Both the position numbers and the translations under genes were made by a program. The notes beneath the pieces were generated by a model. The model worked only from the letters and a program-made list of their open reading frames with translations. It had not been told where the DNA came from and did not search any database. A stretch of 64,000 nucleotides of DNA from an uncultured virus (IMG/VR IMGVR_UViG_3300005469_000597) (taxonomy: Duplodnaviria; Heunggongvirae; Uroviricota; Caudoviricetes), in the IMG/VR virus record IMGVR_UViG_3300005469_000597; one strand, 5' to 3'. Positions 1 to 64,000 of the stretch are shown here, piece after piece. How positions within the stretch are numbered: the stretch's first letter is position 1; the number at the start of each line of letters is the position of its first letter.

Positions 1-183
1 ATGGCTCTGCTCGGTCACATATTAGGCATAATCATCGTAATTTATAGCATCCTTGTGGTTGTCGCGATGTTTCGTTACGCCCGGAAATTCGACCCGAGCG
101 AGTCGCTGTTTGAAACAGAGATTACGTTCACAGACAAGAAGAAAAGCGAATCGGAAAAAGAAACCAAGACGGATGACGATTAA
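1..183 (+). CDS. Small predicted membrane protein (may extend 5' of window)
   Basis: 60-aa ORF with a hydrophobic N-terminal helix and a charged tail. Confidence 0.5.
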   Translation: MALLGHILGIIIVIYSILVVVAMFRYARKFDPSESLFETEITFTDKKKSESEKETKTDDD

Positions 184-345
184 ACCGTCTTCACCATTTC
201 CTCGAAACGTTTCTGCCTTTCCTCGGCGGTGAGCTGCGGGGCGTTGTTTCGCGGATTGACATCTTTATCCCACGGCAGCGGCAAAAGCTGTCGTGGGGTT
301 ATTTTTTTCCTGACATGCGGCTGGATGTTGATGGCCGCCACCGAT
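180..345 (-). pseudogene. Probable fragment of a phage tail-assembly-chaperone-like gene
   Basis: Peptide AAINIQPHVRKKITPRQLLPLPWD resembles, from memory, small proteins preceding tape-measure genes in Bacteroidales phages; no credible start; 5' part is ychF downstream sequence. Confidence 0.35.
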
Positions 346-408
346 TGAGTTTTTTGTATGCACGGATAAGGTTTAAAACGTACTCTAAGGAGCAAAGCGC
401 AAACTCAA

Positions 409-452
409 CGGGGTCGCCTCAGACTGTATAAATACAGGTTAAGGCGACCCCG
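409..452 (-). terminator. Long hairpin downstream of ychF
   Basis: CGGGGTCGCCT (409-419) / AGGCGACCCCG (442-452) plus inner CTGTAT/ATACAG stem. Confidence 0.6.
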
Positions 453-473
453 ACAATATTGTGAGTGTTTCTT

Positions 474-1577
474 TTACACGTTGAACAGGAAATGCATGAT
501 GTCGCCGTCCTGAGCAACATAGTTTTTCCCTTCGATTGCCATCTTGCCGGCATCACGCACCGCGCTCTCGCTTCCAAGCGTCACATAGTCGTCATACTTG
601 ATAACCTCGGCACGGATAAAGCCCTTTTCAAAATCGGTGTGGATAATCCCGGCACACTGCGGTGCCTTGCTGCCACGGATAAAAGTCCATGCGCGCACCT
701 CATCGGGGCCGGCGGTAAAGAATGTCTGAAGGTTCAACAACGCGTATGCCGCACGGATAAGCCGTGAAACTCCCGATTCTTCAAGGCCGATTTCATTCAG
801 GAACTCCTGACGTTCTTCCCAAGTGTCAAGCTCGGCAATCTCGCTCTCGGTCTGCGCAGCCACAATCATCAGCTCTGCATTTTCACCTTGGATAGATTCT
901 CTCACTGCCTCGACATAGGCATTCCCACTGACGGCCGAGGCATCATCGACATTGCACACATATAATACCGGCTTGGATGTCAGAAGGAATAGTTCGCGTG
1001 CAAATTTTTCCTCATCGGGGGTGTCGAGAGTCACTGACCGAGCGGGTTTCCCTTCTATCAACGCATCATGAAATTTTTTAAGAACCTCATATTGCATCTT
1101 GGCAACCTTGTCACCTCCGGTCTGGGCCTGTTTCTGCGTGCGCGCCATGCGGTTTTCTACAGTTTCAAGGTCTTTTAACTGAAGTTCATAGTCAATTATT
1201 TCCTTATCGCGCACAGGATCCACCGTGCCATCGACATGCGTGATGTTGTCATCGTCAAAACAACGAAGGACATGAAGGATGGCATCGGTCTCGCGGATAT
1301 TGGCCAAAAACTTGTTACCGAGTCCCTCGCCTTTGCTCGCACCTTTGACCAAACCGGCAATATCGACGATTTCAACCGTAGCGGGAACGACACTGCGCGG
1401 TTCACACATCTCGACGAGCTTGTTTAACCGCTCGTCGGGCACGGTGATTACACCTACATTGGGTTCGATTGTACAGAATGGAAAGTTGGCCGACTGAGCC
1501 TTCGCGTTTGACAAGCAATTGAAAAGAGTCGACTTGCCCACATTGGGCAGTCCGACAATACCGCACTGTAATGCCAT
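474..1577 (-). CDS. ychF: Redox-regulated ATPase YchF (Obg family), host gene
   Basis: GIVGLPNVGKST, ANFPFCTIEPN, DIAGLVKGAS, GLGNKFL, TGS-domain C-terminus. Confidence 0.98.
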   Translation of the reverse strand: MALQCGIVGLPNVGKSTLFNCLSNAKAQSANFPFCTIEPNVGVITVPDERLNKLVEMCEPRSVVPATVEIVDIAGLVKGASKGEGLGNKFLANIRETDAILHVLRCFDDDNITHVDGTVDPVRDKEIIDYELQLKDLETVENRMARTQKQAQTGGDKVAKMQYEVLKKFHDALIEGKPARSVTLDTPDEEKFARELFLLTSKPVLYVCNVDDASAVSGNAYVEAVRESIQGENAELMIVAAQTESEIAELDTWEERQEFLNEIGLEESGVSRLIRAAYALLNLQTFFTAGPDEVRAWTFIRGSKAPQCAGIIHTDFEKGFIRAEVIKYDDYVTLGSESAVRDAGKMAIEGKNYVAQDGDIMHFLFNV

Positions 1578-1620
1578 CTAAAATTATGATTGTAGATTAT
1601 TAAGTTCTGAAATTTTAATG

Positions 1621-1628
1621 CAAAGGTA
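1621..1628 (-). promoter_or_regulatory. Bacteroidetes -7 promoter element for ychF
   Basis: TACCTTTG on minus strand matches TAnnTTTG, 43 bp upstream of the ATG. Confidence 0.65.
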
Positions 1629-1889
1629 CGGTTTTTAATGCAATAAAACAAAACTAATGCATTTTGCACCGCACAAACTCCAATTAATGTTAAACAATCC
1701 CGACCTGTCTTATTTCTACTACAAATTTGTCGTAACTCTGCGGTAAAAAAGAGCCTAAATTGCTGAATGGATTGAATTTCAGGAGGAATAATTAGTAATA
1801 TCATTCAGAGACGGCAAGTTTTGAGCGTTTCCGACAACTCAAAAGCAACCCGTTTCGCTAATTTTATTTCCTGAAAATTGTCCGAAATT

Positions 1890-3065
1890 ATGGCTCTTTT
1901 GAACGCAGTAGTGCTCCAGTCGAAGGAGGTCAAGGGCGGCAGAAACAAAGTAAGAATCTCTGTCGCTCACAACGGCGAGACTCGCTACATCGTAACAGAC
2001 ATTATCCTGAACTCTTCCAAGGAGTTCAAAAAGGGTGCCGTGGTCAAACGGCCAGACGCCACCATCCTGAACGTGAAGATTCGCGGACTACTCCAACGCT
2101 ATCAGTCGGCTCTTGATGAGCTTGACTACATCGACGGCCTGACCTGTCCCGAACTGGTGTTCCAGCTCAAGAACGCCGGAAACTACAAGCACCGTACTCT
2201 CAAATCTATCTACGAGGAGTACATGGAAAAGGCTCACATCAAGTCCGGGACGGCTGCCGGGTATCGCAACATCTGGAGAGTCATCAGTCATCACCTTGGG
2301 GAGAAACTATTGGCCGAGAACATCAATCACGGCACAATCCTCGGCCTCGACAAGTATCTCCGTGGACGTGGCCTCAAACTGACTACCGTCCGCAACTATC
2401 TCGTGTTCCTCATGGTGCTTCTCAACTATGCCAAGCGATGCGGTTATGTGCAGTTCCGTGTCGATCCGTTCTTTGGCTACGAGCTGCCAAAGATGGAAGT
2501 CAGGGAGTCGTGGATTTCCGTCGATGAGGTAAGGCGCATCCGAGACCTTGAAAGCACAAAGCCGAACATCATCAAGTGCCGGGACCTATTCATGCTCTCA
2601 TACTATCTCGGCGGCATCAACATGACCGACCTGCTCGACATCAATTTCAACGAGCAATCCGAAATCATCCACTACGTCCGCAAAAAGACCGAGAATCGTC
2701 CCAAACTGAACAAGTTTGTGGAGTTTCGCATTCCTGATGAGGCCAAGGCAATCATCGCCAAATACAAAGGTTCTGACGGTCGATTGGCCGTAACAAAATA
2801 TCAGCGCACGGACGGTATGCACTGCTTCTTCGATGTGAACATGAGGAAGCTGGCCGAACTGACAGGAATAAAGAACCTGATCTACTACTCGGCGCGGAAA
2901 TCATTCAGTCAGCACGCATTCGACCTCGGCATCAGTACAAGCACAATCGACTACATTCTGGGGCATCGCGTAGACAAAGGAGGTACCTCACTCTACAATT
3001 ATATCTCGGTTACACCGGAAATTGCAACAGAGGCCGTGCGTAAAGTGTTGGATAATCTAAAATAA
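1890..3065 (+). CDS. Tyrosine recombinase / phage integrase (Bacteroidetes type)
   Basis: Arm-binding-like N-terminus, RDLFMLSYYLGGIN, RKKT, YSARKSF, LGH and a C-terminal Tyr; ATG 1890 preferred over TTG 1878. Confidence 0.92.
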   Translation: MALLNAVVLQSKEVKGGRNKVRISVAHNGETRYIVTDIILNSSKEFKKGAVVKRPDATILNVKIRGLLQRYQSALDELDYIDGLTCPELVFQLKNAGNYKHRTLKSIYEEYMEKAHIKSGTAAGYRNIWRVISHHLGEKLLAENINHGTILGLDKYLRGRGLKLTTVRNYLVFLMVLLNYAKRCGYVQFRVDPFFGYELPKMEVRESWISVDEVRRIRDLESTKPNIIKCRDLFMLSYYLGGINMTDLLDINFNEQSEIIHYVRKKTENRPKLNKFVEFRIPDEAKAIIAKYKGSDGRLAVTKYQRTDGMHCFFDVNMRKLAELTGIKNLIYYSARKSFSQHAFDLGISTSTIDYILGHRVDKGGTSLYNYISVTPEIATEAVRKVLDNLK

Positions 3066-3078
3066 AGTGTTAACTTTG
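3048..3078 (+). promoter_or_regulatory. Sigma-A-type promoter overlapping the integrase stop
   Basis: TTG (3048-3050) - 20 bp - TAACTTTG (3071-3078). Confidence 0.7.
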
Positions 3079-3082
3079 CGCT

Positions 3083-3162
3083 ATCAATAATTCCATGAGG
3101 GGTTTATTCCTCCTTGGTTTTATTGGTTTGACTTGGCGAGGGGGTGGTTCCCCTCGCTTTTT
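3083..3162 (+). ncRNA. Predicted small antisense RNA A (5' end approximate)
   Basis: Own promoter, small 5' hairpin, seed GGTTTTATTGGTTTGACTT (3116-3134) complementary to six phage mRNA leaders, intrinsic terminator. Confidence 0.6.
3136..3162 (+). terminator. Intrinsic terminator
   Basis: GCGAGGGG-GTGGTT-CCCCTCGC-TTTTT. Confidence 0.85.
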
Positions 3163-3175
3163 ACTTTCCTCAATT

Positions 3176-3442
3176 ATGATACAGACACTGACAACCGACA
3201 CATCATTTGACAAGTACGAGGAATACCGACTGCACATGGAAACGCTGCTCTCGGCATCGCTGACTGATTTCGATATTCCGGGGCGCATTCTGATACCACT
3301 CGGCGACGCAGGCATACGCCGCCTCCGAGACCTTGTGGCAATGACGAAAAAACAACTTCTCTCGGTCAGCCGTATGGGTGTCGTGTCGGTGGAGTTTTTA
3401 GAGAATTTTCTTGCCAAACAGAATCTCTCCCTGAAGAAATAA
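3176..3442 (+). CDS. Stand-alone RNA polymerase alpha-subunit C-terminal-domain-like protein (88 aa)
   Basis: GRILIPLGDAGIRRLRDLVAMTKKQLLSVSRMGVVSVEFLENFL follows the alpha-CTD pattern R..N.L...GI..L.DLV......LL...N.GKKS..E. Confidence 0.7.
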   Translation: MIQTLTTDTSFDKYEEYRLHMETLLSASLTDFDIPGRILIPLGDAGIRRLRDLVAMTKKQLLSVSRMGVVSVEFLENFLAKQNLSLKK

Positions 3443-3527
3443 CAAAGGGCCGACAATCGCCGGCCCTGGGAGCGCCATCACATCATCATCAACATCATCA
3501 CTGACGCTCCACTCCATATTACTAACA
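3436..3527 (-). ncRNA. Predicted small RNA B (ends approximate)
   Basis: TATTTTCG near-consensus -7 box (3532-3539); 9-bp stem with a 24-nt UGAUGAUG loop (3469-3510); 9-bp terminator hairpin (3446-3467) plus U-rich tail; both stems need G-U pairs that form only on the minus strand. Confidence 0.45.
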
Positions 3528-3553
3528 AGTGCGAAAATAATTTGAGTAAGTAT

Positions 3554-3590
3554 AAAAAATGGCTGCGTTTCACAACGTGGCCATTCTTAT
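3554..3590. terminator. Probable bidirectional terminator ending the lysis operon
   Basis: AATGGCTGCGTT-TCAC-AACGTGGCCATT preceded by an A6 run (U-tract on minus). Confidence 0.65.
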
Positions 3591-3633
3591 TATCCGAAAT
3601 AAAACTTTTGAACAAAGGTAAAACACAAATTCT

Positions 3634-4176
3634 CTAACCTATAACCTTCCTAATCAGTTTCAGGAACGGTTTCCTGAAGATATACGCTCCGGCGACAAGT
3701 GCGGTTCCTACGAGATACCAGAAGGCCGACAGCTTGAACTGCTCGGATTTGCTCAGCGATTTCTCGACATAGACTGGGTATGGCTGAGGCACCGGGATTT
3801 CTTTTGTCTTGACGGCCTCATTGTTGTTCTCGGTGGTAGTCTGCGGCACATAGGCTTCTCCGCTCAACTTGACATCCTTATTGACGAGGTTGTGAAAGAG
3901 CGTGCCGTCTGACGTGATCCATGCGTCGCTCACCGCTACGTCGGTCTCGATATGGCTGGTGTCAGTCTCAAAGACGATGTTGCTGACGGACTGCTGAGGC
4001 ACCGGCACATCGACCATTACCGGAACATACTCGGTTTTGATGACGGTCTCGACTCGCACACTGTCGGAGTTGTTGAGAACGATAGGTGCCGGTGGCAATG
4101 TCTGTGCAATTTGCTTGTTGGTGTGGCACGATGTCAGGGCAAACGCGGCCACGAGAATAATCAGGAATTTCTTCAT
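3634..4176 (-). CDS. Lipoprotein, probable unimolecular spanin
   Basis: Lipobox ALTSC, beta-rich middle, C-terminal TM helix; last gene of the lysis cassette. Confidence 0.65.
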   Translation of the reverse strand: MKKFLIILVAAFALTSCHTNKQIAQTLPPAPIVLNNSDSVRVETVIKTEYVPVMVDVPVPQQSVSNIVFETDTSHIETDVAVSDAWITSDGTLFHNLVNKDVKLSGEAYVPQTTTENNNEAVKTKEIPVPQPYPVYVEKSLSKSEQFKLSAFWYLVGTALVAGAYIFRKPFLKLIRKVIG

Positions 4177-4179
4177 GGT

Positions 4180-4839
4180 TCAGACGTTTTTATATTCCTC
4201 CCTGGCATTGAAACCGGGGCAAGGTTTATTGGCAAATTCGTTGTGACCGTGGACGGGCGCTTGGGGATAACGCTTGCGCAGTTCTTTGAGCAGATTGAGG
4301 ATGCTCACTTTCTGCGCCGCAGTTCGGGTATCGAGGCCGATGTTTTGCCAGTTCTTTGTGGTGCTGACAGGACAGCCGCCCTCATAGCAGATGCCGATTG
4401 AGTGAGCGTTGTAGCCGCTGGCGTGGCACCCTCTCACGTTCTCCGGGCGGCAGGCAATGATGGTTCCGTCCTTACGGATGTAGTAATGGTAGCCGATATG
4501 CCATCTTCGTCCGTCCTTGATATAAACCGAGAAATTACGCGAATTATGGCAGGCTTCCAGGGTTTCGATGCCAAAATCCATGTCAATGGGCGTGGCTGCA
4601 TAATGTAGAATAATCATATTGATGGTCCGTGTGTCGCGGACTGCGTCGACGGTCTCATAGCCGAGGCTACTCCATGTCTTCGCTCCGGCGATGCCGTCAA
4701 CGGTCAGGCCGTGGGCCTTCTGGTAAGCCTTGACTGCGGCCTCGGTCTTGAGTCCGAAGATTCCGTCAGCGGTGATGCCGAGTTTTGTTTGCAGGGTCTT
4801 TACTTCGGGGCCTCTGCTCCCTCTCTTGATTGTATTCAT
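4180..4839 (-). CDS. Endolysin: peptidoglycan-binding domain + N-acetylmuramoyl-L-alanine amidase (T7-lysozyme-like)
   Basis: DGIFGLKTEAAVKAYQKAHGL; IILH, IGYHY, SIGICYEGG, GHNE..KPCP. Confidence 0.93.
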   Translation of the reverse strand: MNTIKRGSRGPEVKTLQTKLGITADGIFGLKTEAAVKAYQKAHGLTVDGIAGAKTWSSLGYETVDAVRDTRTINMIILHYAATPIDMDFGIETLEACHNSRNFSVYIKDGRRWHIGYHYYIRKDGTIIACRPENVRGCHASGYNAHSIGICYEGGCPVSTTKNWQNIGLDTRTAAQKVSILNLLKELRKRYPQAPVHGHNEFANKPCPGFNAREEYKNV

Positions 4840-5318
4840 TCTATTTCTTCTTTAGAGTCGAGTTCTGAAAGGTCAATGTCGAAATGACGCTCGGTCTTGT
4901 CAACGAGAATTTTCTGCATTACTTTCGCCCACTTGGCACCGTTACAACTGGACTCGTTCTCCAAGATGGACCATAACTGCCAGAAGCAGATTGCTCCGGC
5001 GGCAATCTTGGTCAGGTCGATGGGGAGGCCGTCGGTAATGTTCTGCTGAATGTAGAATGCCACTATCACAAGGAAGTATGATTTCATGAGCGTGATCAGC
5101 ACCTTGCCGAAATGGGAAGATGCGAATTTGTGGCCGTCTTTACGGACTCTTTCGGGATGGGCTTTCTTCACCCTCTTGCCCAGCTGCCACGCCGTGAAGC
5201 AATCGGCCAGAATAAGCAGAGTGCAGATGAGAATGTACGGAAGTGTGGGCTCCAAAACAGCCAGCACGGCTCCGAGCAACGAGAACAGGGAGCGGAAGAT
5301 GTCAGAAACGTTGTGCAT
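4836..5318 (-). CDS. Holin
   Basis: Several TM segments and a SILEN motif; overlaps the endolysin start (ATGA). Confidence 0.8.
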   Translation of the reverse strand: MHNVSDIFRSLFSLLGAVLAVLEPTLPYILICTLLILADCFTAWQLGKRVKKAHPERVRKDGHKFASSHFGKVLITLMKSYFLVIVAFYIQQNITDGLPIDLTKIAAGAICFWQLWSILENESSCNGAKWAKVMQKILVDKTERHFDIDLSELDSKEEIE

Positions 5319-5336
5319 GATGATGATTGATTTTTG

Positions 5337-5600
5337 TTAGACCATTGAAACGAGAGCTCCGACACCTGAACCGAGCAAAGCACCGATAGCGTCGGCAAGA
5401 ATGTCATTCCAATCCCAACGATTGCCGATGGCACATTTGTCACCATACTCCTTGCCTACACCTATTGCGACACCGGCAATCATACCGGCGAGGAATGAAA
5501 GAGGATATGATGCGCCGAAAGCCGACTCTATGACGGCGGCTGCGGCCGACACTATGAAGCACACTGCCAAATGCTTGATTTTATCTGTTTGGATTTTCAT
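5337..5600 (-). CDS. Small membrane protein
   Basis: DKIKH...GKEYGD...WDWNDILADAIG, hydrophobic; ATG 5600 preferred. Confidence 0.7.
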   Translation of the reverse strand: MKIQTDKIKHLAVCFIVSAAAAVIESAFGASYPLSFLAGMIAGVAIGVGKEYGDKCAIGNRWDWNDILADAIGALLGSGVGALVSMV

Positions 5601-5616
5601 GACATTACTTTTTCGG

Positions 5617-5624
5617 CAAAAGTA
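5617..5624 (-). promoter_or_regulatory. -7 promoter element upstream of the lysis cassette
   Basis: TACTTTTG on minus strand, 16 bp before ATG 5600. Confidence 0.5.
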
Positions 5625-5748
5625 ACGCGCTAACCAACAGCTCCGACGAAATCTAAAATTTTCTAAAACTTGAAATAGCCTAAATCGCGCAATAATAGGC
5701 ACTTCCTAAAAATGCGAAATGGCCCGGCGCATTGCCGAGCCATTAAAT

Positions 5749-6033
5749 CTACTTTGTGAAATTGAAGAAATGTCTACCGAAAATCCGAACACTCTTATAA
5801 TACAGCAGCGCGTTCAGTGAGAGCCAAATCATTCGTCCCGGACTTGTCTCACGCTCATGGATTAACCGGAAGCACCGTCGGAACAATGCACGGTCGGCCG
5901 AGCGTCTGGCTTCAGCGTCTCCGCCACGGTCGTAATCATCATCGTGCATACAGCAGGCGACATAGAAGTATCTTGCGTATGGGGGACGGAGATATTTTAA
6001 TGGCCCTGACGAGCATCCGCACCCGTTACTCAT
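5749..6033 (-). CDS. Small phospholipase A2-like / DUF1353-like protein
   Basis: NGCG, ACCMHDDDY and ADRALF motifs. Confidence 0.55.
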   Translation of the reverse strand: MSNGCGCSSGPLKYLRPPYARYFYVACCMHDDDYDRGGDAEARRSADRALFRRCFRLIHERETSPGRMIWLSLNALLYYKSVRIFGRHFFNFTK

Positions 6034-6517
6034 CGCGCTCGAAAGTCATGCTGTCGGCCAAATCTTTCTCAACCCACCCCTCGTTGAGGACGGTGTTGAT
6101 GTGCTGCATGGCCGAGGTGTAGAAACTGCCGAAATCCTCAAGGCTCTCGAAAGTATAATACACCGGGGTCTCGTCGGTGCCGAACTTGAAGCGCACAGGT
6201 AACGTGGCGCCGCCTGTCTGCACGGCGAGGTCATAGGCGGCCTTGTAGTTGAACTGGTTCTCGGAGGACAGCCACACGGGCATATCCTTCCACACGAACC
6301 CTTCAAGGATTCTGCGGTCGGTCTCCTTATTGATTGTTGCTTTGACAATGGCCCTGATTTCCTCGACGCTCGGTTTGTACTTGAACTTACGGCGCCAGTT
6401 CCAGCCGGTCTCATCGTCGGGGTTGTCTTTTCCGAAGCCGTAGAACAGCTCCCATTTATTGCGGCCGATAGAGTATAAGCCATCCTGCCGCTCTGTTGCT
6501 CCGTATATCTTTTCCAT
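6026..6517 (-). CDS. DUF4376-like tail-fibre-associated protein
   Basis: VWLSSENQFNYKAAYDLA; downstream of the tail-fibre/DGR locus. Confidence 0.55.
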   Translation of the reverse strand: MEKIYGATERQDGLYSIGRNKWELFYGFGKDNPDDETGWNWRRKFKYKPSVEEIRAIVKATINKETDRRILEGFVWKDMPVWLSSENQFNYKAAYDLAVQTGGATLPVRFKFGTDETPVYYTFESLEDFGSFYTSAMQHINTVLNEGWVEKDLADSMTFERDE

Positions 6518-6588
6518 GCGGTTTTGAATTTTCCGCTAATATACAACAAAGAACGGCAGATTGAACGAAATGCTCTCAAAACCGAAAA

Positions 6589-8019
6589 TCAGGTAAACTT
6601 GTATTTCACTTTGTTTCCGTCAAATACCTCACTTTGGATGACGGTTTCAAATGGAAATCCATCCTCCAGGTCGCTCACCTGATCGAGGATGTTTTTCATC
6701 TCTTCGGACGATGTGAAGAACTTGCCCCACTCGCCTGTCTGGGTATCACGGAACGAAACAAGGTAGCGATCCTCACCGTGAGAAGTGTGCATCTCGCTCT
6801 CGAAATCGTGTATCTCCAGACTCTTGTTCTGGAGTGCGCTCAGTCGCATGACTTTGCCGGGGAACCGCTTCTTGCCGTCGGCCGGCGTAAAGACAATTCC
6901 CATCTCAGAAAATTTCTTCATTTTATGATGTGTTAAGATGTAAAACAAATGTTTGCAATCTGCGTGGCACGCCATGCCCTTGAAAGAGCCGATAATCTGC
7001 TGTCGGCGCTTTCGTGACTTGACCTTTGCAAGTTTCCGGGCCGCGTTCTGTTTCACTCGCTTTCGTATGAGTGAATAGACACGGCCAGTCTTGGCATCTC
7101 GGTAGTGTGTATACCCGAGACAGTCAAGACCCTCAGTCATCGGCCGGACTGCGTAATTGGGTTTTACCTGCAAGCCGAGCTTGCTCACCTCATCCATATA
7201 GATGTGCATAAGCCTCCATGCCTCCTTCTTATTGGGCGCGAGGAAATCAGTATCATCACAATAGCTGTAATACAGATAACGCACCTCGACGGTGCCATCA
7301 GGATATGACAGCATATAGTGAGGAACCTCTTGGAGCATACGATGATGAACCGGGTTGAGGTAAAGATTGGCGAGACATTGAGAGGAACGCAGTCCTTTGG
7401 AGAGTCCCTTTGGCATCAAGGTTATGAAGCGGTCTATGATTTTGAGCAGAATTTGGTCTGAAATGAAAGTACGGATTGTTGCTTTCATACCCTCTTGGGG
7501 GATATTGTCATAATATCCCACTATATCGGTCTGCCCATAGCACTGACTCATTTCAGGTGCAGCCACTAAATCGTCTTCTAAGATATGGTGGAGCCAGTGC
7601 ATACCACGGCCTTTGATACTGGCCGCCGTGTTCTTTATGAGTGCCGGGCGCGTGTACTTCTCAACGACAACCATAATGGCATTGATGCCTATACGCTTGA
7701 TAATGTTAGGAGCTTGCACGTCCCTCTCCTTGGGCCCATCCTTAACATGAATATCCTGAACATCAGCACGAGTGATTGAAAATTCACCCGTCTCTATCTC
7801 ACGTTTTAGAATATTATAGACCCTATCCCTCCATGCGTAATAACGATTCCAGCGCTCCTGAATCTGAGGGTCGCTGTCATCAAGAGTTTTATCTGGCCGG
7901 AACCTATCGCGTTGGTGCTTGCATTCGAGATGATCGATTACATAGTCTATGCTTGCGTATAAGTTCTCCCGGCTGACAATCTCGGGGATAAGATTGTCAA
8001 GAGGATATTCTATCTCCAT
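6589..8019 (-). CDS. DGR reverse transcriptase with a ~110-aa C-terminal extension
   Basis: KERDV, ASIKGRG, DIVGYYDNI, GLSKGLRSSQ, YCDD, LDCLGY; adjacent TR/VR pair. Confidence 0.95.
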   Translation of the reverse strand: MEIEYPLDNLIPEIVSRENLYASIDYVIDHLECKHQRDRFRPDKTLDDSDPQIQERWNRYYAWRDRVYNILKREIETGEFSITRADVQDIHVKDGPKERDVQAPNIIKRIGINAIMVVVEKYTRPALIKNTAASIKGRGMHWLHHILEDDLVAAPEMSQCYGQTDIVGYYDNIPQEGMKATIRTFISDQILLKIIDRFITLMPKGLSKGLRSSQCLANLYLNPVHHRMLQEVPHYMLSYPDGTVEVRYLYYSYCDDTDFLAPNKKEAWRLMHIYMDEVSKLGLQVKPNYAVRPMTEGLDCLGYTHYRDAKTGRVYSLIRKRVKQNAARKLAKVKSRKRRQQIIGSFKGMACHADCKHLFYILTHHKMKKFSEMGIVFTPADGKKRFPGKVMRLSALQNKSLEIHDFESEMHTSHGEDRYLVSFRDTQTGEWGKFFTSSEEMKNILDQVSDLEDGFPFETVIQSEVFDGNKVKYKFT

Positions 8020-8183
8020 AGCCTTCAGGGCTCTTAGTTATGTTCCGGCTTTCTCCGGACTGATGTCCGCAAGGGTTGCCGAGGCTCGAACTTCTCGCCT
8101 CTTTCATCGTCATACATGACAGTCGCAGGGTGGCGATTATATAACAAAAGGCGACTATTCGCCTCTATTATAGTCCTCAATGT

Positions 8184-8293
8184 CAGCCGCACGCCGTTGT
8201 TCGTGTTCGCGTTCGAGGCAGCGTTGTTCGCATTGACGTACGCGAGACCGTAGTTCGCGTTCGCATTGTTGCCGGCGCGCCGGGGCAAACGGC
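8184..8293 (-). repeat. DGR template repeat (TR), 110 bp
   Basis: Ungapped match to 8498-8607; 25 adenines on minus strand (11 AAY codons, 2 TAC, 1 ACG). Confidence 0.97.
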
Positions 8294-8318
8294 TTTGAAG
8301 TTCTCTACCTTTTGGGTG

Positions 8319-8326
8319 CAAAATTA
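8319..8326 (-). promoter_or_regulatory. -7 promoter element for the TR-RT transcript
   Basis: TAATTTTG on minus strand, 25 bp upstream of TR. Confidence 0.6.
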
Positions 8327-8364
8327 CGAAAAATCAGGGACATGGAAAAATCAAAATATATCGA

Positions 8365-8425
8365 CTCGCCTTACGGCGAGGAAAAAGGGAGAGGGAGCAG
8401 CCTCCCGATGGTCGGCTCTCCCTCT
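8365..8425 (-). other. Two hairpins downstream of VR (candidate DGR target-recognition element and/or terminator)
   Basis: CTCGCC-GTAA-GGCGAG (8365-8380) and AGAGGGAG/CTCCCTCT (8390-8425). Confidence 0.55.
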
Positions 8426-8452
8426 GTCGCTTTTTCGCTCTTACGATTTACG

Positions 8453-11400
8453 TTAGGCCGCTTGTACGATGACGATTCCGTTCTTCTTTCTGAAGGCCAG
8501 CCGCACGCCGTAGCACGTGTTCGCGTACGAGGCAGCGTAGTTCGCATAGACGCACGCGAGACCGAAGTACGCGAGCGCATAGACGCCGGCGCGCCGGGGC
8601 AAACGGCCTCTTGAATGAGAATACCACTGCGCATCAGCATAGTTCTGGTTCCACTGCGTTTTGTCATTAGTAAGCCTTGATGCTATCATGTCGCAGAATC
8701 TGCCATGCTTAGTTCGGCCGATACAATAGTCAGTGGCGTTTAGACCCTGAACGACACGCTCGGTACCAGTAAGCATATTGTAGATATGCCACTTGGCATC
8801 AATCGGGAATGATGCGTCGTTGTCGCTGTACTTGCCCTTACGCCAGTCAATGAACGTAGAGATGTTGATACCTACGCAATCCATAGCCTCATAGCAGCAC
8901 GCAACATAGTTCTGTAAACCAAACAGAATATTACCGAGATGTCCGGTTGAGGTACCGAATCGGGTAATGTTGCCTAAGTCATTGGCTCCGTTGGCACCGG
9001 TCGTATAAGCATGAGTACAACCGTATCCACACTTTGCCTGAATGTCGCGATCGCCGACGATGCCGTAGGTGATTTGTGCAAGGTCACAGTTCATCTCATA
9101 GTCCTCGGCCTGGAAACCCTCGCCGCGCATACGGCAAAGGTTGATGAGGTCAGCCGATGAGTAGTGCATGGTTGATGTTGGCACTGTTGTGTTGGTCAAG
9201 TTGCCGTTGGAGTCATACGCCCACTCTGAATTGGTGGAGTGATTGTCATCTCCTCGACGAACAGCCGCACCACTTATGGAACGTATCCTCATCAGCGCAT
9301 CGAGAGAACCGCCATACACACCGAGAAGGTATTCGTCAACCTCCACCCAATCGGGTTCGATGGCCTCGATAGCGGAGCTGTCAACGGCGATAGCCTCCTG
9401 GTCGTCGAATCCCTTTGGCGACGTGAACACGAACTTCTTTGCTCCTTTGGGCACATCAATAAAGATGTAATCGCCAAGTGTGAAGTCGAAGAGCGAGTTG
9501 CTGACGCTCATATTGTACTTCGAGATGACTTTACCGTCCTCGTCAAGGAATACCGCGCCTATCTGAGCATTGTTAAGACCGGGCCAACGCACCTGCTTCA
9601 TGCCGTCAACATCAATGGCATAGACATTCATGTTGGGGTTGTCGGTAAGCGCGCAGGTGCCACCGGCCACAACATCAGTCGTAACGATTGCCGATAACTC
9701 CTTAACCAAGATCTGCGACAGCTTTTTGCGGATGCGGCGCAGTGTGCCGTCGGCATTGAGTGCGCAGGTTGAAAGCGGCTCGGTTGACAACATTGAGAAA
9801 CAAGTGTATTTCAACTGGTTCTTGTAGTCATTGATACCCTTATAATGGTGCTTGGGAATGTGCTTCATCACATCAAACCCCTCACCTGACATATCAGAGG
9901 GGTCATAGGAGGAGCCGTCGGCGAGCAACGCATAATTGCTGTCGCTGATAGGAGTACAGTACATCTTCCCGTCAGTGGCGTTGAGAGCAGCTTTCATAGC
10001 GTGGCTCCGCTGAACCATCAGTTGCCAGTGCGCCGGTACGGTGTAGGTGTTGTTAAAACGGTACCCAGTGCTGTCATCCATGTTGGAGATATTCTCGGTG
10101 TCAGGCTCTACATCGGAATAGCAGATAGTAGAATACTGCGAGTTGTGGATGTCGAGTGCCGGGAAATACGCCTTGAACGCAGAGAGTTGTGCATCAGTAA
10201 CAAGGTCGGTGAATATCCATCGTCCTGTAACGCCGGAACACTTGCCGGTCTCGTCGTATGCCTGTCCGGTGGGGTCAAGGCCGATGGCTCCGCTCGCTTT
10301 CAGAGCAGAGAGCGTTGCAGAGGGAGCTATGATGTTCACATCCGGCAGACGGAGATAACGAATGTTGGAGGCCGATATAATTCCGTTGATAAGGCTCATC
10401 GGGTCGATGTCGGGACATCCAGCTAACATCAGACGGTTCACGTTGGCCATGCTTGCGATTGTCAGGCCGCCGGGATAAGATAGTTTGGGCAGGTTCACGA
10501 GGTTGAGTTCTGTCATGCCGGCAGGCAGTTCGAGAGTCTCAATCGGCGAGGTCTCGGCAAGTCGGATAGTGGTGAGGTCCGAGCCGGAGGCCAGTACGGT
10601 CTCAAGTCGTGGGCAACCCTCGGCGTTGATAGTGGTTATCTCCGTGTTGCGCACGTCGAGATGCTTCAGGAACGGAAGGTCGCCGAGGTTCATCTGCTGG
10701 AGAAATCCCGTATTGCCTGGCGACAGCGTCCAATTCGTCTTGTGGTTGAGTGAGCCGATGACGATTTTCTCGGCCAATCTCATCTGCGAGAACTGGAAAT
10801 TCGGGTCAAGCGAGATTTCCGATAGGTCTATCTCGCTCATCTGGTCGGCCTGATAGATGTAGAGCAGCACATTGTCGCCGTGCTGGAACTGTGTGAACAC
10901 CCCGGTCTCTCCGGCTTTGAGGTACATTCCTTGCGTAACATTACCACCGTCATTACCGATACCGAAATACCCGTCTTTGGCGGCCTTGAACGTAATCTTG
11001 GCACCAGTCTTGGCTCCGATACGACCGCCGAGAACGTGCGAGGCATCCTTGAAGTCGCCCGTCTGATAGTAGCCGTCGCGGACACGCCAGCGTTGCTGTA
11101 TGAAGGCAGGGAGCGACTGTCGGCCGGAACCGTGCAGGGCATAGAAATAGATGTCGTTGTATAGCTCGGAATACTTGATGTATTTGCGCTCACAGTCGTA
11201 GGTGCAGACCACTTTCGGCCACACCTCAATTCTGTTCTTGACGAAATAGTAGAGTGCGCCCTGTGGCGAGAACGGCCCTGCGCCGACTCCCTCTATTTCG
11301 GGGAGGTTGCGCATGGTATTCACCACGCCGGGGAGAGTGAGGGTGTTGCCGCTTGCATCGCATACCATTTCCTGATTTGAGCAACGGCGCAGATTGTTCC

Positions 11401-14400
11401 AAAGGATAGAGCCACGGCCGGCGTAACACTTTTCATCCTCTTCCGGGTTGAGGTCGGCAGGAATGGTGTTGCCGCCGTCGTTGTCCTTGCCGTTGCAGGT
11501 ATCGCAGTCGTACACTTTATTCTCGTACATCCGTATGGGTTCCATAGCGGAAGGAGATGTATAGACACCGTTCTCAACGGAGCAACCGCCCTCAAGGAAG
11601 AACATAGGCTGCATATTCTTTGCTTGCTGGTCCACGGCGGCGAGGAAATCTGTAAAGGCATAGTAGGCGTTGAGCGAATGTGCGCTCATGTACTTCCATG
11701 CGTTCTGTTTCCAGATGCCTTGCCATGTGTCGGCAAGTGACTCTTTCGAGTAATCGCACGAGTTGCAGAACCTGAGAACATTGAACAGCTCAAACGGAAC
11801 CTTGCGACCCATTGCGAGGTCTTCCTGAAGATGATCGTCATCAATCATGCACTCGAAATACTGTGTCCATGCCGGATAGGTAGGCTGGCCGAGGCTCAGC
11901 TTCTGAACCCACGAAGATGCGGTGGTGGTGGGCGCCATCATGTCGTCGATACCGCCTACTCCCATAAACCAGTCCATGCCGTCGTAGGTGATGAGTTCGT
12001 AGCCGCTGACAGGATTCAGCACATCGCCTGAAATGACCCATTGGCCGTTGACTTGTTTCATTGAGCCGGGAGCCACTGCCCACTCGCCGCCGCTGTACCG
12101 CATGAATTTATAATCGCGGCCGCAATACTGCGAGAGCAGATAGAGTTTCGATGTGTCAAGCCCCTCGGTGGTCTTGAACCGGGCCACGATTTCAGCGAGA
12201 GTCTCCTGCTTTACGAAGTGGCCGTTGCTGTCGAATGTGGCCTTGCCGAAGAACTCTATGAAGTCTCCATAATTCCTGCACCCCTTGTTGTATCCGGGCG
12301 TGTCCATGAATCCGAGCGCAACCTGCTCCCCTTTGTCCTCTTTCCAGTTACCGCGTGCATGGAACCAGGCATCAGTCAGGCTCTCGTTGGTGGCGCGGAA
12401 CGCGGCAATGGGATGGTTGGCCGTGGAGTGGTTCATTTGCAATCCGGTGACGGTTATATCGCCTTTCTTCCATGTGCCGTCAAAGGCACGTTGCGCCGGA
12501 GTGAGATAGTTGTTGCCGAGGGCACGGAACGTGGCGTTCATCATATCGCACACTCCGCAGTCATTCGCCATCGAGGAATCCGAGTAGTCAACCTTGACGG
12601 TGATGATTGCAACCGGGATGGTGTTCTGGCCGACGCGGATATAGTTCTGCGCGAACAGCTCGTAGGTCTTGAGTGCGTCAGTGTTGGTGTAATCGGGATT
12701 GAGTGCCGTAATGACGGTTGGATTGGCCTTGTCGACAGGCTTACGGAGATAAAATCTATCGTTCTTAATGGGCCTCTTGGCCGAGGTGGTACCCTGACGG
12801 CGCCATTGCACATTGGTAGCCTTGAACGACCTCCACGGCATTGTCGGGTGGAAATAGAACAGCGTGCAGTTGAACTTGGTCGATGTATTGATGTCGGAGT
12901 CAAAGCTGTCGAATGTGGCCTGAGATGCGACAACTACATAGTAAGGGAAGCCCTTCTCTTTGAGCTGCTGCATCGAGGGGCGGTTCTGATTATCGAGAAC
13001 ATTCTCTGCATCGTACTCGGCAATCATCGCGTCGGTGTCGGTCAGTTTGCAGAGGTAATTGTCGAAAGCTTGTGCCCACTCGTAATAGGTATCATAGGCC
13101 ATCAGATAGTAGAGGTAGAAATCGGCATCGGTGCCGTCGAAATCTATCTCTTTCTGATTGAGGATTGCGCCGGAGTTGGAGACATAGCCGATAGTGCCTA
13201 TCTCCTCGCCGTCCATGTAGAGCTTGATGTTGGAGTATTCGGTGGTACCGCGCAGATGGCTGATGGTCGAAGGCTCTACAACAAGTCCGACGGTGTGCTT
13301 CTCTCCGCACTTGAACGAGCGTGTAATTGTACCTGGTGTACCCGTCTTGCAGTTCACGACTATCTTATTGCCGCAGATATAGAATCCGGCACCGCTGTCA
13401 GGGTCGTAGCACTCCATCAGTTTGGCCTCGCTGTCCTTTACGTTGTTAGTCGCAAAGGCGAATTGCAGAGCCATACCGTTGGTGCGCTCGGTGGCCGACA
13501 ATGCGAAAGGTGCGTATGGCAGGTGAGCCTTGACATTCTCGGCAATGCGCAGGGCTGTCTCACCGAGGTACGGACGGAATCCGTTGGATGACCAGTTGGA
13601 GCCGACAACGCTCAGTACATAGCTTCCGTCGCTGATGGTGTGGTCGGCCTCATCATTGGAGCGCGTGGCGAAGTCGAGGCCGAACAGTGCGCCACTCTTG
13701 ATTGCGGCGGCAATCGCGGAGCCTTGAACTGTAACCTCGATGGCTTTGGACTGTACGGACGCGCTCCGGGAGTAGCAGCTGATTTTCTTGGTGCCGTCGG
13801 CAGCGTATCCGTTGATCTGCTTGCGGACGGTGTAGGTCTGGCCTATCTGACATTCAAGAGTCGTGGCTTTCTGTCCGTCGATATAGACATCGGCCGAGGT
13901 GGAGTTTTTGCCGGGAGTATAGGCGGCCACTTCGAGAACGAGCGTGTCATACAGACGGATGGAGCCGTTGTTGGTGTCGTTGAAGCGCATGGCCACTATC
14001 GGCGTGGAGGACTCCGGATCCACGCACATCACGGCAGTATAGAACTTGTTGCCGGTAACGCCGGAGGCCACATCCTCACCCCAGAAGCGAATGGGATATG
14101 AGCCGTGGGTCATCTTCTCGTTGCCCCCAAGTACATTGTTAGGGTTAATGGAGATAGAGTGCGTGTAGTTGTCGGTGATGATTGCCGTGCCCAGGCTCTT
14201 CCACTCGCCGCCGATGAATATCTCGGTGTAGGCTTTCACGCCCTGCTTGCTTACGTTGTTCGGGAACTTGTAGAGGCTGATGTTCTTGACGCTCCCGCCG
14301 ACTTCAAGAGAGTTTCGGGTATAGTTCAACGCCTGCTCACAAGTAACAGTAACATCGACAGCCGTAACGGTCACGGTCTTGCGGCGCACGTTGCCGTCGG

Positions 14401-16852
14401 CATCATAGGCCACTATGGTGAAATCGCGGGCGGCAGCCTCGCTGAAATATGGCGTAAAGTCGAATGTGAACGAGTAATTGGTGGCAGAGGTTGATGAGTT
14501 CTGGTTGACAGCCTCGCTCAGGAGCGTGATGCCGGAGGTGGTGTCTACTATTTCGACGCGGCGGATCATGTTCAGTATCTCGGTCTCGCCCTCATAGGTG
14601 ACGGAACGGATAGCGGCACGGAGTATGATGTCGGAACCGAAAGCGGCATAGACGGAGGACTCTTCAGGAATGATTGAAAGAGTCGTGCCGCCGGCCTGAC
14701 CGCTGCCGGTGCTCTTGGGTAACTTGATGGAGTCGCCCATCTCCTTGTCGCTCTTGCTTACGGCCTTGATGATGTAGTGTTCGGCGTCCTGCTCCAGTTC
14801 CATGTGGTCGAAGGCGGCCTGAGCCATATCGTAGGCGCCGCCCGTGGAGAAGGCATCTTTGCCGCCGGAGGCAGGGGTATCTTCCGTCTTGACGGCACCA
14901 CCGCCGCCGAAAGACTTCCAGAGGTCTTTGCTTGAAAGGTCGGTGGCCTGACCGGTGAACTGATAAGTCTCCCATCCGTACTCGCTGGCGCGGAAAGTGA
15001 TTATCAGACCGCCTTTCGAGTAGTCGATGCTCGATGACTGTATGTAGGAAAGTAGCGCGTCAATGGCGGTGTCTTTGGTATAGTAACCGGCCACGGCCCG
15101 GGGAACGAGTTCGTCGATATTGATTATGGCCTCAGACCCGGCGCTCATGCCGGCGAGGTCAATCCAGTTGTCGATGTTCTTGAACTGGCCTTCGGTGTCG
15201 TTCACTCCGACGTACTGATAGGACTTCCATGTGCGCGGGCCGATGGCGAATGTGATTTGCAGACCGACAGAGGCCACGCCGTGCTCAAATACGGCGGTCA
15301 GTACATTGTGAGTCTGCGCCTCGGCCTTGATATCGGAGTAGTATTCGCCGGTCGGCAGAGGTATTTCTACGGTGGCGTTGAATGTGTTGCCGACGGCGGA
15401 GCCGGACAACGGCATCATCTTGCCGTCTACGACATGGAACAGCTCTGACTCGCATCGATAGATGTTGTCGGGGTTGGCCGTCATGTCGGAGTTGTAGATT
15501 TCCTCGTACCATCCTTTCATCTCGAAAGTAGAGTTGCCGAAACAGCGGAATCCGGCACCGTCCTCATCATTGGGGCAATAGTAGATGCCACTCGTCGGGG
15601 CGGTGCCTGTACCGTCCCATATACCGTCAAAGGGCAATATTTTTACACCGAAGATTTGGTTTTCGAGGTCTCTGGCTTTGGACTGGAGAGCTGCGCCCTC
15701 GTCGCCGGGGAAGGCCGAGGATGCAGTGTGGCCGAGAGCGAGGTCGGAACCGATTGTGACGAGTTCAGAACCACTCCAGCGGTATGTTTTGTTCGATGAG
15801 GTGCAGGTATAAATCTTGCCGCTGTCAGGAGTACGCCCGTCAATCGTTGCGTCCTCTCCGAAACTGTCTGCATCGAGCCAATTATTGTAGTAGGTGAACT
15901 GACCGACGATGATGATAGGTTCTCCGGTGGTGTCCTCAATCTGCCAGAACTCGCCCGCAAGTTCTCCGAGCTGATACTTGGAGCCAATATTTCCGCTTAC
16001 AGTAGTCTGAGTCGTGATGTCTCCGACGCTCTGTGCTTTGAGCGTCCTTACAGGACGAATGACGGTACCCCAGTTCTCGGCGGTGTCAATGGTTCGTTTC
16101 GCTACGGCGAGAAGGAATCTGTTCTTCTCGGTATCATACACGACCATACAGCCTGAATCGGTGGATTTATGGATTGAAGATGCCATCTGCGGAGTAACGC
16201 CGCTTACCATAGCATTGAACTCTACGACATCATCGACATATCCGGGCAACTGTGCAGCCGGAACCTTGCCGCCGCTGTCAAGCGTGGCGAGGCCACCGGG
16301 TTGTCCTTTGGTGTCGGTTACAGCCTTTGCCGCATTGGCGGTACTTTGAGCTGCTGCCGCAGCAGAGCTGGCCGCATTAGCGGTGTTTTGGGCGCCGGTG
16401 GCTGCTGACCTTGCCGCGTTGGCGGTGTCCTGGGCGGCATTTGCCTTGGAGATTGCGGTCTGCCCATTGTCATAGGCTGTCTGAATCTTGACCTTATCCA
16501 AAGCAGTGATGATACCGGCCTTTGCAGAGGTAGCAACCGGCACGTTGCATGAAATGGTTGTACCGGCTGACTTGATAGTGAGCGTCGCGGTACTTTCTCC
16601 TACATCGAATGATACCGATTTCAGTACATTCTTTCCGATGAGTGTTCTCAACGAGTCCTGATCAGAAGATGACATGGACGCGATGAGGTCTCTCAGAACA
16701 GTGTACGATACTTTGCGACCCCCGTTTAACTCGAACCAGTCGTTAGAGCCGAGCGTCGTCTGTGGCGTCAGCTGCTCTATCGTCTTGGAGTTGGTACGGA
16801 GAGACGAAAGTACGGCATCGAAGATTGTCTGTTGTTCTTGTGTTAATGCCAT
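8453..16852 (-). CDS. Giant DGR target protein, probable tail fibre/adhesin (LamG-like, CotH-like and LRR regions; C-terminal C-type-lectin-like VR domain)
   Basis: 2799 aa at the end of the tail module; QGTTSAKRPIKN and YDCDTCNGKDNDG motifs; LxxLxL repeats; VR at the C-terminus. Confidence 0.85.
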   Translation of the reverse strand: MALTQEQQTIFDAVLSSLRTNSKTIEQLTPQTTLGSNDWFELNGGRKVSYTVLRDLIASMSSSDQDSLRTLIGKNVLKSVSFDVGESTATLTIKSAGTTISCNVPVATSAKAGIITALDKVKIQTAYDNGQTAISKANAAQDTANAARSAATGAQNTANAASSAAAAAQSTANAAKAVTDTKGQPGGLATLDSGGKVPAAQLPGYVDDVVEFNAMVSGVTPQMASSIHKSTDSGCMVVYDTEKNRFLLAVAKRTIDTAENWGTVIRPVRTLKAQSVGDITTQTTVSGNIGSKYQLGELAGEFWQIEDTTGEPIIIVGQFTYYNNWLDADSFGEDATIDGRTPDSGKIYTCTSSNKTYRWSGSELVTIGSDLALGHTASSAFPGDEGAALQSKARDLENQIFGVKILPFDGIWDGTGTAPTSGIYYCPNDEDGAGFRCFGNSTFEMKGWYEEIYNSDMTANPDNIYRCESELFHVVDGKMMPLSGSAVGNTFNATVEIPLPTGEYYSDIKAEAQTHNVLTAVFEHGVASVGLQITFAIGPRTWKSYQYVGVNDTEGQFKNIDNWIDLAGMSAGSEAIINIDELVPRAVAGYYTKDTAIDALLSYIQSSSIDYSKGGLIITFRASEYGWETYQFTGQATDLSSKDLWKSFGGGGAVKTEDTPASGGKDAFSTGGAYDMAQAAFDHMELEQDAEHYIIKAVSKSDKEMGDSIKLPKSTGSGQAGGTTLSIIPEESSVYAAFGSDIILRAAIRSVTYEGETEILNMIRRVEIVDTTSGITLLSEAVNQNSSTSATNYSFTFDFTPYFSEAAARDFTIVAYDADGNVRRKTVTVTAVDVTVTCEQALNYTRNSLEVGGSVKNISLYKFPNNVSKQGVKAYTEIFIGGEWKSLGTAIITDNYTHSISINPNNVLGGNEKMTHGSYPIRFWGEDVASGVTGNKFYTAVMCVDPESSTPIVAMRFNDTNNGSIRLYDTLVLEVAAYTPGKNSTSADVYIDGQKATTLECQIGQTYTVRKQINGYAADGTKKISCYSRSASVQSKAIEVTVQGSAIAAAIKSGALFGLDFATRSNDEADHTISDGSYVLSVVGSNWSSNGFRPYLGETALRIAENVKAHLPYAPFALSATERTNGMALQFAFATNNVKDSEAKLMECYDPDSGAGFYICGNKIVVNCKTGTPGTITRSFKCGEKHTVGLVVEPSTISHLRGTTEYSNIKLYMDGEEIGTIGYVSNSGAILNQKEIDFDGTDADFYLYYLMAYDTYYEWAQAFDNYLCKLTDTDAMIAEYDAENVLDNQNRPSMQQLKEKGFPYYVVVASQATFDSFDSDINTSTKFNCTLFYFHPTMPWRSFKATNVQWRRQGTTSAKRPIKNDRFYLRKPVDKANPTVITALNPDYTNTDALKTYELFAQNYIRVGQNTIPVAIITVKVDYSDSSMANDCGVCDMMNATFRALGNNYLTPAQRAFDGTWKKGDITVTGLQMNHSTANHPIAAFRATNESLTDAWFHARGNWKEDKGEQVALGFMDTPGYNKGCRNYGDFIEFFGKATFDSNGHFVKQETLAEIVARFKTTEGLDTSKLYLLSQYCGRDYKFMRYSGGEWAVAPGSMKQVNGQWVISGDVLNPVSGYELITYDGMDWFMGVGGIDDMMAPTTTASSWVQKLSLGQPTYPAWTQYFECMIDDDHLQEDLAMGRKVPFELFNVLRFCNSCDYSKESLADTWQGIWKQNAWKYMSAHSLNAYYAFTDFLAAVDQQAKNMQPMFFLEGGCSVENGVYTSPSAMEPIRMYENKVYDCDTCNGKDNDGGNTIPADLNPEEDEKCYAGRGSILWNNLRRCSNQEMVCDASGNTLTLPGVVNTMRNLPEIEGVGAGPFSPQGALYYFVKNRIEVWPKVVCTYDCERKYIKYSELYNDIYFYALHGSGRQSLPAFIQQRWRVRDGYYQTGDFKDASHVLGGRIGAKTGAKITFKAAKDGYFGIGNDGGNVTQGMYLKAGETGVFTQFQHGDNVLLYIYQADQMSEIDLSEISLDPNFQFSQMRLAEKIVIGSLNHKTNWTLSPGNTGFLQQMNLGDLPFLKHLDVRNTEITTINAEGCPRLETVLASGSDLTTIRLAETSPIETLELPAGMTELNLVNLPKLSYPGGLTIASMANVNRLMLAGCPDIDPMSLINGIISASNIRYLRLPDVNIIAPSATLSALKASGAIGLDPTGQAYDETGKCSGVTGRWIFTDLVTDAQLSAFKAYFPALDIHNSQYSTICYSDVEPDTENISNMDDSTGYRFNNTYTVPAHWQLMVQRSHAMKAALNATDGKMYCTPISDSNYALLADGSSYDPSDMSGEGFDVMKHIPKHHYKGINDYKNQLKYTCFSMLSTEPLSTCALNADGTLRRIRKKLSQILVKELSAIVTTDVVAGGTCALTDNPNMNVYAIDVDGMKQVRWPGLNNAQIGAVFLDEDGKVISKYNMSVSNSLFDFTLGDYIFIDVPKGAKKFVFTSPKGFDDQEAIAVDSSAIEAIEPDWVEVDEYLLGVYGGSLDALMRIRSISGAAVRRGDDNHSTNSEWAYDSNGNLTNTTVPTSTMHYSSADLINLCRMRGEGFQAEDYEMNCDLAQITYGIVGDRDIQAKCGYGCTHAYTTGANGANDLGNITRFGTSTGHLGNILFGLQNYVACCYEAMDCVGINISTFIDWRKGKYSDNDASFPIDAKWHIYNMLTGTERVVQGLNATDYCIGRTKHGRFCDMIASRLTNDKTQWNQNYADAQWYSHSRGRLPRRAGVYALAYFGLACVYANYAASYANTCYGVRLAFRKKNGIVIVQAA
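8498..8607 (-). repeat. DGR variable repeat (VR), 110 bp
   Basis: 14 mismatches to TR, all at TR adenines; lies near the end of the 2799-aa ORF. Confidence 0.97.
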
Positions 16853-16855
16853 ACG

Positions 16856-17683
16856 CTATTTTATTAATCTGTTGTTTGTCTCGTTTACTGCACGGTAGTT
16901 AGTTGTATCTACGCGGCGCATGATTGCCTGATGTTCCAGAGTGAGTTTCGGGTCGATGTTTACGACCTTCTGCAAATTCTGTGTGAACACAAATGAGTTG
17001 AGGCCGTCCATGACTGCGTTAGTTTCCGGGACGCTGGCCTCTTTGCGGGCGAAACGTACACCGTCGAAGTAGACGTAATCGCAAGTGAGGAGGCGGTTAA
17101 GGAGTTCGGCAAACCATACAGGACACCCCTCAGACATGCCGAGAGTGAATTTCATCTGCGTGGACTCAAGTCCGTAGAGTTGGATTATATCCGAGTCCTC
17201 GGTAACGAACTGCTCACTCTCTACTCCGAAAGTCCAGTTGCTGTCCTTGAAACCGCCGGGCACTCTGAAATCAAAGAAATGTTGCATCCCGTCAATCCAG
17301 GAAATGACATCATGTCGGCTACGGTTATCCTTGTTGGAATATTGAATGAGTGTCGTATTGTCGAGTATATCAGCATCGTCAGTTACGCGGAACACCGCGC
17401 TGCGCCCTATTCCCATTATGCTCACTTGATAGAATCCGGGCGACAGCGACAGTGCCGCGAACCTGAGCCGAGTTGACTCAGTTATATCCCAATAGTTAAA
17501 TTGTATCTGAAAGGATGCAGAGCCGTTAATACCTACCACAGTGGCTAATCCAGCCCAAATCTTAGGGCCTAAAAGCTCTATGAGAATTTTGTCGGTCGGA
17601 GCAAAGGTCTGTATGTAGGCACTCTCTATGCCGTCGGCTTTGGCCGAGGGGAAGAACAACGGTGTGAACGGACTCAGTATCAT
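16856..17683 (-). CDS. Tail-region hypothetical protein
   Basis: 275-aa ORF tightly coupled to both neighbours. Confidence 0.7.
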   Translation of the reverse strand: MILSPFTPLFFPSAKADGIESAYIQTFAPTDKILIELLGPKIWAGLATVVGINGSASFQIQFNYWDITESTRLRFAALSLSPGFYQVSIMGIGRSAVFRVTDDADILDNTTLIQYSNKDNRSRHDVISWIDGMQHFFDFRVPGGFKDSNWTFGVESEQFVTEDSDIIQLYGLESTQMKFTLGMSEGCPVWFAELLNRLLTCDYVYFDGVRFARKEASVPETNAVMDGLNSFVFTQNLQKVVNIDPKLTLEHQAIMRRVDTTNYRAVNETNNRLIK

Positions 17684-20274
17684 AGCTCTATCTCCTTTAC
17701 GATTAGTTTATACTTCACCGTCTCGGCTTTGGCGTACTTGAAGGATACCTCTTTGAGGAAGCCTCGGTAAGTGATGCCGTTGGATTGTACCTCATAGAGC
17801 GCGTTCACATCAAGTTTGGTGTCAACATCAGCCGATGAGAACTGAACCTCACCAAGCGTAAAAAGCTGCTCGTTCAGTTGCAGGTCTGCGTTACCCTTTA
17901 TGCCATCGATGCTGACATCCGTATTGCCGTCAAACGATGCGAATTTAAGGGTCATGGGACACATGGCAGCGGCAATGTATGCGGCATTGGCTTTGGCGCA
18001 GAGATATGGAGAATACTCGCCGTTGAAAACATCAGAGGATAATGCTCCAGATATTGTGCATCCTGACCTATCTATTTTAAGAGTGGAACTCTGTGTGATT
18101 TCAGTTTCCTCGTCACCTCGTGAGCCTTCAGATTCTTCCTCTTCTACCTTGACTGAACAATAGGCGAAGAAAACTGTGTTGTCGCTCTTATTATCCTTTG
18201 TATCTTTGGCTCGCTCTTGTGAAAGAAACTCAAAGCCGTAGCAGTCGGCGCGGTACTTGCTGATAAGTGAAAGTTTCTTCTCGAACTTATCAACACCGGT
18301 AGTATATTGTGCAGAGAAATTCCACTCATCACGGCCACATTCTGCCTCATATTCCTGCTTGTCGTAGCCAATAGTCAAAGCAGAATAGGCAAGGGCTGTG
18401 TTTATGCTGAAATTCAACTCTCGGATATTAGATAGTCTTACAGTTTTAGTGCCAGCGAATATCTCGGTTCGTGGAACGAAATAGATAGTTTGAGAGTCAC
18501 ACGCTCCTTTGTTGACATCTCCCACATAAGATTGGAGCGTGTAGGTGTCATCGAAATACACGCCTTGGTTGTAGTCCGCATCATAGAAAAGAGTGTCAAG
18601 ACGCGCTTTTCCAGTCTCGGAGTCGTTGTAATCTTCGCTACCATCCCATTTTGTATAGAAATTAAGCGTGCCGTCTGCATTATAATCATCGCCCATGACA
18701 GCAAAGTAGGGCGTACCCTCCACGATTATTACCTGACTGCCATGACCACCGGGACATTGCGTATGCAAAAGATGAGCTGTTCCTAACGGAAATTCCAAAG
18801 AATATTCCTGAATGCGTTTGAATTGCGCCTTTGCTCGTGGACCGAGATAATAAGTATACCCGAATACAGTCTCCATCCAATCGCAGAAATCGTTGAACGA
18901 AGTATAGAATTTGGCTCCGGGAATATTACGGACACTCTCAGCAGCGAATAAGTATGTCTTCGCAATTCGGGGATCTGTATCTTTAATCTGAGCGTCAACA
19001 TTCAGACTATTCTCTACGATTTTAGACATCAGCGAGTTGAGAACTGATGTCGGTCTCAGAGCGTCTATTGATATTGTTTTGGCTTTGCTCTCCCATCGAG
19101 TTTCGATTTTTGATGAAAGAGCCATTGATTTTTGGCGGAATTGCGAGCCTGGATATTTATCTGACATTGAAAGCTCATAAAATAGAGCATAGCAAGTTCC
19201 TGCGCTTATATTGGAAAGATTAAATTTATATTGAAAAACAAATTGAGAGCAGCCTCTTCCATTTACTGGCCCTCCACGATAGGCGTGTGTGGCCCAGGGG
19301 CTTGCATGTATCCACTCTTTGGGCGTTATATTCCCTATTGGCGAAATATAAGCCTCGTTTGCTGTTTCCCATTTTTCACCAACCAATGCCCAGGAATTGT
19401 TAGGGGGTGTAGGATAACGACGTTTTAATGCTTCAAATGTTGGAAATAATCCTAAATATTGTCTTTGAGACTCACTATTTGATGTATAGTTGAGTAATTC
19501 TCCGAGATTGGTATAAGTGTTCGCATTATAATCCTTATTAGCCTTGTTGAAAGACATTAAGTAGATTTTTGCACTATTTATAGTGGCCCCAAAACTCTCA
19601 GGTCTGGATATCCTTATTTCTATGTCAATGCTAATATCTTTAGCGGTACTTACAACTTCAAGGAAACATGCTCCACTGTCATCGCTTTGGTCTTGGAAAA
19701 GAACTGGACTATTTTCGTATGTTTCACCATCACAGACTAAATATGTCGGCAACCTCTTCAGATTGGCAGGATACAGCAAAACTTTATTGGAGTTGTTGGC
19801 TGTTTCATCGCCAATAATCTCATGGACACAGCTGTTCCGCATCGTTATTCTATCAAATTCGAGAGAACTTGCAACCGGAATATCCTGCCCGACAACGAAC
19901 TCATACTTGGTGCCTTTCTTAGCTTTGATAGCAGCGGCGAGGCTATCGTCGATGCAGTTCATCTTGACGATGTAGTTGTCCCACTCTATCGAGGAGAAAT
20001 CAAGGTCGCAGGTGAATTGTTCCTCCCAGGCCCATTCATTCGTGATGGTGTAGAGTGAAATCGCCGCACGGGCGTTGACTCCATCACGCAGATACAGCGC
20101 CATGAGTCTGTCGTACATCTCTCCGACAAATTCAAACTGTGTGGTGAATGAGCGTGTCACGCCGCTGAAATCAGAGCGCTTGTAGACACACTTTATCTCG
20201 TCCCAATTCTTCAGGCATCCTTTGGGAACTTCGGCCTTTACGCCGTCTATCTCTATGTAGTATTTCGTGAGCAT
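17680..20274 (-). CDS. Large tail/baseplate-region structural protein
   Basis: Long ORF between tape measure and fibre genes; ATG 20274 (MLTKYYIE) preferred; TACCTTTG box at 20279-20286. Confidence 0.7.
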   Translation of the reverse strand: MLTKYYIEIDGVKAEVPKGCLKNWDEIKCVYKRSDFSGVTRSFTTQFEFVGEMYDRLMALYLRDGVNARAAISLYTITNEWAWEEQFTCDLDFSSIEWDNYIVKMNCIDDSLAAAIKAKKGTKYEFVVGQDIPVASSLEFDRITMRNSCVHEIIGDETANNSNKVLLYPANLKRLPTYLVCDGETYENSPVLFQDQSDDSGACFLEVVSTAKDISIDIEIRISRPESFGATINSAKIYLMSFNKANKDYNANTYTNLGELLNYTSNSESQRQYLGLFPTFEALKRRYPTPPNNSWALVGEKWETANEAYISPIGNITPKEWIHASPWATHAYRGGPVNGRGCSQFVFQYKFNLSNISAGTCYALFYELSMSDKYPGSQFRQKSMALSSKIETRWESKAKTISIDALRPTSVLNSLMSKIVENSLNVDAQIKDTDPRIAKTYLFAAESVRNIPGAKFYTSFNDFCDWMETVFGYTYYLGPRAKAQFKRIQEYSLEFPLGTAHLLHTQCPGGHGSQVIIVEGTPYFAVMGDDYNADGTLNFYTKWDGSEDYNDSETGKARLDTLFYDADYNQGVYFDDTYTLQSYVGDVNKGACDSQTIYFVPRTEIFAGTKTVRLSNIRELNFSINTALAYSALTIGYDKQEYEAECGRDEWNFSAQYTTGVDKFEKKLSLISKYRADCYGFEFLSQERAKDTKDNKSDNTVFFAYCSVKVEEEESEGSRGDEETEITQSSTLKIDRSGCTISGALSSDVFNGEYSPYLCAKANAAYIAAAMCPMTLKFASFDGNTDVSIDGIKGNADLQLNEQLFTLGEVQFSSADVDTKLDVNALYEVQSNGITYRGFLKEVSFKYAKAETVKYKLIVKEIEL

Positions 20275-20407
20275 GGAGCAAAGGTAACTCAAAAGTGTTC
20301 CCATGCTCCAAAACCTTGAAAAAACTGGTTTTTTGAAAAAGCGCATAATCCACTCTAACTAACTGTTATTGTGAACTATGCGCCGAAGTTAGCCCTGAAA
20401 GCGAACT

Positions 20408-20740
20408 TTAGATTGTGCAGATGAGGTTCTCAATCTTGAAGCAACGGAAGGAGTTTTTCTCGGTGTCGAAGTAGGCCATAGTCTTGTAGGAGGGCTTGGT
20501 CACTTTCTTGCCGCCGAGGGTGGCACCGGCAGGAAGATTTTTGAGAGTACCCATAGCCTTGCGGATGGTGCCGTCGGCTTTCTCGTAGTAGAATGTTACC
20601 ACTCCCTCGCGCATGGCTTTTGCAAGCCGGTAGAGCTGCCACGCTTTTATCATGCAGATGCGCCACTGCTGTTTGGTGGCACGCCAAAGCTGCCATGCGT
20701 ACTTCATCACTCTTGCTCTAAAATTGATTTTCTTTTCCAT
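20408..20740 (-). CDS. SH3-fold / DUF2693 (WYL-like) protein
   Basis: VTFYYEKADGTIRKAMGTL...YFDTEKNSFRCFK. Confidence 0.7.
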   Translation of the reverse strand: MEKKINFRARVMKYAWQLWRATKQQWRICMIKAWQLYRLAKAMREGVVTFYYEKADGTIRKAMGTLKNLPAGATLGGKKVTKPSYKTMAYFDTEKNSFRCFKIENLICTI

Positions 20741-20748
20741 GATTATGG

Positions 20749-20888
20749 GGTTTTATTGGTTTGACTTATGTTCTCGTAAGGTGTTTTAGTATCTCCCTTA
20801 CACCTGTAAAGTTAGGGCACGAAAACAGATATTGCAAACAAAATAACCACCATTTAATCACCATTTTACCGCCTTAACATTTACTGAC
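20749..20888 (-). promoter_or_regulatory. Phage promoter/leader cassette copy 1
   Basis: AAATGGTG x2, TTTG-N20-TAACTTTACAG, leader AAGTCAAACCAATAAAACC. Confidence 0.8.
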
Positions 20889-21368
20889 GTTTATGCCAAT
20901 ATGTGTCAAGGCTTCGCGGATGCGCTTGCGTCCGGCAAAGAGCCTGCTCCTGATTGTGGCCGGGAGTGCGTCCATCATTTCGGCTATCTCGCTGACAGTA
21001 TAGCCATCGACAAAGAGCTGCACACATCGGACGCTGTTGAACTCCTCGGCCAATTCCTCTATGGCACCCCGGACAATGGATGCTTGTACCTCCTCTTCGG
21101 GAGTCAGGACCATAGGCGCGTCATAGTCCAACAACGGCAGGAACTCGATACGCTTCTTCCTGCTCAGCTGCGTGAACCGCAGATTATACATGATTGTCTG
21201 CGCCCAGGGCCGGAACTCACGTTGTGTGTCAAACCGTGAGCCGCTTTCAAGTATCCTGAGAACGGTGTCGGCAACAAGATCCTCGGCATCATACTCGTTA
21301 TAGCATAGCCTGCGGGCCTTGGCAAACAGCCATTCATAATTCGATATGACAAGGTTTTCAATCTTCAT
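20874..21368 (-). CDS. ECF-type RNA polymerase sigma factor
   Basis: DAEDLVADT (region 2), FRPW, GYTVSEIAEMM..TIRSRLFAGR (region 4 HTH). Confidence 0.85.
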   Translation of the reverse strand: MKIENLVISNYEWLFAKARRLCYNEYDAEDLVADTVLRILESGSRFDTQREFRPWAQTIMYNLRFTQLSRKKRIEFLPLLDYDAPMVLTPEEEVQASIVRGAIEELAEEFNSVRCVQLFVDGYTVSEIAEMMDALPATIRSRLFAGRKRIREALTHIGINVSKC

Positions 21369-21589
21369 CGGCGCGGCTTTCGAGATGGGAAGGTCTCTCG
21401 GAAGCGTTGCGCTTCTTTAATGGCCTGGGCTTTCATTCGCCGGGCCTGAAGGTGCATGAGGCTGATGGTCCGGTCTAATTCCTTTTCTTCGGCTCGTGGA
21501 CGGAGCAGGGCGAGTATCGTATCGCACTTGCGCTCTATGCGTGCAAGTCGTTTCCTACTGTGTTGATAATGGGGGTTGTCTTTTTTCAT
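21365..21589 (-). CDS. Hypothetical basic protein
   Basis: 74-aa ORF overlapping the sigma start (ATGA). Confidence 0.6.
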   Translation of the reverse strand: MKKDNPHYQHSRKRLARIERKCDTILALLRPRAEEKELDRTISLMHLQARRMKAQAIKEAQRFRETFPSRKPRR

Positions 21590-21647
21590 AACTCATTGTG
21601 ATTTGAAATGAGTTACTAACAACTCCCTCTATAATTTGAGTGGATAA

Positions 21648-21683
21648 TAAAAAAACAGACAAACCGCCGTTCGGTCTGCCTGT
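21648..21683 (-). terminator. Intrinsic terminator
   Basis: ACAGGCAGACCG-AACGG-CGGTTTGTCTGT followed by a T-run on minus strand. Confidence 0.75.
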
Positions 21684-21717
21684 CCTCTATGCAAAATTAT
21701 GATTTTATGCTAAATCA

Positions 21718-22296
21718 TCAGTGCTGCTTCATGGCTTTTTTCATCGCTTTCATCTCTGCGTGGTACCGGGCCACAAGATGAGCGAACACCGGAGCCATCA
21801 TCTTGACCACATCAATCTGGAATTTGAAGTGAGCCATCATCGCGGCAATCATCCCGTTAAAGGCGTTGCGGATGTTTTCTTTCTCTTCCTCTGAGTTGTC
21901 ATCGTCTTTGTCTGCCTCATCAAAGGCTCGTTTGCTTTTCTGGAGTTGAATGTGTACCTCAGACTCGATGCGCTTGTCATTCCATCCCTCGGCAGGGAGT
22001 CCGGCGGCAATCAGAACCTCTCTTGTTCTCTCTAACTGTCCCAAAAGGACGAGGTTCTGACACATGGAATAGACGGTAACGGCAATCCGGGATTTGATTA
22101 TGGCATCCACACGCTGAAGATATGTGGCGTTGCCGCCGGGGTCGGCGATGCTTCGATACTCCATGACTATGTTACGGAGCGCGATAGTCAGCTTATAGGG
22201 GTTCGGTATCTCGTGCTTACCGAGAATCACGTCCTTATTGCCGCACACGAGGTCTATGAACTCGGCGGTCGTGAGTTGGTCTAATCGGGTTTTCAT
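21718..22296 (-). CDS. Hypothetical protein downstream of tape measure
   Basis: 192-aa ORF with ATGA overlap. Confidence 0.65.
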   Translation of the reverse strand: MKTRLDQLTTAEFIDLVCGNKDVILGKHEIPNPYKLTIALRNIVMEYRSIADPGGNATYLQRVDAIIKSRIAVTVYSMCQNLVLLGQLERTREVLIAAGLPAEGWNDKRIESEVHIQLQKSKRAFDEADKDDDNSEEEKENIRNAFNGMIAAMMAHFKFQIDVVKMMAPVFAHLVARYHAEMKAMKKAMKQH

Positions 22297-25200
22297 ACGC
22301 TCTTGCTGGTTAAGTAACGCGCAAGCTGACTGTCTATGTCAGACTGTCGCCGTGTGCGAGATTCACGTTGTTTTATGAATATGAGGTTATCAAGACGGTC
22401 TATGACTTTGGCGTCATTGTACGTTTTGGGAGCGTCGTTACCGCCCTGCATCAAAGGCCGGGCTACGGATAGCTCCGACTCGTCAAGGTTTGACACATCA
22501 GGAATGACGGAGGCACCGGCCGGCAGATCAACGAGCGTCGGTTTGTCAGGCGTAATCCACGCATTGCCGCCATAGGTGATGACCTCCGGCACACCACCAT
22601 CACCGACGATTGCCGGACCGCCTTTGTGGTGGCTCGTACCTTTGGCATACTTAGGCAGAGGTGTGGCGATAATGGTAGCCAGCTGTACGGCTCCCATCGC
22701 GGCGGCTATGGCGGCCATAGCGATACCGACAGGGAACGGTTGCATCTGTAAAGCGTTCATTATGGCTATGGCCGTGGCTATACCGCACTGGGCGATGCTG
22801 TTCAACTTGTCAAACTTGGCCTGCTTTTCTTTGAGCTTGGCCTTTTTCTTTTCAAGTTCCTCGTTCTTCTTGGCGGTCTTGTCCTCGGCTGCACGCTTGC
22901 GGGCCTCGCCCTCCTCTTCAGTGATTACGTTCTGCTCTACCATCTGCGCAATACGCTCCTGCTCGGCTTCTCCGGCCTCCGTATTGGCTTCCTGCTCTTC
23001 CTCGACTTTTGAGATTTTGGCATCGTAAATGGTGCTGACAAGGTCGTTGATCGAGTTGAGAGAGTCTGCGGCTACCTGCAACCACTGCTGTGCGTTCTTT
23101 ATGCGCTGCTCTCTGGATTTGGCGTCCTTCTCGTTGACACGCTCGATATTGGCAATGGCGGCATCGGCCATCTGCTGTTCAAGTTGTGCCTTTGCCTGGG
23201 CCAACTGACGCTCCAGATTGGCGCGTTCCTCGGCAGATAAATTCTCAGTCTTGAGCTGTTCCTCAATAAGCGCAATGGCACTCCGGGCCGTCTGTACTGC
23301 ATACTTCTGCTGAATATCCGCCGACTCTTGCTCAAATTGTTCTTTCAACCGAGTCTGAGCAGCTGCATCGCCCTTGGCAGCGGCAAGTTTCTTAGCATAC
23401 TGGGCCTTGAGATTGTTGAGTTCGACAATCAAGGCGGTGTTGGATGACTCTTCTTGATCAGCATACTTTTTCTGTATGACTTGAAGCTGCTTGGCGGCAA
23501 ACTCAGTTTCTGCATCTTCTCGGAGTTTCTGATACTTTCGTTCAAGATTGAGTCTCATCTCCTCGGCCTGTTCAACAGTGAGGGTTTGGTCAGCCTCTGC
23601 CTTTTGGACAGTCAGGAGTTCAGCGGCATATTGGTTATCCAATGCTTTGAGCGTCCAGTCGTATTCTTCCTGACTGCCATTCTTTACATACGAAAGATGA
23701 GAGGAAATCAAATCGGACTCTGTTTTGAGCCTACGTTCAGCAAAGGAAAATTCTATATCCTGAAGTTTGCGATTATGTTCAGCAGTCAGTCCTTCTATCT
23801 GTTGATTAAGGGCTGTGCGCAGTTTAACCTCTGTCGTTTTAGTCTTGGAAAGTCTTTCCTGCAATTCTTTCAGCTTACGGTTGTATGCAAGATTCTCGGC
23901 CTGACGCTGGCGCTCCAGACTATCGGTTATTATTTTGAGAAGCGCATCCTCTCCGGCTTGCACCTCTTTTTTAAGGTCATTGGCCGATTTCTTGGCAGCA
24001 GCAACGCGCTTTTTATCGACTTTCGGCTCATCTTTTTTTATTTCCGTGGTTGTATATGGCAGTTCCCCTTTACTGGGGTCTCCGGGATGTTCCACGACTT
24101 CAGTATGTGGTGCTGTCTTTAAGTCATACCATGTGCCGAGTTTGGCTTTCTCGTTATTCCACTTTGCCGTAATTGCATCGACCCTGCGACCATATTCTTC
24201 CAAAGACAGACCGAGGTTTGCCAAATCATCAATCTGCCTTTGATAGTATGTATCGCAGGTGTCAAGGAGCGCCCTATATGCCTTGTCAATCTGATAGACT
24301 GCATATTCGTGTTCGCCCATAGAATTACGGATGGCGGCATCCTCAACCTCAGCGATTTTAGAGAGGACATTGTTGTGAGCGTCCTCAAGAGCTGCATAGT
24401 AGTCCTGAGTAGCCTGCAATTTAGCATCAAGGGCATCCTTGTACTCATCCTCATCATCATCGTATGCGGCTCTTGCGGCGGCAAAAGCCTTTTCTGCCTG
24501 GTCCATCTCAGCCTTACGGCATTCTATGGCAAGGTTGCTCAATTCCTGTTCCTGAACGCCACGGGCTTTTGCCTGATCAACAAGTTTATCATTGTTCTTC
24601 TTTAAATCTTCAAGAGCTTTTTTCTCCTCCTCATACTTCTTTTTACGGGCCTCACTATCACCTCCGAATATGTTGAAAACCTTTATAAGCCCATACACAG
24701 CCGCAATACAGGCCATAATTGCGAGAACAAGGAGTCCGATAGGATTTGCATAGCACGCCTTGTTGAACAGCCATTGAGCGGCAGTGAGCAGTTTTGTAGT
24801 AACAACTCCCTTACCCTCGGCCGCAGTCTTGAGTTTAATTGCAATGGCCCCGGCCTTTGTCTGCAAGTTCGCTACGCCCTGCATCACGGCAGACTGTTTT
24901 TGCAAAGAGTTTTGAATCTTTGTCATCGCATTGCTGGCAGCGATGGCAGCTTGCAGTTTGGTTTGAATCTCGGCTAATTCCCCCTCACTGATACCCAACA
25001 TCTCGGCGGCGCCGGCGGCGAGACCGAAACCATCTATGGCAAGTTGAATCGTTCCGCTAAGTTGGTCGAACCCACGAGTATCAGACGCGGCATTAGTTAT
25101 GGCGGCGTTGGTATCTGCAATGGCATCTTTGAGTACACCGGCCTTTTCAGTAAGATCGCGGATATGTTCTGCAAGTTCCTGTCCCTCGGCCGAGTTCTTC

Positions 25201-26309
25201 TCTTCCTCTGATAGATTCTGGTACTCTATGGTAAGATTGGCAATTTCCAGCACCAATTCTTTTAGGTCTCGTTTGACACTGGATGTGGTGCCACCGGTTT
25301 CTCCGAGAGAACGACGGGCATCCTCAACAGCCGCAGTCTGCTCATCAAGAGTTTTCTTGGTCTCTTTTGCAGCAACAGATACCTCATCTATGCTTGCGGC
25401 CAATTTCTTGCCCTCGGCACTCGCTTTGTCGGCCTCGGACATTTTACCGTATGCGGATTGGAGAGCCGCAAGTGTTCCAACAAGTTCATCATATTTCTTC
25501 TTGAGGTCATTGTTCGCTACTGCATAATTACCGACATTACGCTGAAATTCGCCCATGTCGGCCGCCATATCTTTGAGGTGCGCGTCAAGGTTCTGAATGG
25601 TCTCTTCCATTTCTTTGCCGAAATCGGAGGCTTTGGCCTCATCGCCCATCTCCTTGTAGGCTTTCTTCAACAATTCGAGTTGCTGAGAGAGCTGTACATA
25701 GCTGCCTTCAACTGCTTGGTTAGCTTTCTCCTCAGCCGTCATTATTTGGTTGAGGGTGCGCTTCTGCTGTGTGAGGTCGCGTGTGGAGGCCATAAGTTCA
25801 GCCTGCGCCTTTGCAAAATCAGACGCTGACATACGCCCCATTTTAAGAGCCTGCTCATTGGATTTCTGCTTCTTCTTGTTCTCTTCGAGTTCACGATTGA
25901 TGCGTATTAACGAATCAATCTGATTTTCGTAAGTGTCGTGATACTGGTCCAGGAGTTTCTTGACGCGCTCCTGCTCGGTGTAGGCTGCACGAGTGGTTTT
26001 GTTGACGCGCTCCTGCTCCATCAACTGCCGGGATATGGTGTTGGTGGTATTGGCAATGACCTCACTCTGCTGGCGCATTACGTTGGTGAGGTTTTGTTGT
26101 GCCTCGGCCGCCTCCTTACCTTTATCTACAAGCAGCTTCTCCAGTCTTTCAATGTCGCCGGCAACCTTAATATTTATCTCAAGACCCTGCGCCAAATCCT
26201 TGGCAACCTTAGTGTAGGTGTCAAGGACGGTTATTAACTCAGCATCGAGTTCTTTGAGTTTCCTAATCTCATCGGGATCGACGAGGTCTGTTATTTTTAT
26301 ATCAGCCAT
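22293..26309 (-). CDS. Tail tape measure protein
   Basis: 1338 aa coiled-coil/Ala-rich; QRNVGNY, ANPIG, PKYAKG motifs. Confidence 0.9.
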   Translation of the reverse strand: MADIKITDLVDPDEIRKLKELDAELITVLDTYTKVAKDLAQGLEINIKVAGDIERLEKLLVDKGKEAAEAQQNLTNVMRQQSEVIANTTNTISRQLMEQERVNKTTRAAYTEQERVKKLLDQYHDTYENQIDSLIRINRELEENKKKQKSNEQALKMGRMSASDFAKAQAELMASTRDLTQQKRTLNQIMTAEEKANQAVEGSYVQLSQQLELLKKAYKEMGDEAKASDFGKEMEETIQNLDAHLKDMAADMGEFQRNVGNYAVANNDLKKKYDELVGTLAALQSAYGKMSEADKASAEGKKLAASIDEVSVAAKETKKTLDEQTAAVEDARRSLGETGGTTSSVKRDLKELVLEIANLTIEYQNLSEEEKNSAEGQELAEHIRDLTEKAGVLKDAIADTNAAITNAASDTRGFDQLSGTIQLAIDGFGLAAGAAEMLGISEGELAEIQTKLQAAIAASNAMTKIQNSLQKQSAVMQGVANLQTKAGAIAIKLKTAAEGKGVVTTKLLTAAQWLFNKACYANPIGLLVLAIMACIAAVYGLIKVFNIFGGDSEARKKKYEEEKKALEDLKKNNDKLVDQAKARGVQEQELSNLAIECRKAEMDQAEKAFAAARAAYDDDEDEYKDALDAKLQATQDYYAALEDAHNNVLSKIAEVEDAAIRNSMGEHEYAVYQIDKAYRALLDTCDTYYQRQIDDLANLGLSLEEYGRRVDAITAKWNNEKAKLGTWYDLKTAPHTEVVEHPGDPSKGELPYTTTEIKKDEPKVDKKRVAAAKKSANDLKKEVQAGEDALLKIITDSLERQRQAENLAYNRKLKELQERLSKTKTTEVKLRTALNQQIEGLTAEHNRKLQDIEFSFAERRLKTESDLISSHLSYVKNGSQEEYDWTLKALDNQYAAELLTVQKAEADQTLTVEQAEEMRLNLERKYQKLREDAETEFAAKQLQVIQKKYADQEESSNTALIVELNNLKAQYAKKLAAAKGDAAAQTRLKEQFEQESADIQQKYAVQTARSAIALIEEQLKTENLSAEERANLERQLAQAKAQLEQQMADAAIANIERVNEKDAKSREQRIKNAQQWLQVAADSLNSINDLVSTIYDAKISKVEEEQEANTEAGEAEQERIAQMVEQNVITEEEGEARKRAAEDKTAKKNEELEKKKAKLKEKQAKFDKLNSIAQCGIATAIAIMNALQMQPFPVGIAMAAIAAAMGAVQLATIIATPLPKYAKGTSHHKGGPAIVGDGGVPEVITYGGNAWITPDKPTLVDLPAGASVIPDVSNLDESELSVARPLMQGGNDAPKTYNDAKVIDRLDNLIFIKQRESRTRRQSDIDSQLARYLTSKSV

Positions 26310-26497
26310 CAGAACTGAGTTATGTATTCAATAATCGGTTTACTTATCTCGACAGATACGCTACAAAAGCCATATGTCCCGTCAGGATTGCTATATATGG
26401 CCACGGTGGTATCTTCCATTCTCGCGTATGCCTTGGCGAGTTTCCTAATACGTTCTATCTCGCCGCCGAGTTTCCTATGTTCACAATCGCAACTCAT
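26309..26497 (-). CDS. Small hypothetical protein
   Basis: MSCDCEH start overlaps upstream stop; own stop overlaps the tape-measure ATG. Confidence 0.55.
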   Translation of the reverse strand: MSCDCEHRKLGGEIERIRKLAKAYARMEDTTVAIYSNPDGTYGFCSVSVEISKPIIEYITQF

Positions 26498-27009
26498 TGG
26501 TATCCGCAATCTTTGAAAAATTTTATTATTGAGGGCAGAAGGTACTCTCGGTTGAAGTATTCGACAGCCGACGGACCCATGTTGAGGATTTCATCACCAA
26601 ACTTGGCCACAATCGCCGGGCCGTCGCCGGTGCCGGGGTCTACATGAAGGACGTCGCCCCGGCGATCAGCGAGGATGTCGGAGAAGAATTTGCCGTTGAT
26701 GTAAAGGTTCGGCACGTTCTCCGGGCGCGGAGGTAGTCCAAGCAATGTACTGCCGCGTGGGGGCGTGATGTCTCTCTTCCATGCCTTGTATGCAGCGTTC
26801 CTATGGTGCCAATAACCTTCCTCCTCAAAATATGGGTCATCGTCATAGGTAGGAGACAGCAGTTCACCAGCACCGTTCTGGCCGCTGTATATCTGCTCCT
26901 GAACGGCGATAACGACATTGCCCGAATGGTCGGAGAGGCATTTCATGCCGTTCTCCTCAAAACCATCGGCAATCTTATGAATGATGTCTGCTACCTTCGA
27001 GATATTCAT
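26494..27009 (-). CDS. Tail-region hypothetical protein
   Basis: 171-aa ORF in the morphogenesis operon. Confidence 0.65.
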   Translation of the reverse strand: MNISKVADIIHKIADGFEENGMKCLSDHSGNVVIAVQEQIYSGQNGAGELLSPTYDDDPYFEEEGYWHHRNAAYKAWKRDITPPRGSTLLGLPPRPENVPNLYINGKFFSDILADRRGDVLHVDPGTGDGPAIVAKFGDEILNMGPSAVEYFNREYLLPSIIKFFKDCGYQ

Positions 27010-27054
27010 GTCTGATAAATCAAGGGGGCGAGATTTGCACCCCGCCCCCGTTAG

Positions 27055-27228
27055 TCACTTGGCTTTCTTAGGCCCGGCGCAAAGGTCGTATGCCTGCGAG
27101 AGCATTTTTCTGCGGGTCTCCTCGTCCTTGTCTCTCCAGAAGATGTTGAGATGGCTGGAGATAAACTCCGTTTTCTTCATCTTCAGGACTTCGGACTTGA
27201 TGAATGTTACGTTCTCGAACTTGATCAT
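27055..27228 (-). CDS. 57-aa hypothetical protein (not in ORF track)
   Basis: MIKFENVTFIKSEV...GPKKAK; ATGA overlap with the tail-tube gene; followed by a GC hairpin at 27024-27049. Confidence 0.6.
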   Translation of the reverse strand: MIKFENVTFIKSEVLKMKKTEFISSHLNIFWRDKDEETRRKMLSQAYDLCAGPKKAK

Positions 27229-28070
27229 ACCTGCTCGATGCCTTCAATGCCAGCCTCGAACAGTGCGCTCGGCGCTTTGAGAGCCGGAACGACACCGCCA
27301 GTAGTGGCGATGGTGAGTGTTTCGGTGCTTTCGTTGTAAGTCACGCCGGAAGCACCGCCGGTGATGAGGTTGGCATTGTCTGCGAGCAGCTTGCCGTAGG
27401 TGGAGGTGAGGTCATAACCGCCTACTTTCTCCAGCAGCTTGTAATCGTTGCCGGTGGTGCCGGCCTTGACGAGTTCTACCGGGGTTAGGCCTACGACTGC
27501 GCGGGCAATGGCGAAATCGAGCTGAACGAAATCCATGTTCTCGAAGTAGTAGCGTGCGTCCTCGAACGCAAACGATACATCCATTGTAGCGGCGGCCGAC
27601 GATGTGGGATGAGGTGTCGGAGTCGAATAGACGGTACTCATCGGTATGCCGGCGAGAGTGTCGGTGCCGTCGTTGAGTCCGTAAATGACGTTCTTCTCGT
27701 CGTAGAAGTACGCATCCCATGCCTTGTTGGCAGTCTTGGTAAGAGAGGCATTGAGTTCGGGATAGAACTTGTCCATCGTAAAGGTATAGGTCAGCGCACT
27801 GATGCCCGTCATCTGAGATGGGCCGTAGCCGTTGGCCGCTACTTGCGGCTCGCCGCCGTTCTTGGCAAACTCGACGAATGGCAGAATCGGATAGATACGC
27901 TCCGGGCGGTCGGCATGGCAGAGTTCCTTGGCTTTGGTGGCCGTGAACTCGGCGGGCAGCTTGACCCCGTGAGGAACTAAGATTGCGCCTTTCACCTTTT
28001 CAGGGTCAAGGTGACATTTTGAAACACCGGTATTGAGGTTTGAGCCGGTGCAGGTTCTTGTCTTTCTCAT
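27225..28070 (-). CDS. Probable major tail (tube) protein
   Basis: 281 aa, position in operon, GC-rich codon style like the capsid gene. Confidence 0.65.
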   Translation of the reverse strand: MRKTRTCTGSNLNTGVSKCHLDPEKVKGAILVPHGVKLPAEFTATKAKELCHADRPERIYPILPFVEFAKNGGEPQVAANGYGPSQMTGISALTYTFTMDKFYPELNASLTKTANKAWDAYFYDEKNVIYGLNDGTDTLAGIPMSTVYSTPTPHPTSSAAATMDVSFAFEDARYYFENMDFVQLDFAIARAVVGLTPVELVKAGTTGNDYKLLEKVGGYDLTSTYGKLLADNANLITGGASGVTYNESTETLTIATTGGVVPALKAPSALFEAGIEGIEQV

Positions 28071-28072
28071 AA

Positions 28073-28642
28073 TTATCTACATGAGGGATTTTTGATTTTT
28101 AATTCTAAGTTGGAAATATTTATGGCATCTATGGGCTCACTCAGAGCATCCCCGGTGCCAGTGTGAGCACCATAGCGGCCATAAGAGTAGTTCTCAGAGT
28201 ATTCGTGCGGTATGAGGTCGTTATAGCCGAAATCAATGCGGCCATCGGCCAGCAGTTCCGCTTTCAGCCTCTCGTAGATTGGCCGGAGAATGTTCTGGAA
28301 TGAGATTGCAAGGCGTTCCTCATTGCTCAATTCTTTGTTTGAGGAGCAGGCGATCAGAATTTGGACGGTCGCTTTTGAGAAATACTCAGGGACATTACGC
28401 TGTTCCTTAAACGGGCAGAATAATGCGATGAGGGGGAATTTCATGTCATTGGTCGTAACAGCTTTGCTCATGGCATCCAACTGGTCTTTCACATATTGGG
28501 CGTTGCCGAATATGTAATTGATTTGCGGGCACGCAATAGCCTCAGAGATACCATCGCGGTGCGTTACCACGATGTTGCACCCATCGGCAGTAGCCTTGAC
28601 CACATCGCCTATAATTTCGATTATCTCACGGCTTTTCTTCAT
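28073..28642 (-). CDS. Probable tail-completion protein
   Basis: Between head-tail adaptor and tail tube; FPLIAL motif. Confidence 0.5.
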   Translation of the reverse strand: MKKSREIIEIIGDVVKATADGCNIVVTHRDGISEAIACPQINYIFGNAQYVKDQLDAMSKAVTTNDMKFPLIALFCPFKEQRNVPEYFSKATVQILIACSSNKELSNEERLAISFQNILRPIYERLKAELLADGRIDFGYNDLIPHEYSENYSYGRYGAHTGTGDALSEPIDAINISNLELKIKNPSCR

Positions 28643-29148
28643 AGGTTGAGCGGATTGATTTTGGTAAGGAAGTCAGTCTCCTTACCAAGCCAGGAACTAT
28701 ATCCTTCGGCTCTCGCCCACACATGAAAATCGCGTATCAGATCCACCATCTCATTCCACGCGCTCACCTGACGCCGCAGAGGTGCCACATATTCATTGGC
28801 ACATTTGAGCCGTACAAGCCCCGTTACAGTAGGCTGTGTGTTGGCATCACGCAGTATCTTGAAGAACACGAAGTTTGCGAACGGCTCACGGAGCTGCTCA
28901 ATCACCATGTCTGCATCAGCCTCAGGCTCCGTTTCGGGGTCTTTGTCTATCAGCTTGAGGTAATTGTCCACAACTCCGGCATACGCTACCGTAAGCACCC
29001 CGTTGAGGAACCGTCTCTGCCAGTGGCGTATGTACGCCTTGATTGTGGCATTGACCGCTTCGGCATCGGCATTCGGCAGTTTGCCGAGAGATGCGTTCTG
29101 AATGTGGCGCGGGCCTTCGGTGAAATATGATACGTCGATTAACATCAC
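28639..29148 (-). CDS. Probable head-tail adaptor
   Basis: Follows the capsid genes; helical, 169 aa. Confidence 0.5.
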   Translation of the reverse strand: MMLIDVSYFTEGPRHIQNASLGKLPNADAEAVNATIKAYIRHWQRRFLNGVLTVAYAGVVDNYLKLIDKDPETEPEADADMVIEQLREPFANFVFFKILRDANTQPTVTGLVRLKCANEYVAPLRRQVSAWNEMVDLIRDFHVWARAEGYSSWLGKETDFLTKINPLNL

Positions 29149-29678
29149 TCTGATTTTTTGGAACGTGTTTTCTTGGGTGCCGGAGCGGGCTCGGCTTTCG
29201 CCTCCTCTTCGGGAGCGTCCTTGACGTCATCAAGGTTGACTTCCTTCATGTCGGTTCCGGCATCCACGGTCTTGTTATCTTCCACGGCTTCGGGTTCGTT
29301 GGGAACGGTTTCGGGTACGTTTGAGCCAGCGTTTTCAACGTTTGGGCTATCGTTGGGAACGGTTTCGGCCACTTTGGGAACGGTTATGAACTTGGCAAGC
29401 TGAGCCGAAAGGTCATCAGGAATGACAATACCATTCTCTACGACTATATCGGCTACGGCCTCTGCCAAGTTGGCAAGCACCAACTGATCTGCGGCCATTT
29501 CCACGCACTCATTAGTCTTGGCTTCCAGCTCTGCCCGAAGTGTGGCGATGCTGTCGGCATCAAGAGCCGAGTCCGGCTGACAGGGCGTGAACGAAATCAC
29601 GCCTCTGTCAACACGGATACGGTTTTCCTGAAGGACTTTCGCCACTTCTTTGGGGTCGCCTTTCAGAATGTAGTCCAT
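29145..29678 (-). CDS. Hypothetical protein with acidic low-complexity tail
   Basis: 177 aa; ETVPN repeated. Confidence 0.65.
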   Translation of the reverse strand: MDYILKGDPKEVAKVLQENRIRVDRGVISFTPCQPDSALDADSIATLRAELEAKTNECVEMAADQLVLANLAEAVADIVVENGIVIPDDLSAQLAKFITVPKVAETVPNDSPNVENAGSNVPETVPNEPEAVEDNKTVDAGTDMKEVNLDDVKDAPEEEAKAEPAPAPKKTRSKKSE

Positions 29679-29681
29679 GAC

Positions 29682-31259
29682 TTACGCTTTCTTGATGGCG
29701 GTTTTGAGGGCGCTGATGCTACCGTAGGAGAATGCCCACGGGCAGAACACCGGAACAATCTCTTCGGCCTGGGCGAGCAGAACTATCTGGTTCTTGAGCT
29801 TGGTGTTCACGTCGTCGGCCCACTCGGCGGTAAGCGGAGTGTAGTCGATGATCTGAGCGCCGCGCTGCATGTCGCCGAGGAAGTATTTGCCCACCGGCAT
29901 ACCGCTGTAAGGAACGACGCGGAGACCGCCGATGACGGGGTTGCCGTTGATGTCCTTGGCAACTTCGAGGCGATTGCCGTCGGTGGCCTTCTCGCAACGG
30001 ATGGCGTTGATGGTGATCGGGTTCAGCACGAGCACGGTGGGAACGAACTGAGCGTAGGTCATTACAGAGATGGCAGTTTCCAGAGCGTCGATGCTATTGG
30101 GTGATTCGATGCTCTGATATGCGCCGTTGGTGAACGTCAGCTTCAGGGCGGCCACATCAGCGGCCAGCAGAGCGTCGGTGTTGGCCGCTGCGAGGGTGGC
30201 CCCTTCGAGGAAGATGCGGCGGTCGTTGACCTTGATGACATCGTAAGTCTTGTTGAGGTCGGTGTTGGTGACGGCGGCGGCGCCGGTCACTTTCAGACCC
30301 TCGATAAGCAGGTCGTTGGGTTCCTTCAGTTCTACGATGAGGCCGTTGTCTACCTCTTCGATAGACAGTACGCCGCCGGCGGCCACGGTAAAGATTGCAT
30401 CGGAGATAATCTTCTCGATAGGCAGAACGCCATCGTACTTGGTAATACCCAAAAGGTTGTCGCCGGAGCCGTCACCGAAAAGAATCTGGAAGTCCTCGGC
30501 ATCGCGGACACCGGAGAGCAGACAGTTCATGACGAAACCACGGAGGTAAGTCTTGCACTTGAGCGCACGCTTCGACAGTTTGAAATGATGACCGACACGG
30601 GAAACCTGGGCGGTGGCCTCCTTTACTTTCAGGCTGGATTCCGGGAGCATACCGTTCTCCGAAACGTAGCGGGCGTTGCGGTCCACATGGTGAATCTGCT
30701 GGAACGCGAAGATGGGGAACTCCGGATCGCCGGGCAGGACGGTAGCGAAGTCGCGGACGTGGAGTTTTTTGTCGGTGGCCTGAGTCACGATGCGGTCGCT
30801 CTGCTGCGTCATGGTGAGAGTGCCGCCTGGAACTACATTGCCGGTGAGAGAGATGTCCTTGAACTGGAATGAGCCGGAGGATTTCTCGCGGTCGTTGATG
30901 AAGTCCTGCATCTTCGGGGAGTTATACATCTCCTCGAAAGCCTCGTTGAACTTGCTGACGAAATCGAGGCCGATGCCACGCTTCTTCATCTTTTCCAGAG
31001 CGTCAGACAGGCTCTTGACCTGAGTGACGAGTTCCTGGTTCTCTTTGGCGAGAGATGTAAGGGTTACACCGTCCTCGGCAACGAAAGGCTTGAGAGCCTC
31101 TTTGAGGGCGGCGGTGTCGACAACGTTGTCAACAGACTTGTTGATAGCATCGGTGAAAGCACCGAGGAGCGTGTTGACGAACTGCTTCTGTTCGTCGGGG
31201 AGACCGGCGGTCTTTACGCCTACAATCTCCTGAACTTCTTTGACTGTTAATTTTGCCAT
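29682..31259 (-). CDS. Major capsid protein (HK97 fold, N-terminal delta-like coiled coil, central insertion)
   Basis: VSENGMLPES, EDFQILFGDGSG, LVLNP, IGGLRVV; follows portal and protease. Confidence 0.88.
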   Translation of the reverse strand: MAKLTVKEVQEIVGVKTAGLPDEQKQFVNTLLGAFTDAINKSVDNVVDTAALKEALKPFVAEDGVTLTSLAKENQELVTQVKSLSDALEKMKKRGIGLDFVSKFNEAFEEMYNSPKMQDFINDREKSSGSFQFKDISLTGNVVPGGTLTMTQQSDRIVTQATDKKLHVRDFATVLPGDPEFPIFAFQQIHHVDRNARYVSENGMLPESSLKVKEATAQVSRVGHHFKLSKRALKCKTYLRGFVMNCLLSGVRDAEDFQILFGDGSGDNLLGITKYDGVLPIEKIISDAIFTVAAGGVLSIEEVDNGLIVELKEPNDLLIEGLKVTGAAAVTNTDLNKTYDVIKVNDRRIFLEGATLAAANTDALLAADVAALKLTFTNGAYQSIESPNSIDALETAISVMTYAQFVPTVLVLNPITINAIRCEKATDGNRLEVAKDINGNPVIGGLRVVPYSGMPVGKYFLGDMQRGAQIIDYTPLTAEWADDVNTKLKNQIVLLAQAEEIVPVFCPWAFSYGSISALKTAIKKA

Positions 31260-31284
31260 AATGCACTATGAATTTGAATGGTTG

Positions 31285-32394
31285 TTATTTCTTCGTGGCA
31301 GCTGACAGTGATGCCCAGAACGAGGCAGAGGGTATCGGCTCTTCAGCGGACTTCTTTTTGGTATCGTCCTTCTTTCCGGGCTTCTTCTCTTCATCCTCAG
31401 GCTTAGCACCTTCGGTCGGCTTTTCGGTTGATGGTTTCGTGCCTTCCTCGTCCTCCGGCTTCTTTTCCTTGGTCTCGGTAGGATCGGCAGGGATAAGTAG
31501 GCTGTTGGAACGATAGACACGGCTCCAGCAATAAGGACAGCGGACGTATGCAAAGGCCTCCACGATGCTCTTTGTGGAGATTTCTTTCTTTGCCGCCGAA
31601 AGGCCGTCAATGATTGCTGAAACTTCGTTTTGGATTTCGGGGCGGTAGCGTTCTATCTGTCGGCGTGCCTCATTGCGTCCAATGGACATTACGAGTTCTC
31701 CGGCCGCTTCCTGAACTTCTTGCGAGAACGTATGCTCCGGCTCGTTGTCATAGTCGAACTGATGACCGCAACACGGACAGGTAACTATCATGCCGCCACC
31801 CAGGGATTTGAGTAACAGATTCAGTTCCATATCGTAGTTTTTAAGTCGCTCGTCTGAATATCCGCGCTGCTTGAAAGCCATGCGGAGCAGTTCGACGGCA
31901 TCCCGAATCTGGTCCTCGGATGCGCTCTTCAATCCAACGAGGAACGTCTGAGGATTGGCGCCCCAGCCCGTCAGCGTGGAATATTCGAGCATCTTCCATC
32001 TTACGACCTTGCGGCGGTCCTCCTCATCACGGGCAAGAGCCTTGACACCGATAGAGTGTTCAAGTGTGCGGCCTGCCTCATGGAAGAGCTTGTAGTCCTC
32101 AAAGACATCGCGGCATATCTGCTTGTTGAGGTTCATCTGCCCGGTCATAATGAGGTTTCCGTCCTTCTCTTCACCTGACAGAGGTACGCCAAGCAGCTGG
32201 CGCGTGTCGTGGTTGAGGTACCATCGCATTTTGCTTATGTCATCGCGGAGGGTGTCCACGAATGACCCCGGCATCGAGATGTCGTGCTGTGCGTCCTCGA
32301 TGCCTATACCGTTCACCGCTACGGTGACGATACCCTTCTCAGTGACATCCAGTGCTTTTGTTTCGTACTGGAGATTAATCATCTGTTCTTTCAT
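31285..32394 (-). CDS. HK97-family prohead protease with a Cys-containing C-terminal extension
   Basis: LNHD, HSIG, LEYSTL..WGAN; CPCC and CPYC; ATG 32394 preferred. Confidence 0.85.
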   Translation of the reverse strand: MKEQMINLQYETKALDVTEKGIVTVAVNGIGIEDAQHDISMPGSFVDTLRDDISKMRWYLNHDTRQLLGVPLSGEEKDGNLIMTGQMNLNKQICRDVFEDYKLFHEAGRTLEHSIGVKALARDEEDRRKVVRWKMLEYSTLTGWGANPQTFLVGLKSASEDQIRDAVELLRMAFKQRGYSDERLKNYDMELNLLLKSLGGGMIVTCPCCGHQFDYDNEPEHTFSQEVQEAAGELVMSIGRNEARRQIERYRPEIQNEVSAIIDGLSAAKKEISTKSIVEAFAYVRCPYCWSRVYRSNSLLIPADPTETKEKKPEDEEGTKPSTEKPTEGAKPEDEEKKPGKKDDTKKKSAEEPIPSASFWASLSAATKK

Positions 32395-33934
32395 TTCTTT
32401 CTCCTTTCGAGGGTTTGGGTTTATTATTGAATTGATTGTCGTCGTTATCCTGATTATCTCCGGGCTTACCGCCGGCGCCGGGCTGCCCCGTGTTAATCTG
32501 TATGGGAGAGGTCTGAGCCTTGATGACGCTGTCAACAATGGCTATCTCTTCTGGTGTCATCTCAAACTTGACCTTATCGAATATTTCACCTTCAAGAGCA
32601 TCCTCGTGGATTTGAGAACGCCAGTCATTGATGGATATGAGGCCGTTGTTGAACTGATTGAGGCATCGCTCATTGACGAGCTTCTTGACTTCCTCCTGTT
32701 CCTTGAGGCCGATTTGCAGACAGGCTACATCGGAGAAATCACAATCGAGATACAGCCCCTTCTGGTCAAGGCCGAGGAACGTTGTCAGAGCCTCGCAGAA
32801 GCGTTTGGCCGCCGGTATGATTACCGAGGTATAGACGCTCTTCTCGGCGGTGTCCTGGTTGCTGAACGTGGATTGGTCTTTACGCGGCACCAATACTGCC
32901 GGAATGCCAAAGACAGAAGCAATCTTGATAGCGTCCTCCAATGTCTCGTCAAAGGGCTGGAGTTCGGTAATGGAGAGGTTGGTTCTTACGAAGTTGATAG
33001 GAATATCCGTTACTCCGTATGGAGATTTACCCTCTCCGACACCATAGTTGGCATTGATGGTATCTCTCAGTTCTTTCTTCTCGCCAGGTTCAAGTGCCAC
33101 GGTGCCCGTCGGGTCCTCCTTCTGAGCCACGATGAAACCAAGTGCGCCACGCTTCAGATAAATCACATTACGCGCCTCATAGACTGCGAGGAGGTTTGCA
33201 ATCGGCTTCTTCACGGCCAGGAGTCGGCTCTGTGCCTTCATGTAGCCTACGCCCCGGATGAGTTCTGGAATGCCGTCTCGGTCATGCCATATCTGATAAT
33301 ATGGGATAGTGTAGCCTGAATATTCGCCGAGGTCGAGAGTATAGCCCTTGATAAGTTCGTCTATCTTGGCGATACCGAACATAGGCACGCCATAACTGTA
33401 CTCCATCGGCTCAACCTTGACGAGGTGGGCCGGCAGACTCCAGTAGTTGGAACACCATTGGAACTTGACGGCATCGGCCGTGATAGTCTCGCCCATAGCA
33501 GCTCTGAAAAAGGCGTTTCCGGTGGCGAGCTTATACACGAAATGCTGATACACAATCTCGCGCCATGTCATTATTGGGTTGGGCTGTTTGAGAATAGCAT
33601 CGGCTCCGAGACGATTACACCATACTATGCTGTCATCTTTAGTTCTCTTCAAGTCAAAATGAGCCTCAGATATACGCTTGGCAATGAAATCTATCGGCCA
33701 GAACACCTCAGGGATTGTCTTGAACATCTCTATGAAGTTGTTGCCGACAACCGAGGGCTGTATGAGTGCGTCGAGTTTAGCAAGAATCTGATGATACCTC
33801 CATGCGTCTGTGACATTAATGTCCGAGTTAGCCTGACTGACAGCCTGGGGAGTTTCCTCACGAGGAGTTTCCTCCCGGACTGTCAGAGCCTCGGTCTTTT
33901 CCTTGGTGCCAAATATGCCTTGTAGGAATTTCAT
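32375..33934 (-). CDS. Portal protein
   Basis: KQPNP, TGNAF, IASVFGIP, STFSN. Confidence 0.9.
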   Translation of the reverse strand: MKFLQGIFGTKEKTEALTVREETPREETPQAVSQANSDINVTDAWRYHQILAKLDALIQPSVVGNNFIEMFKTIPEVFWPIDFIAKRISEAHFDLKRTKDDSIVWCNRLGADAILKQPNPIMTWREIVYQHFVYKLATGNAFFRAAMGETITADAVKFQWCSNYWSLPAHLVKVEPMEYSYGVPMFGIAKIDELIKGYTLDLGEYSGYTIPYYQIWHDRDGIPELIRGVGYMKAQSRLLAVKKPIANLLAVYEARNVIYLKRGALGFIVAQKEDPTGTVALEPGEKKELRDTINANYGVGEGKSPYGVTDIPINFVRTNLSITELQPFDETLEDAIKIASVFGIPAVLVPRKDQSTFSNQDTAEKSVYTSVIIPAAKRFCEALTTFLGLDQKGLYLDCDFSDVACLQIGLKEQEEVKKLVNERCLNQFNNGLISINDWRSQIHEDALEGEIFDKVKFEMTPEEIAIVDSVIKAQTSPIQINTGQPGAGGKPGDNQDNDDNQFNNKPKPSKGERNERTDD

Positions 33935-34026
33935 GCGGTTTCTTTTGGCGCAAAGAAAAGGAGTAATAAGACAAGTTGAGCCAAACGCCGAAAAAACTGA
34001 AATTTGCGACCTGCCGAAAATCAGCC

Positions 34027-36081
34027 TTAATCCTTTGTATCTTCGGAAGTTACAGCCTTATTGTCCGAAAAGCTGAACTTTACTACGAACTGAATGAAGC
34101 CACTCAGAACCGCACTTGCCTCCTTGCAATCACTGTCTTTGTTGTAGTCAAGAAGATTGGCCATGAACGTGGAATACACAACATCGTCATTCAGCCTCTC
34201 CTCATTGAACAGGAGATGGTTCTTCACGAAATCGGATGTGGCGGCTATGCGTCGGTCTATGTCCGGCACCTCTTGCATCGCTCTCACTCCTGGCAGCTCT
34301 TTGCGCAGATCCTTGACAAATCGGTAATAGGCCGGGGCGCACTCTATGATTGTCTGGGGGCTGGCGGTGTCTATCAGGATTTGCTTTATCTCGTCTGTCG
34401 ATGCTGTCTCAGTCAGCTGCACATCGAGAATGTGCCATTTATTCCCGCACAGCTTGCCATGCACCATGGCAAACTTTCCGTTGACATTTGGCATCGCGTA
34501 GGCAATCTCCCGGCTATATACGCACTTAGTGTCGGGATTGAAGAAATGAATGGCACCTCCTTTGGCATAGAGGTTGCGCTTACGGCGGTTTGAGAACAGA
34601 AGAAACTCTTCACGGAGCATATCAACAACAACATAGCGGAACGTATCGGAGATATGGCCGTGTTCCTCGTATGTCTGCATGGTGATTTTGTTCTTGACCT
34701 TGGTTTTAAGTATGCCTCCGTTCACATCTTTCTGGACGCTCATGTAGTCCTCAATCGAGACCTTGCACTCCTCGTCAATGGTAATCTCCAGTCCGGGGAA
34801 TATCTTGTCGAATATGGCATTGATAAACTCGCCGGACATCGGCACACTCGGATTCTTGTTGCTGACCTTATCCTCTACCTCTATACCCTCCTTCTGCAAA
34901 GTATCAATGAACAAGTCGTGGAATGAACGCTTCTCATCATCAATGTTGTTGGCGGCTCTCGTTGAGGCATCGCCGTGGAGTATGACCTTATCGACACCCA
35001 TCTCATGCAGACGCTTGGCAACGAGCTTGGCCGCTTTCCTGACGGTATTGTTCGGACTGTCGGCGCACGTCTCGCCAATCTGTCTGATATGTTTCCTGCC
35101 ACCCTCTAACGCAATCTGCCAATAGGTACATGAGATATAAGGCAGCACGTTGGAGTCGACGCTGATATGAACCGGCAATGTCGGGTCATACTCGCATACT
35201 CCCGTATGCACACCACGATTGAATGATGAGAAGAACTCGGAGCCGGTGCGGATAACGCCCCATTCTCCGAGAGCATAAACGTTGTAATAGTCGGGGTCAT
35301 TGAGGCGGTCTCGCTCAAAGTCGGCCACGCACTGCTCGTCATAGAATCCGTATGTGCCATCTGGAGACCCGACAACCCAAAAGTTATTGAGGTAGGTTGT
35401 CTGAATGACAACAGTGTCCGAAGGGTGTTCCTCTATCTCTTTGGTGCGAGGGTTGAGGATTGATTTCGGCTCGTTCATCCGTATTGATTTCACGTCGGTG
35501 AGTTGTGGTGGCAACACTCGCCCTGCTATCTCTACTATTTTGGGAATGTCGTGCCACTTCTCTTTGTCGAATACTTGGGTCTTAATCCAATGCGTTTCCT
35601 TGATAGGGTTGAATGTGGTTATAATCTGCTGGCCCACCATACCGCGCAGACGCTTACGAATCTGCTTGTAGTCCTCCTCTTCAAATTCGCTCTCCTCGTC
35701 AAGAACAACACGCTTGAAACTTGACAGACCTTTTATCTTCTCCGAATCATCAAGACCCTTGAACACAATACGCGCCCCGTTGCTGAGGCACGTTATTGTC
35801 TTAACTCCATCGGAAAACCTGAATAAATTCGTAATTCCAAGTTGATCTGCGGCTGTCTTGAAGTCCTGGTATATGGAGTCTCGGATTGAGGCTCCAACCT
35901 TACGCATGACGAGCGTGTTGCTTCCTTCCCATAGTGTGAATATGAGAATAATCTGCGCCACGCTATAAGACTTGCCGGACGATGACCCTCCGAACAAGAT
36001 GATAAAGCGGATGGTCAGGTCTTGCAGGAATCTCAACAGATAGAATCCAACCGGATTGAGCTTCTTGAAATTTATTTCCAT
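34027..36081 (-). CDS. terL: Terminase large subunit (PBSX-like)
   Basis: GGSSSGKS, FKGLDD.EKIK, VVLDEE, TFNP, YALGEWG, HISDTFRY. Confidence 0.93.
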   Translation of the reverse strand: MEINFKKLNPVGFYLLRFLQDLTIRFIILFGGSSSGKSYSVAQIILIFTLWEGSNTLVMRKVGASIRDSIYQDFKTAADQLGITNLFRFSDGVKTITCLSNGARIVFKGLDDSEKIKGLSSFKRVVLDEESEFEEEDYKQIRKRLRGMVGQQIITTFNPIKETHWIKTQVFDKEKWHDIPKIVEIAGRVLPPQLTDVKSIRMNEPKSILNPRTKEIEEHPSDTVVIQTTYLNNFWVVGSPDGTYGFYDEQCVADFERDRLNDPDYYNVYALGEWGVIRTGSEFFSSFNRGVHTGVCEYDPTLPVHISVDSNVLPYISCTYWQIALEGGRKHIRQIGETCADSPNNTVRKAAKLVAKRLHEMGVDKVILHGDASTRAANNIDDEKRSFHDLFIDTLQKEGIEVEDKVSNKNPSVPMSGEFINAIFDKIFPGLEITIDEECKVSIEDYMSVQKDVNGGILKTKVKNKITMQTYEEHGHISDTFRYVVVDMLREEFLLFSNRRKRNLYAKGGAIHFFNPDTKCVYSREIAYAMPNVNGKFAMVHGKLCGNKWHILDVQLTETASTDEIKQILIDTASPQTIIECAPAYYRFVKDLRKELPGVRAMQEVPDIDRRIAATSDFVKNHLLFNEERLNDDVVYSTFMANLLDYNKDSDCKEASAVLSGFIQFVVKFSFSDNKAVTSEDTKD

Positions 36082-36204
36082 TGAATTTGACAGTTTGTAA
36101 GGAGATTTGGCGGTGTCGCTTACACGGTTTTGTATTTCCTCGGAGATTTTTCTAACCTCACCGACAAAGTGAAATGAATTATCCCAACCTTACTTTCACT
36201 TTGA

Positions 36205-36756
36205 TTACTCTTCATCATCGTCAAAACCGATGCGGAGCTCTCCGGCAACATTGCTCTGTGAGGTTACTTTGATGTCCTTGGCGGCGGCAAATCCCAGTAC
36301 GTCGATAAGGCGTTTCTTGGCGGCATCCTTGTCTACCTCCGGGACTATGTTCTTGCCGACTCTCACGAACTTCAACAGCTTGCGTGTCTTCTTGGGTATC
36401 TCATGCAGGTAGCGCATACGCCAGCGGCCCGTCTTGCTGTCGATAGTCCACAAGTCAAGAGGGTCTAAGTCAAGGATGCTCACATCGTCGCTGATGATGC
36501 GCTCCCGGCTTATTGACGCGAGGCGCGCCTGCTCTTCTCGAAGCTGCTCTACTCTTGCTGTTATCTTGCTATTAGCCATAAGTCTTGACGCATTGGCATA
36601 ATGCGTGTTCGCCTGAGCGTCATTCTTACAGTTGTAAGCCTTGCGATAAGCGGCCACAAGTATGCCTTTGGTGTCGGTGCCATACGCATCGACTACATAC
36701 TGACAGAACAGTTCCTGCTGAGGAGTCAGACCATGTTTATTCTTTGCTCTTGCCAT
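36205..36756 (-). CDS. terS: Terminase small subunit
   Basis: LTPQQELFCQY, AYRKAY, ASRL; directly upstream of terL. Confidence 0.85.
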   Translation of the reverse strand: MARAKNKHGLTPQQELFCQYVVDAYGTDTKGILVAAYRKAYNCKNDAQANTHYANASRLMANSKITARVEQLREEQARLASISRERIISDDVSILDLDPLDLWTIDSKTGRWRMRYLHEIPKKTRKLLKFVRVGKNIVPEVDKDAAKKRLIDVLGFAAAKDIKVTSQSNVAGELRIGFDDDEE

Positions 36757-36993
36757 AGATGATAATGATGTTATGCTGTTGTTGTCACTGATGATGTTGT
36801 CGTAATAATAGTTTCAGATGATAGACAGATGCCGTTGAGGTATTAGACATCATTTGGATTTCTCCCGCTCCCTTAAAAATTTTGGCAAATGCGTAAAATT
36901 CTACCCGCTTTGCCGCTTTTTATGGCGGTATAAGCCGTTTTCGCGCTCAGATGAGGTGGGGATTGTCTCAAATTCATCGCCGGGAGAATGGAT

Positions 36994-37551
36994 TTATCGG
37001 TTACTGATGCCTATGAGGTTGAGAACCATGTCGCGGTCTCCGAGCTGCGCGTTGGTCGCTATCATCGTAGCGCCGGTGGTGATGATGTCATCATAGACTA
37101 TCACCCGCCGCTCGGCGATGGGCCGCAACAGCATAAAGTCAGGGTGCAGACGGTCATGGTTGATACACTGCAAGGCATCATCGTAGAACGGAAGTCCGAG
37201 AGTGTCCGATATTATGCGGCATACCTCGGTAGCGAAATGGAAGCCATCGGCGTGCCTACGCCTCGGAGTGGTGATGATGCACCAGTCTTCCGTATTGCCG
37301 ACGAATGAGGTTAAGAATTTGCACGCAACCTCGGCGAACATCGCGGCATGACCGGCCGAGGATTTAATCTCCCGGAATGTCAGCCCCTCCTTGCTCCTCT
37401 TGAACTGAGAGATGTAGTAGAGCGAGCCGATGCGGTGCAACGCTTCTCTTGGAGTGAGGTCGCAACGAGGGACGTTGTCGCTTAGGAGTTTCGGCCCCTT
37501 GGCGACAGCGTCCCAGTCATCCATGCGTATAATCTTACTTCTCCGTCTCAT
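36994..37551 (-). CDS. Phosphoribosyltransferase-fold protein
   Basis: PRPP-binding loop VIVYDDIITTGATM. Confidence 0.75.
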   Translation of the reverse strand: MRRRSKIIRMDDWDAVAKGPKLLSDNVPRCDLTPREALHRIGSLYYISQFKRSKEGLTFREIKSSAGHAAMFAEVACKFLTSFVGNTEDWCIITTPRRRHADGFHFATEVCRIISDTLGLPFYDDALQCINHDRLHPDFMLLRPIAERRVIVYDDIITTGATMIATNAQLGDRDMVLNLIGISNR

Positions 37552-38308
37552 GTTCCAGACAGCGCCGGATGCCTTCGGCTACCGACACATATTGCAAAGG
37601 TACAGTAGGAATACTCTCATCGACCGTTTGCGCCTTACGGTCAAAATCGCGTTTGTGCCTATCAATCACGATTTCAAGAGGTTTGTATTTCTCCACCTCT
37701 AACGCGAAATCATAGACGGAGGTCTCTTCGGGATTGGCCACGTTCAACAGCTTCTCTCCGCTTCCGTAGGCATAGATGAAGCCCTCGACGGCATCGGAGA
37801 TGAATGTGAAGTGGCGCACGTTGCGTCCGGCATTTACGAGCTTGACAGGATTGTCGTTGAGAATATGCCAAAGAAGAGTACCCTGACGTGGGTCAGGCCC
37901 GTAGATGTTGTGGAGGCGCACGCCGGTGGCTCCGGGATGGTAGCAGGCGGCATACTGTTCGTCGAACCGCTTGCTGATGCCGTAGAGTGATGTGGTATTG
38001 CATCCGTTCGCCGTGGAGGAGGACGCATACACCAGACGCACGTTATAACGGCGGCAGGCATCGCACACTACCATGAACGCATTGATGTTGTCAGCCATGA
38101 CGGCCTCATTGTCGGTATTGAACACTGAGGTCTGGGCGGCCAGATGATACACACAGTCGATGTCCGAGAGGTCGGCAGTCCTGAAGAAGTCAGCAACTTC
38201 AATTCCGGCGCGGCGGTCGATGACGGCCACTTCCACGCCTCGCTTTTTAAGAGCAGCGGTGAGAGCCTTGCCGATAAAGCCCTCACCGCCGGTTACAATC
38301 ATTTTCAT
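37535..38308 (-). CDS. NAD-dependent epimerase/dehydratase
   Basis: VTGGEGFIG, HLAA, YASSS, YGISK, NIYGP. Confidence 0.88.
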   Translation of the reverse strand: MKMIVTGGEGFIGKALTAALKKRGVEVAVIDRRAGIEVADFFRTADLSDIDCVYHLAAQTSVFNTDNEAVMADNINAFMVVCDACRRYNVRLVYASSSTANGCNTTSLYGISKRFDEQYAACYHPGATGVRLHNIYGPDPRQGTLLWHILNDNPVKLVNAGRNVRHFTFISDAVEGFIYAYGSGEKLLNVANPEETSVYDFALEVEKYKPLEIVIDRHKRDFDRKAQTVDESIPTVPLQYVSVAEGIRRCLEHETEK

Positions 38309-38311
38309 GTC

Positions 38312-38632
38312 TTATTGGTTGATTGGTTCAAGTTCGTCCATATCATATTCATAGATGATGCGCTTTTTGTAAATTCTCGCGGCTTCTTTTTCGAGTTGAC
38401 ACCCCAAAGAATGACGGTAATCCATACTGAGGCAGATAGCATCGCAGTCAAGCAATGCCTCTATATCACGCCCCATGTAGAATGAGTATGGCATATCCGG
38501 CTCCGGGCAGACCTCAAACGGCGTGATTGCATGATGACCTTTGCTCTCGATTAAACGTTTGAGCCGTTCAGCCTGCGCCTTGGCCACTTCAGGCGGACGC
38601 CCGGTTATCGGGATTGATATGTAGATTTTCAT
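38312..38632 (-). CDS. DUF4406 / nucleoside deoxyribosyltransferase-like protein
   Basis: KIYISIPITG, LLDCDAI, SLGCQLE. Confidence 0.8.
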   Translation of the reverse strand: MKIYISIPITGRPPEVAKAQAERLKRLIESKGHHAITPFEVCPEPDMPYSFYMGRDIEALLDCDAICLSMDYRHSLGCQLEKEAARIYKKRIIYEYDMDELEPINQ

Positions 38633-38656
38633 GACTTATATGTGAAAAATTTGTTG

Positions 38657-38826
38657 TATCTTTGTAATTGACTCGGAGATGTGGGACCGGAACGAGCCGC
38701 CGCCCACCTTGTGAGGAATCTGCCTTTGGCATACTTCGTGGCCGGGAGAAATTCCCGTGTAGGAAACCGAGAGAGCTTGGTAAGTTCGTGAGTCCAGCGT
38801 TTAGCCGTCCTTTCGGGCGGCTTTTT
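38657..38826 (+). ncRNA. Predicted structured ~160-nt ncRNA with its own promoter and terminator
   Basis: TATCTTTG (38657-38664); closing stem GACTC/GAGTC; four internal hairpins; terminator AGCCGTCC-TTTC-GGGCGGCT-TTTT. Confidence 0.55.
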
Positions 38827-39340
38827 ACTTATGCGTATCCCAACGATGAATCCGGCCGTCTTTGGTAACTACATAGACGCGGAGCGGCTTGCTGTTATGC
38901 TGCCGATATTTTTCTATACCAGCCTTCACTGTAGCCTTTGTGTGGCCCGCATCTCTCATATACACGACTGCCGCCGTTGCTCCTGGCTTATCCCTCGCGT
39001 GTTCCAGACAGTTCTTGAAGTTGTTGACGCTATCACCTTTCGGCGATGACTGCTCAAATCCGGCTGAAAACACATATCCGTCTGGAGTCCTTACATCGCC
39101 AGCTTCATCTTTGAGCGTGATTTTGTAACCTTTGTCGGCCATGAATCGTGCAGCTTCTATCTCTTCCGGCTTATGACTTGCGGAACTCTTCTCAATGAGA
39201 TAATAACCGCCGCCTTTTTTGCTGAAATAGCCGTCAGAATAGCGGCCAGAGTGCATGAGTTGATTATACTCGACCTCTCGGCGGCCATATTCGCGGCTAC
39301 CGCCGGACAGTGTGCGAGAGCCGCCGGATAACTTAACCAT
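38825..39340 (-). CDS. Putative PD-(D/E)xK-like nuclease / toxin domain (CdiA-C-like)
   Basis: EIEAARFMADKGY..RTPDG..FEQ pattern; N-terminal LSGGSR duplicated. Confidence 0.45.
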   Translation of the reverse strand: MVKLSGGSRTLSGGSREYGRREVEYNQLMHSGRYSDGYFSKKGGGYYLIEKSSASHKPEEIEAARFMADKGYKITLKDEAGDVRTPDGYVFSAGFEQSSPKGDSVNNFKNCLEHARDKPGATAAVVYMRDAGHTKATVKAGIEKYRQHNSKPLRVYVVTKDGRIHRWDTHK

Positions 39341-39950
39341 TGGCACCTCCTTTCTCGGTCATAAAGTCATGGATATATGTGAGAGAGTTTTGATTGCAGA
39401 AGTCATGTATCTCTTGGCCACCGCCATATACGATGAGATTGGGGATAGCTTGCCCGGAGATTTCGCGGGCGATCATCAGTTCAGTTTCCAACTCGGCGAG
39501 ATGTCCGCGTGTGCCGCGTGTGGCAAAAGCGTTATAACCGGCAGGGATGCCGAGGCGGTTGACCTCATAAAACTTGCTACTGACATTCAAGTCGGCATAG
39601 ACGTTCAGGCCGCACTCTTGGAAGTATCGGGCGAGCCATCTCTTTTTGTAGATGAGGTCGAGGCCCTGGGCAAACGGAGTCGTGTCAAAAAGAGAAAAAT
39701 TTGGTTCTATCACTGCGCGGGCGCAGGTGTTCAGCACTTTTGCAGGATTTTTCCATACACTTGCAAAACGATAATCATCCACATAAAAATGAATTGTTTG
39801 CGCTGTTTTCGTTTTTCTTCCGGCACCATAAGGCGCAAATGGGAGCAACAGATGCCCTCCCTGCCTATCACTCCGCAAACACGGAATGTCATACTTGTTG
39901 TCGCTCGGATATAGGCAGTCCTCTGCGACATTCAATTCAGTTGCGTTCAT
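39333..39950 (-). CDS. DUF4417 family protein
   Basis: IHFYVDDYRF, PNFSL, YKKRWLARYFQ, VYGG. Confidence 0.8.
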   Translation of the reverse strand: MNATELNVAEDCLYPSDNKYDIPCLRSDRQGGHLLLPFAPYGAGRKTKTAQTIHFYVDDYRFASVWKNPAKVLNTCARAVIEPNFSLFDTTPFAQGLDLIYKKRWLARYFQECGLNVYADLNVSSKFYEVNRLGIPAGYNAFATRGTRGHLAELETELMIAREISGQAIPNLIVYGGGQEIHDFCNQNSLTYIHDFMTEKGGANG

Positions 39951-39989
39951 ATTGTGATGATGTGATGTGATGATTTATGAACTTGGCCG

Positions 39990-40217
39990 CTATAAGAATG
40001 GAGATTTAGATTTTGCGTAAATGGGGCATTTATCACGATAGGCGCATTCTCCGGCCTTTGCCTGGGCGAAACGCTCATGCCATAGAACCTCGTAGAACTC
40101 GGTGCCCATCTGCGCCTCTTCGTTGAGGTAGCCAACGAGTTTCATACAGAAGAACCCGCTGTCACTTTCTTTATCATCGTGGAGTACCACAATGCCGTTA
40201 CTGTTCGGTCTTGCCAT
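39990..40217 (-). CDS. Hypothetical protein
   Basis: 75-aa ORF in operon. Confidence 0.55.
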   Translation of the reverse strand: MARPNSNGIVVLHDDKESDSGFFCMKLVGYLNEEAQMGTEFYEVLWHERFAQAKAGECAYRDKCPIYAKSKSPFL

Positions 40218-40231
40218 AATTGGTTTTGATA

Positions 40232-40456
40232 TTAAGGGTCCTCAACTTCGAGCAGTACGTTATACTCGTTCTCACCAAACTCATCACAGACTCTCTCCCG
40301 GCTCACATTGACAAGTGGGTGAGCGTATCTCCACCGATCTTTGTCCTCGTCCCATGCGTCGGGGCTGGTTTTGTCCGTAACGAGATAGATACGGGCATCC
40401 GAGGGTATGTTATGAATCTTCTTGCGCAGTTCACCTGCGGTCATTGCTTCTTCCAT
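40232..40456 (-). CDS. Hypothetical protein
   Basis: 74-aa ORF abutting the methyltransferase stop. Confidence 0.6.
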   Translation of the reverse strand: MEEAMTAGELRKKIHNIPSDARIYLVTDKTSPDAWDEDKDRWRYAHPLVNVSRERVCDEFGENEYNVLLEVEDP

Positions 40457-40457
40457 T

Positions 40458-42149
40458 TTATTGTAATACCGATTGTCTTTGTAATTTCAAAATTGCCCGA
40501 CACAAGGCCGGGCACCATGCTTTAGGGATGCTCGTGTGTACGGCGTTACCGATGAATTTCTTCTGATCGCTCTGATTGCCCATCAGCACATAGTCATCGG
40601 GAAAGCCTTGGATACGTTTCAACTCCACGACCTTGAGCATCCTCATCTTGATGTCGATGATGTTGTAGAGAGCCATAAACTCTTTTATCTTTACTGTCAT
40701 GGGCGAGTCATTCTCACAGACCTCTATGCCGATACCTCCACCCTCGACACAGACGAGGTAAGGAGGTCGTTTGTCCATTCGGGCAATGAGAGTGAAACAC
40801 GGCTCATCTATGGAGCTGCCGGCCGAGAAGAACTGTGGGTTCATCAGGTAGAACTGATGGCGGTCGGCTGTGATGACCTTACACGGCTCGTCTATGCCAC
40901 TCCCGACATTGTTGTAGCTTGTGTCCATAATCCATTGCTCGGCAGTGATGAGGTGGTGCTTCGGATTGGCTGTTATACATCCGGCAGGCTCTTCAATAGA
41001 GGTCGGGCGGCCTTGGCCGTACTGCATATCTATGAACTGAGGATTTACAAGCGCGAACTTGTCTTTGGTCGGAATGGTAGGTGCCGGACTGTCTATGTCC
41101 CGACAGCCGCCATTACCGTAGAATGATGTTAGGAAATGAGCACTGACGAGCGCATGATGATCAACACACGTTATCGTTCCGGCCGGCTCATCCAACGATA
41201 CGTTCTTATCGTAGGTCGAGCCGCTGAACTGCTTCGACAGAAACTCCACGTGAGCAATGCCGAGGCGGTTCTGAGTGGCCACTGTCGGGCATGGTTCATC
41301 AATGGAGGGCGGCACATACTTTCCTCGCTGGCTCATGCTGTTGAACTTTACAAGGAAAGCATCTTTGCCACCGGCCACAAATTTTATGAGGCCGGCATAG
41401 ATACGCATCAGCGTTTTCTCGGCCAATGGTTTCTTCCTCGTGAATATGGATTGTCCCCACTCATCGAGATTAAGGACATAGCGCACGGCGCGCCATCGCT
41501 CCAGATTGCCAGTGGGCCGTCGGCTGTGGGTCGGTTCGGGAAACACTATCGGCAGACCTTTCTTGGCGAACATACCGAAATAACGCTTGCGTGTGGTCCG
41601 GGCGCCGTAGTCGGCCGAGTTCAAGATGCGGTAGTCGTAGTTGTAGCCATATCCTTTTACGTTCCTAATCCAGCGGACATAATCACGCCCTTTGTCCATT
41701 GAAAGCGGACGGCCATTCTTATCGAGCGGACCCCACGACATGAACTCCTCAACGTTCTCTATCTGGATAAAATCGGGGTCGATGGCTTCGATGTAGCGGT
41801 ACAGGTGTTCCGCGAGAGTCCGGCTGTCGGCATCACGCGGCTGACCGCCTTTGGCTCTGCTGAAATTGGTACACTCCAGCGATGCCCATAGAACAATCAA
41901 GGCTTGCGAATTTTCATGTCTGCAAGCCTTGATGCGTTGGATAAGCGGTGTCAGGTTCAACGTCCTGATGTCTTCCGTAAAGTGGAGCGCGCCCGGATGA
42001 TTGGCCGCGTGTGAGGCTATGGCTTTCGGGTCGTGGTTGACACAAGCGATAACCTTGGCACACTGCTCACCATTCAGCCGGGCCTCGTTTACTCCCGTGG
42101 AGGTTCCGCCGGCACCGCAGAATAGGTCAATGTATAGCAGTTGTATCAT
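40458..42149 (-). CDS. C5-cytosine DNA methyltransferase
   Basis: DLFCGAGG, SLECTNFS, IENV, RKRYF, QGFP, IGNAV. Confidence 0.92.
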   Translation of the reverse strand: MIQLLYIDLFCGAGGTSTGVNEARLNGEQCAKVIACVNHDPKAIASHAANHPGALHFTEDIRTLNLTPLIQRIKACRHENSQALIVLWASLECTNFSRAKGGQPRDADSRTLAEHLYRYIEAIDPDFIQIENVEEFMSWGPLDKNGRPLSMDKGRDYVRWIRNVKGYGYNYDYRILNSADYGARTTRKRYFGMFAKKGLPIVFPEPTHSRRPTGNLERWRAVRYVLNLDEWGQSIFTRKKPLAEKTLMRIYAGLIKFVAGGKDAFLVKFNSMSQRGKYVPPSIDEPCPTVATQNRLGIAHVEFLSKQFSGSTYDKNVSLDEPAGTITCVDHHALVSAHFLTSFYGNGGCRDIDSPAPTIPTKDKFALVNPQFIDMQYGQGRPTSIEEPAGCITANPKHHLITAEQWIMDTSYNNVGSGIDEPCKVITADRHQFYLMNPQFFSAGSSIDEPCFTLIARMDKRPPYLVCVEGGGIGIEVCENDSPMTVKIKEFMALYNIIDIKMRMLKVVELKRIQGFPDDYVLMGNQSDQKKFIGNAVHTSIPKAWCPALCRAILKLQRQSVLQ

Positions 42150-42306
42150 CTTCTTTTTGCTGATTGGATTTGTATCCGATTTTTACTTTTGGCGGTCTGT
42201 TGGCCGCTCCGTCCTGATACCCCTTGCGATAGCCTATGTCCTCAACCTTGCCGATGAGCAGGTAGGCAAGGAATATCAGAACCACATTGATGAGAGACAC
42301 CGTCAT
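42127..42306 (-). CDS. 59-aa membrane peptide (not in ORF track)
   Basis: MTVSLINVVLIFLAYLLIGK...; fills the gap between neighbouring genes. Confidence 0.45.
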   Translation of the reverse strand: MTVSLINVVLIFLAYLLIGKVEDIGYRKGYQDGAANRPPKVKIGYKSNQQKEDDTTAIH

Positions 42307-42307
42307 A

Positions 42308-42697
42308 TTAGTCTGCGTTAAATATATCTTTGCCGAATATATCTTCTAAACTTTCGAGAGCATCGCACACACAATCCTCATGGCACAGACTTAGACCTTC
42401 CTTCAGATTGTTGTAAAGGATTCTTATTTTATTGCGCTCTTCTTCTGTCATGCGTTCTGCAAGGTTGTCAGTGAAATCTTTGGTATTGCCAAGTTCCAGC
42501 GCTACTTTGAGGGTAATATTGCTTTCTCGCAGATATTTTTCACATGAACCGATGGCTTCCTCAAAAGTTTCAGTTGCTATGGCTGTCGTATTTTTAGCCA
42601 CCTCATTAGCCATATCGGGGATAGCCTGTGGATTATTCTTGAACTCATCAAGAAGAGCCGGATAGAATTCGCGGCTTGCCTCAATTTTAATTATCAT
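42308..42697 (-). CDS. Hypothetical protein
   Basis: 129-aa ORF with ATGA overlap. Confidence 0.6.
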   Translation of the reverse strand: MIIKIEASREFYPALLDEFKNNPQAIPDMANEVAKNTTAIATETFEEAIGSCEKYLRESNITLKVALELGNTKDFTDNLAERMTEEERNKIRILYNNLKEGLSLCHEDCVCDALESLEDIFGKDIFNAD

Positions 42698-43023
42698 AAT
42701 CGTTCTCCTAATTTAATGATGAACACTTCTTCATTTGGCGCGCCCCATGCAGGGTTGCCGAAACCTATGTGCATACTCTTGATTTCAAAGAGCATTGTAG
42801 TTGATGTGTAGCCTCTGTGAAAGCGGACATGAGTGTACTCCTGCCATACTTGGTCTGTCGGAAGCATGGCGAGATATTTCAAAGCGCCATCTCGCCCGCT
42901 ATTGAGTCGGAGGAACCGCTTGACCCAATGGTCAGATAGAATTCGGTATTCTTCAGGCTTTTCGCCGGACTCTTCCATGTCGTACCACTTGTGTTTTACG
43001 ACCAAATCAAGGATTTTCATCAC
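42694..43023 (-). CDS. ASCH/PUA-like protein
   Basis: KWYDMEESGEKPEEYR, FHRGY. Confidence 0.7.
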   Translation of the reverse strand: MMKILDLVVKHKWYDMEESGEKPEEYRILSDHWVKRFLRLNSGRDGALKYLAMLPTDQVWQEYTHVRFHRGYTSTTMLFEIKSMHIGFGNPAWGAPNEEVFIIKLGERL

Positions 43024-43313
43024 ATTATCTGCTTAATGGATTTATACGCCTTTACAATATCCTCGCGATGTTCTTCCAAATATCGTTCGAAAGAGCCGTT
43101 ACCGCCAAATATCTCATCAAGCCGTTTGGCTATCTTCCCAGAAGGGTTTAGCCAACTGTCGTCCTTAACCACTTCTTTAGGCTCATACAATGCTATCAAG
43201 TGTGAACTTCTGTCAAAGTGGCAACACATGGCAGCATAAGCCGTGAGTTTGTTGTCAGCCTCTAACTCATAGACGCTTGACACTGCTCCGTATCTGAATT
43301 TAGTATTTTCCAT
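43020..43313 (-). CDS. Hypothetical protein
   Basis: Start MENTKF at 43313 preferred. Confidence 0.55.
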   Translation of the reverse strand: MENTKFRYGAVSSVYELEADNKLTAYAAMCCHFDRSSHLIALYEPKEVVKDDSWLNPSGKIAKRLDEIFGGNGSFERYLEEHREDIVKAYKSIKQIM

Positions 43314-43596
43314 TAAAGTATTCTTTGAATGGTTCCAGAACCTTAGAGATACCAGTAGAAAGCGCTCCCTCATAGGTTCTATATGTTTTGTTGTCTATCA
43401 CATCGGTACGTTGAGACCATCGCCAAAAATAGCCGATGCGGTCGCCGGTTTTACTGTTGAAGCGTGGGCTGACAACAAGGTCTGCACCCCATTCTTCTCT
43501 AAGGAATTTGGCAGCATCGTGGATAGTTGGATTATCGATGTCAAATCCGAGCTTCTTCAATATCCCGACTTTCTCCAGCGTTAGTTTTTCTTTCAT
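43300..43596 (-). CDS. Hypothetical protein
   Basis: Start MKEKLT at 43596 preferred. Confidence 0.55.
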   Translation of the reverse strand: MKEKLTLEKVGILKKLGFDIDNPTIHDAAKFLREEWGADLVVSPRFNSKTGDRIGYFWRWSQRTDVIDNKTYRTYEGALSTGISKVLEPFKEYFNGKY

Positions 43597-43780
43597 TGCT
43601 GTTCTCGGTTTTAGGTTCATGCAACGGACAACTGCCGGTCTTTTCATCGTACATCGGCATTGTCCATGTTAATGTCTCTTGTACTTCCTGGCAGAATGGA
43701 ATGTGCCGTTTACAGTTTTGGCAGAGTGCCGGCCCTCCGAAATAGTTGGGGCCGACACAATAGGCGTAGTCTTTGTTCAT
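43541..43780 (-). CDS. Small Cys-rich hypothetical protein
   Basis: DYAYC..LCQNCKR..CP. Confidence 0.55.
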   Translation of the reverse strand: MNKDYAYCVGPNYFGGPALCQNCKRHIPFCQEVQETLTWTMPMYDEKTGSCPLHEPKTENSNERKTNAGESRDIEEARI

Positions 43781-43781
43781 G

Positions 43782-44117
43782 TTAGAGCCATGTTAAAACG
43801 ACATAATCATTACGAGGGTCACTGTTGGCAATCCACTTGCAGAGTATGGTGATAAATTTTTCTGGAGTGCTGTCTATTGAATTGTTTTTAAGCCACTCGC
43901 AAAAGTTATCGCGATCTCCTGCAATTTTAGATACGAGATTGGCAAGGTCGGCACGAGGCACCTCAAGTCGCTCAGAGCACTCTATATCATCGCCATCGAA
44001 GCTGATGTCTTCACTATTTTCTTTTAGCAATCGGTTGATTTCTGCGGTGTGGTTGTTAAAATCACCGCCTCCATAGGTCACTTGATAGACTGGAGAGTAA
44101 TGAATACAGTATCCCAT
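43782..44117 (-). CDS. Hypothetical protein
   Basis: 111 aa; conserved leader motif 8 nt upstream. Confidence 0.65.
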   Translation of the reverse strand: MGYCIHYSPVYQVTYGGGDFNNHTAEINRLLKENSEDISFDGDDIECSERLEVPRADLANLVSKIAGDRDNFCEWLKNNSIDSTPEKFITILCKWIANSDPRNDYVVLTWL

Positions 44118-44129
44118 TTTAATGTGGCT

Positions 44130-44903
44130 TTATTGGTTTGACTTGGTTATTTCGTTCACGAAGCGGAGAGTCCAACGGTTGATGTAGGCTTGCCAACACC
44201 CCATTGAGGGTGCCCATCGGAAACCGTTCCGCTTCAGTTGTGTTCTCATCTCATCATCGGGCTTGCCGGGGAAATAGATGCGGACGCGGTTCTCGGAGTA
44301 GCACTCTTCAATAGTCACATCATCAATGGTATATTCCCGGTCTTCCTTGTTCGCCAATGCCTCTGCCTTTGCGAGCTGCTTTTTGGCAGCGTTTATTTTG
44401 GCATTGTTGTTGGTAAGAGCGTAGGCAGGGAATTGTGTGCCATTGGCAACATATCGCTGAGCGTATGGAGCGGAAAAGCCGAGGTGAACAAGAGCCTCAA
44501 CTTTCTCGACATCGGTCATATTCTTGGCGCGTATGATTTTATTTGTCGCCTTCATTTGCTCCTGAACCGCTGTCAACTCGGCAATCTTCTTTTTCAGCCG
44601 ATCTATTGCGTCATCGTCGCCGATGTAGATGTTGTCATTATTCTCAACGGCCTCGGCTTTTCGAGCGTAGTAGGCCGCTTTCTCGGACTCATGTACGCTT
44701 CTCATCATGGCCCCATTGGAACGCTCCAGGGCGCGACGGTGGGCTTTTTCGGAGTGGTGGCCGACGAGGATAGGCTGACCGAGGGGAATGTTTGCTACGG
44801 CATCATTGCTTGCATTGAAAGCGGCTGTGGCTCTCTTAGCGGCGTTCTCGGCATATTCGCGGTACCGCTCGGCCCGCGCCTCTTGTCTTTCTTTCCGTGT
44901 CAT
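44130..44903 (-). CDS. DUF3560 family protein
   Basis: IPLGQPILVGHHSE; C-terminal LKRNGFRWAPS. Confidence 0.8.
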   Translation of the reverse strand: MTRKERQEARAERYREYAENAAKRATAAFNASNDAVANIPLGQPILVGHHSEKAHRRALERSNGAMMRSVHESEKAAYYARKAEAVENNDNIYIGDDDAIDRLKKKIAELTAVQEQMKATNKIIRAKNMTDVEKVEALVHLGFSAPYAQRYVANGTQFPAYALTNNNAKINAAKKQLAKAEALANKEDREYTIDDVTIEECYSENRVRIYFPGKPDDEMRTQLKRNGFRWAPSMGCWQAYINRWTLRFVNEITKSNQ

Positions 44904-45058
44904 GCGTTCTCAGTTCTTAGGAGTTCTACACGGGTGATAGAGTGATACTCACTCCTGATTTCGCACTCGGCCTCTTGGCGGCTGTTCGCTCTGACCCAGG
45001 CATTGAAGCCATCATCGGGGTCATAGGTCGTATAGACCCGAAAAACATACTTTTTCAT
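44900..45058 (-). CDS. 52-aa hypothetical protein (not in ORF track)
   Basis: MKKYVFRVYTTYDPDDG...; leader motif 7 nt upstream; ATGA overlap with next gene. Confidence 0.65.
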   Translation of the reverse strand: MKKYVFRVYTTYDPDDGFNAWVRANSRQEAECEIRSEYHSITRVELLRTENA

Positions 45059-45081
45059 TCTCGTTGGTTTTATGGTTTGAC

Positions 45082-45465
45082 TTATGCTATATCTTCAAGG
45101 ACTTTGTCAAGAGAACTCCAAAGCTCTTTCACGTCATCCTCGCTAAATTCGGTTTCCTCATCGGTGTCTTCATCATAGTGAGAGGCGGTAATTTCCGTAA
45201 CCTCGCCCCATGCTTTCCGAAGATCGCAGCTCGGTGGAGTCCAATAATCACCGGGGTCATTATCCCACTCTCCACAGCACTCATAGGTAACTTCAATGAG
45301 CCAGCCATCTTCCTCATAGCAGAAGTAGTTGGTGGTTGAGTCATCGCATCGTCCCCATCCATCCTCGTCTTGTTCGTAGTAGGACTCTCCGATTTCGTGG
45401 TCTTGGCTTGCGAGCAGGTCTACAAGTGTAGGAATGAGAGTGTTGAGGTCGGATATTGTTTTCAT
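45082..45465 (-). CDS. Highly acidic hypothetical protein
   Basis: 127 aa, D/E-rich; first gene after promoter cassette 2. Confidence 0.7.
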   Translation of the reverse strand: MKTISDLNTLIPTLVDLLASQDHEIGESYYEQDEDGWGRCDDSTTNYFCYEEDGWLIEVTYECCGEWDNDPGDYWTPPSCDLRKAWGEVTEITASHYDEDTDEETEFSEDDVKELWSSLDKVLEDIA

Positions 45466-45476
45466 CTCTTTGGCGA

Positions 45477-45585
45477 TTTTATTGGTTTGACTTGTGGAGA
45501 TTGTATCTCCCTTACACCTGTAAAGTTAGGGCAGTGAAACTGGTTTTGCAATCAGAATGGCCACCATTTTAGCACCTTAACGTTT
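45477..45585 (-). promoter_or_regulatory. Phage promoter/leader cassette copy 2
   Basis: 31 bp identical to copy 1 (45503-45533 = 20789-20819); same spacing. Confidence 0.8.
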
Positions 45586-45596
45586 GTCAAGAAAAG

Positions 45597-46364
45597 TCAA
45601 GGCTGAGAACTCTCGGAGGCATCTTCTTCGGCCATGATGACATCAACAATGCTATGGCATCGGTTGGCGAGGACTTTCACACACAATGCCATTGTGTCGG
45701 TGATCTTCATAATCTGGCCGAATGACTCGGCAATATCCATGCACAGCACAGAAATCAGGAAGCAATATGGGTCCTGCTTCCGGCAGCATGGTTTATTAAT
45801 TCGATCGGCTATAACCTTATCCATATTCTTGTCGAAATCCTCTACGAATGTGAGTATCATCCGCACGAGGGCCACACGCGCCGGAATCTCTTTATGAGGG
45901 TGGCCGACATACTGCCGGGCAGCCTCGTTGGTAAACGTACACCAGCACTTGAACAAGTCTAACTCAACGCTCTTGCGCAACCGCTCCAGATAGTTCTGAT
46001 AGGAGTACCATGCGCGACCATAACTCTTACGGAGTTCAAAGTTATACTCGTCGATACACTTGCGCATCTCTCGGTTGTGCCGCTTATACTCAGAGAGCCG
46101 ATTGTCCCGGCAATACTTGATAAACGCCTCGGCCTGCTCCAAGGCCAGAGCCGTAAGCATCTGCGGTATGAAATTCATCAGCACGGCCTCTCTCGCTCCG
46201 AACAGCTTGACGCACTCGTCAGATGTGAGCGCCTTTTGAGTCTGCGGCTGTCGCTTCTTGATGTTGATGCCGAATGTGTCTGCCGGTGCCGGGATGATGG
46301 GTACCGCGTCTGGAGCGATACCCATCTTTGCCAGCAATCCTTTGTCTAAGGGTGGTAATTCCAT
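45597..46364 (-). CDS. Hypothetical protein
   Basis: 255-aa helical ORF. Confidence 0.65.
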   Translation of the reverse strand: MELPPLDKGLLAKMGIAPDAVPIIPAPADTFGINIKKRQPQTQKALTSDECVKLFGAREAVLMNFIPQMLTALALEQAEAFIKYCRDNRLSEYKRHNREMRKCIDEYNFELRKSYGRAWYSYQNYLERLRKSVELDLFKCWCTFTNEAARQYVGHPHKEIPARVALVRMILTFVEDFDKNMDKVIADRINKPCCRKQDPYCFLISVLCMDIAESFGQIMKITDTMALCVKVLANRCHSIVDVIMAEEDASESSQP

Positions 46365-46374
46365 ACAGCGTCAA

Positions 46375-46809
46375 TCAGTAATTGGAAACTGAAACTATTA
46401 TCCAATCGTTAGAGAGTATATCGGTCTGCGAGGCGAGCCATCCCGACAGAACTTCTCCATGTTCCGTGAACATACAGATTGTACCGAGGGCCGGGACCTC
46501 ACCGCCCAACTTTTCTACAACAGTGCGGAGAATGGGGTCTTTGCACCACTCTGCTTTGATGATGCCGGCAGGCTTGAGCCATAGGAATGACCCAACACTC
46601 CAGTCTTTACGTGCCACTTTGCAACCGCGTTTGAGTTTCTCGATAGCCTGACCGAAAGTAAGGTCTTCGGATAACCCATCGCCATTGGCTCCAATATGGT
46701 AGCCGTAGATTACTGAGGTTTGGATAAGGTCCTCAGCTGCCTTTGCCTCGGGATTGGCATACACAACGCCTCTTGCGTGTTCTTCTGCCAAAAATTCAAG
46801 ATTTGCCAT
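46375..46809 (-). CDS. DUF2829 / Thoeris anti-defence Tad2-like protein
   Basis: TFGQAIEKLKRGCKVARKDW ... GWLASQTDILSNDW. Confidence 0.8.
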   Translation of the reverse strand: MANLEFLAEEHARGVVYANPEAKAAEDLIQTSVIYGYHIGANGDGLSEDLTFGQAIEKLKRGCKVARKDWSVGSFLWLKPAGIIKAEWCKDPILRTVVEKLGGEVPALGTICMFTEHGEVLSGWLASQTDILSNDWIIVSVSNY

Positions 46810-46841
46810 TTGTTGTGTTGTTTAAAATAAAGCGGCCCGGA

Positions 46842-47411
46842 CTATGAGTCCGAACCGTCGAAAAGATTTGTAGGTGGTGGAGGAACGAGGTCATCGAACA
46901 GACCGGGAACTCTCGGCTGTAACGCCTCGTATTCATCTCTGAAAAATTCCTCCTTTGTCCGATTATACTTCTTGCCTTTTGCCGTGTGGACATCGTAAGT
47001 ATAATCAGGTATGGGGATAGGATAGCGGCGCACATCTTCAATCCAATGCTCCACGTCCACCATTTTGTGGTCATAGATGAAGTTTTGAAGATGATCCGCG
47101 TCTCGGTTCTTGCGGCACTCGCATAAGAGAAGCACCGCTTTGCTCACGAAAATACGACCTTTGCCTTCGGGATGGTTTTTGTTGACTAACTCATGCCCTT
47201 GCCATAAGGCTTCAATCTCTGAGGTGATGAGTCCGTAGCAGTCCTCTGCGCTGATAGTGAACAGCCGCTTCCAAACATAGTCACGGAAGCCGGAATGCCA
47301 TAGCTCCAGAGCGAAGAACCCGGCCACTCGGGCATCAGCCCGTCGGATGGCCTTCTGCATCGCGCTGCTCACCTCAAAGAAATTATATCCTGATACAGTT
47401 CTTTTTATCAT
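46842..47411 (-). CDS. Stand-alone MgsA/RarA C-terminal-like domain protein
   Basis: SAMQKAIRRAD, WKRLFTISAED; no AAA+ P-loop. Confidence 0.65.
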   Translation of the reverse strand: MIKRTVSGYNFFEVSSAMQKAIRRADARVAGFFALELWHSGFRDYVWKRLFTISAEDCYGLITSEIEALWQGHELVNKNHPEGKGRIFVSKAVLLLCECRKNRDADHLQNFIYDHKMVDVEHWIEDVRRYPIPIPDYTYDVHTAKGKKYNRTKEEFFRDEYEALQPRVPGLFDDLVPPPPTNLFDGSDS

Positions 47412-47438
47412 AACTAATTGATATTATTATGTTTTATA

Positions 47439-47502
47439 CTGTAAAGGTAATTCAGATGAGCAAGAGATGCAATCAGATTGAACACCATTTTTACACCATT
47501 TT
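47439..47502 (-). promoter_or_regulatory. Phage promoter cassette copy 3 (no leader motif)
   Basis: AAATGGTG x2, ATTG-N20-TACCTTTACAG. Confidence 0.75.
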
Positions 47503-47520
47503 TGCTCACCGAAATACCTT

Positions 47521-48276
47521 TCAGAATTTGAACTGTGCCGTGATATTGTACTGGACGAGTTGCTTGGTCTTGTCCTTGCCGTTGTTGGTGGCGCCTTTGA
47601 GGTTGATGCTGTCACCGAAATGCTTTTTGATGAACAAAATGCTCCGGCGCTCCTCGTCCTGGTTCCTGAAGGCGGCCAGCCCTCCAGCATTGACAAAGGT
47701 GCCTTTCTGGGCGAAATTGTAGCGCAAGTCGGTGAGGATTCTGCGCTCTTTGTATTTCATGTAGCAGCTTATCCAAAAGTCCTCTTTGAGCCGGATTTCC
47801 TCGTTCCACCATACGTTCTTGTTGTAGCGGACACCATACGCGCAACCGGTGATCATCTTCATCAGCGAGTAGTAACCCCACTCGTTATACATCACCGGGG
47901 AGATTGCCGAGGTGAAGCCGAACAGGTGAATATCGAGCATACACGCCAACTCATACAGCGACTCGATGATGCGGGTTATCTCGTCGGGGTCGCGGATTAC
48001 GCCCGGCTCTCCTTTCTCGACAAAGAGCGTCTTGACGACATGGACGTCATCGTCAAGCATCATAAGATTTCCGAAATGCCGGGCCATCCAATTTCGTTTC
48101 GGTATCAGGCCTATCACATCATCAGGGTGCGTCACTATCTCGCACTCCGGATTGTACTCCCGATAGATGTCTGCCTGACTCTCGGCCACGCAGATGATAG
48201 GATTGTTAACGAGTTTCTTTGAGAAAACTCGGTCGTGCCGCTTGTGGGAGGGTATGACAATTTTCAGGTCGCTCAT
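47521..48276 (-). CDS. GT-A fold glycosyltransferase, GREB1/TET-associated-like
   Basis: IVIPSHKR, MMLDDD, KEDFW, NAGG. Confidence 0.65.
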   Translation of the reverse strand: MSDLKIVIPSHKRHDRVFSKKLVNNPIICVAESQADIYREYNPECEIVTHPDDVIGLIPKRNWMARHFGNLMMLDDDVHVVKTLFVEKGEPGVIRDPDEITRIIESLYELACMLDIHLFGFTSAISPVMYNEWGYYSLMKMITGCAYGVRYNKNVWWNEEIRLKEDFWISCYMKYKERRILTDLRYNFAQKGTFVNAGGLAAFRNQDEERRSILFIKKHFGDSINLKGATNNGKDKTKQLVQYNITAQFKF

Positions 48277-48929
48277 TTTTTCTCGCCCTCCAGTGCGACA
48301 CGGACATCTCTAACGTCAATCACATTGCTCTTGCTCACCTTGCCGGTCTTGTAGGATTTCATCCTCTGCATTCCGAGCCTCTCACGGAGCCAGTTGCTGT
48401 CGACCTCACTGGCCGACTGGATGATGAACAGCTCGTGCCGCTCATCATACTTGGGAACGAGAGGATAGACGGCGGTTTCATCGGTGATGGAGTCGAACCG
48501 TTCCTTGAACTCATCGACAGGCTTCTCCGGGGCGAACTCAACGCCCCAGCCCTGCAACTCATCTTTGTCCCATTCGTTGAGCATCACGTCCTTGTCATTC
48601 TCGCCGAAACTCACATTGTCCTTTGTGGCGTATTCGCGCAACTTCTTTACGTCGGTTTCAGGGTCAAGGACTTTACAGGGAAGCTCTTTGTAGCCGAGTT
48701 CCTTGCAAGCCCTCAAACGCAAATTGCCACAAACGACTAAATAGCGTCCTTCGGCATAAGGATAGACAATCAGCTCACGAAGCTCAAGCATCTCCGGGGA
48801 CTCGGCAATGCTCTTTTTCATCGCTTCATACCGGTAGTCCCGAAAGAACCGGGGATTCTTCGGGAGTCCCGATAGTTGCCCCTTGTTGAAATCAAGGAGG
48901 CTGATAGGAATAATTGTTATTTCTGCCAT
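48273..48929 (-). CDS. ParB/sulfiredoxin-like N-terminal domain protein
   Basis: PKNPR, VVCGNLRLRAC. Confidence 0.75.
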   Translation of the reverse strand: MAEITIIPISLLDFNKGQLSGLPKNPRFFRDYRYEAMKKSIAESPEMLELRELIVYPYAEGRYLVVCGNLRLRACKELGYKELPCKVLDPETDVKKLREYATKDNVSFGENDKDVMLNEWDKDELQGWGVEFAPEKPVDEFKERFDSITDETAVYPLVPKYDERHELFIIQSASEVDSNWLRERLGMQRMKSYKTGKVSKSNVIDVRDVRVALEGEKK

Positions 48930-48975
48930 GACTAAACATCATCATTAAAACATCATCATTAGCCACACACGAAAC

Positions 48976-49269
48976 CTACAATTTGGCTGATTCTTGCTCC
49001 AGCGTGTCGCGGAGCAGTTGCTCGACATTCTTACACCCGATGCGTTCAAGGTATGTAAGACTGGCAATAATGACCTCGGCGGCTGCTACCTCTTTCTCGC
49101 TCCAGCCATCGACGGACTCGCTTGAAAAGCTCGTCGCATCGTACAGCTCTCGCCATTTCCGGGAAATCTCGTATAGAGATACCCGTGAGGAACTCGTCTC
49201 GGTTATTTTGCCGCCTTCAATCGCAACCTGAACACATTGGGCTGCAAATCTTCTCAGCGGTATTGCCAT
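48976..49269 (-). CDS. Hypothetical protein
   Basis: 97-aa ORF. Confidence 0.55.
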   Translation of the reverse strand: MAIPLRRFAAQCVQVAIEGGKITETSSSRVSLYEISRKWRELYDATSFSSESVDGWSEKEVAAAEVIIASLTYLERIGCKNVEQLLRDTLEQESAKL

Positions 49270-49356
49270 TTGTGATGAGTTTTGGGTTTGTGAATGACTG
49301 GTTAATACACACGGTTCAGGAGCGGGGAGGCGATTTGTTCAACTGTTTCATGTCGG

Positions 49357-49560
49357 TTAATGTTTCTTCACGCGAAATGCAAGCACGCAAAAGGAGATGA
49401 CTGCAAGCACCACTACGAGTGCCACAACAATCCAGAGTGGCGATGTAATCCACCACCAGGACCACGTTACAAGGTTCGTCAGCTTCAGAATTAGAAACAC
49501 GACGAACACGACAACAGGCAGACTTAGGCCGATTGCCGGGGAGGGGTTCTTTTTTTCCAT
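49357..49560 (-). CDS. Small membrane protein
   Basis: FLILKLTNLVTWSWWWITSPLWI; ATG 49560 preferred. Confidence 0.65.
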   Translation of the reverse strand: MEKKNPSPAIGLSLPVVVFVVFLILKLTNLVTWSWWWITSPLWIVVALVVVLAVISFCVLAFRVKKH

Positions 49561-49567
49561 ATTCTTA

Positions 49568-52213
49568 TTATTTGGTTTGAAGTTCTGCTGGCAACTCCTC
49601 ATTGTCATCCTCAGCATTCTCTTCGTCGAGGAAATCAAACAATGACGGAGCTTCCTTTTTATTAGCGGCCTGGGCGCAATACTGAGCACCATCAAGGAAA
49701 TATGTCGGCGAGAGTTCTATGCCCCAGCCCTTGCGGCCCTTGTTGAGCGCACAGTAGGGAACCGTCATCAGACCACCGAATGGGTCAAGCACAACATCAC
49801 CGGGATTACTCATCTGGTCAATCACACGGTTCACTATATCGAATTGCAGTGGGCATAGGTGTTGTTCCTTACCCTTGACAGACTGAATGGTGTTGAGGGT
49901 TCGCATACGGGCGATGTCAGACCAAACATCATCCGTCCAACTCCCGGGCTGGAGCAGCATGAAGCCCGTAGGCAGTTTGCCGTGCAGCTCCAGTTCTTCA
50001 GCGATCTTCACGACATAATCATAATCCCACACATTGGTGAGAGTGTACCGGCGAAAGTATCGGTAAATAGCCTTGTGGTCCATCTTCGCTATCTCCTCGG
50101 GAGTCATAAGACGGTCGCCGGAGGATCGAGTGTAGCCGTGGGCATCCATCTGCCAGCGGGCGCGGCTGTACCCGTCAGGATTATCCCACTGCCGCGTCTG
50201 CTCGTTCCACCACTTCTTATCCTTGACAACAGGGATATCCGCGTAAGCGTTGGTGCGGTCTGTGGCTGGCTTACGGAAGATGAGAAGATACTCCGGCATA
50301 CCGACACCCATTTTGGTGCCGTCCTTGCACTGCTCAGTCCATCCGAGACGATATGTCTGATTGTTCTCCCTGACTACATCGGTAACGATGGTTTTCATGC
50401 CCATGTAGGCAAACCCGTGTCGGGTGTAATGGGCGATGCATTCGCAGTGGAATGGATAGACCGTCTGGCATCCCATACCGCTGAGACCCATTGGCACGAT
50501 GCGGTCTTTGACATGGATAATGGCCATGCGGCCCGGCTGGAGTACTCTGAACAGATTGGGGGTGAGGAAATCCATCTGCTTGAAAAACTCCTCGTTGCTC
50601 TCCGAGTGGCCGAAGTCGGCATAGTTGGGAGAGTATTCGTATTGTGTCGCAAATGGAATAGATGTTACTATGAGGCCAACAGAATTGTCCGGGTAGAGTT
50701 CTGTGTTCTGCAATTCCAGAACATTGTCATTGTTGGCAATGCGGTAGCCATCACCGACAATCTCCACTCGCTCGACACCCATTTTGCGGGCGAGGTGCGC
50801 CGCCATCTCCTTGTGGGAGAGTCCGTATTTCTTTATGATTTCTGTCATGTTGTGAACGAGTTTATTGTGGTTCTGCCACTTGGTTTCAAGAGCCTTGCGG
50901 ACCCCGCGCTCTGCCTCAGTGTAGATGAGGTCAACCCTTACGACTTTCGTCTGAAGGAATCGCTGCAAGCGGTGGATTGATTGGATAAAGTCATTGAACT
51001 TATAACCTATGCCGAGGTATATGGCCCAGGAGCAATGACGCTGAAAGTTACAGCCGGAACCGGCAATGACTGGCTTTGCGGCCAACTCCTGAATACGGCC
51101 ATAGGAGAAGTCGAGAATGTTGCGCTCTCGCTTCTCATAGTCCTGGGAGCCGTAGATTGACTTGATTGTCGGAATGGCTTTCTCAATAGCGTGGCGTTCA
51201 CTTTCAAGGTCGTGCCAGATGATACGGTGAGCATCGGGATCTTCGGCTCTCAACTCCATCATCTTGGCTATTCGGTCAGGCAGACTCTCGCGTTTTTCTT
51301 TGGCTGACTGTTGCAGGCCCATCGCCTCAGTGGCAAAAAGTATAGGATTGCCGTATTTGTCGACACTTGGCTTAGAGTAGTCCGTCGGTATCTCGTGCCA
51401 TCGCAAGTCAAGTTCCGACAGGATATAACCCTCGTCATCGGTTTCATCGCCGGTAATGTCCGAGGGTTTGCTTACGAATAAGGCCCAAGAGGATACCCAC
51501 AGCCAAAACTCTTCTTCCTTGTGTGGGTGTAGGGTCAGATTGTCGGCGTGCGTGGAGTCTCGCTTAAAAAAGCGAGTTTTAGCTTGCGACACATCCATGA
51601 TGCCGAGGAAGTCGGCATAGGCAAGCAGCTCTATGTAATCGTTAGGTGAGGGTGTGGCGGTTGCCACATAGCGGAACTTGATACGCTCTGCCTGGCGGCG
51701 CACCTGCATGGGGCCGCCATCGCCGGTGAACAGACGCATAAACTCCCGGAATGTCTTTGAGCCTCCGAGACCTCTCAGAACCGATGCCTCGTCAAGGCTG
51801 GCTACGACAAACAATTCAGGGTCTAATTTGCCGTCTCGGATACTTTCGTAGTTGGTAAGGTATATACCGTCTCCGTCCATCTCTTCAGGGCGACGTATGA
51901 ATTTAGGTGGGATAACCCATCCGAGGATGTTCTTGGAGTCCTCAACGAACTCTTGTCTGACCGACAGTGGGCAGACTATCAGTCCGGAGCCATGCCCTAC
52001 CTTTGTGAGAGTGAGCCGCACGGCCTCCAGCTGAGTGACGGTCTTATGCAGCCCGAAAGAAGCGAAACACGCCCTCTTGCCACCTTCAACAAGCCACTTT
52101 ACCATCAGTTTGTTGTGAGGTTTGAGGTTGGGATTTATTTCGCTCATGTCAACCTTGAAGCCGTAATCCTCGGAGATTTTTATTTTTGATTTGAGAAATT
52201 CCTGATACTCCAT
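49568..52213 (-). CDS. SNF2-like helicase fused to an N6/N4 DNA methyltransferase
   Basis: FGLHKT, LDEAS, TATPSPND; TSIPF and VLDPFGG; ATG 52213 preferred. Confidence 0.85.
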   Translation of the reverse strand: MEYQEFLKSKIKISEDYGFKVDMSEINPNLKPHNKLMVKWLVEGGKRACFASFGLHKTVTQLEAVRLTLTKVGHGSGLIVCPLSVRQEFVEDSKNILGWVIPPKFIRRPEEMDGDGIYLTNYESIRDGKLDPELFVVASLDEASVLRGLGGSKTFREFMRLFTGDGGPMQVRRQAERIKFRYVATATPSPNDYIELLAYADFLGIMDVSQAKTRFFKRDSTHADNLTLHPHKEEEFWLWVSSWALFVSKPSDITGDETDDEGYILSELDLRWHEIPTDYSKPSVDKYGNPILFATEAMGLQQSAKEKRESLPDRIAKMMELRAEDPDAHRIIWHDLESERHAIEKAIPTIKSIYGSQDYEKRERNILDFSYGRIQELAAKPVIAGSGCNFQRHCSWAIYLGIGYKFNDFIQSIHRLQRFLQTKVVRVDLIYTEAERGVRKALETKWQNHNKLVHNMTEIIKKYGLSHKEMAAHLARKMGVERVEIVGDGYRIANNDNVLELQNTELYPDNSVGLIVTSIPFATQYEYSPNYADFGHSESNEEFFKQMDFLTPNLFRVLQPGRMAIIHVKDRIVPMGLSGMGCQTVYPFHCECIAHYTRHGFAYMGMKTIVTDVVRENNQTYRLGWTEQCKDGTKMGVGMPEYLLIFRKPATDRTNAYADIPVVKDKKWWNEQTRQWDNPDGYSRARWQMDAHGYTRSSGDRLMTPEEIAKMDHKAIYRYFRRYTLTNVWDYDYVVKIAEELELHGKLPTGFMLLQPGSWTDDVWSDIARMRTLNTIQSVKGKEQHLCPLQFDIVNRVIDQMSNPGDVVLDPFGGLMTVPYCALNKGRKGWGIELSPTYFLDGAQYCAQAANKKEAPSLFDFLDEENAEDDNEELPAELQTK

Positions 52214-52286
52214 AGTAAAATAGGCGACACCACTCAGAAGATGAGCGGTGCCGCGTTTGGATTGATGATGTGATTGACTCGTTACC

Positions 52287-54257
52287 TCACTTCTTGGGGG
52301 CTTCAAGCTGTTCGCAGACTGCCACTCTGACACCTGCTTTCGTTAGTTTTCGCACATAGGTGTCGAGTGCATTATGAGGGAACCCGGCGACCATCTTCTT
52401 GCCACGCTTGGTAATGGTTATCTGGAGTAACTCAGCGGCTTTTTCCGCATCCTCGTTGAACAACTCGTAGAAGTCATTGACGCGGAAGATGAGGATTGAA
52501 CCAGGGTGCTTCTTCTTCATCTCCTTGAATTGCTTCTCTATGGAGGTTGGACGCTTGGCCGGAGTGGTTTCGGCGGCAGGTGCCTCGGTTTCGATTTTCT
52601 TACCGTCAAGAGTATAACCGAGGGCTTTCAGCTGAGCCGTGATTTTCTTCTCGCTCTTGCTGAATTTCTCGTTGACCTTGTCGCGGGCCTCATTGTACTC
52701 GACAGGGCACCAAATCTCTCCGAGACGGTCAACATGAGGCTTGGCCAGGTGCTTGACTTCATCAAGGATGAGAATTGTGGTACCGCAAGCAAGCGCGTGT
52801 TTCATCCATGCTCTGAGAATAAAGGGCGCCATCTCAAAATGGCCGGAGACATAGGCCGTGATTTCCTCGGCGGAGGGATACTTACCGAGGCCGAGTTCGG
52901 TGCAGAGCTCGCTATTGTTCTTCACCATCATTGAGTAAGCGAGGATAAACTCGGAATTGTCAAGTCCGTTGAGGTCCTTGATTTGGCCATGCTCGCCGAG
53001 AGCCTTACAACCCTGAGATACAAGGTAGGCAGGGAGCGAGCTTTTCTCAGACTTGTACTTACTGACAAGCTCCTGAACTTTGAGAGGGAGTCCGTTGCTG
53101 TCAATATTCGTGGTCTGATCGTCTTTTTTGAGGTACCACGCCTGCTCTTCTATGCGGATGTAGTTGTAGCTCCCCAACTGAATAACACGGTAGCACTCTC
53201 CGCTCTCCAGGAATTTTTGAGTGCGTTCATCGTCCATGTCGTACCAGCATCGGCTCTTGAACTGACTCGACGGCTCAACTATTTCGTAGCCGAGTTCCTT
53301 GACTTTGGCGCGTACAGCCTCTTTGAGTTTTTTGATACTGCCGGGGGCATAGGAATCATTACCTATGGCTATAACAGCTTTGCCCTTTTCAAGAGGCTGT
53401 CCGGCCTTGACAAGAGTGCTGTCATTGCTCCGCAGATATTCCGCGATGTAGGCAACAGTCTTGGCGATGAATTTATCCTCGCAAGTACACTGGCCGTCGG
53501 TGGCTTTCATTTCGTAGAACAGACAGCCGTGGTTGCAGATGTTGTGCTGACACTCACTGCAAGAGGTGCCACAACCACCGGCAAATTCAGCATCGCTTTT
53601 CCACACTGCATCAATGATGTTGAGGAACAGGCCCTTGACAAATCCCGAAGCGTTTGCTGTTGTGAAGCCCTGATAGCTGTCATCGTACTGCTTGAAGTAT
53701 GCGCGCTGCTGATCCTCGGTAACTTTGCAGATTATCATGGCCGCACTGATGGGCATCTTTTCCTCTTTCAAGGCTTTCATCAACTCAGGAATGAGAGAGT
53801 TGAGTTTGATGCGGTCCTGAACGAAGCGGATGCTCTTGCCGAAGCGGAGCGCAATGTCTTGGATTGAGCTGCCTTTCTTTTGGAGTTGCCCGAAAGCAAA
53901 GGCTTCCTCCATCGGGTCAACATCCTGACGTTGCAGGTTCTCGGTGATCATCGCGTCGAAGGCCTCCTCATCGGACATCTCTTTCACAATGGCCATAATC
54001 TCGTCCCAGGGATTGAACGGCAACTCGTTATTGAGTTCCGTTTCCTCAAAGAGGATACGGTAAGCACGATAGCGGCGCTCTCCGCAGACAATCTCATACT
54101 CGGTGTTATCTGCTACCGGACGCACCGTGATAGGCTGGAGAAGTCCCTGCTGACGAATATTCTCCGACAGTTCCTTCAACGCCGCCTCGTCGAATGTTTT
54201 GCGAGGATTCATCGGTGACGGATGCACCGATGATAGTTTTACGGATTTTACTTCCAT
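52287..54257 (-). CDS. ParB/Spo0J-family protein with a C-terminal MutS domain-I-like module
   Basis: NPRK, GLLQPI, CGERRYRA, ENLQR; C-terminal FRVNDFYELF..DA, AGFP, VAVCEQ. Confidence 0.85.
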   Translation of the reverse strand: MEVKSVKLSSVHPSPMNPRKTFDEAALKELSENIRQQGLLQPITVRPVADNTEYEIVCGERRYRAYRILFEETELNNELPFNPWDEIMAIVKEMSDEEAFDAMITENLQRQDVDPMEEAFAFGQLQKKGSSIQDIALRFGKSIRFVQDRIKLNSLIPELMKALKEEKMPISAAMIICKVTEDQQRAYFKQYDDSYQGFTTANASGFVKGLFLNIIDAVWKSDAEFAGGCGTSCSECQHNICNHGCLFYEMKATDGQCTCEDKFIAKTVAYIAEYLRSNDSTLVKAGQPLEKGKAVIAIGNDSYAPGSIKKLKEAVRAKVKELGYEIVEPSSQFKSRCWYDMDDERTQKFLESGECYRVIQLGSYNYIRIEEQAWYLKKDDQTTNIDSNGLPLKVQELVSKYKSEKSSLPAYLVSQGCKALGEHGQIKDLNGLDNSEFILAYSMMVKNNSELCTELGLGKYPSAEEITAYVSGHFEMAPFILRAWMKHALACGTTILILDEVKHLAKPHVDRLGEIWCPVEYNEARDKVNEKFSKSEKKITAQLKALGYTLDGKKIETEAPAAETTPAKRPTSIEKQFKEMKKKHPGSILIFRVNDFYELFNEDAEKAAELLQITITKRGKKMVAGFPHNALDTYVRKLTKAGVRVAVCEQLEAPKK

Positions 54258-54261
54258 AGTG

Positions 54262-54357
54262 GGTTTTATTGGTTTGACTTTTAGTTGATTGTACTGTAAA
54301 GTTAGTCACCGTGAGCGGATTTTGCAAACAGAATGGCCACCATTTTTACACCATTTT
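54262..54357 (-). promoter_or_regulatory. Phage promoter/leader cassette copy 4
   Basis: AAATGGTG x2, TTTG-N20-TAACTTTACAG, 19/19 leader motif. Confidence 0.8.
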
Positions 54358-54577
54358 ACCATGAGTAAGTGGCACCGTTGAATGTCCATTCAACTTTCTG
54401 ATAGCGGAAGAAACCGCGTCGGGCAGTCTCTTCAAACATCGGAATATCTTTCGTCTTGATCTCTCCGGGAGTATGACCGTTCACAGTCGTATATTTGGGA
54501 AGACCGAAATGTTTCCTAATGGCCACGATTGCTTCCTCGTCTTTCGTGACCCAATAGATTACAACCTTCATCGCCAT
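54356..54577 (-). CDS. Hypothetical protein
   Basis: ~71-73-aa ORF coupled to the ATPase gene. Confidence 0.6.
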   Translation of the reverse strand: MAMKVVIYWVTKDEEAIVAIRKHFGLPKYTTVNGHTPGEIKTKDIPMFEETARRGFFRYQKVEWTFNGATYSW

Positions 54578-55269
54578 GACTCGCCGGACATTTGAACGAA
54601 GTTGAACATTTCAAAGCAGCGGTCATAGATATGGTCGCCGTAGATTTCGCCAATCTGTTCAGGGGCGAGATTGGAGGTGACATGGGTAAAATCGCCGCGT
54701 CTTATGTCATATCGCCGTTGGAAGATATACTGAAAGACATTCTCCATATTACCGAAAAATCCGGTGGGGATACATTCGCGGCCGACTTCATCGAAAGCCT
54801 GACGGCATGATGTTATGTACTCCTCAATGCCTGGGTACCCTTCTTTGGCGAACATTCCGGCAACGTAGCTGGCGTTGGTAATGCGGAAGCTATATGCCCA
54901 GGGGTCGCGGCGCATCGTTCTCGGATTGTCTTTTTCCCGATAACATACAGGGCGGCGCACCATGTGGCAATAGTCTCGGATGATTTCAAGCATTGTCGAT
55001 TTGCCGGTGCCGATGTCGCCCCATAGCCACAGACCTTTGTCGGGATCCAATTTGCCGTCAATCATCAGGCACCACCGCACAAGGTCGTTCAGTAAAGGCT
55101 TCATGCTGTCGCGGATTTGGAATTTGGGGCAAATGGACTTGCATATTTCGAGAAAATCAAGTTTCTCCTGACGGGTCACGTCTCTTGAGCCCGCAACTTG
55201 GCGTGACTTTTCCTCGAATGGGTATGCCGCCGCTTGGAGGTATCGGTCTATCTGTTCTGGTTTGCTCAT
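54568..55269 (-). CDS. DnaC/IstB-like P-loop ATPase (helicase loader)
   Basis: GDIGTGKS, FDEVGRE, VTSNL, GESWR; follows the initiator. Confidence 0.8.
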   Translation of the reverse strand: MSKPEQIDRYLQAAAYPFEEKSRQVAGSRDVTRQEKLDFLEICKSICPKFQIRDSMKPLLNDLVRWCLMIDGKLDPDKGLWLWGDIGTGKSTMLEIIRDYCHMVRRPVCYREKDNPRTMRRDPWAYSFRITNASYVAGMFAKEGYPGIEEYITSCRQAFDEVGRECIPTGFFGNMENVFQYIFQRRYDIRRGDFTHVTSNLAPEQIGEIYGDHIYDRCFEMFNFVQMSGESWR

Positions 55270-56053
55270 TTTGTTTCCTTTCTTTTTCTCGCTTTTCATC
55301 GTCGATTATCCACGAATTTGCTTTGCTATTCCAACGAGTAATGCGTCGGTTGTATTTATCAATCCAGCCTACAGCTGCGTAATTGTCGTAAAACCGACGC
55401 GCACTCTCTTCCCAATTTTCCAGACGCTTGTCGGCATCTTGGCTCAGGAAGTACCGCCGGACATCATCGAGTGTCGGCGGCTCAAAAGTAATTTTTGGCT
55501 TTGGCGGAGATTTTTTCTTTGCAGCCTTTCTCTCTTCCTCAGCAAAAAGACTTTCAGGTTCTATGAGTTGAGGTGCGCCGCGTGTTGCGACAGCAACACT
55601 ATTGTCTTTAGTCTTATGTCTTCTTTCTTCTATTAATAAGGTGGAATCAGGCGTTGTGTTACCTTTGTGTAACCCTTGTGTTACCTTTGTGTTTCCATTT
55701 GTGTTACCTTCGTGTTTCTCAGGGGAAACACAATCGGAAACACAAAACCTCTCATAAAGCTCCGAATTATTGATATTGACCCCATCTATAAGATAGATAG
55801 TCGGACCTCTCCCTTGTGCCTCTATAAAATCAATCATACCGCGTTGCTTGAGCCTATTCCTGGCCTCTCCAATCGTCTTGCGAGAAATCTGAAGGCATAC
55901 TTCCAAATTCCTCGTCTGCAATTCAAAGGGGTTAAGCCATCTTCTAATATTGCACTCATTTAGCAGGAAAAAGTAAATAGCAGTGTCTATATCTGAAAAT
56001 TTCTTAACGCGATAGGCTTCCCAAAAGCGGTTTATTAAATCTATGTAGGTCAT
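55157..56053 (-). CDS. Phage replication initiator
   Basis: N-terminal wHTH (ARNRLKQRGMI), internal iterons, C-terminal PTLDDV..F..Y...GW. Confidence 0.75.
   Translation of the reverse strand: MTYIDLINRFWEAYRVKKFSDIDTAIYFFLLNECNIRRWLNPFELQTRNLEVCLQISRKTIGEARNRLKQRGMIDFIEAQGRGPTIYLIDGVNINNSELYERFCVSDCVSPEKHEGNTNGNTKVTQGLHKGNTTPDSTLLIEERRHKTKDNSVAVATRGAPQLIEPESLFAEEERKAAKKKSPPKPKITFEPPTLDDVRRYFLSQDADKRLENWEESARRFYDNYAAVGWIDKYNRRITRWNSKANSWIIDDEKREKERKQNEQTRTDRPIPPSGGIPIRGKVTPSCGLKRRDPSGET
55654..55745. repeat. Iteron array, probable phage replication origin
   Basis: Six ~11-bp direct repeats TTGTGTTACCT-like plus two inverted GGAAACACAA; AT-rich tract adjacent. Confidence 0.75.
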
Positions 56054-56499
56054 CGGTAAAGTGGGTACTTGTTTAGAGCCTCTTCAATATATGGCGCTGG
56101 CGACACTCTAAGGTATCGGCACACGGCGGTTATGAACTCTATTATACCGTGGCAAACGGCATACACACTGCCGTTTCGCTCTACTAATTCTTGCCACGAT
56201 TTCTGCTCGTCTGACTGGGTTCCGGCCTTAGAACCTTTGCGCTTGGGGACTTTCATCTCAATGCAGAGGCTCGCCTTGCCGCCCGATGGGAACAAGAGAA
56301 TGAGGTCGGCCACTCCTTTGACCTGACCCTCATAGACCATAGATGCACCGGCACGGCCGCCACGCCATCCTCCATTGGGAACAGAGAAAAGCAGACGGTC
56401 AACCTTTGGGAATGTCATACGGAACCAGCATACGCAAGTGTGCTGTATCTTGGCCTCTGAGTAGTCTTTCTCCGCTTCTAAGATTTCCTTTTCTGTCAT
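56050..56499 (-). CDS. VRR-NUC domain nuclease
   Basis: SVPNGG, GVADL, CIEMK, QSDEQ..W. Confidence 0.85.
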   Translation of the reverse strand: MTEKEILEAEKDYSEAKIQHTCVCWFRMTFPKVDRLLFSVPNGGWRGGRAGASMVYEGQVKGVADLILLFPSGGKASLCIEMKVPKRKGSKAGTQSDEQKSWQELVERNGSVYAVCHGIIEFITAVCRYLRVSPAPYIEEALNKYPLYR

Positions 56500-56687
56500 G
56501 GTTTCGGATGTTCGGTGCGTCGGTCGCACTCGTTTAACTGTTTTACAATCTGCTTGACCCGTTCTAAATTGCCATCCCGATTGTCAAATACGGCGATGCT
56601 CTCAAGCTGCGGCCCGAACAATCCGATGCCGTTTTTGAGAATATGGATTCTCTCGCCGATGATTTTATGACGGAACGCTCGTTTCAT
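56496..56687 (-). CDS. Hypothetical protein
   Basis: 63 aa with ATGA overlaps at both ends. Confidence 0.6.
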   Translation of the reverse strand: MKRAFRHKIIGERIHILKNGIGLFGPQLESIAVFDNRDGNLERVKQIVKQLNECDRRTEHPKP

Positions 56688-58420
56688 AACTCATCTCTGA
56701 ACAGGTTCATGGTGATGTTGACAATATCCTCCTCTATTTGAGTGGTTGTGCCGGTCACTCCGTTGGCGATGTCTTTCTTGGTCTGAATGATTTTATACAT
56801 CTTCTCGTCAATGGTCTTGTCGCCGAGGAAGTAATAGCAGTTCACCGCGTTCTTTTGGCCGTTACGGTGGGCGCGGTCCTCGGCCTGCTCACAGTCGCTG
56901 TAAGTCCAGGGGAACTCGATAAAGCCTACGCGGCTGGCGGCTGTCAAGGTCAGGCCCGTACCGCCGGAACGATAGTTGAGGATAATGAGCTTGCAGTCGG
57001 GGTCGTTCTGGAACTTGTCAACGGCGGCCTGCTTCTGAGTGGTATTCTCGCTACCCGTTACGCAGACGGCATCGGGAAATTCTTGTTTGAGAGCTGCCAC
57101 TACATCTTTCAAGAAAGCGAACATGATCAACTTCTCGCCGCCGTCTATGATGTCGTGAATAAAATCCGACACGGCCTTGATTTTGCCGTGAGCTGCTATC
57201 TGTTTGAGGATGCCGATTTGCACCATCACCTGACCTCGCATGGCTCTCATCAGCTTGTCATCCGAGGCGTTCTTATACTGCCTCAGATAGCCGAGCAGGT
57301 TCTTCTCCGCATCTGTGTACTCCTTGCGGTTTGTGATGTCGCAGGTGATATACTGGCGCGTCTTGTCGGGGAGCTGGGTGAGAACCTTTTGCTTTTCCCG
57401 GCGAAAGAAACAACACATCCACAGACGGTAGTTCAACTCACGCAGATTGGAAGATTGCTTGGGTCCGTCGCAGAAGCGTCTCATAAATTGCTGATAGCCG
57501 CCGAAGTCCTCAAGACGGTCAAGAATTTTAAGCTGCTGCACAAGGTCGGTATTGTTGTTGACAACCGGGGTGCCGGTCAGCTCAAATATCCACCTCTTAC
57601 CCTTGCAGATGCCCTCGACATACTTTGCCTGCTGGGTCTTGCTGCATTTGCACTTGTGGCTCTCGTCTATGATGACGCACTTAAAGAGATTGATGCGCTC
57701 GTCAAAATGAATGGAGCGGAGAGTGATACGCTTGGTGGCCGTGACTTTCGTGACGAAAAACTTTTTAAGGCTCTCGTAGTTGGTGATGAACACCGGGCAG
57801 ATAGACTCTCCGTCAGGTCTCTTCAACTCGTAAAAACGGTGCCAGTCGGCTTTGTTGTGGTCATCGAGAATGATTGCATCAATACCGGCGAACTTCTTAA
57901 ACTCGCGCTGCCAGTTGACTTTTAGAGCCGCCGGGCAGATTACAAGTACAGGGAAGGTGTCGCCATACTTGGCCGCTTCTTTGTGCGCCTTGACAACCGT
58001 GCAGATAGCTTGGAGCGTTTTGCCAAGTCCGGGCTGATCGCCAAAGATGCAACGCTGATGGTCCAAAGCATAGCGGACACCCTCCAACTGGTACTCATAA
58101 GGATTCAGGAGCATATAATGGTCGCCGGTGAACGGCTTCATCGGCGGTATCTCGAAGATAACATCACTCGCTTCCTTACGCCTCTGAACCGACATGCAGT
58201 AACGATTCTTGACGGCCCACCCTGCAAAAGCCTCAACATACCACCGAGCATCAAAGCCCGGCGGATAGAAGGGACTCTTCTTTGCTACAATCCACACGCG
58301 GTCTCCGTTGTCCCATCGGGGACGGCTGGGTATGCGCTTGATAACCTCTATGAGACGAGGATTGTAGTCAAAGGAGAGACGGAATGTGCCGGGTGTCTCG
58401 GTAACGTATATTGGGTTCAT
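56684..58420 (-). CDS. SNF2-family (SMARCAL1-like) helicase
   Basis: DQPGLGKT, DESH, LTGTP, QAEDRAHRNGQ. Confidence 0.9.
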   Translation of the reverse strand: MNPIYVTETPGTFRLSFDYNPRLIEVIKRIPSRPRWDNGDRVWIVAKKSPFYPPGFDARWYVEAFAGWAVKNRYCMSVQRRKEASDVIFEIPPMKPFTGDHYMLLNPYEYQLEGVRYALDHQRCIFGDQPGLGKTLQAICTVVKAHKEAAKYGDTFPVLVICPAALKVNWQREFKKFAGIDAIILDDHNKADWHRFYELKRPDGESICPVFITNYESLKKFFVTKVTATKRITLRSIHFDERINLFKCVIIDESHKCKCSKTQQAKYVEGICKGKRWIFELTGTPVVNNNTDLVQQLKILDRLEDFGGYQQFMRRFCDGPKQSSNLRELNYRLWMCCFFRREKQKVLTQLPDKTRQYITCDITNRKEYTDAEKNLLGYLRQYKNASDDKLMRAMRGQVMVQIGILKQIAAHGKIKAVSDFIHDIIDGGEKLIMFAFLKDVVAALKQEFPDAVCVTGSENTTQKQAAVDKFQNDPDCKLIILNYRSGGTGLTLTAASRVGFIEFPWTYSDCEQAEDRAHRNGQKNAVNCYYFLGDKTIDEKMYKIIQTKKDIANGVTGTTTQIEEDIVNITMNLFRDEL

Positions 58421-58423
58421 GTC

Positions 58424-58990
58424 TTATGCAGGTATCTCTTCAGGAATAGCTACATCTACTGTGGCTCCGGCCTCGCCGAATGGGTCTTCCGTATTGCCGG
58501 ATGTGTCATCCTGATTGAAGTCCAGCACTCCGTCGGTGTCATACTTGCGGTCGAGTATATACTGCTCGACCTCATAGAGAAATGCCTGCACGGCCATGTC
58601 GAACTCATCGCCGTGTTCCAGACCCTCGTCGCCGAGGTCAACGCCGGGAGAGCATAGGTTCAACACCTTTCTCGTCATGAGGATACGCTTGCCGCTCATC
58701 ACTATGAACGGCGCAGAGTCATCGCCGCCCTTGCTCACGGCCGACACTGAAATCTGCTTCAGCAATTCATTGTTGGCTTCTCCGTTAAGGTCAGACCAAT
58801 CTATTGAGTCTGCCTCTTTCTGCTCAGTCAGTGCCGCGAAGAATGGTACCAACTCCTGAAGGCGACTGCGCAGATCCACGTGGGCGCGGTGATTGCCTTT
58901 GATGGTAATCTCGTTGCCGTCCTGGTCAATGTAAGTCGCCTCAACGCTGCCTCCCTTGGTAAGTTTGGCTTTCTTGATTTTTAATTCCAT
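58424..58990 (-). CDS. Hypothetical protein
   Basis: 188-aa ORF. Confidence 0.65.
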   Translation of the reverse strand: MELKIKKAKLTKGGSVEATYIDQDGNEITIKGNHRAHVDLRSRLQELVPFFAALTEQKEADSIDWSDLNGEANNELLKQISVSAVSKGGDDSAPFIVMSGKRILMTRKVLNLCSPGVDLGDEGLEHGDEFDMAVQAFLYEVEQYILDRKYDTDGVLDFNQDDTSGNTEDPFGEAGATVDVAIPEEIPA

Positions 58991-59042
58991 TTTTGTTTTT
59001 TTGAGGTGAAAAAATATCGGACGGCATTTGGCGCCGCCCGAT

Positions 59043-59462
59043 TTATCGGTGTTTGTATTCGTTTATGAAATCCTGATAATGCCTGTCCGCTGGCAATGGG
59101 AGGTTTATCCCGAACTCAGTAGCGGCATCAGCTTGAATCTTGTTGAGGTAGTCGGTCATCTGGAGCGTGTTCAGGTCTGTTGTGCTGCCTATCACATGAA
59201 CCCATCGGCCTCTGACCGCTATGTCTCGCCCAAGGTATTTAGCCTTGTAGTAGTCGTGGATGTCATCTTTCGGAGTGCCGGTCGCTTCCTCCATGCACTT
59301 GAACCACATCCACATCAGCGCATTTTGGCTTACTGTCCTCGGCTGTGTCTTACGGACTATCTTGACAGTGTAGGTTCCGTTCTGGAGAAGTGAGCAGAGG
59401 TAGTCAAAGGACTTATCCATGCTCACCTCTCCGTTACACTTGGTAAGGGTAGCTTCAGGCAT
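59043..59462 (-). CDS. NinB/Orf-like recombination protein
   Basis: RTVSQNALMW, STTDLNTLQMTDYL. Confidence 0.65.
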   Translation of the reverse strand: MPEATLTKCNGEVSMDKSFDYLCSLLQNGTYTVKIVRKTQPRTVSQNALMWMWFKCMEEATGTPKDDIHDYYKAKYLGRDIAVRGRWVHVIGSTTDLNTLQMTDYLNKIQADAATEFGINLPLPADRHYQDFINEYKHR

Positions 59463-60048
59463 TGGTCTTGAACGGTAAGCCGTCTACACCGAGGTTTTGG
59501 GGCGTACTGCCACCGGCAGGATACTGGCCGGGGAACGGCGCGGCTTGCGGCGCGGCTGGTTGAGGATATGACGGCTGTTGGGGATAGGCAGGTTGCTGGG
59601 GGTAGCTCGGCTGTTGGGGATAACCCTGCTGTGGATAGGTGGGCTGTTGAGGATATGCACCATATCCGGGCGCCGGTGCCGGTGCGGACTGTTGGGGATA
59701 GCCCTGCTGAGGCTGCTGACTGTAACCCTGCTGAGGCTGTTCCTGATAAGGAGTGATGTTGAGACCCTTGATTGACGTGAACACTCGGCCATTGTACTCT
59801 CGGCCGTTGACGCACGCATCGACGCTGACACGCTGGCCCGGCTGAAAGTTGTCAAGGAGTCCCATCTTGTCCCCGGTGAACTCCACTAATACATAGTTGG
59901 GATGCACAACGCCGTCGCGGTCGGACCACGAGTCATCGAGTATCAGCTCACGCTTTCTGAACGGATCGCCGCCGTTTCTGGAGGGTATTTCCTGAACTTG
60001 GGAGATAGAATAAATGATTGCACCTCCCGAAATTTGTAATTTAATCAT
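59455..60048 (-). CDS. DUF3127 family SSB-like protein with Q/P/Y-rich tail
   Basis: GREYNGRVF, YPQQP repeats, C-terminal LPF. Confidence 0.75.
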   Translation of the reverse strand: MIKLQISGGAIIYSISQVQEIPSRNGGDPFRKRELILDDSWSDRDGVVHPNYVLVEFTGDKMGLLDNFQPGQRVSVDACVNGREYNGRVFTSIKGLNITPYQEQPQQGYSQQPQQGYPQQSAPAPAPGYGAYPQQPTYPQQGYPQQPSYPQQPAYPQQPSYPQPAAPQAAPFPGQYPAGGSTPQNLGVDGLPFKTNA

Positions 60049-61108
60049 CGCTGTTATCTTTAAGTGTTATTTTGAACGAGCCGCTGACGGCCTTTTGGGT
60101 GAAATATTGAGCGGCCAAGTCGGGATGGTCTTTCTCGAAACTTTTTGCATCGAATGTCCGTCGCATTGAGGCCGCTCCGAGAGTTGTCTTGAACAGACCG
60201 CTGTCCCAACTCCTTAGACCTCGCTTCTCCATCGCTTCTCTCAGCAAAGGCTTCACTCGGTCAAGTTCTGAGTCTATGTGCTGCTTTTGTTTGAGCAGCT
60301 TGTTTACATAGGCTATCATGTCTTCCGGCAAAATGCTCCCGGCATCGCTTGTGGACCGCTGTCCGAGTTGAGGATGCAGGAGCTTGCGGTCGGGATGCTC
60401 ATAGACGATTGAGCCGTCAAAGGACTCATACCACACCGCTTTCAGCAGTTCAAGAACGAGTTCGTCGGGCTTGCGCTCGATAATCCAAAACGCTGCCTCA
60501 TCCTTGCGGAGCCAGTTGGCACACAGACCTTCTACTTTGAGTCCGGGGTTCTGTCTCTCGAACAGCACCGCGTACACTGACAGCTGCCATGAGAGATATT
60601 CTTTCAGACCGTCCGCGTGATTGGCGAAGTAGTTAGGCAATCCGTAGCCGTCAAGCGGATAGTAGTTGAGGTTGTTGGTCTTGGTGTCGGCCAGCCAGAT
60701 GCCGCCGGTACTCTCGCGTATCCATACGTTGTCTATCTGAGATGCGTATTGGAAATTGTCGCTGACAGTGTACTCGTTGGCAAGAGGAATGAAGCCCTGG
60801 CGGTGGCGGATGTAACTGTCAAGTTCGCGGCTCACGTCCCAATCTTCATCGCCGAAGCTATTGGGATATGTGGTTTCCTTGATGCCGAGGTCATCATACA
60901 GCTCAATAGCTTTGTGGACGGATGAACCATACTGGCCGGCCCTTGGGATTGCCGTGTTCTTTACGAAGTCACTTGCATCAGGATAGACACCCAATTCAAG
61001 GACTGAATGAATGAGTCCGGTGATGCCCATCAGTCGCTTATCGCCGAGGGCATACCGGTGGAGCTCCTCATTGAACTCCACCGGGCTTTTAATCAGTTCG
61101 ATGCTCAT
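60041..61108 (-). CDS. PD-(D/E)xK exonuclease partnering ERF
   Basis: GSSVH, ASQID, LADTKT, WQLSVY. Confidence 0.75.
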   Translation of the reverse strand: MSIELIKSPVEFNEELHRYALGDKRLMGITGLIHSVLELGVYPDASDFVKNTAIPRAGQYGSSVHKAIELYDDLGIKETTYPNSFGDEDWDVSRELDSYIRHRQGFIPLANEYTVSDNFQYASQIDNVWIRESTGGIWLADTKTNNLNYYPLDGYGLPNYFANHADGLKEYLSWQLSVYAVLFERQNPGLKVEGLCANWLRKDEAAFWIIERKPDELVLELLKAVWYESFDGSIVYEHPDRKLLHPQLGQRSTSDAGSILPEDMIAYVNKLLKQKQHIDSELDRVKPLLREAMEKRGLRSWDSGLFKTTLGAASMRRTFDAKSFEKDHPDLAAQYFTQKAVSGSFKITLKDNSDD

Positions 61109-61758
61109 TTAGCCGGATTTTGGATTGAGTGAGATTTTGCGCTTACAGCCTGATAGAACTCGGTGCCTTTGGCGCAGAGTGCCGGAACTGCGGTGCTCCA
61201 CTTTTTCCACACAGATGTTATGTGGTCGGGGGTGGTGCATCGGCCAAGTTCCTCAAGCGCCTCTTTGAGTTGTGCGCCGGTGAACGTGGCGGCAGGTTGC
61301 TGATGTCCGCGTTCCTTGAACTCAGCCTGATTGCCGCAGGCGAGGTTGGCATCATCGTCGGTGTCAGCCACGATACCGAGGATAGCACAGTAGGAGTAGC
61401 GCTTCAGGTAGGTAATGGCGGAGCCATAAGCCTGATAGTCGGTTGTCTGATTGGGTAACATCAGTTCGCTCTTGAACCACTGGCCGCTCTTGTGCGAGAG
61501 GATGGTTACGAGCTTGCCGTCGCTGATGAGCTGACAGACGGAGAGACCGTTGGCTTTGAGAGCCGGGGTGGCGGCTTTCACACAAGCGCAGAGGTCTGCG
61601 TACTTGAACGAGTATGAGCCGCCGGTCTTGGTCTTCACCTTAACCTCTTTTTCAAGTTTGGGCTGCTCGACACTGCCCTGAAAGGCAGAGAGAGCTGCGC
61701 TGATTTCGTTGATACTCTCGCTCATGTAGGAGACGAGTCTGGGAGTTGTTTCTTCCAT
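61105..61758 (-). CDS. erf: ERF family single-strand annealing protein
   Basis: KYADL, HKSGQW, GSAITYLKRYS, DDDA. Confidence 0.88.
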   Translation of the reverse strand: MEETTPRLVSYMSESINEISAALSAFQGSVEQPKLEKEVKVKTKTGGSYSFKYADLCACVKAATPALKANGLSVCQLISDGKLVTILSHKSGQWFKSELMLPNQTTDYQAYGSAITYLKRYSYCAILGIVADTDDDANLACGNQAEFKERGHQQPAATFTGAQLKEALEELGRCTTPDHITSVWKKWSTAVPALCAKGTEFYQAVSAKSHSIQNPAK

Positions 61759-61766
61759 TTTGAATG

Positions 61767-61883
61767 GGTTTTATTGGTTTGACTTATGTTTCATTTCACC
61801 TGTAAAGTTAAGGCAGATTGACGAGAGGTACAAACAGATTAAACACCATTTTATCAATATTTTACGCCTTAACATTTACTGAC
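61767..61883 (-). promoter_or_regulatory. Phage promoter/leader cassette copy 5
   Basis: Same boxes and spacing; shares GCCTTAACATTTACTGAC with copy 1. Confidence 0.8.
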
Positions 61884-62154
61884 ATTTGACCCCGAAACGA
61901 GGAGCGTAGAAGTTGAAATTCCGACGCTCTACATCGGCATCTTCTGGATGCCATCTTGCATTCCTGAGCCATCTTTCATAGCACTCCTTACAGCGCCATT
62001 GATTGAGGACTGCAATATAGCACCCTTTGTCCGCAGGGAGATAGGGGCGTCCGCACCAGTCGCAGATGCAGATTTCAGAGCCGACGGCATCCATCAGCTC
62101 CCCAGCGGTACATTCTATGACGAGGAATTTGCCTGCTTCGATTTGTTTAGCCAT
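61876..62154 (-). CDS. Cys-rich hypothetical protein
   Basis: CDWC, CKEC. Confidence 0.6.
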   Translation of the reverse strand: MAKQIEAGKFLVIECTAGELMDAVGSEICICDWCGRPYLPADKGCYIAVLNQWRCKECYERWLRNARWHPEDADVERRNFNFYAPRFGVKCQ

Positions 62155-62554
62155 TTTGTCTGATGTATTTGAGAATTATCTTTGACAATCTTATTGTCTT
62201 CCGGCAAAGCTCCTCATCGAACATTCCGATGTGAGTTTGCTCCTTTGGCAATCGGAATGCGGTTGACAAAACCTCGTAGGCCGCAGTCAGTGGCAGATAG
62301 CCCTCTTTCCAAATTGGGTCAAAAGCCTCGTGCGCCTGATGCTTCAGTTGTCGGAGTTCTTTGTTTGCAACTCTGCCAAGTGCTTTGTCAGTACCTTTGT
62401 GGCATCCGACCCATGCACCGCACGGCTCACACAGGTAGCACTTGGTGCCATAGGAGCGCCCATAGATTTGTGAGTCGTCAACGAGTTTAGTTGGAGATCC
62501 ACAATACGGGCAACTCCAGCCGAGAAGCACAAGCGGATCATCTTTCAATGTCAT
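62147..62554 (-). CDS. DUF3268-like zinc-finger protein
   Basis: CPYCG, CEPCGAWVGCH, AHEAFDPIWK, HIGMF. Confidence 0.8.
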   Translation of the reverse strand: MTLKDDPLVLLGWSCPYCGSPTKLVDDSQIYGRSYGTKCYLCEPCGAWVGCHKGTDKALGRVANKELRQLKHQAHEAFDPIWKEGYLPLTAAYEVLSTAFRLPKEQTHIGMFDEELCRKTIRLSKIILKYIRQNG

Positions 62555-62771
62555 TTTTGATGTGGTCTATCGCGGCGTTCAAGGCATCCTGAAACTCGTC
62601 GAGGTGTTCAGGATGCAGGAAGATACGCTGCCGTTTCCTTGGGCCTTTCGACTTGTCTGTCGGAATTTCCGATATGGCAATATAAGGAGAGCCCTTGCTG
62701 TCCTTGTGGGTGTCTATGTAGTAGACGCGAGTCCCACCACTGACACGCTTTGAGAATGTCGGTTTATCCAT
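62538..62771 (-). CDS. DUF3276 / PUR-like nucleic-acid-binding protein
   Basis: FSKRVSGGTRVYYID..YIAISE..RIFL; ATG 62771 preferred. Confidence 0.7.
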   Translation of the reverse strand: MDKPTFSKRVSGGTRVYYIDTHKDSKGSPYIAISEIPTDKSKGPRKRQRIFLHPEHLDEFQDALNAAIDHIKNDIER

Positions 62772-62925
62772 GTTGATGATGTGTTGATGATGTTGTCGGG
62801 AGAGTTGGACTTGAACCAACTTGTCAACTATTCGATATGCGTCCCGTCGCCCTGTGCGATGCCCATACCCGTATTTATTGACGCCAGCCTCTACTGGTAG
62901 CACTTGCCGTGTGCAATTCTCCCGT

Positions 62926-62958
62926 GAAAAACCGGACTATCTTCGCAGACGGCCCGGT
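62926..62958 (-). terminator. Intrinsic terminator downstream of tRNA-like element
   Basis: ACCGGGCCGTCT-GCGA-AGATAGTCCGGT-TTTT on minus strand. Confidence 0.65.
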
Positions 62959-62982
62959 GCTAATGATATTATTCTAATTGGG

Positions 62983-63063
62983 TGGTGGACGGTGCAGGAG
63001 TCGAACCCACCTCTCTGCATCGGCGCGCCTCAGCAGTGTTTCAGCCATCTAAACTGACCGCCC
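62983..63063 (-). ncRNA. tRNA-like RNA with enlarged anticodon arm (no assignable anticodon)
   Basis: Acceptor GGGCGGT/ACCGTCC, D stem GTTT/AAAC, T loop TTCGACT, encoded ACCA; anticodon arm 22 nt instead of 17. Confidence 0.7.
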
Positions 63064-63186
63064 ATGAAGCCGAAATAACCCGTCCGGCCATCGGGATTGA
63101 TTGATTGACGCTGTAAACCCTCACGGGCGTTTTCAAAGGCATCACTATGTGGTTAATAACAGCGACCCTCTCGGGCTAATATATCG

Positions 63187-63474
63187 TTATCTTTTTTTCT
63201 TTCTAGTATTCCGACAATGCCTCAAAACCTGGGCGGCGTTACAGAACCATTTACCGTTCTGCGCCTCGGTCGGCTTTGTTGCCTCTATCTTTCCGGCGGC
63301 GATAAGGTCTGTGAGCTTCTTTTCGCCTCCGACAATGTGCATGGCGTCCTTCTTGCCAAATGTAAAGTCAGACATTATTGTGAGTATATTCTCCAATAAA
63401 ATAGCCGAGGGATCTACGGCATTGATTTGACCTCTTCCCATAGGCTCTACTTTACTCTTGCGACATAGACGCAT
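63187..63474 (-). CDS. Small basic, possibly excisionase-like protein
   Basis: KKDAMHIVGG..LIAAGKI..NGKW pattern; start uncertain. Confidence 0.5.
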   Translation of the reverse strand: MRLCRKSKVEPMGRGQINAVDPSAILLENILTIMSDFTFGKKDAMHIVGGEKKLTDLIAAGKIEATKPTEAQNGKWFCNAAQVLRHCRNTRKKKR

Positions 63475-63671
63475 TTATCTTCCATGTCGGTGCTTGTTAT
63501 CCACTTTTTACCCATTTTCACACGCTCGTTAAGCATGGAGGCACTTGGCGTGTTCCGGACGGTATTCGGATTGTAGATGTCCATAGGAAATGCGATGGCT
63601 TCACCTACCTTCAAATTGCGGAACTCTTCCGCAACGCCTCCGCTGGCGATTCTTATTGTATTATTCTCCAT
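63447..63671 (-). CDS. Hypothetical small protein, possibly DNA-binding
   Basis: 74 aa; FRNLKVGE..VYVARVK. Confidence 0.55.
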   Translation of the reverse strand: MENNTIRIASGGVAEEFRNLKVGEAIAFPMDIYNPNTVRNTPSASMLNERVKMGKKWITSTDMEDKCVYVARVK

Positions 63672-63690
63672 ATTTGTTTTTGAGATTAAT

Positions 63691-63765
63691 TGGGAACGGT
63701 AGTCGGCTTTGCTCCGACGACCTTCAGGAGTGTTCCTGACGCTCTACTGACTGAGCTATACCGTT
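63691..63765 (-). ncRNA. tRNA-like RNA with 6-nt anticodon loop and non-canonical T loop
   Basis: Perfect stems AACGGTA/TACCGTT, GCTC/GAGC, TCAGG/CCTGA, GTCGG/CCGAC; variable loop AGGTC; encoded CCA. Confidence 0.72.
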
Positions 63766-64000
63766 CTGATTTATATATGTGGAAACTCAGATGCTGTGAG
63801 TTCTTTGCATACTTGGTTATTACCGGTCCATTTGCCACGGGCGGACACGACTCAACCCGCCATCCGTCATTGTTCGGCATAAGCACGGATGGTTCTTTCT
63901 TACCGTAGCACCGACCCGCTTCAATGTGCCGTTCACCCTTGCGAGGCTATTGAGCTGCATCTTTATCGGCTACTACTCATCGCTGACTCTCCGGCGGTCT

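Follow-up and report, generated by a model that had tools for sequence, protein, structure and literature searches.

The window, the 64,000-nt stretch of DNA that was analyzed, contains a temperate siphovirus-like prophage of gut Bacteroidales that, in window-equivalent coordinates, begins at ~1.8 kb and reaches ~66.4 kb. A tyrosine integrase gene marks its left end, with a host ychF-like gene to the left, and a CI-like HTH repressor (phrog_8, 3e-7) is encoded at the other prophage end. The last integrase codons overlap the -33 region of a putative promoter consisting of TTG, a 20-nt spacer, and TAACTTTG; the consensus described for Bacteroides promoters is TAnnTTTG at -7 with TTTG near -33 (PMC7366714). 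This promoter is followed by the predicted gene of a small RNA and by a short ORF that encodes a protein resembling the C-terminal domain of the RNA polymerase alpha subunit (alpha-CTD). The features of this locus and the matching sites elsewhere in the prophage are collected in Table 1.

Table 1. Features of the RNA locus and of the leader sites, in window coordinates
Feature	Position	Strand	Remarks
Host ychF-like gene	474..1577		Left of integrase
Tyrosine integrase, left prophage end	1878..3065	+	Pfam Phage_int_SAM_5 5.8e-8, Arm-DNA-bind_5 9.2e-5
Promoter, Bacteroides sigma-ABfr-type (sequence signature)	3048..3078	+	TTG 3048-3050; -7 box 3071-3078
Predicted ~80-nt small RNA	3083..3162	+	Start ~3083, judged from the -7 box
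5' arm of RNA	3083..3090	+	AUCAAUAA
Variable inner hairpin	3096..3112	+	
Seed, antisense copy of leader motif	3116..3134	+	Core UUGGUUUGACUU
Terminator stem (terminator scan)	3135..3158	+	10 pairs, 7 GC, loop 4; T5 up to 3162
88-aa ORF, RNA polymerase alpha-CTD-like	3176..3442	+	Pfam RNA_pol_A_CTD 1.5e-5, 25.0 bits vs cut-off 23.8
Leader	20749..20767	-	8 nt before ATG of WYL_2 gene 20408-20740; -7 box 20806-20814
Leader, one change (G-U wobble)	44126..44144	-	8 nt before ATG of 111-aa ORF 43782-44117; internal junction, overlaps stop of DUF3560 gene 44130-44903; no promoter nearby
Leader, 1-nt deletion	45066..45083	-	7 nt before ATG of 52-aa ORF 44900-45058; internal junction, overlaps stop of ORF 45082-45465
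Leader, one change (G-U wobble)	45475..45493	-	9 nt before ATG of 127-aa ORF 45082-45465; -7 box 45520-45528
Leader	54262..54280	-	4 nt before ATG of ParB_N-HTH_ParB-MutS_I gene 52287-54257; -7 box 54296-54304
Leader	61767..61785	-	8 nt before ATG of ERF recombinase gene 61105-61758; -7 box 61802-61810

In the predicted fold of the RNA, the 5' arm pairs with UUAUUGGU of the seed, and the 3' part of the seed, GUUUGACUU, is unpaired in both the MFE and the centroid structures. The fold has a calculated energy of -36.0 kcal/mol (z -4.99), and none of 200 shuffles was equally stable. An earlier note on this DNA had listed the promoter, a small hairpin upstream of the seed, and a terminator with its T5 run, and our analysis recovered all three. 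Rfam contains no family for the RNA: positions 2950-3300 gave no match at E ≤1, and the whole window at gathering score gave nothing except RT-3 at 7968-8138. The sequence also suggested that the inner hairpin and the terminator arm might form an anti-terminator, an idea that was abandoned since relatives do not conserve the sequence of this hairpin.

The alpha-CTD ORF starts 14 nt past the terminator T-run with no room for a promoter, and as arranged it apparently can only be transcribed by read-through. A metatranscriptome contig (run X5; unstranded, without defined ends, and possibly derived from DNA carry-over) covers 3128-3563 and bridges the terminator. Within 1878-5400, the only other cover from X5 is at 1929-2432, inside the integrase gene, with none at 2433-3127 or beyond 3563, and such gaps in contig cover are no proof of a missing transcript. 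Library X15 covers only 3395-3703, and X1 and X2 are probably DNA. Both the short distance and the bridging contig would suit an attenuated 5' leader of the alpha-CTD-like gene (or an int 3' UTR), in which lytic mRNAs that pair with the seed alter read-through or the stability of the int mRNA; so would the int-RNA-alphaCTD synteny preserved in Muribaculaceae-type loci and one target site with complementarity that reaches into the terminator 5' arm. Nevertheless, a crude motif test detects the ORF behind the RNA in only 27 of the 62 loci described below (at least three more were recognized by eye), and the 35 loci that fail this test still conserve the RNA, its promoter, and its terminator. Those in which it is absent include the Bacteroides/Phocaeicola branch, with all named records of these two genera, and one further genome (G079). 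Since the ORF is missing in about half of the loci, we take the RNA to be a unit of its own, and we judge attenuation to be quite improbable. Attenuation and the antisense action discussed below are not mutually exclusive.

Copies of the seed motif before start codons

The seed sequence, GGTTTTATTGGTTTGACTT, recurs at dispersed positions on the + strand of the window. A 19-mer search found four exact copies (the seed and the sites at 20749, 54262, and 61767) and two copies with one mismatch (44126 and 45475), a seventh copy with a 1-nt deletion was read directly from the sequence at 45066, and the prophage has an eighth copy at ~64.7 kb, just beyond the window end. The six matches with at most one mismatch compare with 0.02 expected, and none of 100 shuffles gave six. 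Both single substitutions preserve a G-U wobble with the RNA strand of the 3116 copy. The earlier note had described this recurrence, and the exact, one-change, and deletion copies were all found; its positions held, but the ends that it gave for the copies at 44126 and 45477 were off by 1-2 nt. It had also placed each of the six further copies 4-11 nt before the ATG of a minus-strand gene; all six do precede such an ATG, with a measured spacing of 4-9 nt (Table 1, leaders).

The seed is complementary to the six start regions, which are 17-59 kb away, over 15-19 nt, and its duplex with a 19-nt leader has a calculated energy of -26.7 kcal/mol. When 75 start regions were ranked by RNAduplex against the whole RNA, the six targets fell within the best nine, without clean separation, owing to interference from GC-rich pairing in the terminator. 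A search of the ESM Atlas with the 158-aa protein encoded behind the best-matching site yielded nothing of use (best score 0.82).

At least seven target genes of this phage are located on the strand opposite to that of the RNA, four as first genes behind the same promoter cassette and three at internal gene junctions. The cassette exists in four near-identical copies with two AAAATGGTG boxes, a -33 element, and TAACTTTAC, followed by the leader. Pfam matches identified WYL_2 ("WYL_2, Sm-like SH3 beta-barrel fold"), ParB_N+HTH_ParB+MutS_I, and ERF among the targets and were absent for the three small target ORFs, in agreement with the identities (ParB-MutS, ERF, and three small genes) proposed earlier. 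The WYL_2 gene is the first of an operon encoding 888-aa and 2799-aa structural proteins. No antirepressor was recognized among the targets. The proposal of an early regulon was too narrow because one target heads a tail-fiber operon.

A similar placement was seen in viral contigs, where 77 exact motif copies (five of them RNA-type) had a CAT 4-17 nt upstream in 70 cases and at 4-9 nt in 68; a -7 box was nearby in only 36 of the 72 non-RNA copies. Because the start-codon spacing is kept while a promoter is near only these 36 copies, the leaders appear to behave as translation-start elements and not as promoter elements. These observations bear on the possibility that the 19-mer is bound by a phage protein as DNA, in the role of an operator or a polar signal, with the post-int copy as one more site. 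Such a site would be compatible with the identical DNA orientation of all copies, that at 3116 included, with the two GGTTT elements of the motif 9-10 bp apart, and with the presence of genes for an HhH-type (alpha-CTD-like) protein and the CI-like HTH protein. However, half of the copies are at promoter-less internal junctions and still keep the 4-9 nt distance to the start codon, whereas the interval between motif and -7 box ranges from 13 to 36 nt; relatives do not conserve the first GGTTT, and the 3116 copy is part of an RNA stem that co-varies with it. The ACGTAnnnTACGT-like palindromes at the early promoter and the tandem AAAATGGTG boxes that precede the four cassette promoters are better candidates for operators than is the 19-mer, and we give the DNA-site explanation very little weight.

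Conservation of the RNA gene and its position

A covariance model of the RNA, searched against 151 family genomes, identified strong homologs in eight genomes, with the core UUGGUUUGACUU in all strong matches, and any match at E ≤0.01 in 22 genomes. When 185,579 species genomes were scanned for a pattern in which the seed core and a portion of the terminator were kept constant, 62 loci were obtained in Bacteroides, Phocaeicola, Muribaculaceae, and Prevotellaceae-labeled genomes, each of them a match to the entire model. The -7 signature TAnnTTTG is present in 58 of the 62, with seven different variants of the two free positions, TTG occurs in the -33 window in 56 of 58, and the T-run is found in 58 of 62. 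A blastn search of the RNA region against 50,697 phage records gave no match.

Covariation was computed on 13 sequences and then on 63 sequences (58 distinct). In the larger alignment, 96.1% of 1298 cells at paired positions were paired, compared with 47-55% in slid controls, with the proviso that alignments fitted to the model favor the structure. Compensatory double changes were observed in 15 of the 23 base pairs, and each of five measures was reached by 0 of 500 shuffles. The terminator helix was 99.8% paired, with double changes in 7 of its 10 pairs, and the stem to which the 5' half of the seed contributes also exhibited compensatory changes (pair 44:93, UA 38, GU 12, AU 5, GC 2; pair 46:91, AU 23, UA 21, GU 11, CG 1). 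These comparisons show that the promoter, the predicted structure, and the terminator of the RNA are conserved, as would be expected from the earlier suggestion that the + strand copy is transcribed from its own unit. Two weak model matches (L090 and L091) were tRNA genes behind similar promoters. A second set of matches (L089, L092, and L094), with the pre-terminator stretch GGATTTAGTGGT, was dropped as part of the same system because no multi-copy leader pattern exceeded that of a reversed-pattern control.

The int-RNA-leader architecture is repeated in eight contiguous prophages with at least three leaders, from at least three labeled host groups (G001:C12, G009:C16, G079:C43, G145:C31, G466:C1, and the Bacteroides records G551, G552, and G553). 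All contiguous prophages examined have the RNA gene as the terminal copy, beside the integrase and on the same DNA strand as the three to seven leader copies. Homologous prophages that keep the leaders and lose the post-integrase copy had been named as evidence that would count against an antisense RNA; the copy was present in all eight. Genome G121, with three leaders and no model match, was rejected as a counter-example because its assembly ends before the int-RNA-alphaCTD segment, the whole of which is absent. Three others (G133, G128, and G118) contain the RNA with no or few leaders and may be short contigs or remnants.

The repeats could in principle be the footprint of a duplicated promoter-leader cassette that left a non-functional remnant after int. 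Four copies do reside in near-identical cassettes, and a CAT remnant found at leader-like spacing upstream of the seed in some RNA loci (L075) suggests an origin by duplication. A mere remnant is scarcely credible to us, given that the consensus promoter, the compensatory pairs, and the terminator are preserved across 58 distinct sequences, that the place of the copy is preserved in every prophage examined, and that purifying selection on the RNA structure is evident.

Matching of leaders to the RNA of their own phage

Leaders match the RNA of their own phage better than they match foreign RNAs (2 of 5040 permutations were as good, and 5 of 200,000 in a larger test), and in each phage one site follows the terminator 5' arm peculiar to its lineage (GGCAAG, GGCGAT, GTGAGGG, or GGAGAGGG; 18 of 362,880 permutations), although shared ancestry, together with gene conversion that may have taken place among the repeats of one genome, confounds these tests. 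The own RNA was the best match in only 5 of 11 phages. In four Bacteroides-type phages the leaders were better matched by a foreign RNA, that of G079, and contiguous complementarity was only ~12-14 nt. Sequence comparison indicates that the seed flanks co-vary with the leaders; the covariation between prophages that had been anticipated was found by permutation but failed in the Bacteroides branch.

The core does not vary between phages of different host families. An immunity determinant that diversifies should not remain constant in this way, a hint that the leader is under some further constraint. This invariance, seen for AAGUCAAACC in phages of several host families, suggests a constraint beyond that of a co-evolving partner and fits a leader that is a cis-acting mRNA element, namely an enhancer or a site of protein binding or cleavage, with the RNA serving as a sponge, activator, or stabilizer instead of a repressor. 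Phage T4 RegA and RegB are precedents for mRNA sites that are bound or cut by protein. The leader also places A-rich sequence at about -5 to -18, a region enriched in A in Bacteroidetes mRNAs (PMC7366714), and the direction of regulation is not readable from sequence. A cis-acting element would, however, leave unexplained why a structured antisense copy with promoter and terminator is kept in every contiguous prophage and why the leaders are tracked by the seed flanks and the terminator arm; moreover, no candidate RNA-binding protein was identified, and pairing with 16S rRNA was unsupported. This pairing, as in an "epsilon-like" enhancer, was rejected by comparison with shuffled leaders in a same-family genome and two Bacteroides carriers, the genome G001 and five other carriers being without assembled 16S. 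In the same-family genome the best match was a 7-mer at -11.1 kcal/mol, and shuffles did as well in 110 of 200 and 26 of 300 cases; the two Bacteroides carriers had no such stretch, and shuffles did as well in 136 of 300 and 144 of 300 cases. We consider a mainly cis-acting role for the leader to be unlikely.

A predicted antisense regulon and its relation to known RNAs

The reading that we favor, with moderate confidence, is that a trans-acting antisense RNA made beside the integrase blocks translation start on a phage regulon, alongside the CI-like repressor; the interpretation of the earlier note is, as a whole, supported by the sequence comparisons. By this mechanism, an ~80-nt RNA would be transcribed from the sigma-ABfr-type promoter and ended by the intrinsic terminator, and its 5' end would fold back onto the 5' half of the seed, leaving the 3' half (GUUUGACUU) single-stranded between stem and terminator as a toehold. 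The seed could pair perfectly with the A-rich leader AAGUCAAACCAAUAAAACC over 15-19 nt in this phage and over 12-23 nt in relatives. Such pairing would mask the part of these Shine-Dalgarno-free mRNAs on which the 30S subunit sits and would block the initiation of translation, and the paired mRNAs would probably be exposed to decay. In the lysogen, leaky or incoming lytic transcripts would be silenced, with the RNA providing a post-transcriptional layer beside the CI-like HTH repressor and its presumed palindromic operators at the other prophage end. We infer that the RNA accumulates, pairs in vivo, represses, and serves immunity. It is unlikely to be the sole immunity factor because the phage also has the CI-like repressor. 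With such a conventional repressor, immunity may not need the RNA.

A wider proposal is held more tentatively, and we lean slightly against it as a whole. It states that this silencing system is common to a group of temperate gut Bacteroidales phages, with a near-universal toehold (UUGGUUUGACUU) and a leader in place of the Shine-Dalgarno sequence, and that it silences both the phage's own lytic genes and those of incoming relatives. The RNA gene would have been born by leader duplication and would still be co-evolving with its primary target via the terminator arm.

With a promoter signature of its own, an intrinsic terminator, and a conserved accessible seed, the predicted RNA has three sequence features expected of trans-acting base-pairing small RNAs. 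The c4 RNA of phages P1 and P7 is processed from an operon under its control and has essentially one target operon (ant); this antisense RNA is reportedly the subject of a 1992 paper by Citron and Schuster. It acts in the lysogen, where it pairs around a ribosome-binding site and blocks translation of a gene of the lytic pathway (PMC12197685). Like c4 of the immI region, the RNA predicted here is a phage-encoded, structured, small antisense RNA beside a protein repressor. Unlike c4, it would have its own promoter and terminator and at least seven dispersed start regions as targets, ~17-61 kb away, in other operons and on the other strand, in a host without Shine-Dalgarno-based initiation. The resemblance thus appears to be functional only, and the RNA does not look like a c4-type member.

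The CI RNA of phage P4 is an immunity factor that pairs with seqA and seqC in phage transcripts (PMC4825925), and both RNAs match more than one site in phage transcripts. P4 CI is excised from an untranslated leader and prematurely terminates transcription within one operon, whereas the sites described here precede start codons by 4-9 nt and belong to several operons, a placement that points to translational control. The P4 arrangement, with sites in an untranslated leader and premature termination, does not seem to apply; no terminator followed the leader sites in the sequence read. We regard the predicted system as a new variant of the phage antisense-RNA control known from P1 c4 and P4 CI.

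The closest parallel by host group is GibS of Bacteroides thetaiotaomicron, which pairs at translation initiation regions and represses its targets without Hfq; Bacteroides mRNAs have no Shine-Dalgarno sequences and are A-rich before the start (PMC7366714). As described there, GibS shares with the RNA predicted here a sigma-ABfr promoter, an intrinsic terminator, and an extended single-stranded seed directed against initiation regions. GibS differs in being chromosomal, acting on metabolic genes, and pairing imperfectly, whereas the present RNA is phage-borne, would act on genes of its own phage, and matches perfectly over 12-23 nt. Small RNAs of enterobacterial prophages (IsrK of Gifsy-1, 24B_1, svsR, and OOP) tune the lysis-lysogeny decision or exclude phages (PMC4825925, PMC12197685, PMC12803456). 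Each has a single phage or host target as described in the available portions of these sources, and none is presented there with a shared leader at many of its phage's own start codons. In the literature searched, with subscription journals outside its scope, no such RNA was described for a Bacteroidales phage and the motif strings occurred only in two unrelated papers; the word stem "Bacteroid" is absent from a 2025 review of phage small RNAs (PMC12197685).

The upkeep of lysogeny in temperate phages of the dominant gut Bacteroidales is little understood, and post-transcriptional control in Bacteroidetes, with no Hfq and no Shine-Dalgarno-led initiation, is only beginning to be mapped (PMC7366714). 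One phage RNA directed against a shared leader at many starts would constitute a compact, testable regulon and may provide a mechanism of cross-immunity among widespread gut prophages. If the wider proposal is true, this would be the first trans-acting phage small-RNA regulon described in Bacteroidota, and it would offer a ready-made orthogonal pair of leader and RNA for translational control in Bacteroides. Cultured carriers exist, with named Bacteroides records among the 62 loci.

Copies of the 19-mer ahead of start codons

The 19-mer GGTTTTATTGGTTTGACTT occurs on the + strand of the window in exact form at 3116, 20749, 54262 and 61767 and with one change each at 44126 and 45475, giving six matches where 0.02 were expected (at least six in 0/100 dinucleotide shuffles); a copy lacking 1 nt, at 45066-45083, brings the number to seven. 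The repetition asserted in the earlier note is thus borne out, as is its statement that the six distal copies sit just upstream of minus-strand ATGs, for which we measured gaps of 8, 8, 7, 9, 4, and 8 nt (4-9 nt), in the order WYL_2, 111-aa ORF, 52-aa ORF, 127-aa ORF, ParB_N-HTH_ParB-MutS_I, and ERF. From the sequence, both single substitutions would yield G-U wobbles with a + strand RNA made from the 3116 copy.

Features of the window
Feature	Coordinates	Strand	Remark
ychF-like gene	474-1577		host gene, left border
int	1878-3065	+	
Promoter TTG-N20-TAACTTTG	3048-3078		upstream of 3116 copy
Terminator	3135-3158		downstream of 3116 copy
Alpha-CTD-like 88-aa ORF	3176-3442	+	
Diversity-generating retroelement	6589-8138	-	
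RT-3 RNA	7968-8138		Rfam RF03068, 47.8 bits
WYL_2 gene	20408-20740	-	leader target
Sigma factor gene	20874-21368	-	
111-aa ORF		-	leader target
52-aa ORF		-	leader target
127-aa ORF		-	leader target
ParB_N-HTH_ParB-MutS_I gene	52287-54257	-	leader target
ERF gene	61105-61758	-	leader target
Near-identical promoter cassette	20806-20880	-	
Near-identical promoter cassette	45520-45590	-	
Near-identical promoter cassette	54296-54365	-	
Near-identical promoter cassette	61802-61870	-	
Two ORFs	far right end of the prophage	+	

Only four matches to the TAACTTTAC box were found in the window, all in minus-strand promoters that each lead into a leader copy and have a tandem pair of AAAATGGTG boxes just upstream of the -33 TTG. 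Such boxes also stand upstream of leaders in phages from other host families and are candidate sites, probably for a phage activator or repressor. The copies at 44126, 45066, and beyond the window lack a promoter, and each overlaps the upstream gene's stop codon. Viral contigs held 77 exact copies across 71 loci, counts that are not independent because many contigs are near-identical, and 5 of the 77 were of the RNA type (promoter, seed, and terminator). CAT was present 4-17 nt upstream in 70 copies (at 4-9 nt in 68) and absent for two, one of which has CAC at 8 nt; among the 72 non-RNA copies, only 36 had a -7 box within 80 nt. The 19-mer is tied to start codons rather than promoters, and we regard its being a DNA operator as very unlikely.

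A conserved small RNA gene

The 3116 copy, the seed of the predicted small RNA, lies between a TTG-N20-TAACTTTG promoter and a T5 terminator, as the earlier note had described; the terminator stem has 10 pairs, 7 of them GC. The 3080-3165 segment folds at -36.0 kcal/mol versus -20.9 ± 3.0 kcal/mol for shuffled sequences (z = -4.99, 0/200). In the predicted structure, AUCAAUAA is paired with the seed part UUAUUGGU, and GUUUGACUU is single-stranded ahead of the terminator.

A covariance model derived from five variants matched 22 of 151 host-family genomes at E ≤ 0.01, strongly in eight, and some of the weak matches are false. Scanning one genome each for 185,579 species with a pattern holding only the seed core and part of the terminator yielded 62 loci, labeled Bacteroides (xylanisolvens XB1A, acidifaciens, faecichinchillae, bouchesdurhonensis, congonensis, hominis, and sp. 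KFT8), Phocaeicola, Muribaculaceae, Duncaniella, Sangeribacter, and Prevotellaceae. All 62 matched the full model, including the 5' half left out of the pattern (E ≤ 4.4e-8). Among the 58 distinct sequences, in an alignment fitted to the model and a locus set chosen via the core, pairing was found in 96.1% of 1298 cells, with two-sided changes at 15 of 23 pairs; none of the structure measures was reached by any of 500 shuffles, and a control with partners slid by 1-3 columns gave only 47-55% pairing. Compensatory changes are present too in the stem holding the 5' part of the seed, and the 3116 copy has therefore been selected as + strand RNA; that the repeats are a mere duplication remnant is scarcely credible. 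TAnnTTTG is found in 58/62 loci with seven different nn pairs, 56 of these 58 having TTG within the -33 window, and a T-run is also found in 58/62. No Rfam family matched the small RNA. On these sequence comparisons, the RNA family is real, conserved, and widespread.

Proposed pairing of the RNA with phage leaders

Contiguous identity around the core averaged 16.9 nt when leaders were compared with their own phage's RNA (n = 31) versus 15.1 nt for cross comparisons (n = 186), and only 2 of 5040 RNA-to-phage assignments reached the observed sum. In a set of 11 phages, 5 of 200,000 random assignments did so, the own RNA being best in only 5/11 rows; in four Bacteroides-type phages, the leader-RNA match is only ∼12-14 nt and the leaders fit the RNA of genome G079 better than their own. 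One site per phage reaches into the terminator 5' arm and tracks lineage-specific sequence (GGCAAG in G079, GGCGAT in G466, GTGAGGG in Bacteroides, and GGAGAGGG in G106). Only 18 of 362,880 assignments reached the observed sum for this arm, using a script that compares fixed positions and chose the 45475 copy for the window's phage; by eye, the homologous site there is GG-GAGGG, at a copy that lies just beyond the window and precedes a 158-aa ORF. Part of the co-variation signal could stem from shared ancestry and gene conversion. An antisense relation of the RNA to the phage leader regulon is well supported by the sequences, and a regulatory function is predicted.

Most likely, the unpaired GUUUGACUU of the RNA would nucleate pairing with AAGUCAAAC in the leaders, and the duplex would then grow to 15-19 bp as the 5' stem opens (19-mer/leader duplex energy, -26.7 kcal/mol). 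The paired leader would span about -5 to -30 and overlap the 30S binding region; according to PMC7366714, the 30S subunit in these organisms must bind an unstructured A-rich region. Translation would be blocked for first genes as well as for genes that re-initiate internally, and the RNA and a CI-like repressor would provide two layers of control. Alternatively, the leader could act in cis as the binding site of a protein, with the RNA as a sponge or activator, which we consider unlikely. Pairing of the leader with 16S was tested and rejected.

Antisense control of this kind would resemble P1/P7 c4 (PMC12197685) and the P4 CI RNA (PMC4825925) in function, but the small RNA is not processed from the operon that it would control, and its targets differ from the single operon of those systems. 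In anatomy it resembles GibS, a Bacteroides-style trans sRNA (PMC7366714); unlike GibS, it is phage-borne and aimed at a shared leader of its own phage's genes. Keyword searches, with most subscription journals outside their coverage, retrieved no published account of the phage RNA; the motif strings turned up only in 2 unrelated papers, and the word stem "Bacteroid" is absent from a 2025 review of phage sRNAs.

Prophage setting, expression, and related loci

Most of a prophage lies within the window; in the nearest genome examined, G001, its right border is tgt, ∼2.4 kb past the window end. Genes on the + strand are limited to int, the RNA locus, the 88-aa ORF, and the two far-right ORFs, one resembling phage HTH regulators/repressors (phrog_8, 3e-7; phrog_4, 2.6e-4). 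The minus strand carries ERF, exonuclease, SSB, NinB, helicases, and ParB, then terminase, portal, protease, capsid, and tape measure, followed by the sigma factor gene, WYL_2 with very large structural proteins, the retroelement, and endolysin. The sigma factor gene (Sigma70_r2, 5.9e-12; r4_2, 1.4e-5) lies amid tail genes and immediately precedes the WYL_2 leader cassette. The retroelement (reverse transcriptase phrog_1423, 5e-68) adjoins a 2799-aa structural protein, and its RT region shares 68-78% identity with temperate phages of Bacteroides, among them hankyphage-type records.

At a divergent control region ∼2.6 kb past the right end (L173:2600-2760, in G001:C12), a CI-like 119-aa HTH ORF (phrog_8, 3e-7) faces the rightmost early promoter, a canonical TTTG...TACCTTTG flanked by three ACGTAnnnTACGT-like palindromes that are the likely operators of the CI-like protein. 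The early transcript begins GCAGCATCAATCAA, resembling the small RNA start GCGCTATCAATAA.

In contiguous prophages with several leaders (G001:C12, G009:C16, G079:C43, G145:C31, G466:C1 from a different family within the order, and named Bacteroides records reached via loci L249, L204, and L198), the RNA gene is always the outermost copy, adjoining int, and every leader copy is on its DNA strand. G106 has the RNA on a separate contig, and G121 lacks the whole int end.

The 88-aa stand-alone protein, similar to the RNA polymerase alpha-subunit C-terminal domain, could act as a transcription factor or as a recombination directionality factor, and in Muribaculaceae-type phages would be co-transcribed behind the RNA terminator. 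Neither the Bacteroides/Phocaeicola branch nor G079 has its ORF; because no more than about half of the loci have it after the RNA, the RNA is not merely its leader. In gut metatranscriptome library X5, Logan contigs, which give neither strand nor ends, cover 3128-3563 (depth 14.4), spanning the terminator and this ORF, and 1929-2432 (depth 4.3); the remainder of 1878-5400, including the adjacent lysis genes, is uncovered. This coverage fits lysogenic + strand expression with read-through. The reverse control, in which alpha-CTD read-through is regulated via the RNA, appears improbable.

A second, divergent RNA-like locus in G079 (L103, C12:130965-131115) keeps the promoter and a 5' arm that co-varied with the altered seed (ACCGACUG/CAGUUGGU); in place of the terminator is sequence like the flank of one of the other prophage's leader sites, and the locus may be a remnant or evolutionary intermediate. 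A second phage-like region of G001 (L174, C7:30606-33547) has three leader copies before + strand genes; the 16 kb read there contained no RNA gene and only a weak model match (E 0.03), and its leaders would be exposed to the first prophage's RNA. Another promoter-hairpin-terminator unit (L089, L092, and L094 in G136, G134, and G092), with conserved GUGGAUUUAGUGGU before the terminator and up to 4 exact copies in one genome, had no leader-like targets. Two rumen MAG records (L238 and L245) carry a second TAACTTTG promoter directly 3' of the RNA terminator and, after it, a short RNA-like unit with a GC hairpin and AAAACCAAG that may be a second small RNA.

Follow-up and report, generated by a model that had tools for sequence, protein, structure and literature searches.

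A stand-alone homologue of the RNA polymerase alpha C-terminal domain in a temperate phage and in satellite-like elements, with a possible role as a transcriptional decoy

The C-terminal domain found in the alpha subunit of RNA polymerase (alpha-CTD) is a textbook domain. In E. coli, its 261 determinant contacts sigma4 and lambda CI, its 287 determinant contacts CRP, and N294, G296 and K298 belong to the 265 determinant. This UP-element determinant also includes R265, N268, C269 and S299 (PMC1874639). Stand-alone alpha-CTD proteins are on record as 'hypothetical protein' (NF005841/PRK07758) and as an ESM Atlas cluster of 63 members, half of them viral; they have the free state of the domain in common with the protein described here, and we found no function on record for them. 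The free alpha-CTD-like protein SP15_291 of Bacillus phage SP-15 is only distantly related (40% over 62 aa, E 7e-3). Anti-activators that work at alpha-CTD or sigma include B. subtilis Spx ('anti-alpha'), T4 AsiA, and SaPI PtiA and PtiM acting against LtrC. The outcome in these systems, an activator kept from RNA polymerase, and the disturbance of helper transcription by satellites resemble what we propose below, but they bind polymerase or activator with unrelated folds, whereas the proposed decoy would copy the polymerase domain itself. In lambda, CII activates int and an antisense RNA. The locus studied here likewise places one promoter type before the integrase and before an antisense RNA directed against lytic leaders but, as read from the sequence, would differ in using a phage ECF sigma factor, two trans-acting RNAs and a free alpha-CTD. 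A full-text literature search, mostly of papers available outside subscription, had, among the matches listed, nothing relevant on a characterised phage-encoded or stand-alone alpha-CTD, or on this phage circuit or its satellites. Free copies of the domain are unnamed in databases, and the satellite copies and their link to an ECF sigma cassette are new.

The window analysed here is the whole 64,000-nucleotide stretch of the uncultured virus record IMGVR_UViG_3300005469_000597, and is mostly one temperate prophage. A tyrosine integrase gene (1890..3065, + strand) stands at the left prophage end beside a host ychF-like GTPase gene, and is followed by lysis genes, a reverse transcriptase and genes for tail, capsid, portal, terminase and replication functions. 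In the nearest genome (G001) the right prophage end lies about 2.4 kb beyond the window, past an HTH gene and ahead of a host gene. No att repeat of at least 10 nt was found between the two presumed prophage ends, and a terminase search of INPHARED gave no named phage relative. The promoter consensus, the best alpha matches and the rat or mouse gut labels on several runs point to a Bacteroidales-type host. Elsewhere in the window, the layout of a diversity-generating retroelement occupies 6589-8138 (-) and 8453-16852 (-), with a reverse transcriptase, the RT-3 RNA of Rfam and a tail protein of 2799 aa that has a 3' end similar to the intergenic template; 7798-8248 in this region is spanned by an RNA contig. 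A Tad2-like anti-defence domain (46375-46809, -) and a TET-associated glycosyltransferase sharing 79-92% identity among relatives (47521-48276, -) were also noticed.

The ORF at 3176..3442 (+) encodes 88 aa and was identified through profile, structure and alignment as a stand-alone alpha-CTD homologue with a Bacteroidota-type helix preceding the CTD. The only profile that it matches is PF03118, with a score of 25.0 bits where the cut-off is 23.8. The best matches in a PDB sequence search were residues 243-318 of two Bacteroidota-type alpha subunits of 330 aa (E 1e-7 and 4e-5), namely chains 8dkc_A and 9n9p_A, the 8DKC entry being Porphyromonas gingivalis RNA polymerase. The data statement and text of the 9N9P structure paper name Flagellimonas taeanensis RNA polymerase. 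The AlphaFold2 model (pLDDT 81) has the alpha-CTD fold, four helices with a helix-hairpin-helix, plus an extra helix at residues 13-26; among the Foldseek matches listed there were RNA polymerase entries only, Spx/alpha-CTD complexes included, and the rmsd to isolated alpha-CTD chains was 2.2-2.7 Å. An alpha-NTD is absent, the frame being bounded by stops, and the RpoA model TIGR02027 gave only 28.7 bits against a cut-off of 227.8, with the N-terminal dimerisation/assembly domain missing. An intact 330-aa rpoA is present elsewhere in G001. A 115-aa gene call starting at 3095 was dropped because its 27-codon upstream extension is not conserved, and an antisense ORF (3070-3456) was dropped as a codon shadow. 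The earlier note, made from the letters alone, had described an 88-aa ORF of alpha-CTD pattern without an alpha-NTD, and both points are borne out. When set beside the host alpha-CTD (RpoA ~243-320 of 8dkc_A and 9n9p_A; E. coli 256-316), the phage protein has the same fold, an ungapped alignment, the core residues, R265, G296, the acidic position 261 and the Bacteroidota-type pre-CTD helix. Unlike the host domain, it has no NTD or linker to anchor it to RNA polymerase, its N268 and C269 are replaced, its loop is variable, and it is a free copy borne by phages and satellites while the host rpoA stays intact.

We recovered 40 close homologues at 62-100% identity, and about 35 of the best 150 representative matches were short distant homologues. 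Length, start and motif are conserved over 32-100% identity. In nine of 14 homologue pairs (9 of the 10 that yielded a value) dN/dS was 0.04-0.21; three of the others were saturated, one had no synonymous change, and one near-identical pair gave 1.18 on five changes. The adjoining integrase and holin had values of 0.02-0.08. Thirty-five of 36 aligned members match rpoA models, while PHROG profiles placed the window protein in no family and gave a marginal match for one of the 36. A quick tree, built with no outgroup, split 56 family sequences from 27 host alpha-CTDs by a branch of support 99, and the rows closest to the host carry an intermediate helix 1. Judged from these comparisons, the gene derives from the 3' end of a Bacteroidota rpoA that was captured long ago. 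It was found in 8 of 151 genomes of the family of G001 and in 2 of 401 genomes across the order, one more being unresolved. Scanning GTDB with the family alignment gave one match, which was unrelated, and a weak search among longer proteins gave nine distant multi-domain proteins and no fused member of the family. Second matches in G025 and G227 fall inside long frames. A weak alpha-CTD match also lies in a 139-aa open frame at G337:C30:4447-4629 (L381), and an unrelated phage protein (L100 5596-6204) carries, by eye, a sigma4-like segment and an alpha-CTD with an intact NFGRKS loop.

Residue numbers were fixed by ungapped alignment of the family profile to E. coli alpha 256-316. Positions 261, 265, 268, 269, 294, 296 and 298 are all invariant in the 27 host alpha sequences. 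Among the 56 family members, neither N268 (I in 35, C in 9) nor C269 (P in 37) occurs at all; R265 is kept in 51 and G296 in every one. R occupies position 294 in 29 members and N does so in eight; position 298 is K or R in 19, with GKK in two, and S or A stands at 299 in 46. Position 261 is D in 50 members and acidic in 52, position 287 is variable across the family, and the pre-CTD helix carries E16 and H20 in 49 of the 49 rows covering that part. The net charge of the CTD is +4 in the window protein and +2.3 on average in the family, against +0.4 in the host. Of the UP-element residues, the window protein has lost N268, C269, N294 and K298 and retained R265, G296 and S299. The earlier note had placed the change in the DNA-contacting loop. 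NFGKKS does align to RMGVVS here, but the loop varies within the family; since K or R298 survives in 19 members and GKK in two, while the invariant change lies in helix 1, RMGVVS is a subclade state. On this alignment the family-wide change is in helix 1, where N268 and C269 have given way to mainly hydrophobic residues, with the 294-299 loop drifting. UP-element binding would thereby have been lost in the family, and DNA binding by its members is unlikely, though the domain stays mildly basic and the window protein keeps R265, G296 and S299.

A Bacteroidota primary-sigma -7 box (TAnnTTTG, consensus from PMC7366714) lies at the end of the integrase gene (3071..3078, +), is conserved in relatives, and is the predicted promoter of sRNA A and, via read-through, of the ORF. 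The predicted sRNA A (3083..3165, +) comprises an antisense seed (3116-3134), a terminator hairpin (3135-3158) and a U-tract. The likewise predicted sRNA B (3440..3513, -) is convergent on the ORF, and has a hairpin, two UGAUGAUGU repeats and a terminator at 3446-3467. Conservation places a putative ECF-type promoter for sRNA B at 3519..3544 (-), with a degenerate -35 in the window; another lies upstream of the integrase (1773..1798, +) and is also found in G407, G549, G551 and G552. In relatives the element reads GAAC-N16-TAGTAA and lies ahead of sRNA B; five phages also have it before the integrase. Its pattern is not enriched over shuffles in a genome-wide scan, so only its placement before integrase and sRNA B is informative. 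Neither flanking RNA reaches an Rfam gathering threshold, the best E being above 1.

The integrase is directly upstream of the alpha-CTD gene in 26 of 30 loci, the four exceptions being two with an inserted gene pair (one including a Panacea antitoxin gene), one in which the contig start is too near, and one satellite. sRNA A, with its -7 box, an invariant TTATTGGTTTGACTT-type seed and a hairpin with invariant GGGTGGTTCC, was present in 22 of 23 distinct loci, and the convergent sRNA B in 21. The position that the earlier note had given the ORF, between two predicted sRNAs and behind the sRNA A terminator, is thus conserved together with the terminator and U-tract. Loci picked by their integrase carried the alpha-CTD gene in 5/5 cases. 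Records picked by ECF sigma carried it in 6/39, but most of them say little, since no more than 6/39 included the integrase; five of those six had the gene. Separately, a Panacea-type antitoxin and a second gene were seen by the integrase or lysis end at L060 409-1361, L008 1-773 and L065 1894-2855.

None of 21 leaders tested has a -7 box between the terminator and the ATG, so that expression of the ORF needs read-through, in agreement with the earlier note. No antiterminator fold was found, whether the sRNA seed was blocked or free; since the terminator is strong, output of the ORF may be very low. U-tracts are slightly poorer ahead of the ORF, with a mean of 5.9 vs 6.8 T in 8 nt, a comparison of 34 and 20 distinct terminators that stem from two clades, and so are not independent, and that include 3 misparsed rows of 54. 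Contigs from RNA runs of three studies match with zero mismatches at 3128-3563 (X5), 3320-3511 (X12) and 3395-3580 (X10), and X5 spans the sRNA A termination point; such contigs give neither strand nor level, may stem from DNA, and come from runs chosen on this region. RNA contigs are lacking over the lysis genes (3711-5516 in X5), a gap from which we draw no conclusion.

A 19-mer that has the sRNA A seed as its reverse complement gives 6 matches vs 0.02 expected. This complementary 19-mer lies 4-9 nt before the start codon in five phage leaders (20749, 44126, 45475, 54262 and 61767, all -), three of which sit behind boxed promoters. sRNA A is common to both phage clades and its terminator sequence is invariant. 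sRNA B is complementary to ACAUCAUCA in the leaders of the terminase small subunit, DUF4417 and PUR-like genes, its target leaders lying at 36789, 39955 and 62774; equally, ACATCATCA, complementary to sRNA B, occurs 14 times in the window vs 0.75 expected and is found in three leaders. The UGAUGAUGU repeat was also seen in sense orientation in a leader at 48936-48958.

The class of phage promoters with tandem boxes, proposed in the earlier note, is supported by motif counts, with 11 copies of AAATGGTG in the window vs 2.4 expected. Tandem AAATGGTG boxes with 11-bp spacing lie upstream of a -33 element at 20848..20866 (-), and similar boxes at 45562, 47483-47501, 54338-54356 and 61844. The boxes stand at about -45 to -60, ahead of a non-consensus -7 box. 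A WYL_2 (PF10902) gene (20408..20740, -) has both a boxed promoter and an sRNA A target leader, and is also part of the satellite cassette. The gene of the phage ECF-type sigma factor (20874..21368, -), a candidate partner of the alpha-CTD protein, lies within the tail region of the phage and has a homologue that directly precedes the alpha-CTD gene in satellites; a 74-aa gene overlaps its start (21365..21589, -), and a short ORF is likewise placed in both phage clades and in satellites. The ECF-type element before the integrase and sRNA B, together with the phage-encoded sigma factor, suggests that the latter may act in a CII-like way, driving both. A 95-aa protein conserved in both clades (63187..63474, -), Xis-like by eye and with no Pfam match, is a candidate for the box-binding activator. 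Among the phage genes tested, none co-occurs exclusively with the alpha-CTD gene in helpers and satellites. WYL_2 was rejected as unique partner because it is present in 3/5 genomes lacking the alpha-CTD gene, and the short ORF before ECF sigma because it is found in both clades; the PUR-like gene was above cut-off in 0/4 gene-less genomes but was not detected in satellites. Complex prediction of residues 7-88 of the alpha-CTD protein with the window ECF sigma scored 0.00 and gave no answer. WYL_2 is 74-89% identical across phages with far more diverged structural genes, and its Sm-like fold could, speculatively, make it an RNA chaperone for the sRNAs.

A sister phage clade of mostly human-gut records, with an integrase 35-40% identical, retains the integrase, sRNA A and the following ECF-type promoter. 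The alpha-CTD gene occurs in 0/44 of its loci with the motif (48 fetched) and in 0/5 near-complete genomes. Boxed promoters, target leaders of sRNA A and ECF sigma are all present in the four sister genomes that were read whole. When metagenomes were scanned by motif, 21/76 loci with enough sequence (80 fetched of 118) had the gene behind sRNA A. Relative to an older RNA circuit, the gene is thus a clade-specific gain or else a loss. The earlier note had proposed that sRNA A and the alpha-CTD protein form a two-layer lock on one regulon. The RNA layer is supported by its complementarity to five leaders, three of them boxed, but the second layer is not a necessity: because the sister clade keeps boxes, sRNA A and ECF sigma without the gene, the gene is an accessory layer and not a required lock.

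The second carriers of the gene are satellite-like. The first was G498, in which the gene lies on an element of ~11 kb that lacks a capsid gene but has an integrase of its own and Xis-like, helicase and primase genes. A search with the G498 copy found the gene in 10/401 genomes, among them seven loci of this type in six genomes (L082 1603-12826; L113-L118). These putative satellites were compared with a PICI-like layout (a size of ~8-12 kb, a place at a tRNA gene, genes for an integrase, an Xis-like protein and a primase/helicase, and none for a capsid), with gene content taken from BLAST and by eye in four fully read elements. In all seven loci the co-oriented cassette runs WYL_2, ECF sigma, a short ECF-promoter RNA with terminator, alpha-CTD gene; each has a tRNA gene, which adjoins the alpha-CTD gene in five. 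All seven have a -7 box (one with a mismatch) whose end lies 4 nt ahead of the ATG, and this equals the spacing from the -7 box to the conserved sRNA A start, which suggests that the satellite alpha-CTD mRNA is leaderless and constitutive. Leaderless mRNAs make up ~3.7% in B. thetaiotaomicron (PMC7366714). The four fully read elements have no AAGTCAAACC leaders and at most one box. In four of the seven loci, pairing of the satellite spacer RNA with helper sRNA B exceeds that of shuffles (~2 to 2.7 sd), and the spacer RNA is possibly a sponge there; the other three show no such excess. One satellite copy is truncated to 71 aa (L113), and the C-terminus of the L059 copy is frameshifted or divergent. 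The satellite copies suggest a previously undescribed helper-satellite conflict in gut Bacteroidales.

The alpha-CTD protein is probably regulatory. We put a little less than even confidence in its being a soluble decoy that draws off an alpha-CTD partner and so damps lytic transcription. In the lysogen, sRNA A would be made from the primary-sigma promoter at the integrase end, and some polymerases would pass its terminator to give a little free alpha-CTD, low and constitutive. This would fill the surface with which a phage transcription factor binds alpha-CTD, the candidate factors being the activator of the boxed early promoters and the ECF sigma machinery, and leaky lytic transcription would be damped alongside the translational blocking by sRNA A. 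Satellites would have acquired the gene with the WYL_2/short ORF/ECF sigma cassette and their own promoter box, and their copy would probably interfere with or tune the helper phage. A decoy is favoured because the gene shares its promoter with an RNA aimed at early leaders, because the boxes sit where alpha-CTD and activators act, before a non-consensus -7 box, and because box-less satellites lose nothing by titrating the helper's activator. There is a precedent in vitro, since free alpha-CTD competes for partners in trans, stripping NusA-NTD and NusA-AR2 from lambda Q (PMC7171158).

That precedent also fits an unlikely alternative, in which the free domain binds host NusA as a sink or switch and shifts termination or antitermination at phage terminators, maybe its own. 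Free E. coli alpha-CTD binds NusA-NTD and NusA-AR2 (KD 8 µM for AR2) and releases NusA autoinhibition (PMC7171158), the host's NusA, of 418 aa, carries past the NusA core an acidic C-terminal extension that is AR-like by eye, and a host target would explain the lack of an exclusively co-occurring phage gene; the poorer U-tracts where the ORF follows point the same way. The same paper, however, restricts AR domains to E. coli and some gamma-proteobacteria, and a host factor that is abundant and essential seems hard to titrate with the product of a read-through transcript. Ranked below this is a nucleic-acid binder working through the helix-hairpin-helix, as a weak repressor or architectural protein, for instance at -40 to -60 of phage promoters or at the attachment site. 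The largely retained R265, G296 and S/A299, the frequent change of N294 to R, the more basic charge than in the host and the constant place beside the integrase in helpers argue for it, against the helix-1 replacements that make DNA binding unlikely. Lower again we place a positive ECF sigma co-factor, which would bridge or stabilise the ECF holoenzyme at the promoters of the integrase and of sRNA B and thereby directly favour lysogeny. The gene is directly downstream of the ECF gene in 7/7 satellite loci, an ECF-type promoter lies upstream in both element types, the acidic 261, able to contact sigma region 4, is kept in 50/56, and the L100 protein joins the two kinds of domain by eye; but the sister clade has the same promoter type and ECF sigma without the gene, and the weak search of longer proteins gave no sigma-fused family member.

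A defence against superinfection, in which the protein is bait for enzymes or inhibitors that incoming phages aim at alpha-CTD, is improbable and ranks below those readings. T4 Alt and ModA ADP-ribosylate R265, the one DNA-face residue kept here. Cleavage of alpha-CTD triggered by Rac likewise indicates that phages attack the domain (PMC7552054). The gene is last before the tRNA gene in 5/7 satellite loci, the usual site of accessory cargo, and some loci have an insertion of defence-type cargo close by, such as the Panacea antitoxin gene. Its fixed place in a regulatory RNA module, beside the ECF cassette, nevertheless fits a regulator better, and slow evolution (dN/dS about 0.1) with loss of the native helix-1 surface is unlike a faithful bait. 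We give almost no credence to a non-functional relic or chance frame: the gene is absent from the sister clade and damaged in L113 and L059, but its length, start and motif are conserved at 32-100% identity, the dN/dS of 0.04-0.21 largely refutes this reading, and the overlapping antisense frame is open in only 10/23 loci.

What keeps Bacteroidales prophages dormant when they lack a complete CI repressor is described as an open question (10.64898/2026.06.25.734096). As a whole circuit, we would offer only tentatively, and with more doubt than assent, a lysis-lysogeny switch of Bacteroidales temperate phages made of a phage ECF sigma factor (for integrase and antisense RNA), two multi-target sRNAs and an anti-activator that is a piece of RNA polymerase, from which satellites would have taken the sigma factor, an sRNA B sponge and the free alpha-CTD to steer the helper. 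Being small and conserved, and part of a defined circuit whose promoters and RNA targets are predicted, the alpha-CTD gene makes the decoy idea directly testable. Its partner would reveal alpha-CTD binders in Bacteroidota, where the domain is unresolved in one RNA polymerase structure paper, and the satellite copies and their ECF sigma cassette link widen the list of possible partners. If the decoy reading is true, a free alpha-CTD acting in trans would be a new block to activation, in which the polymerase is mimicked and not bound.
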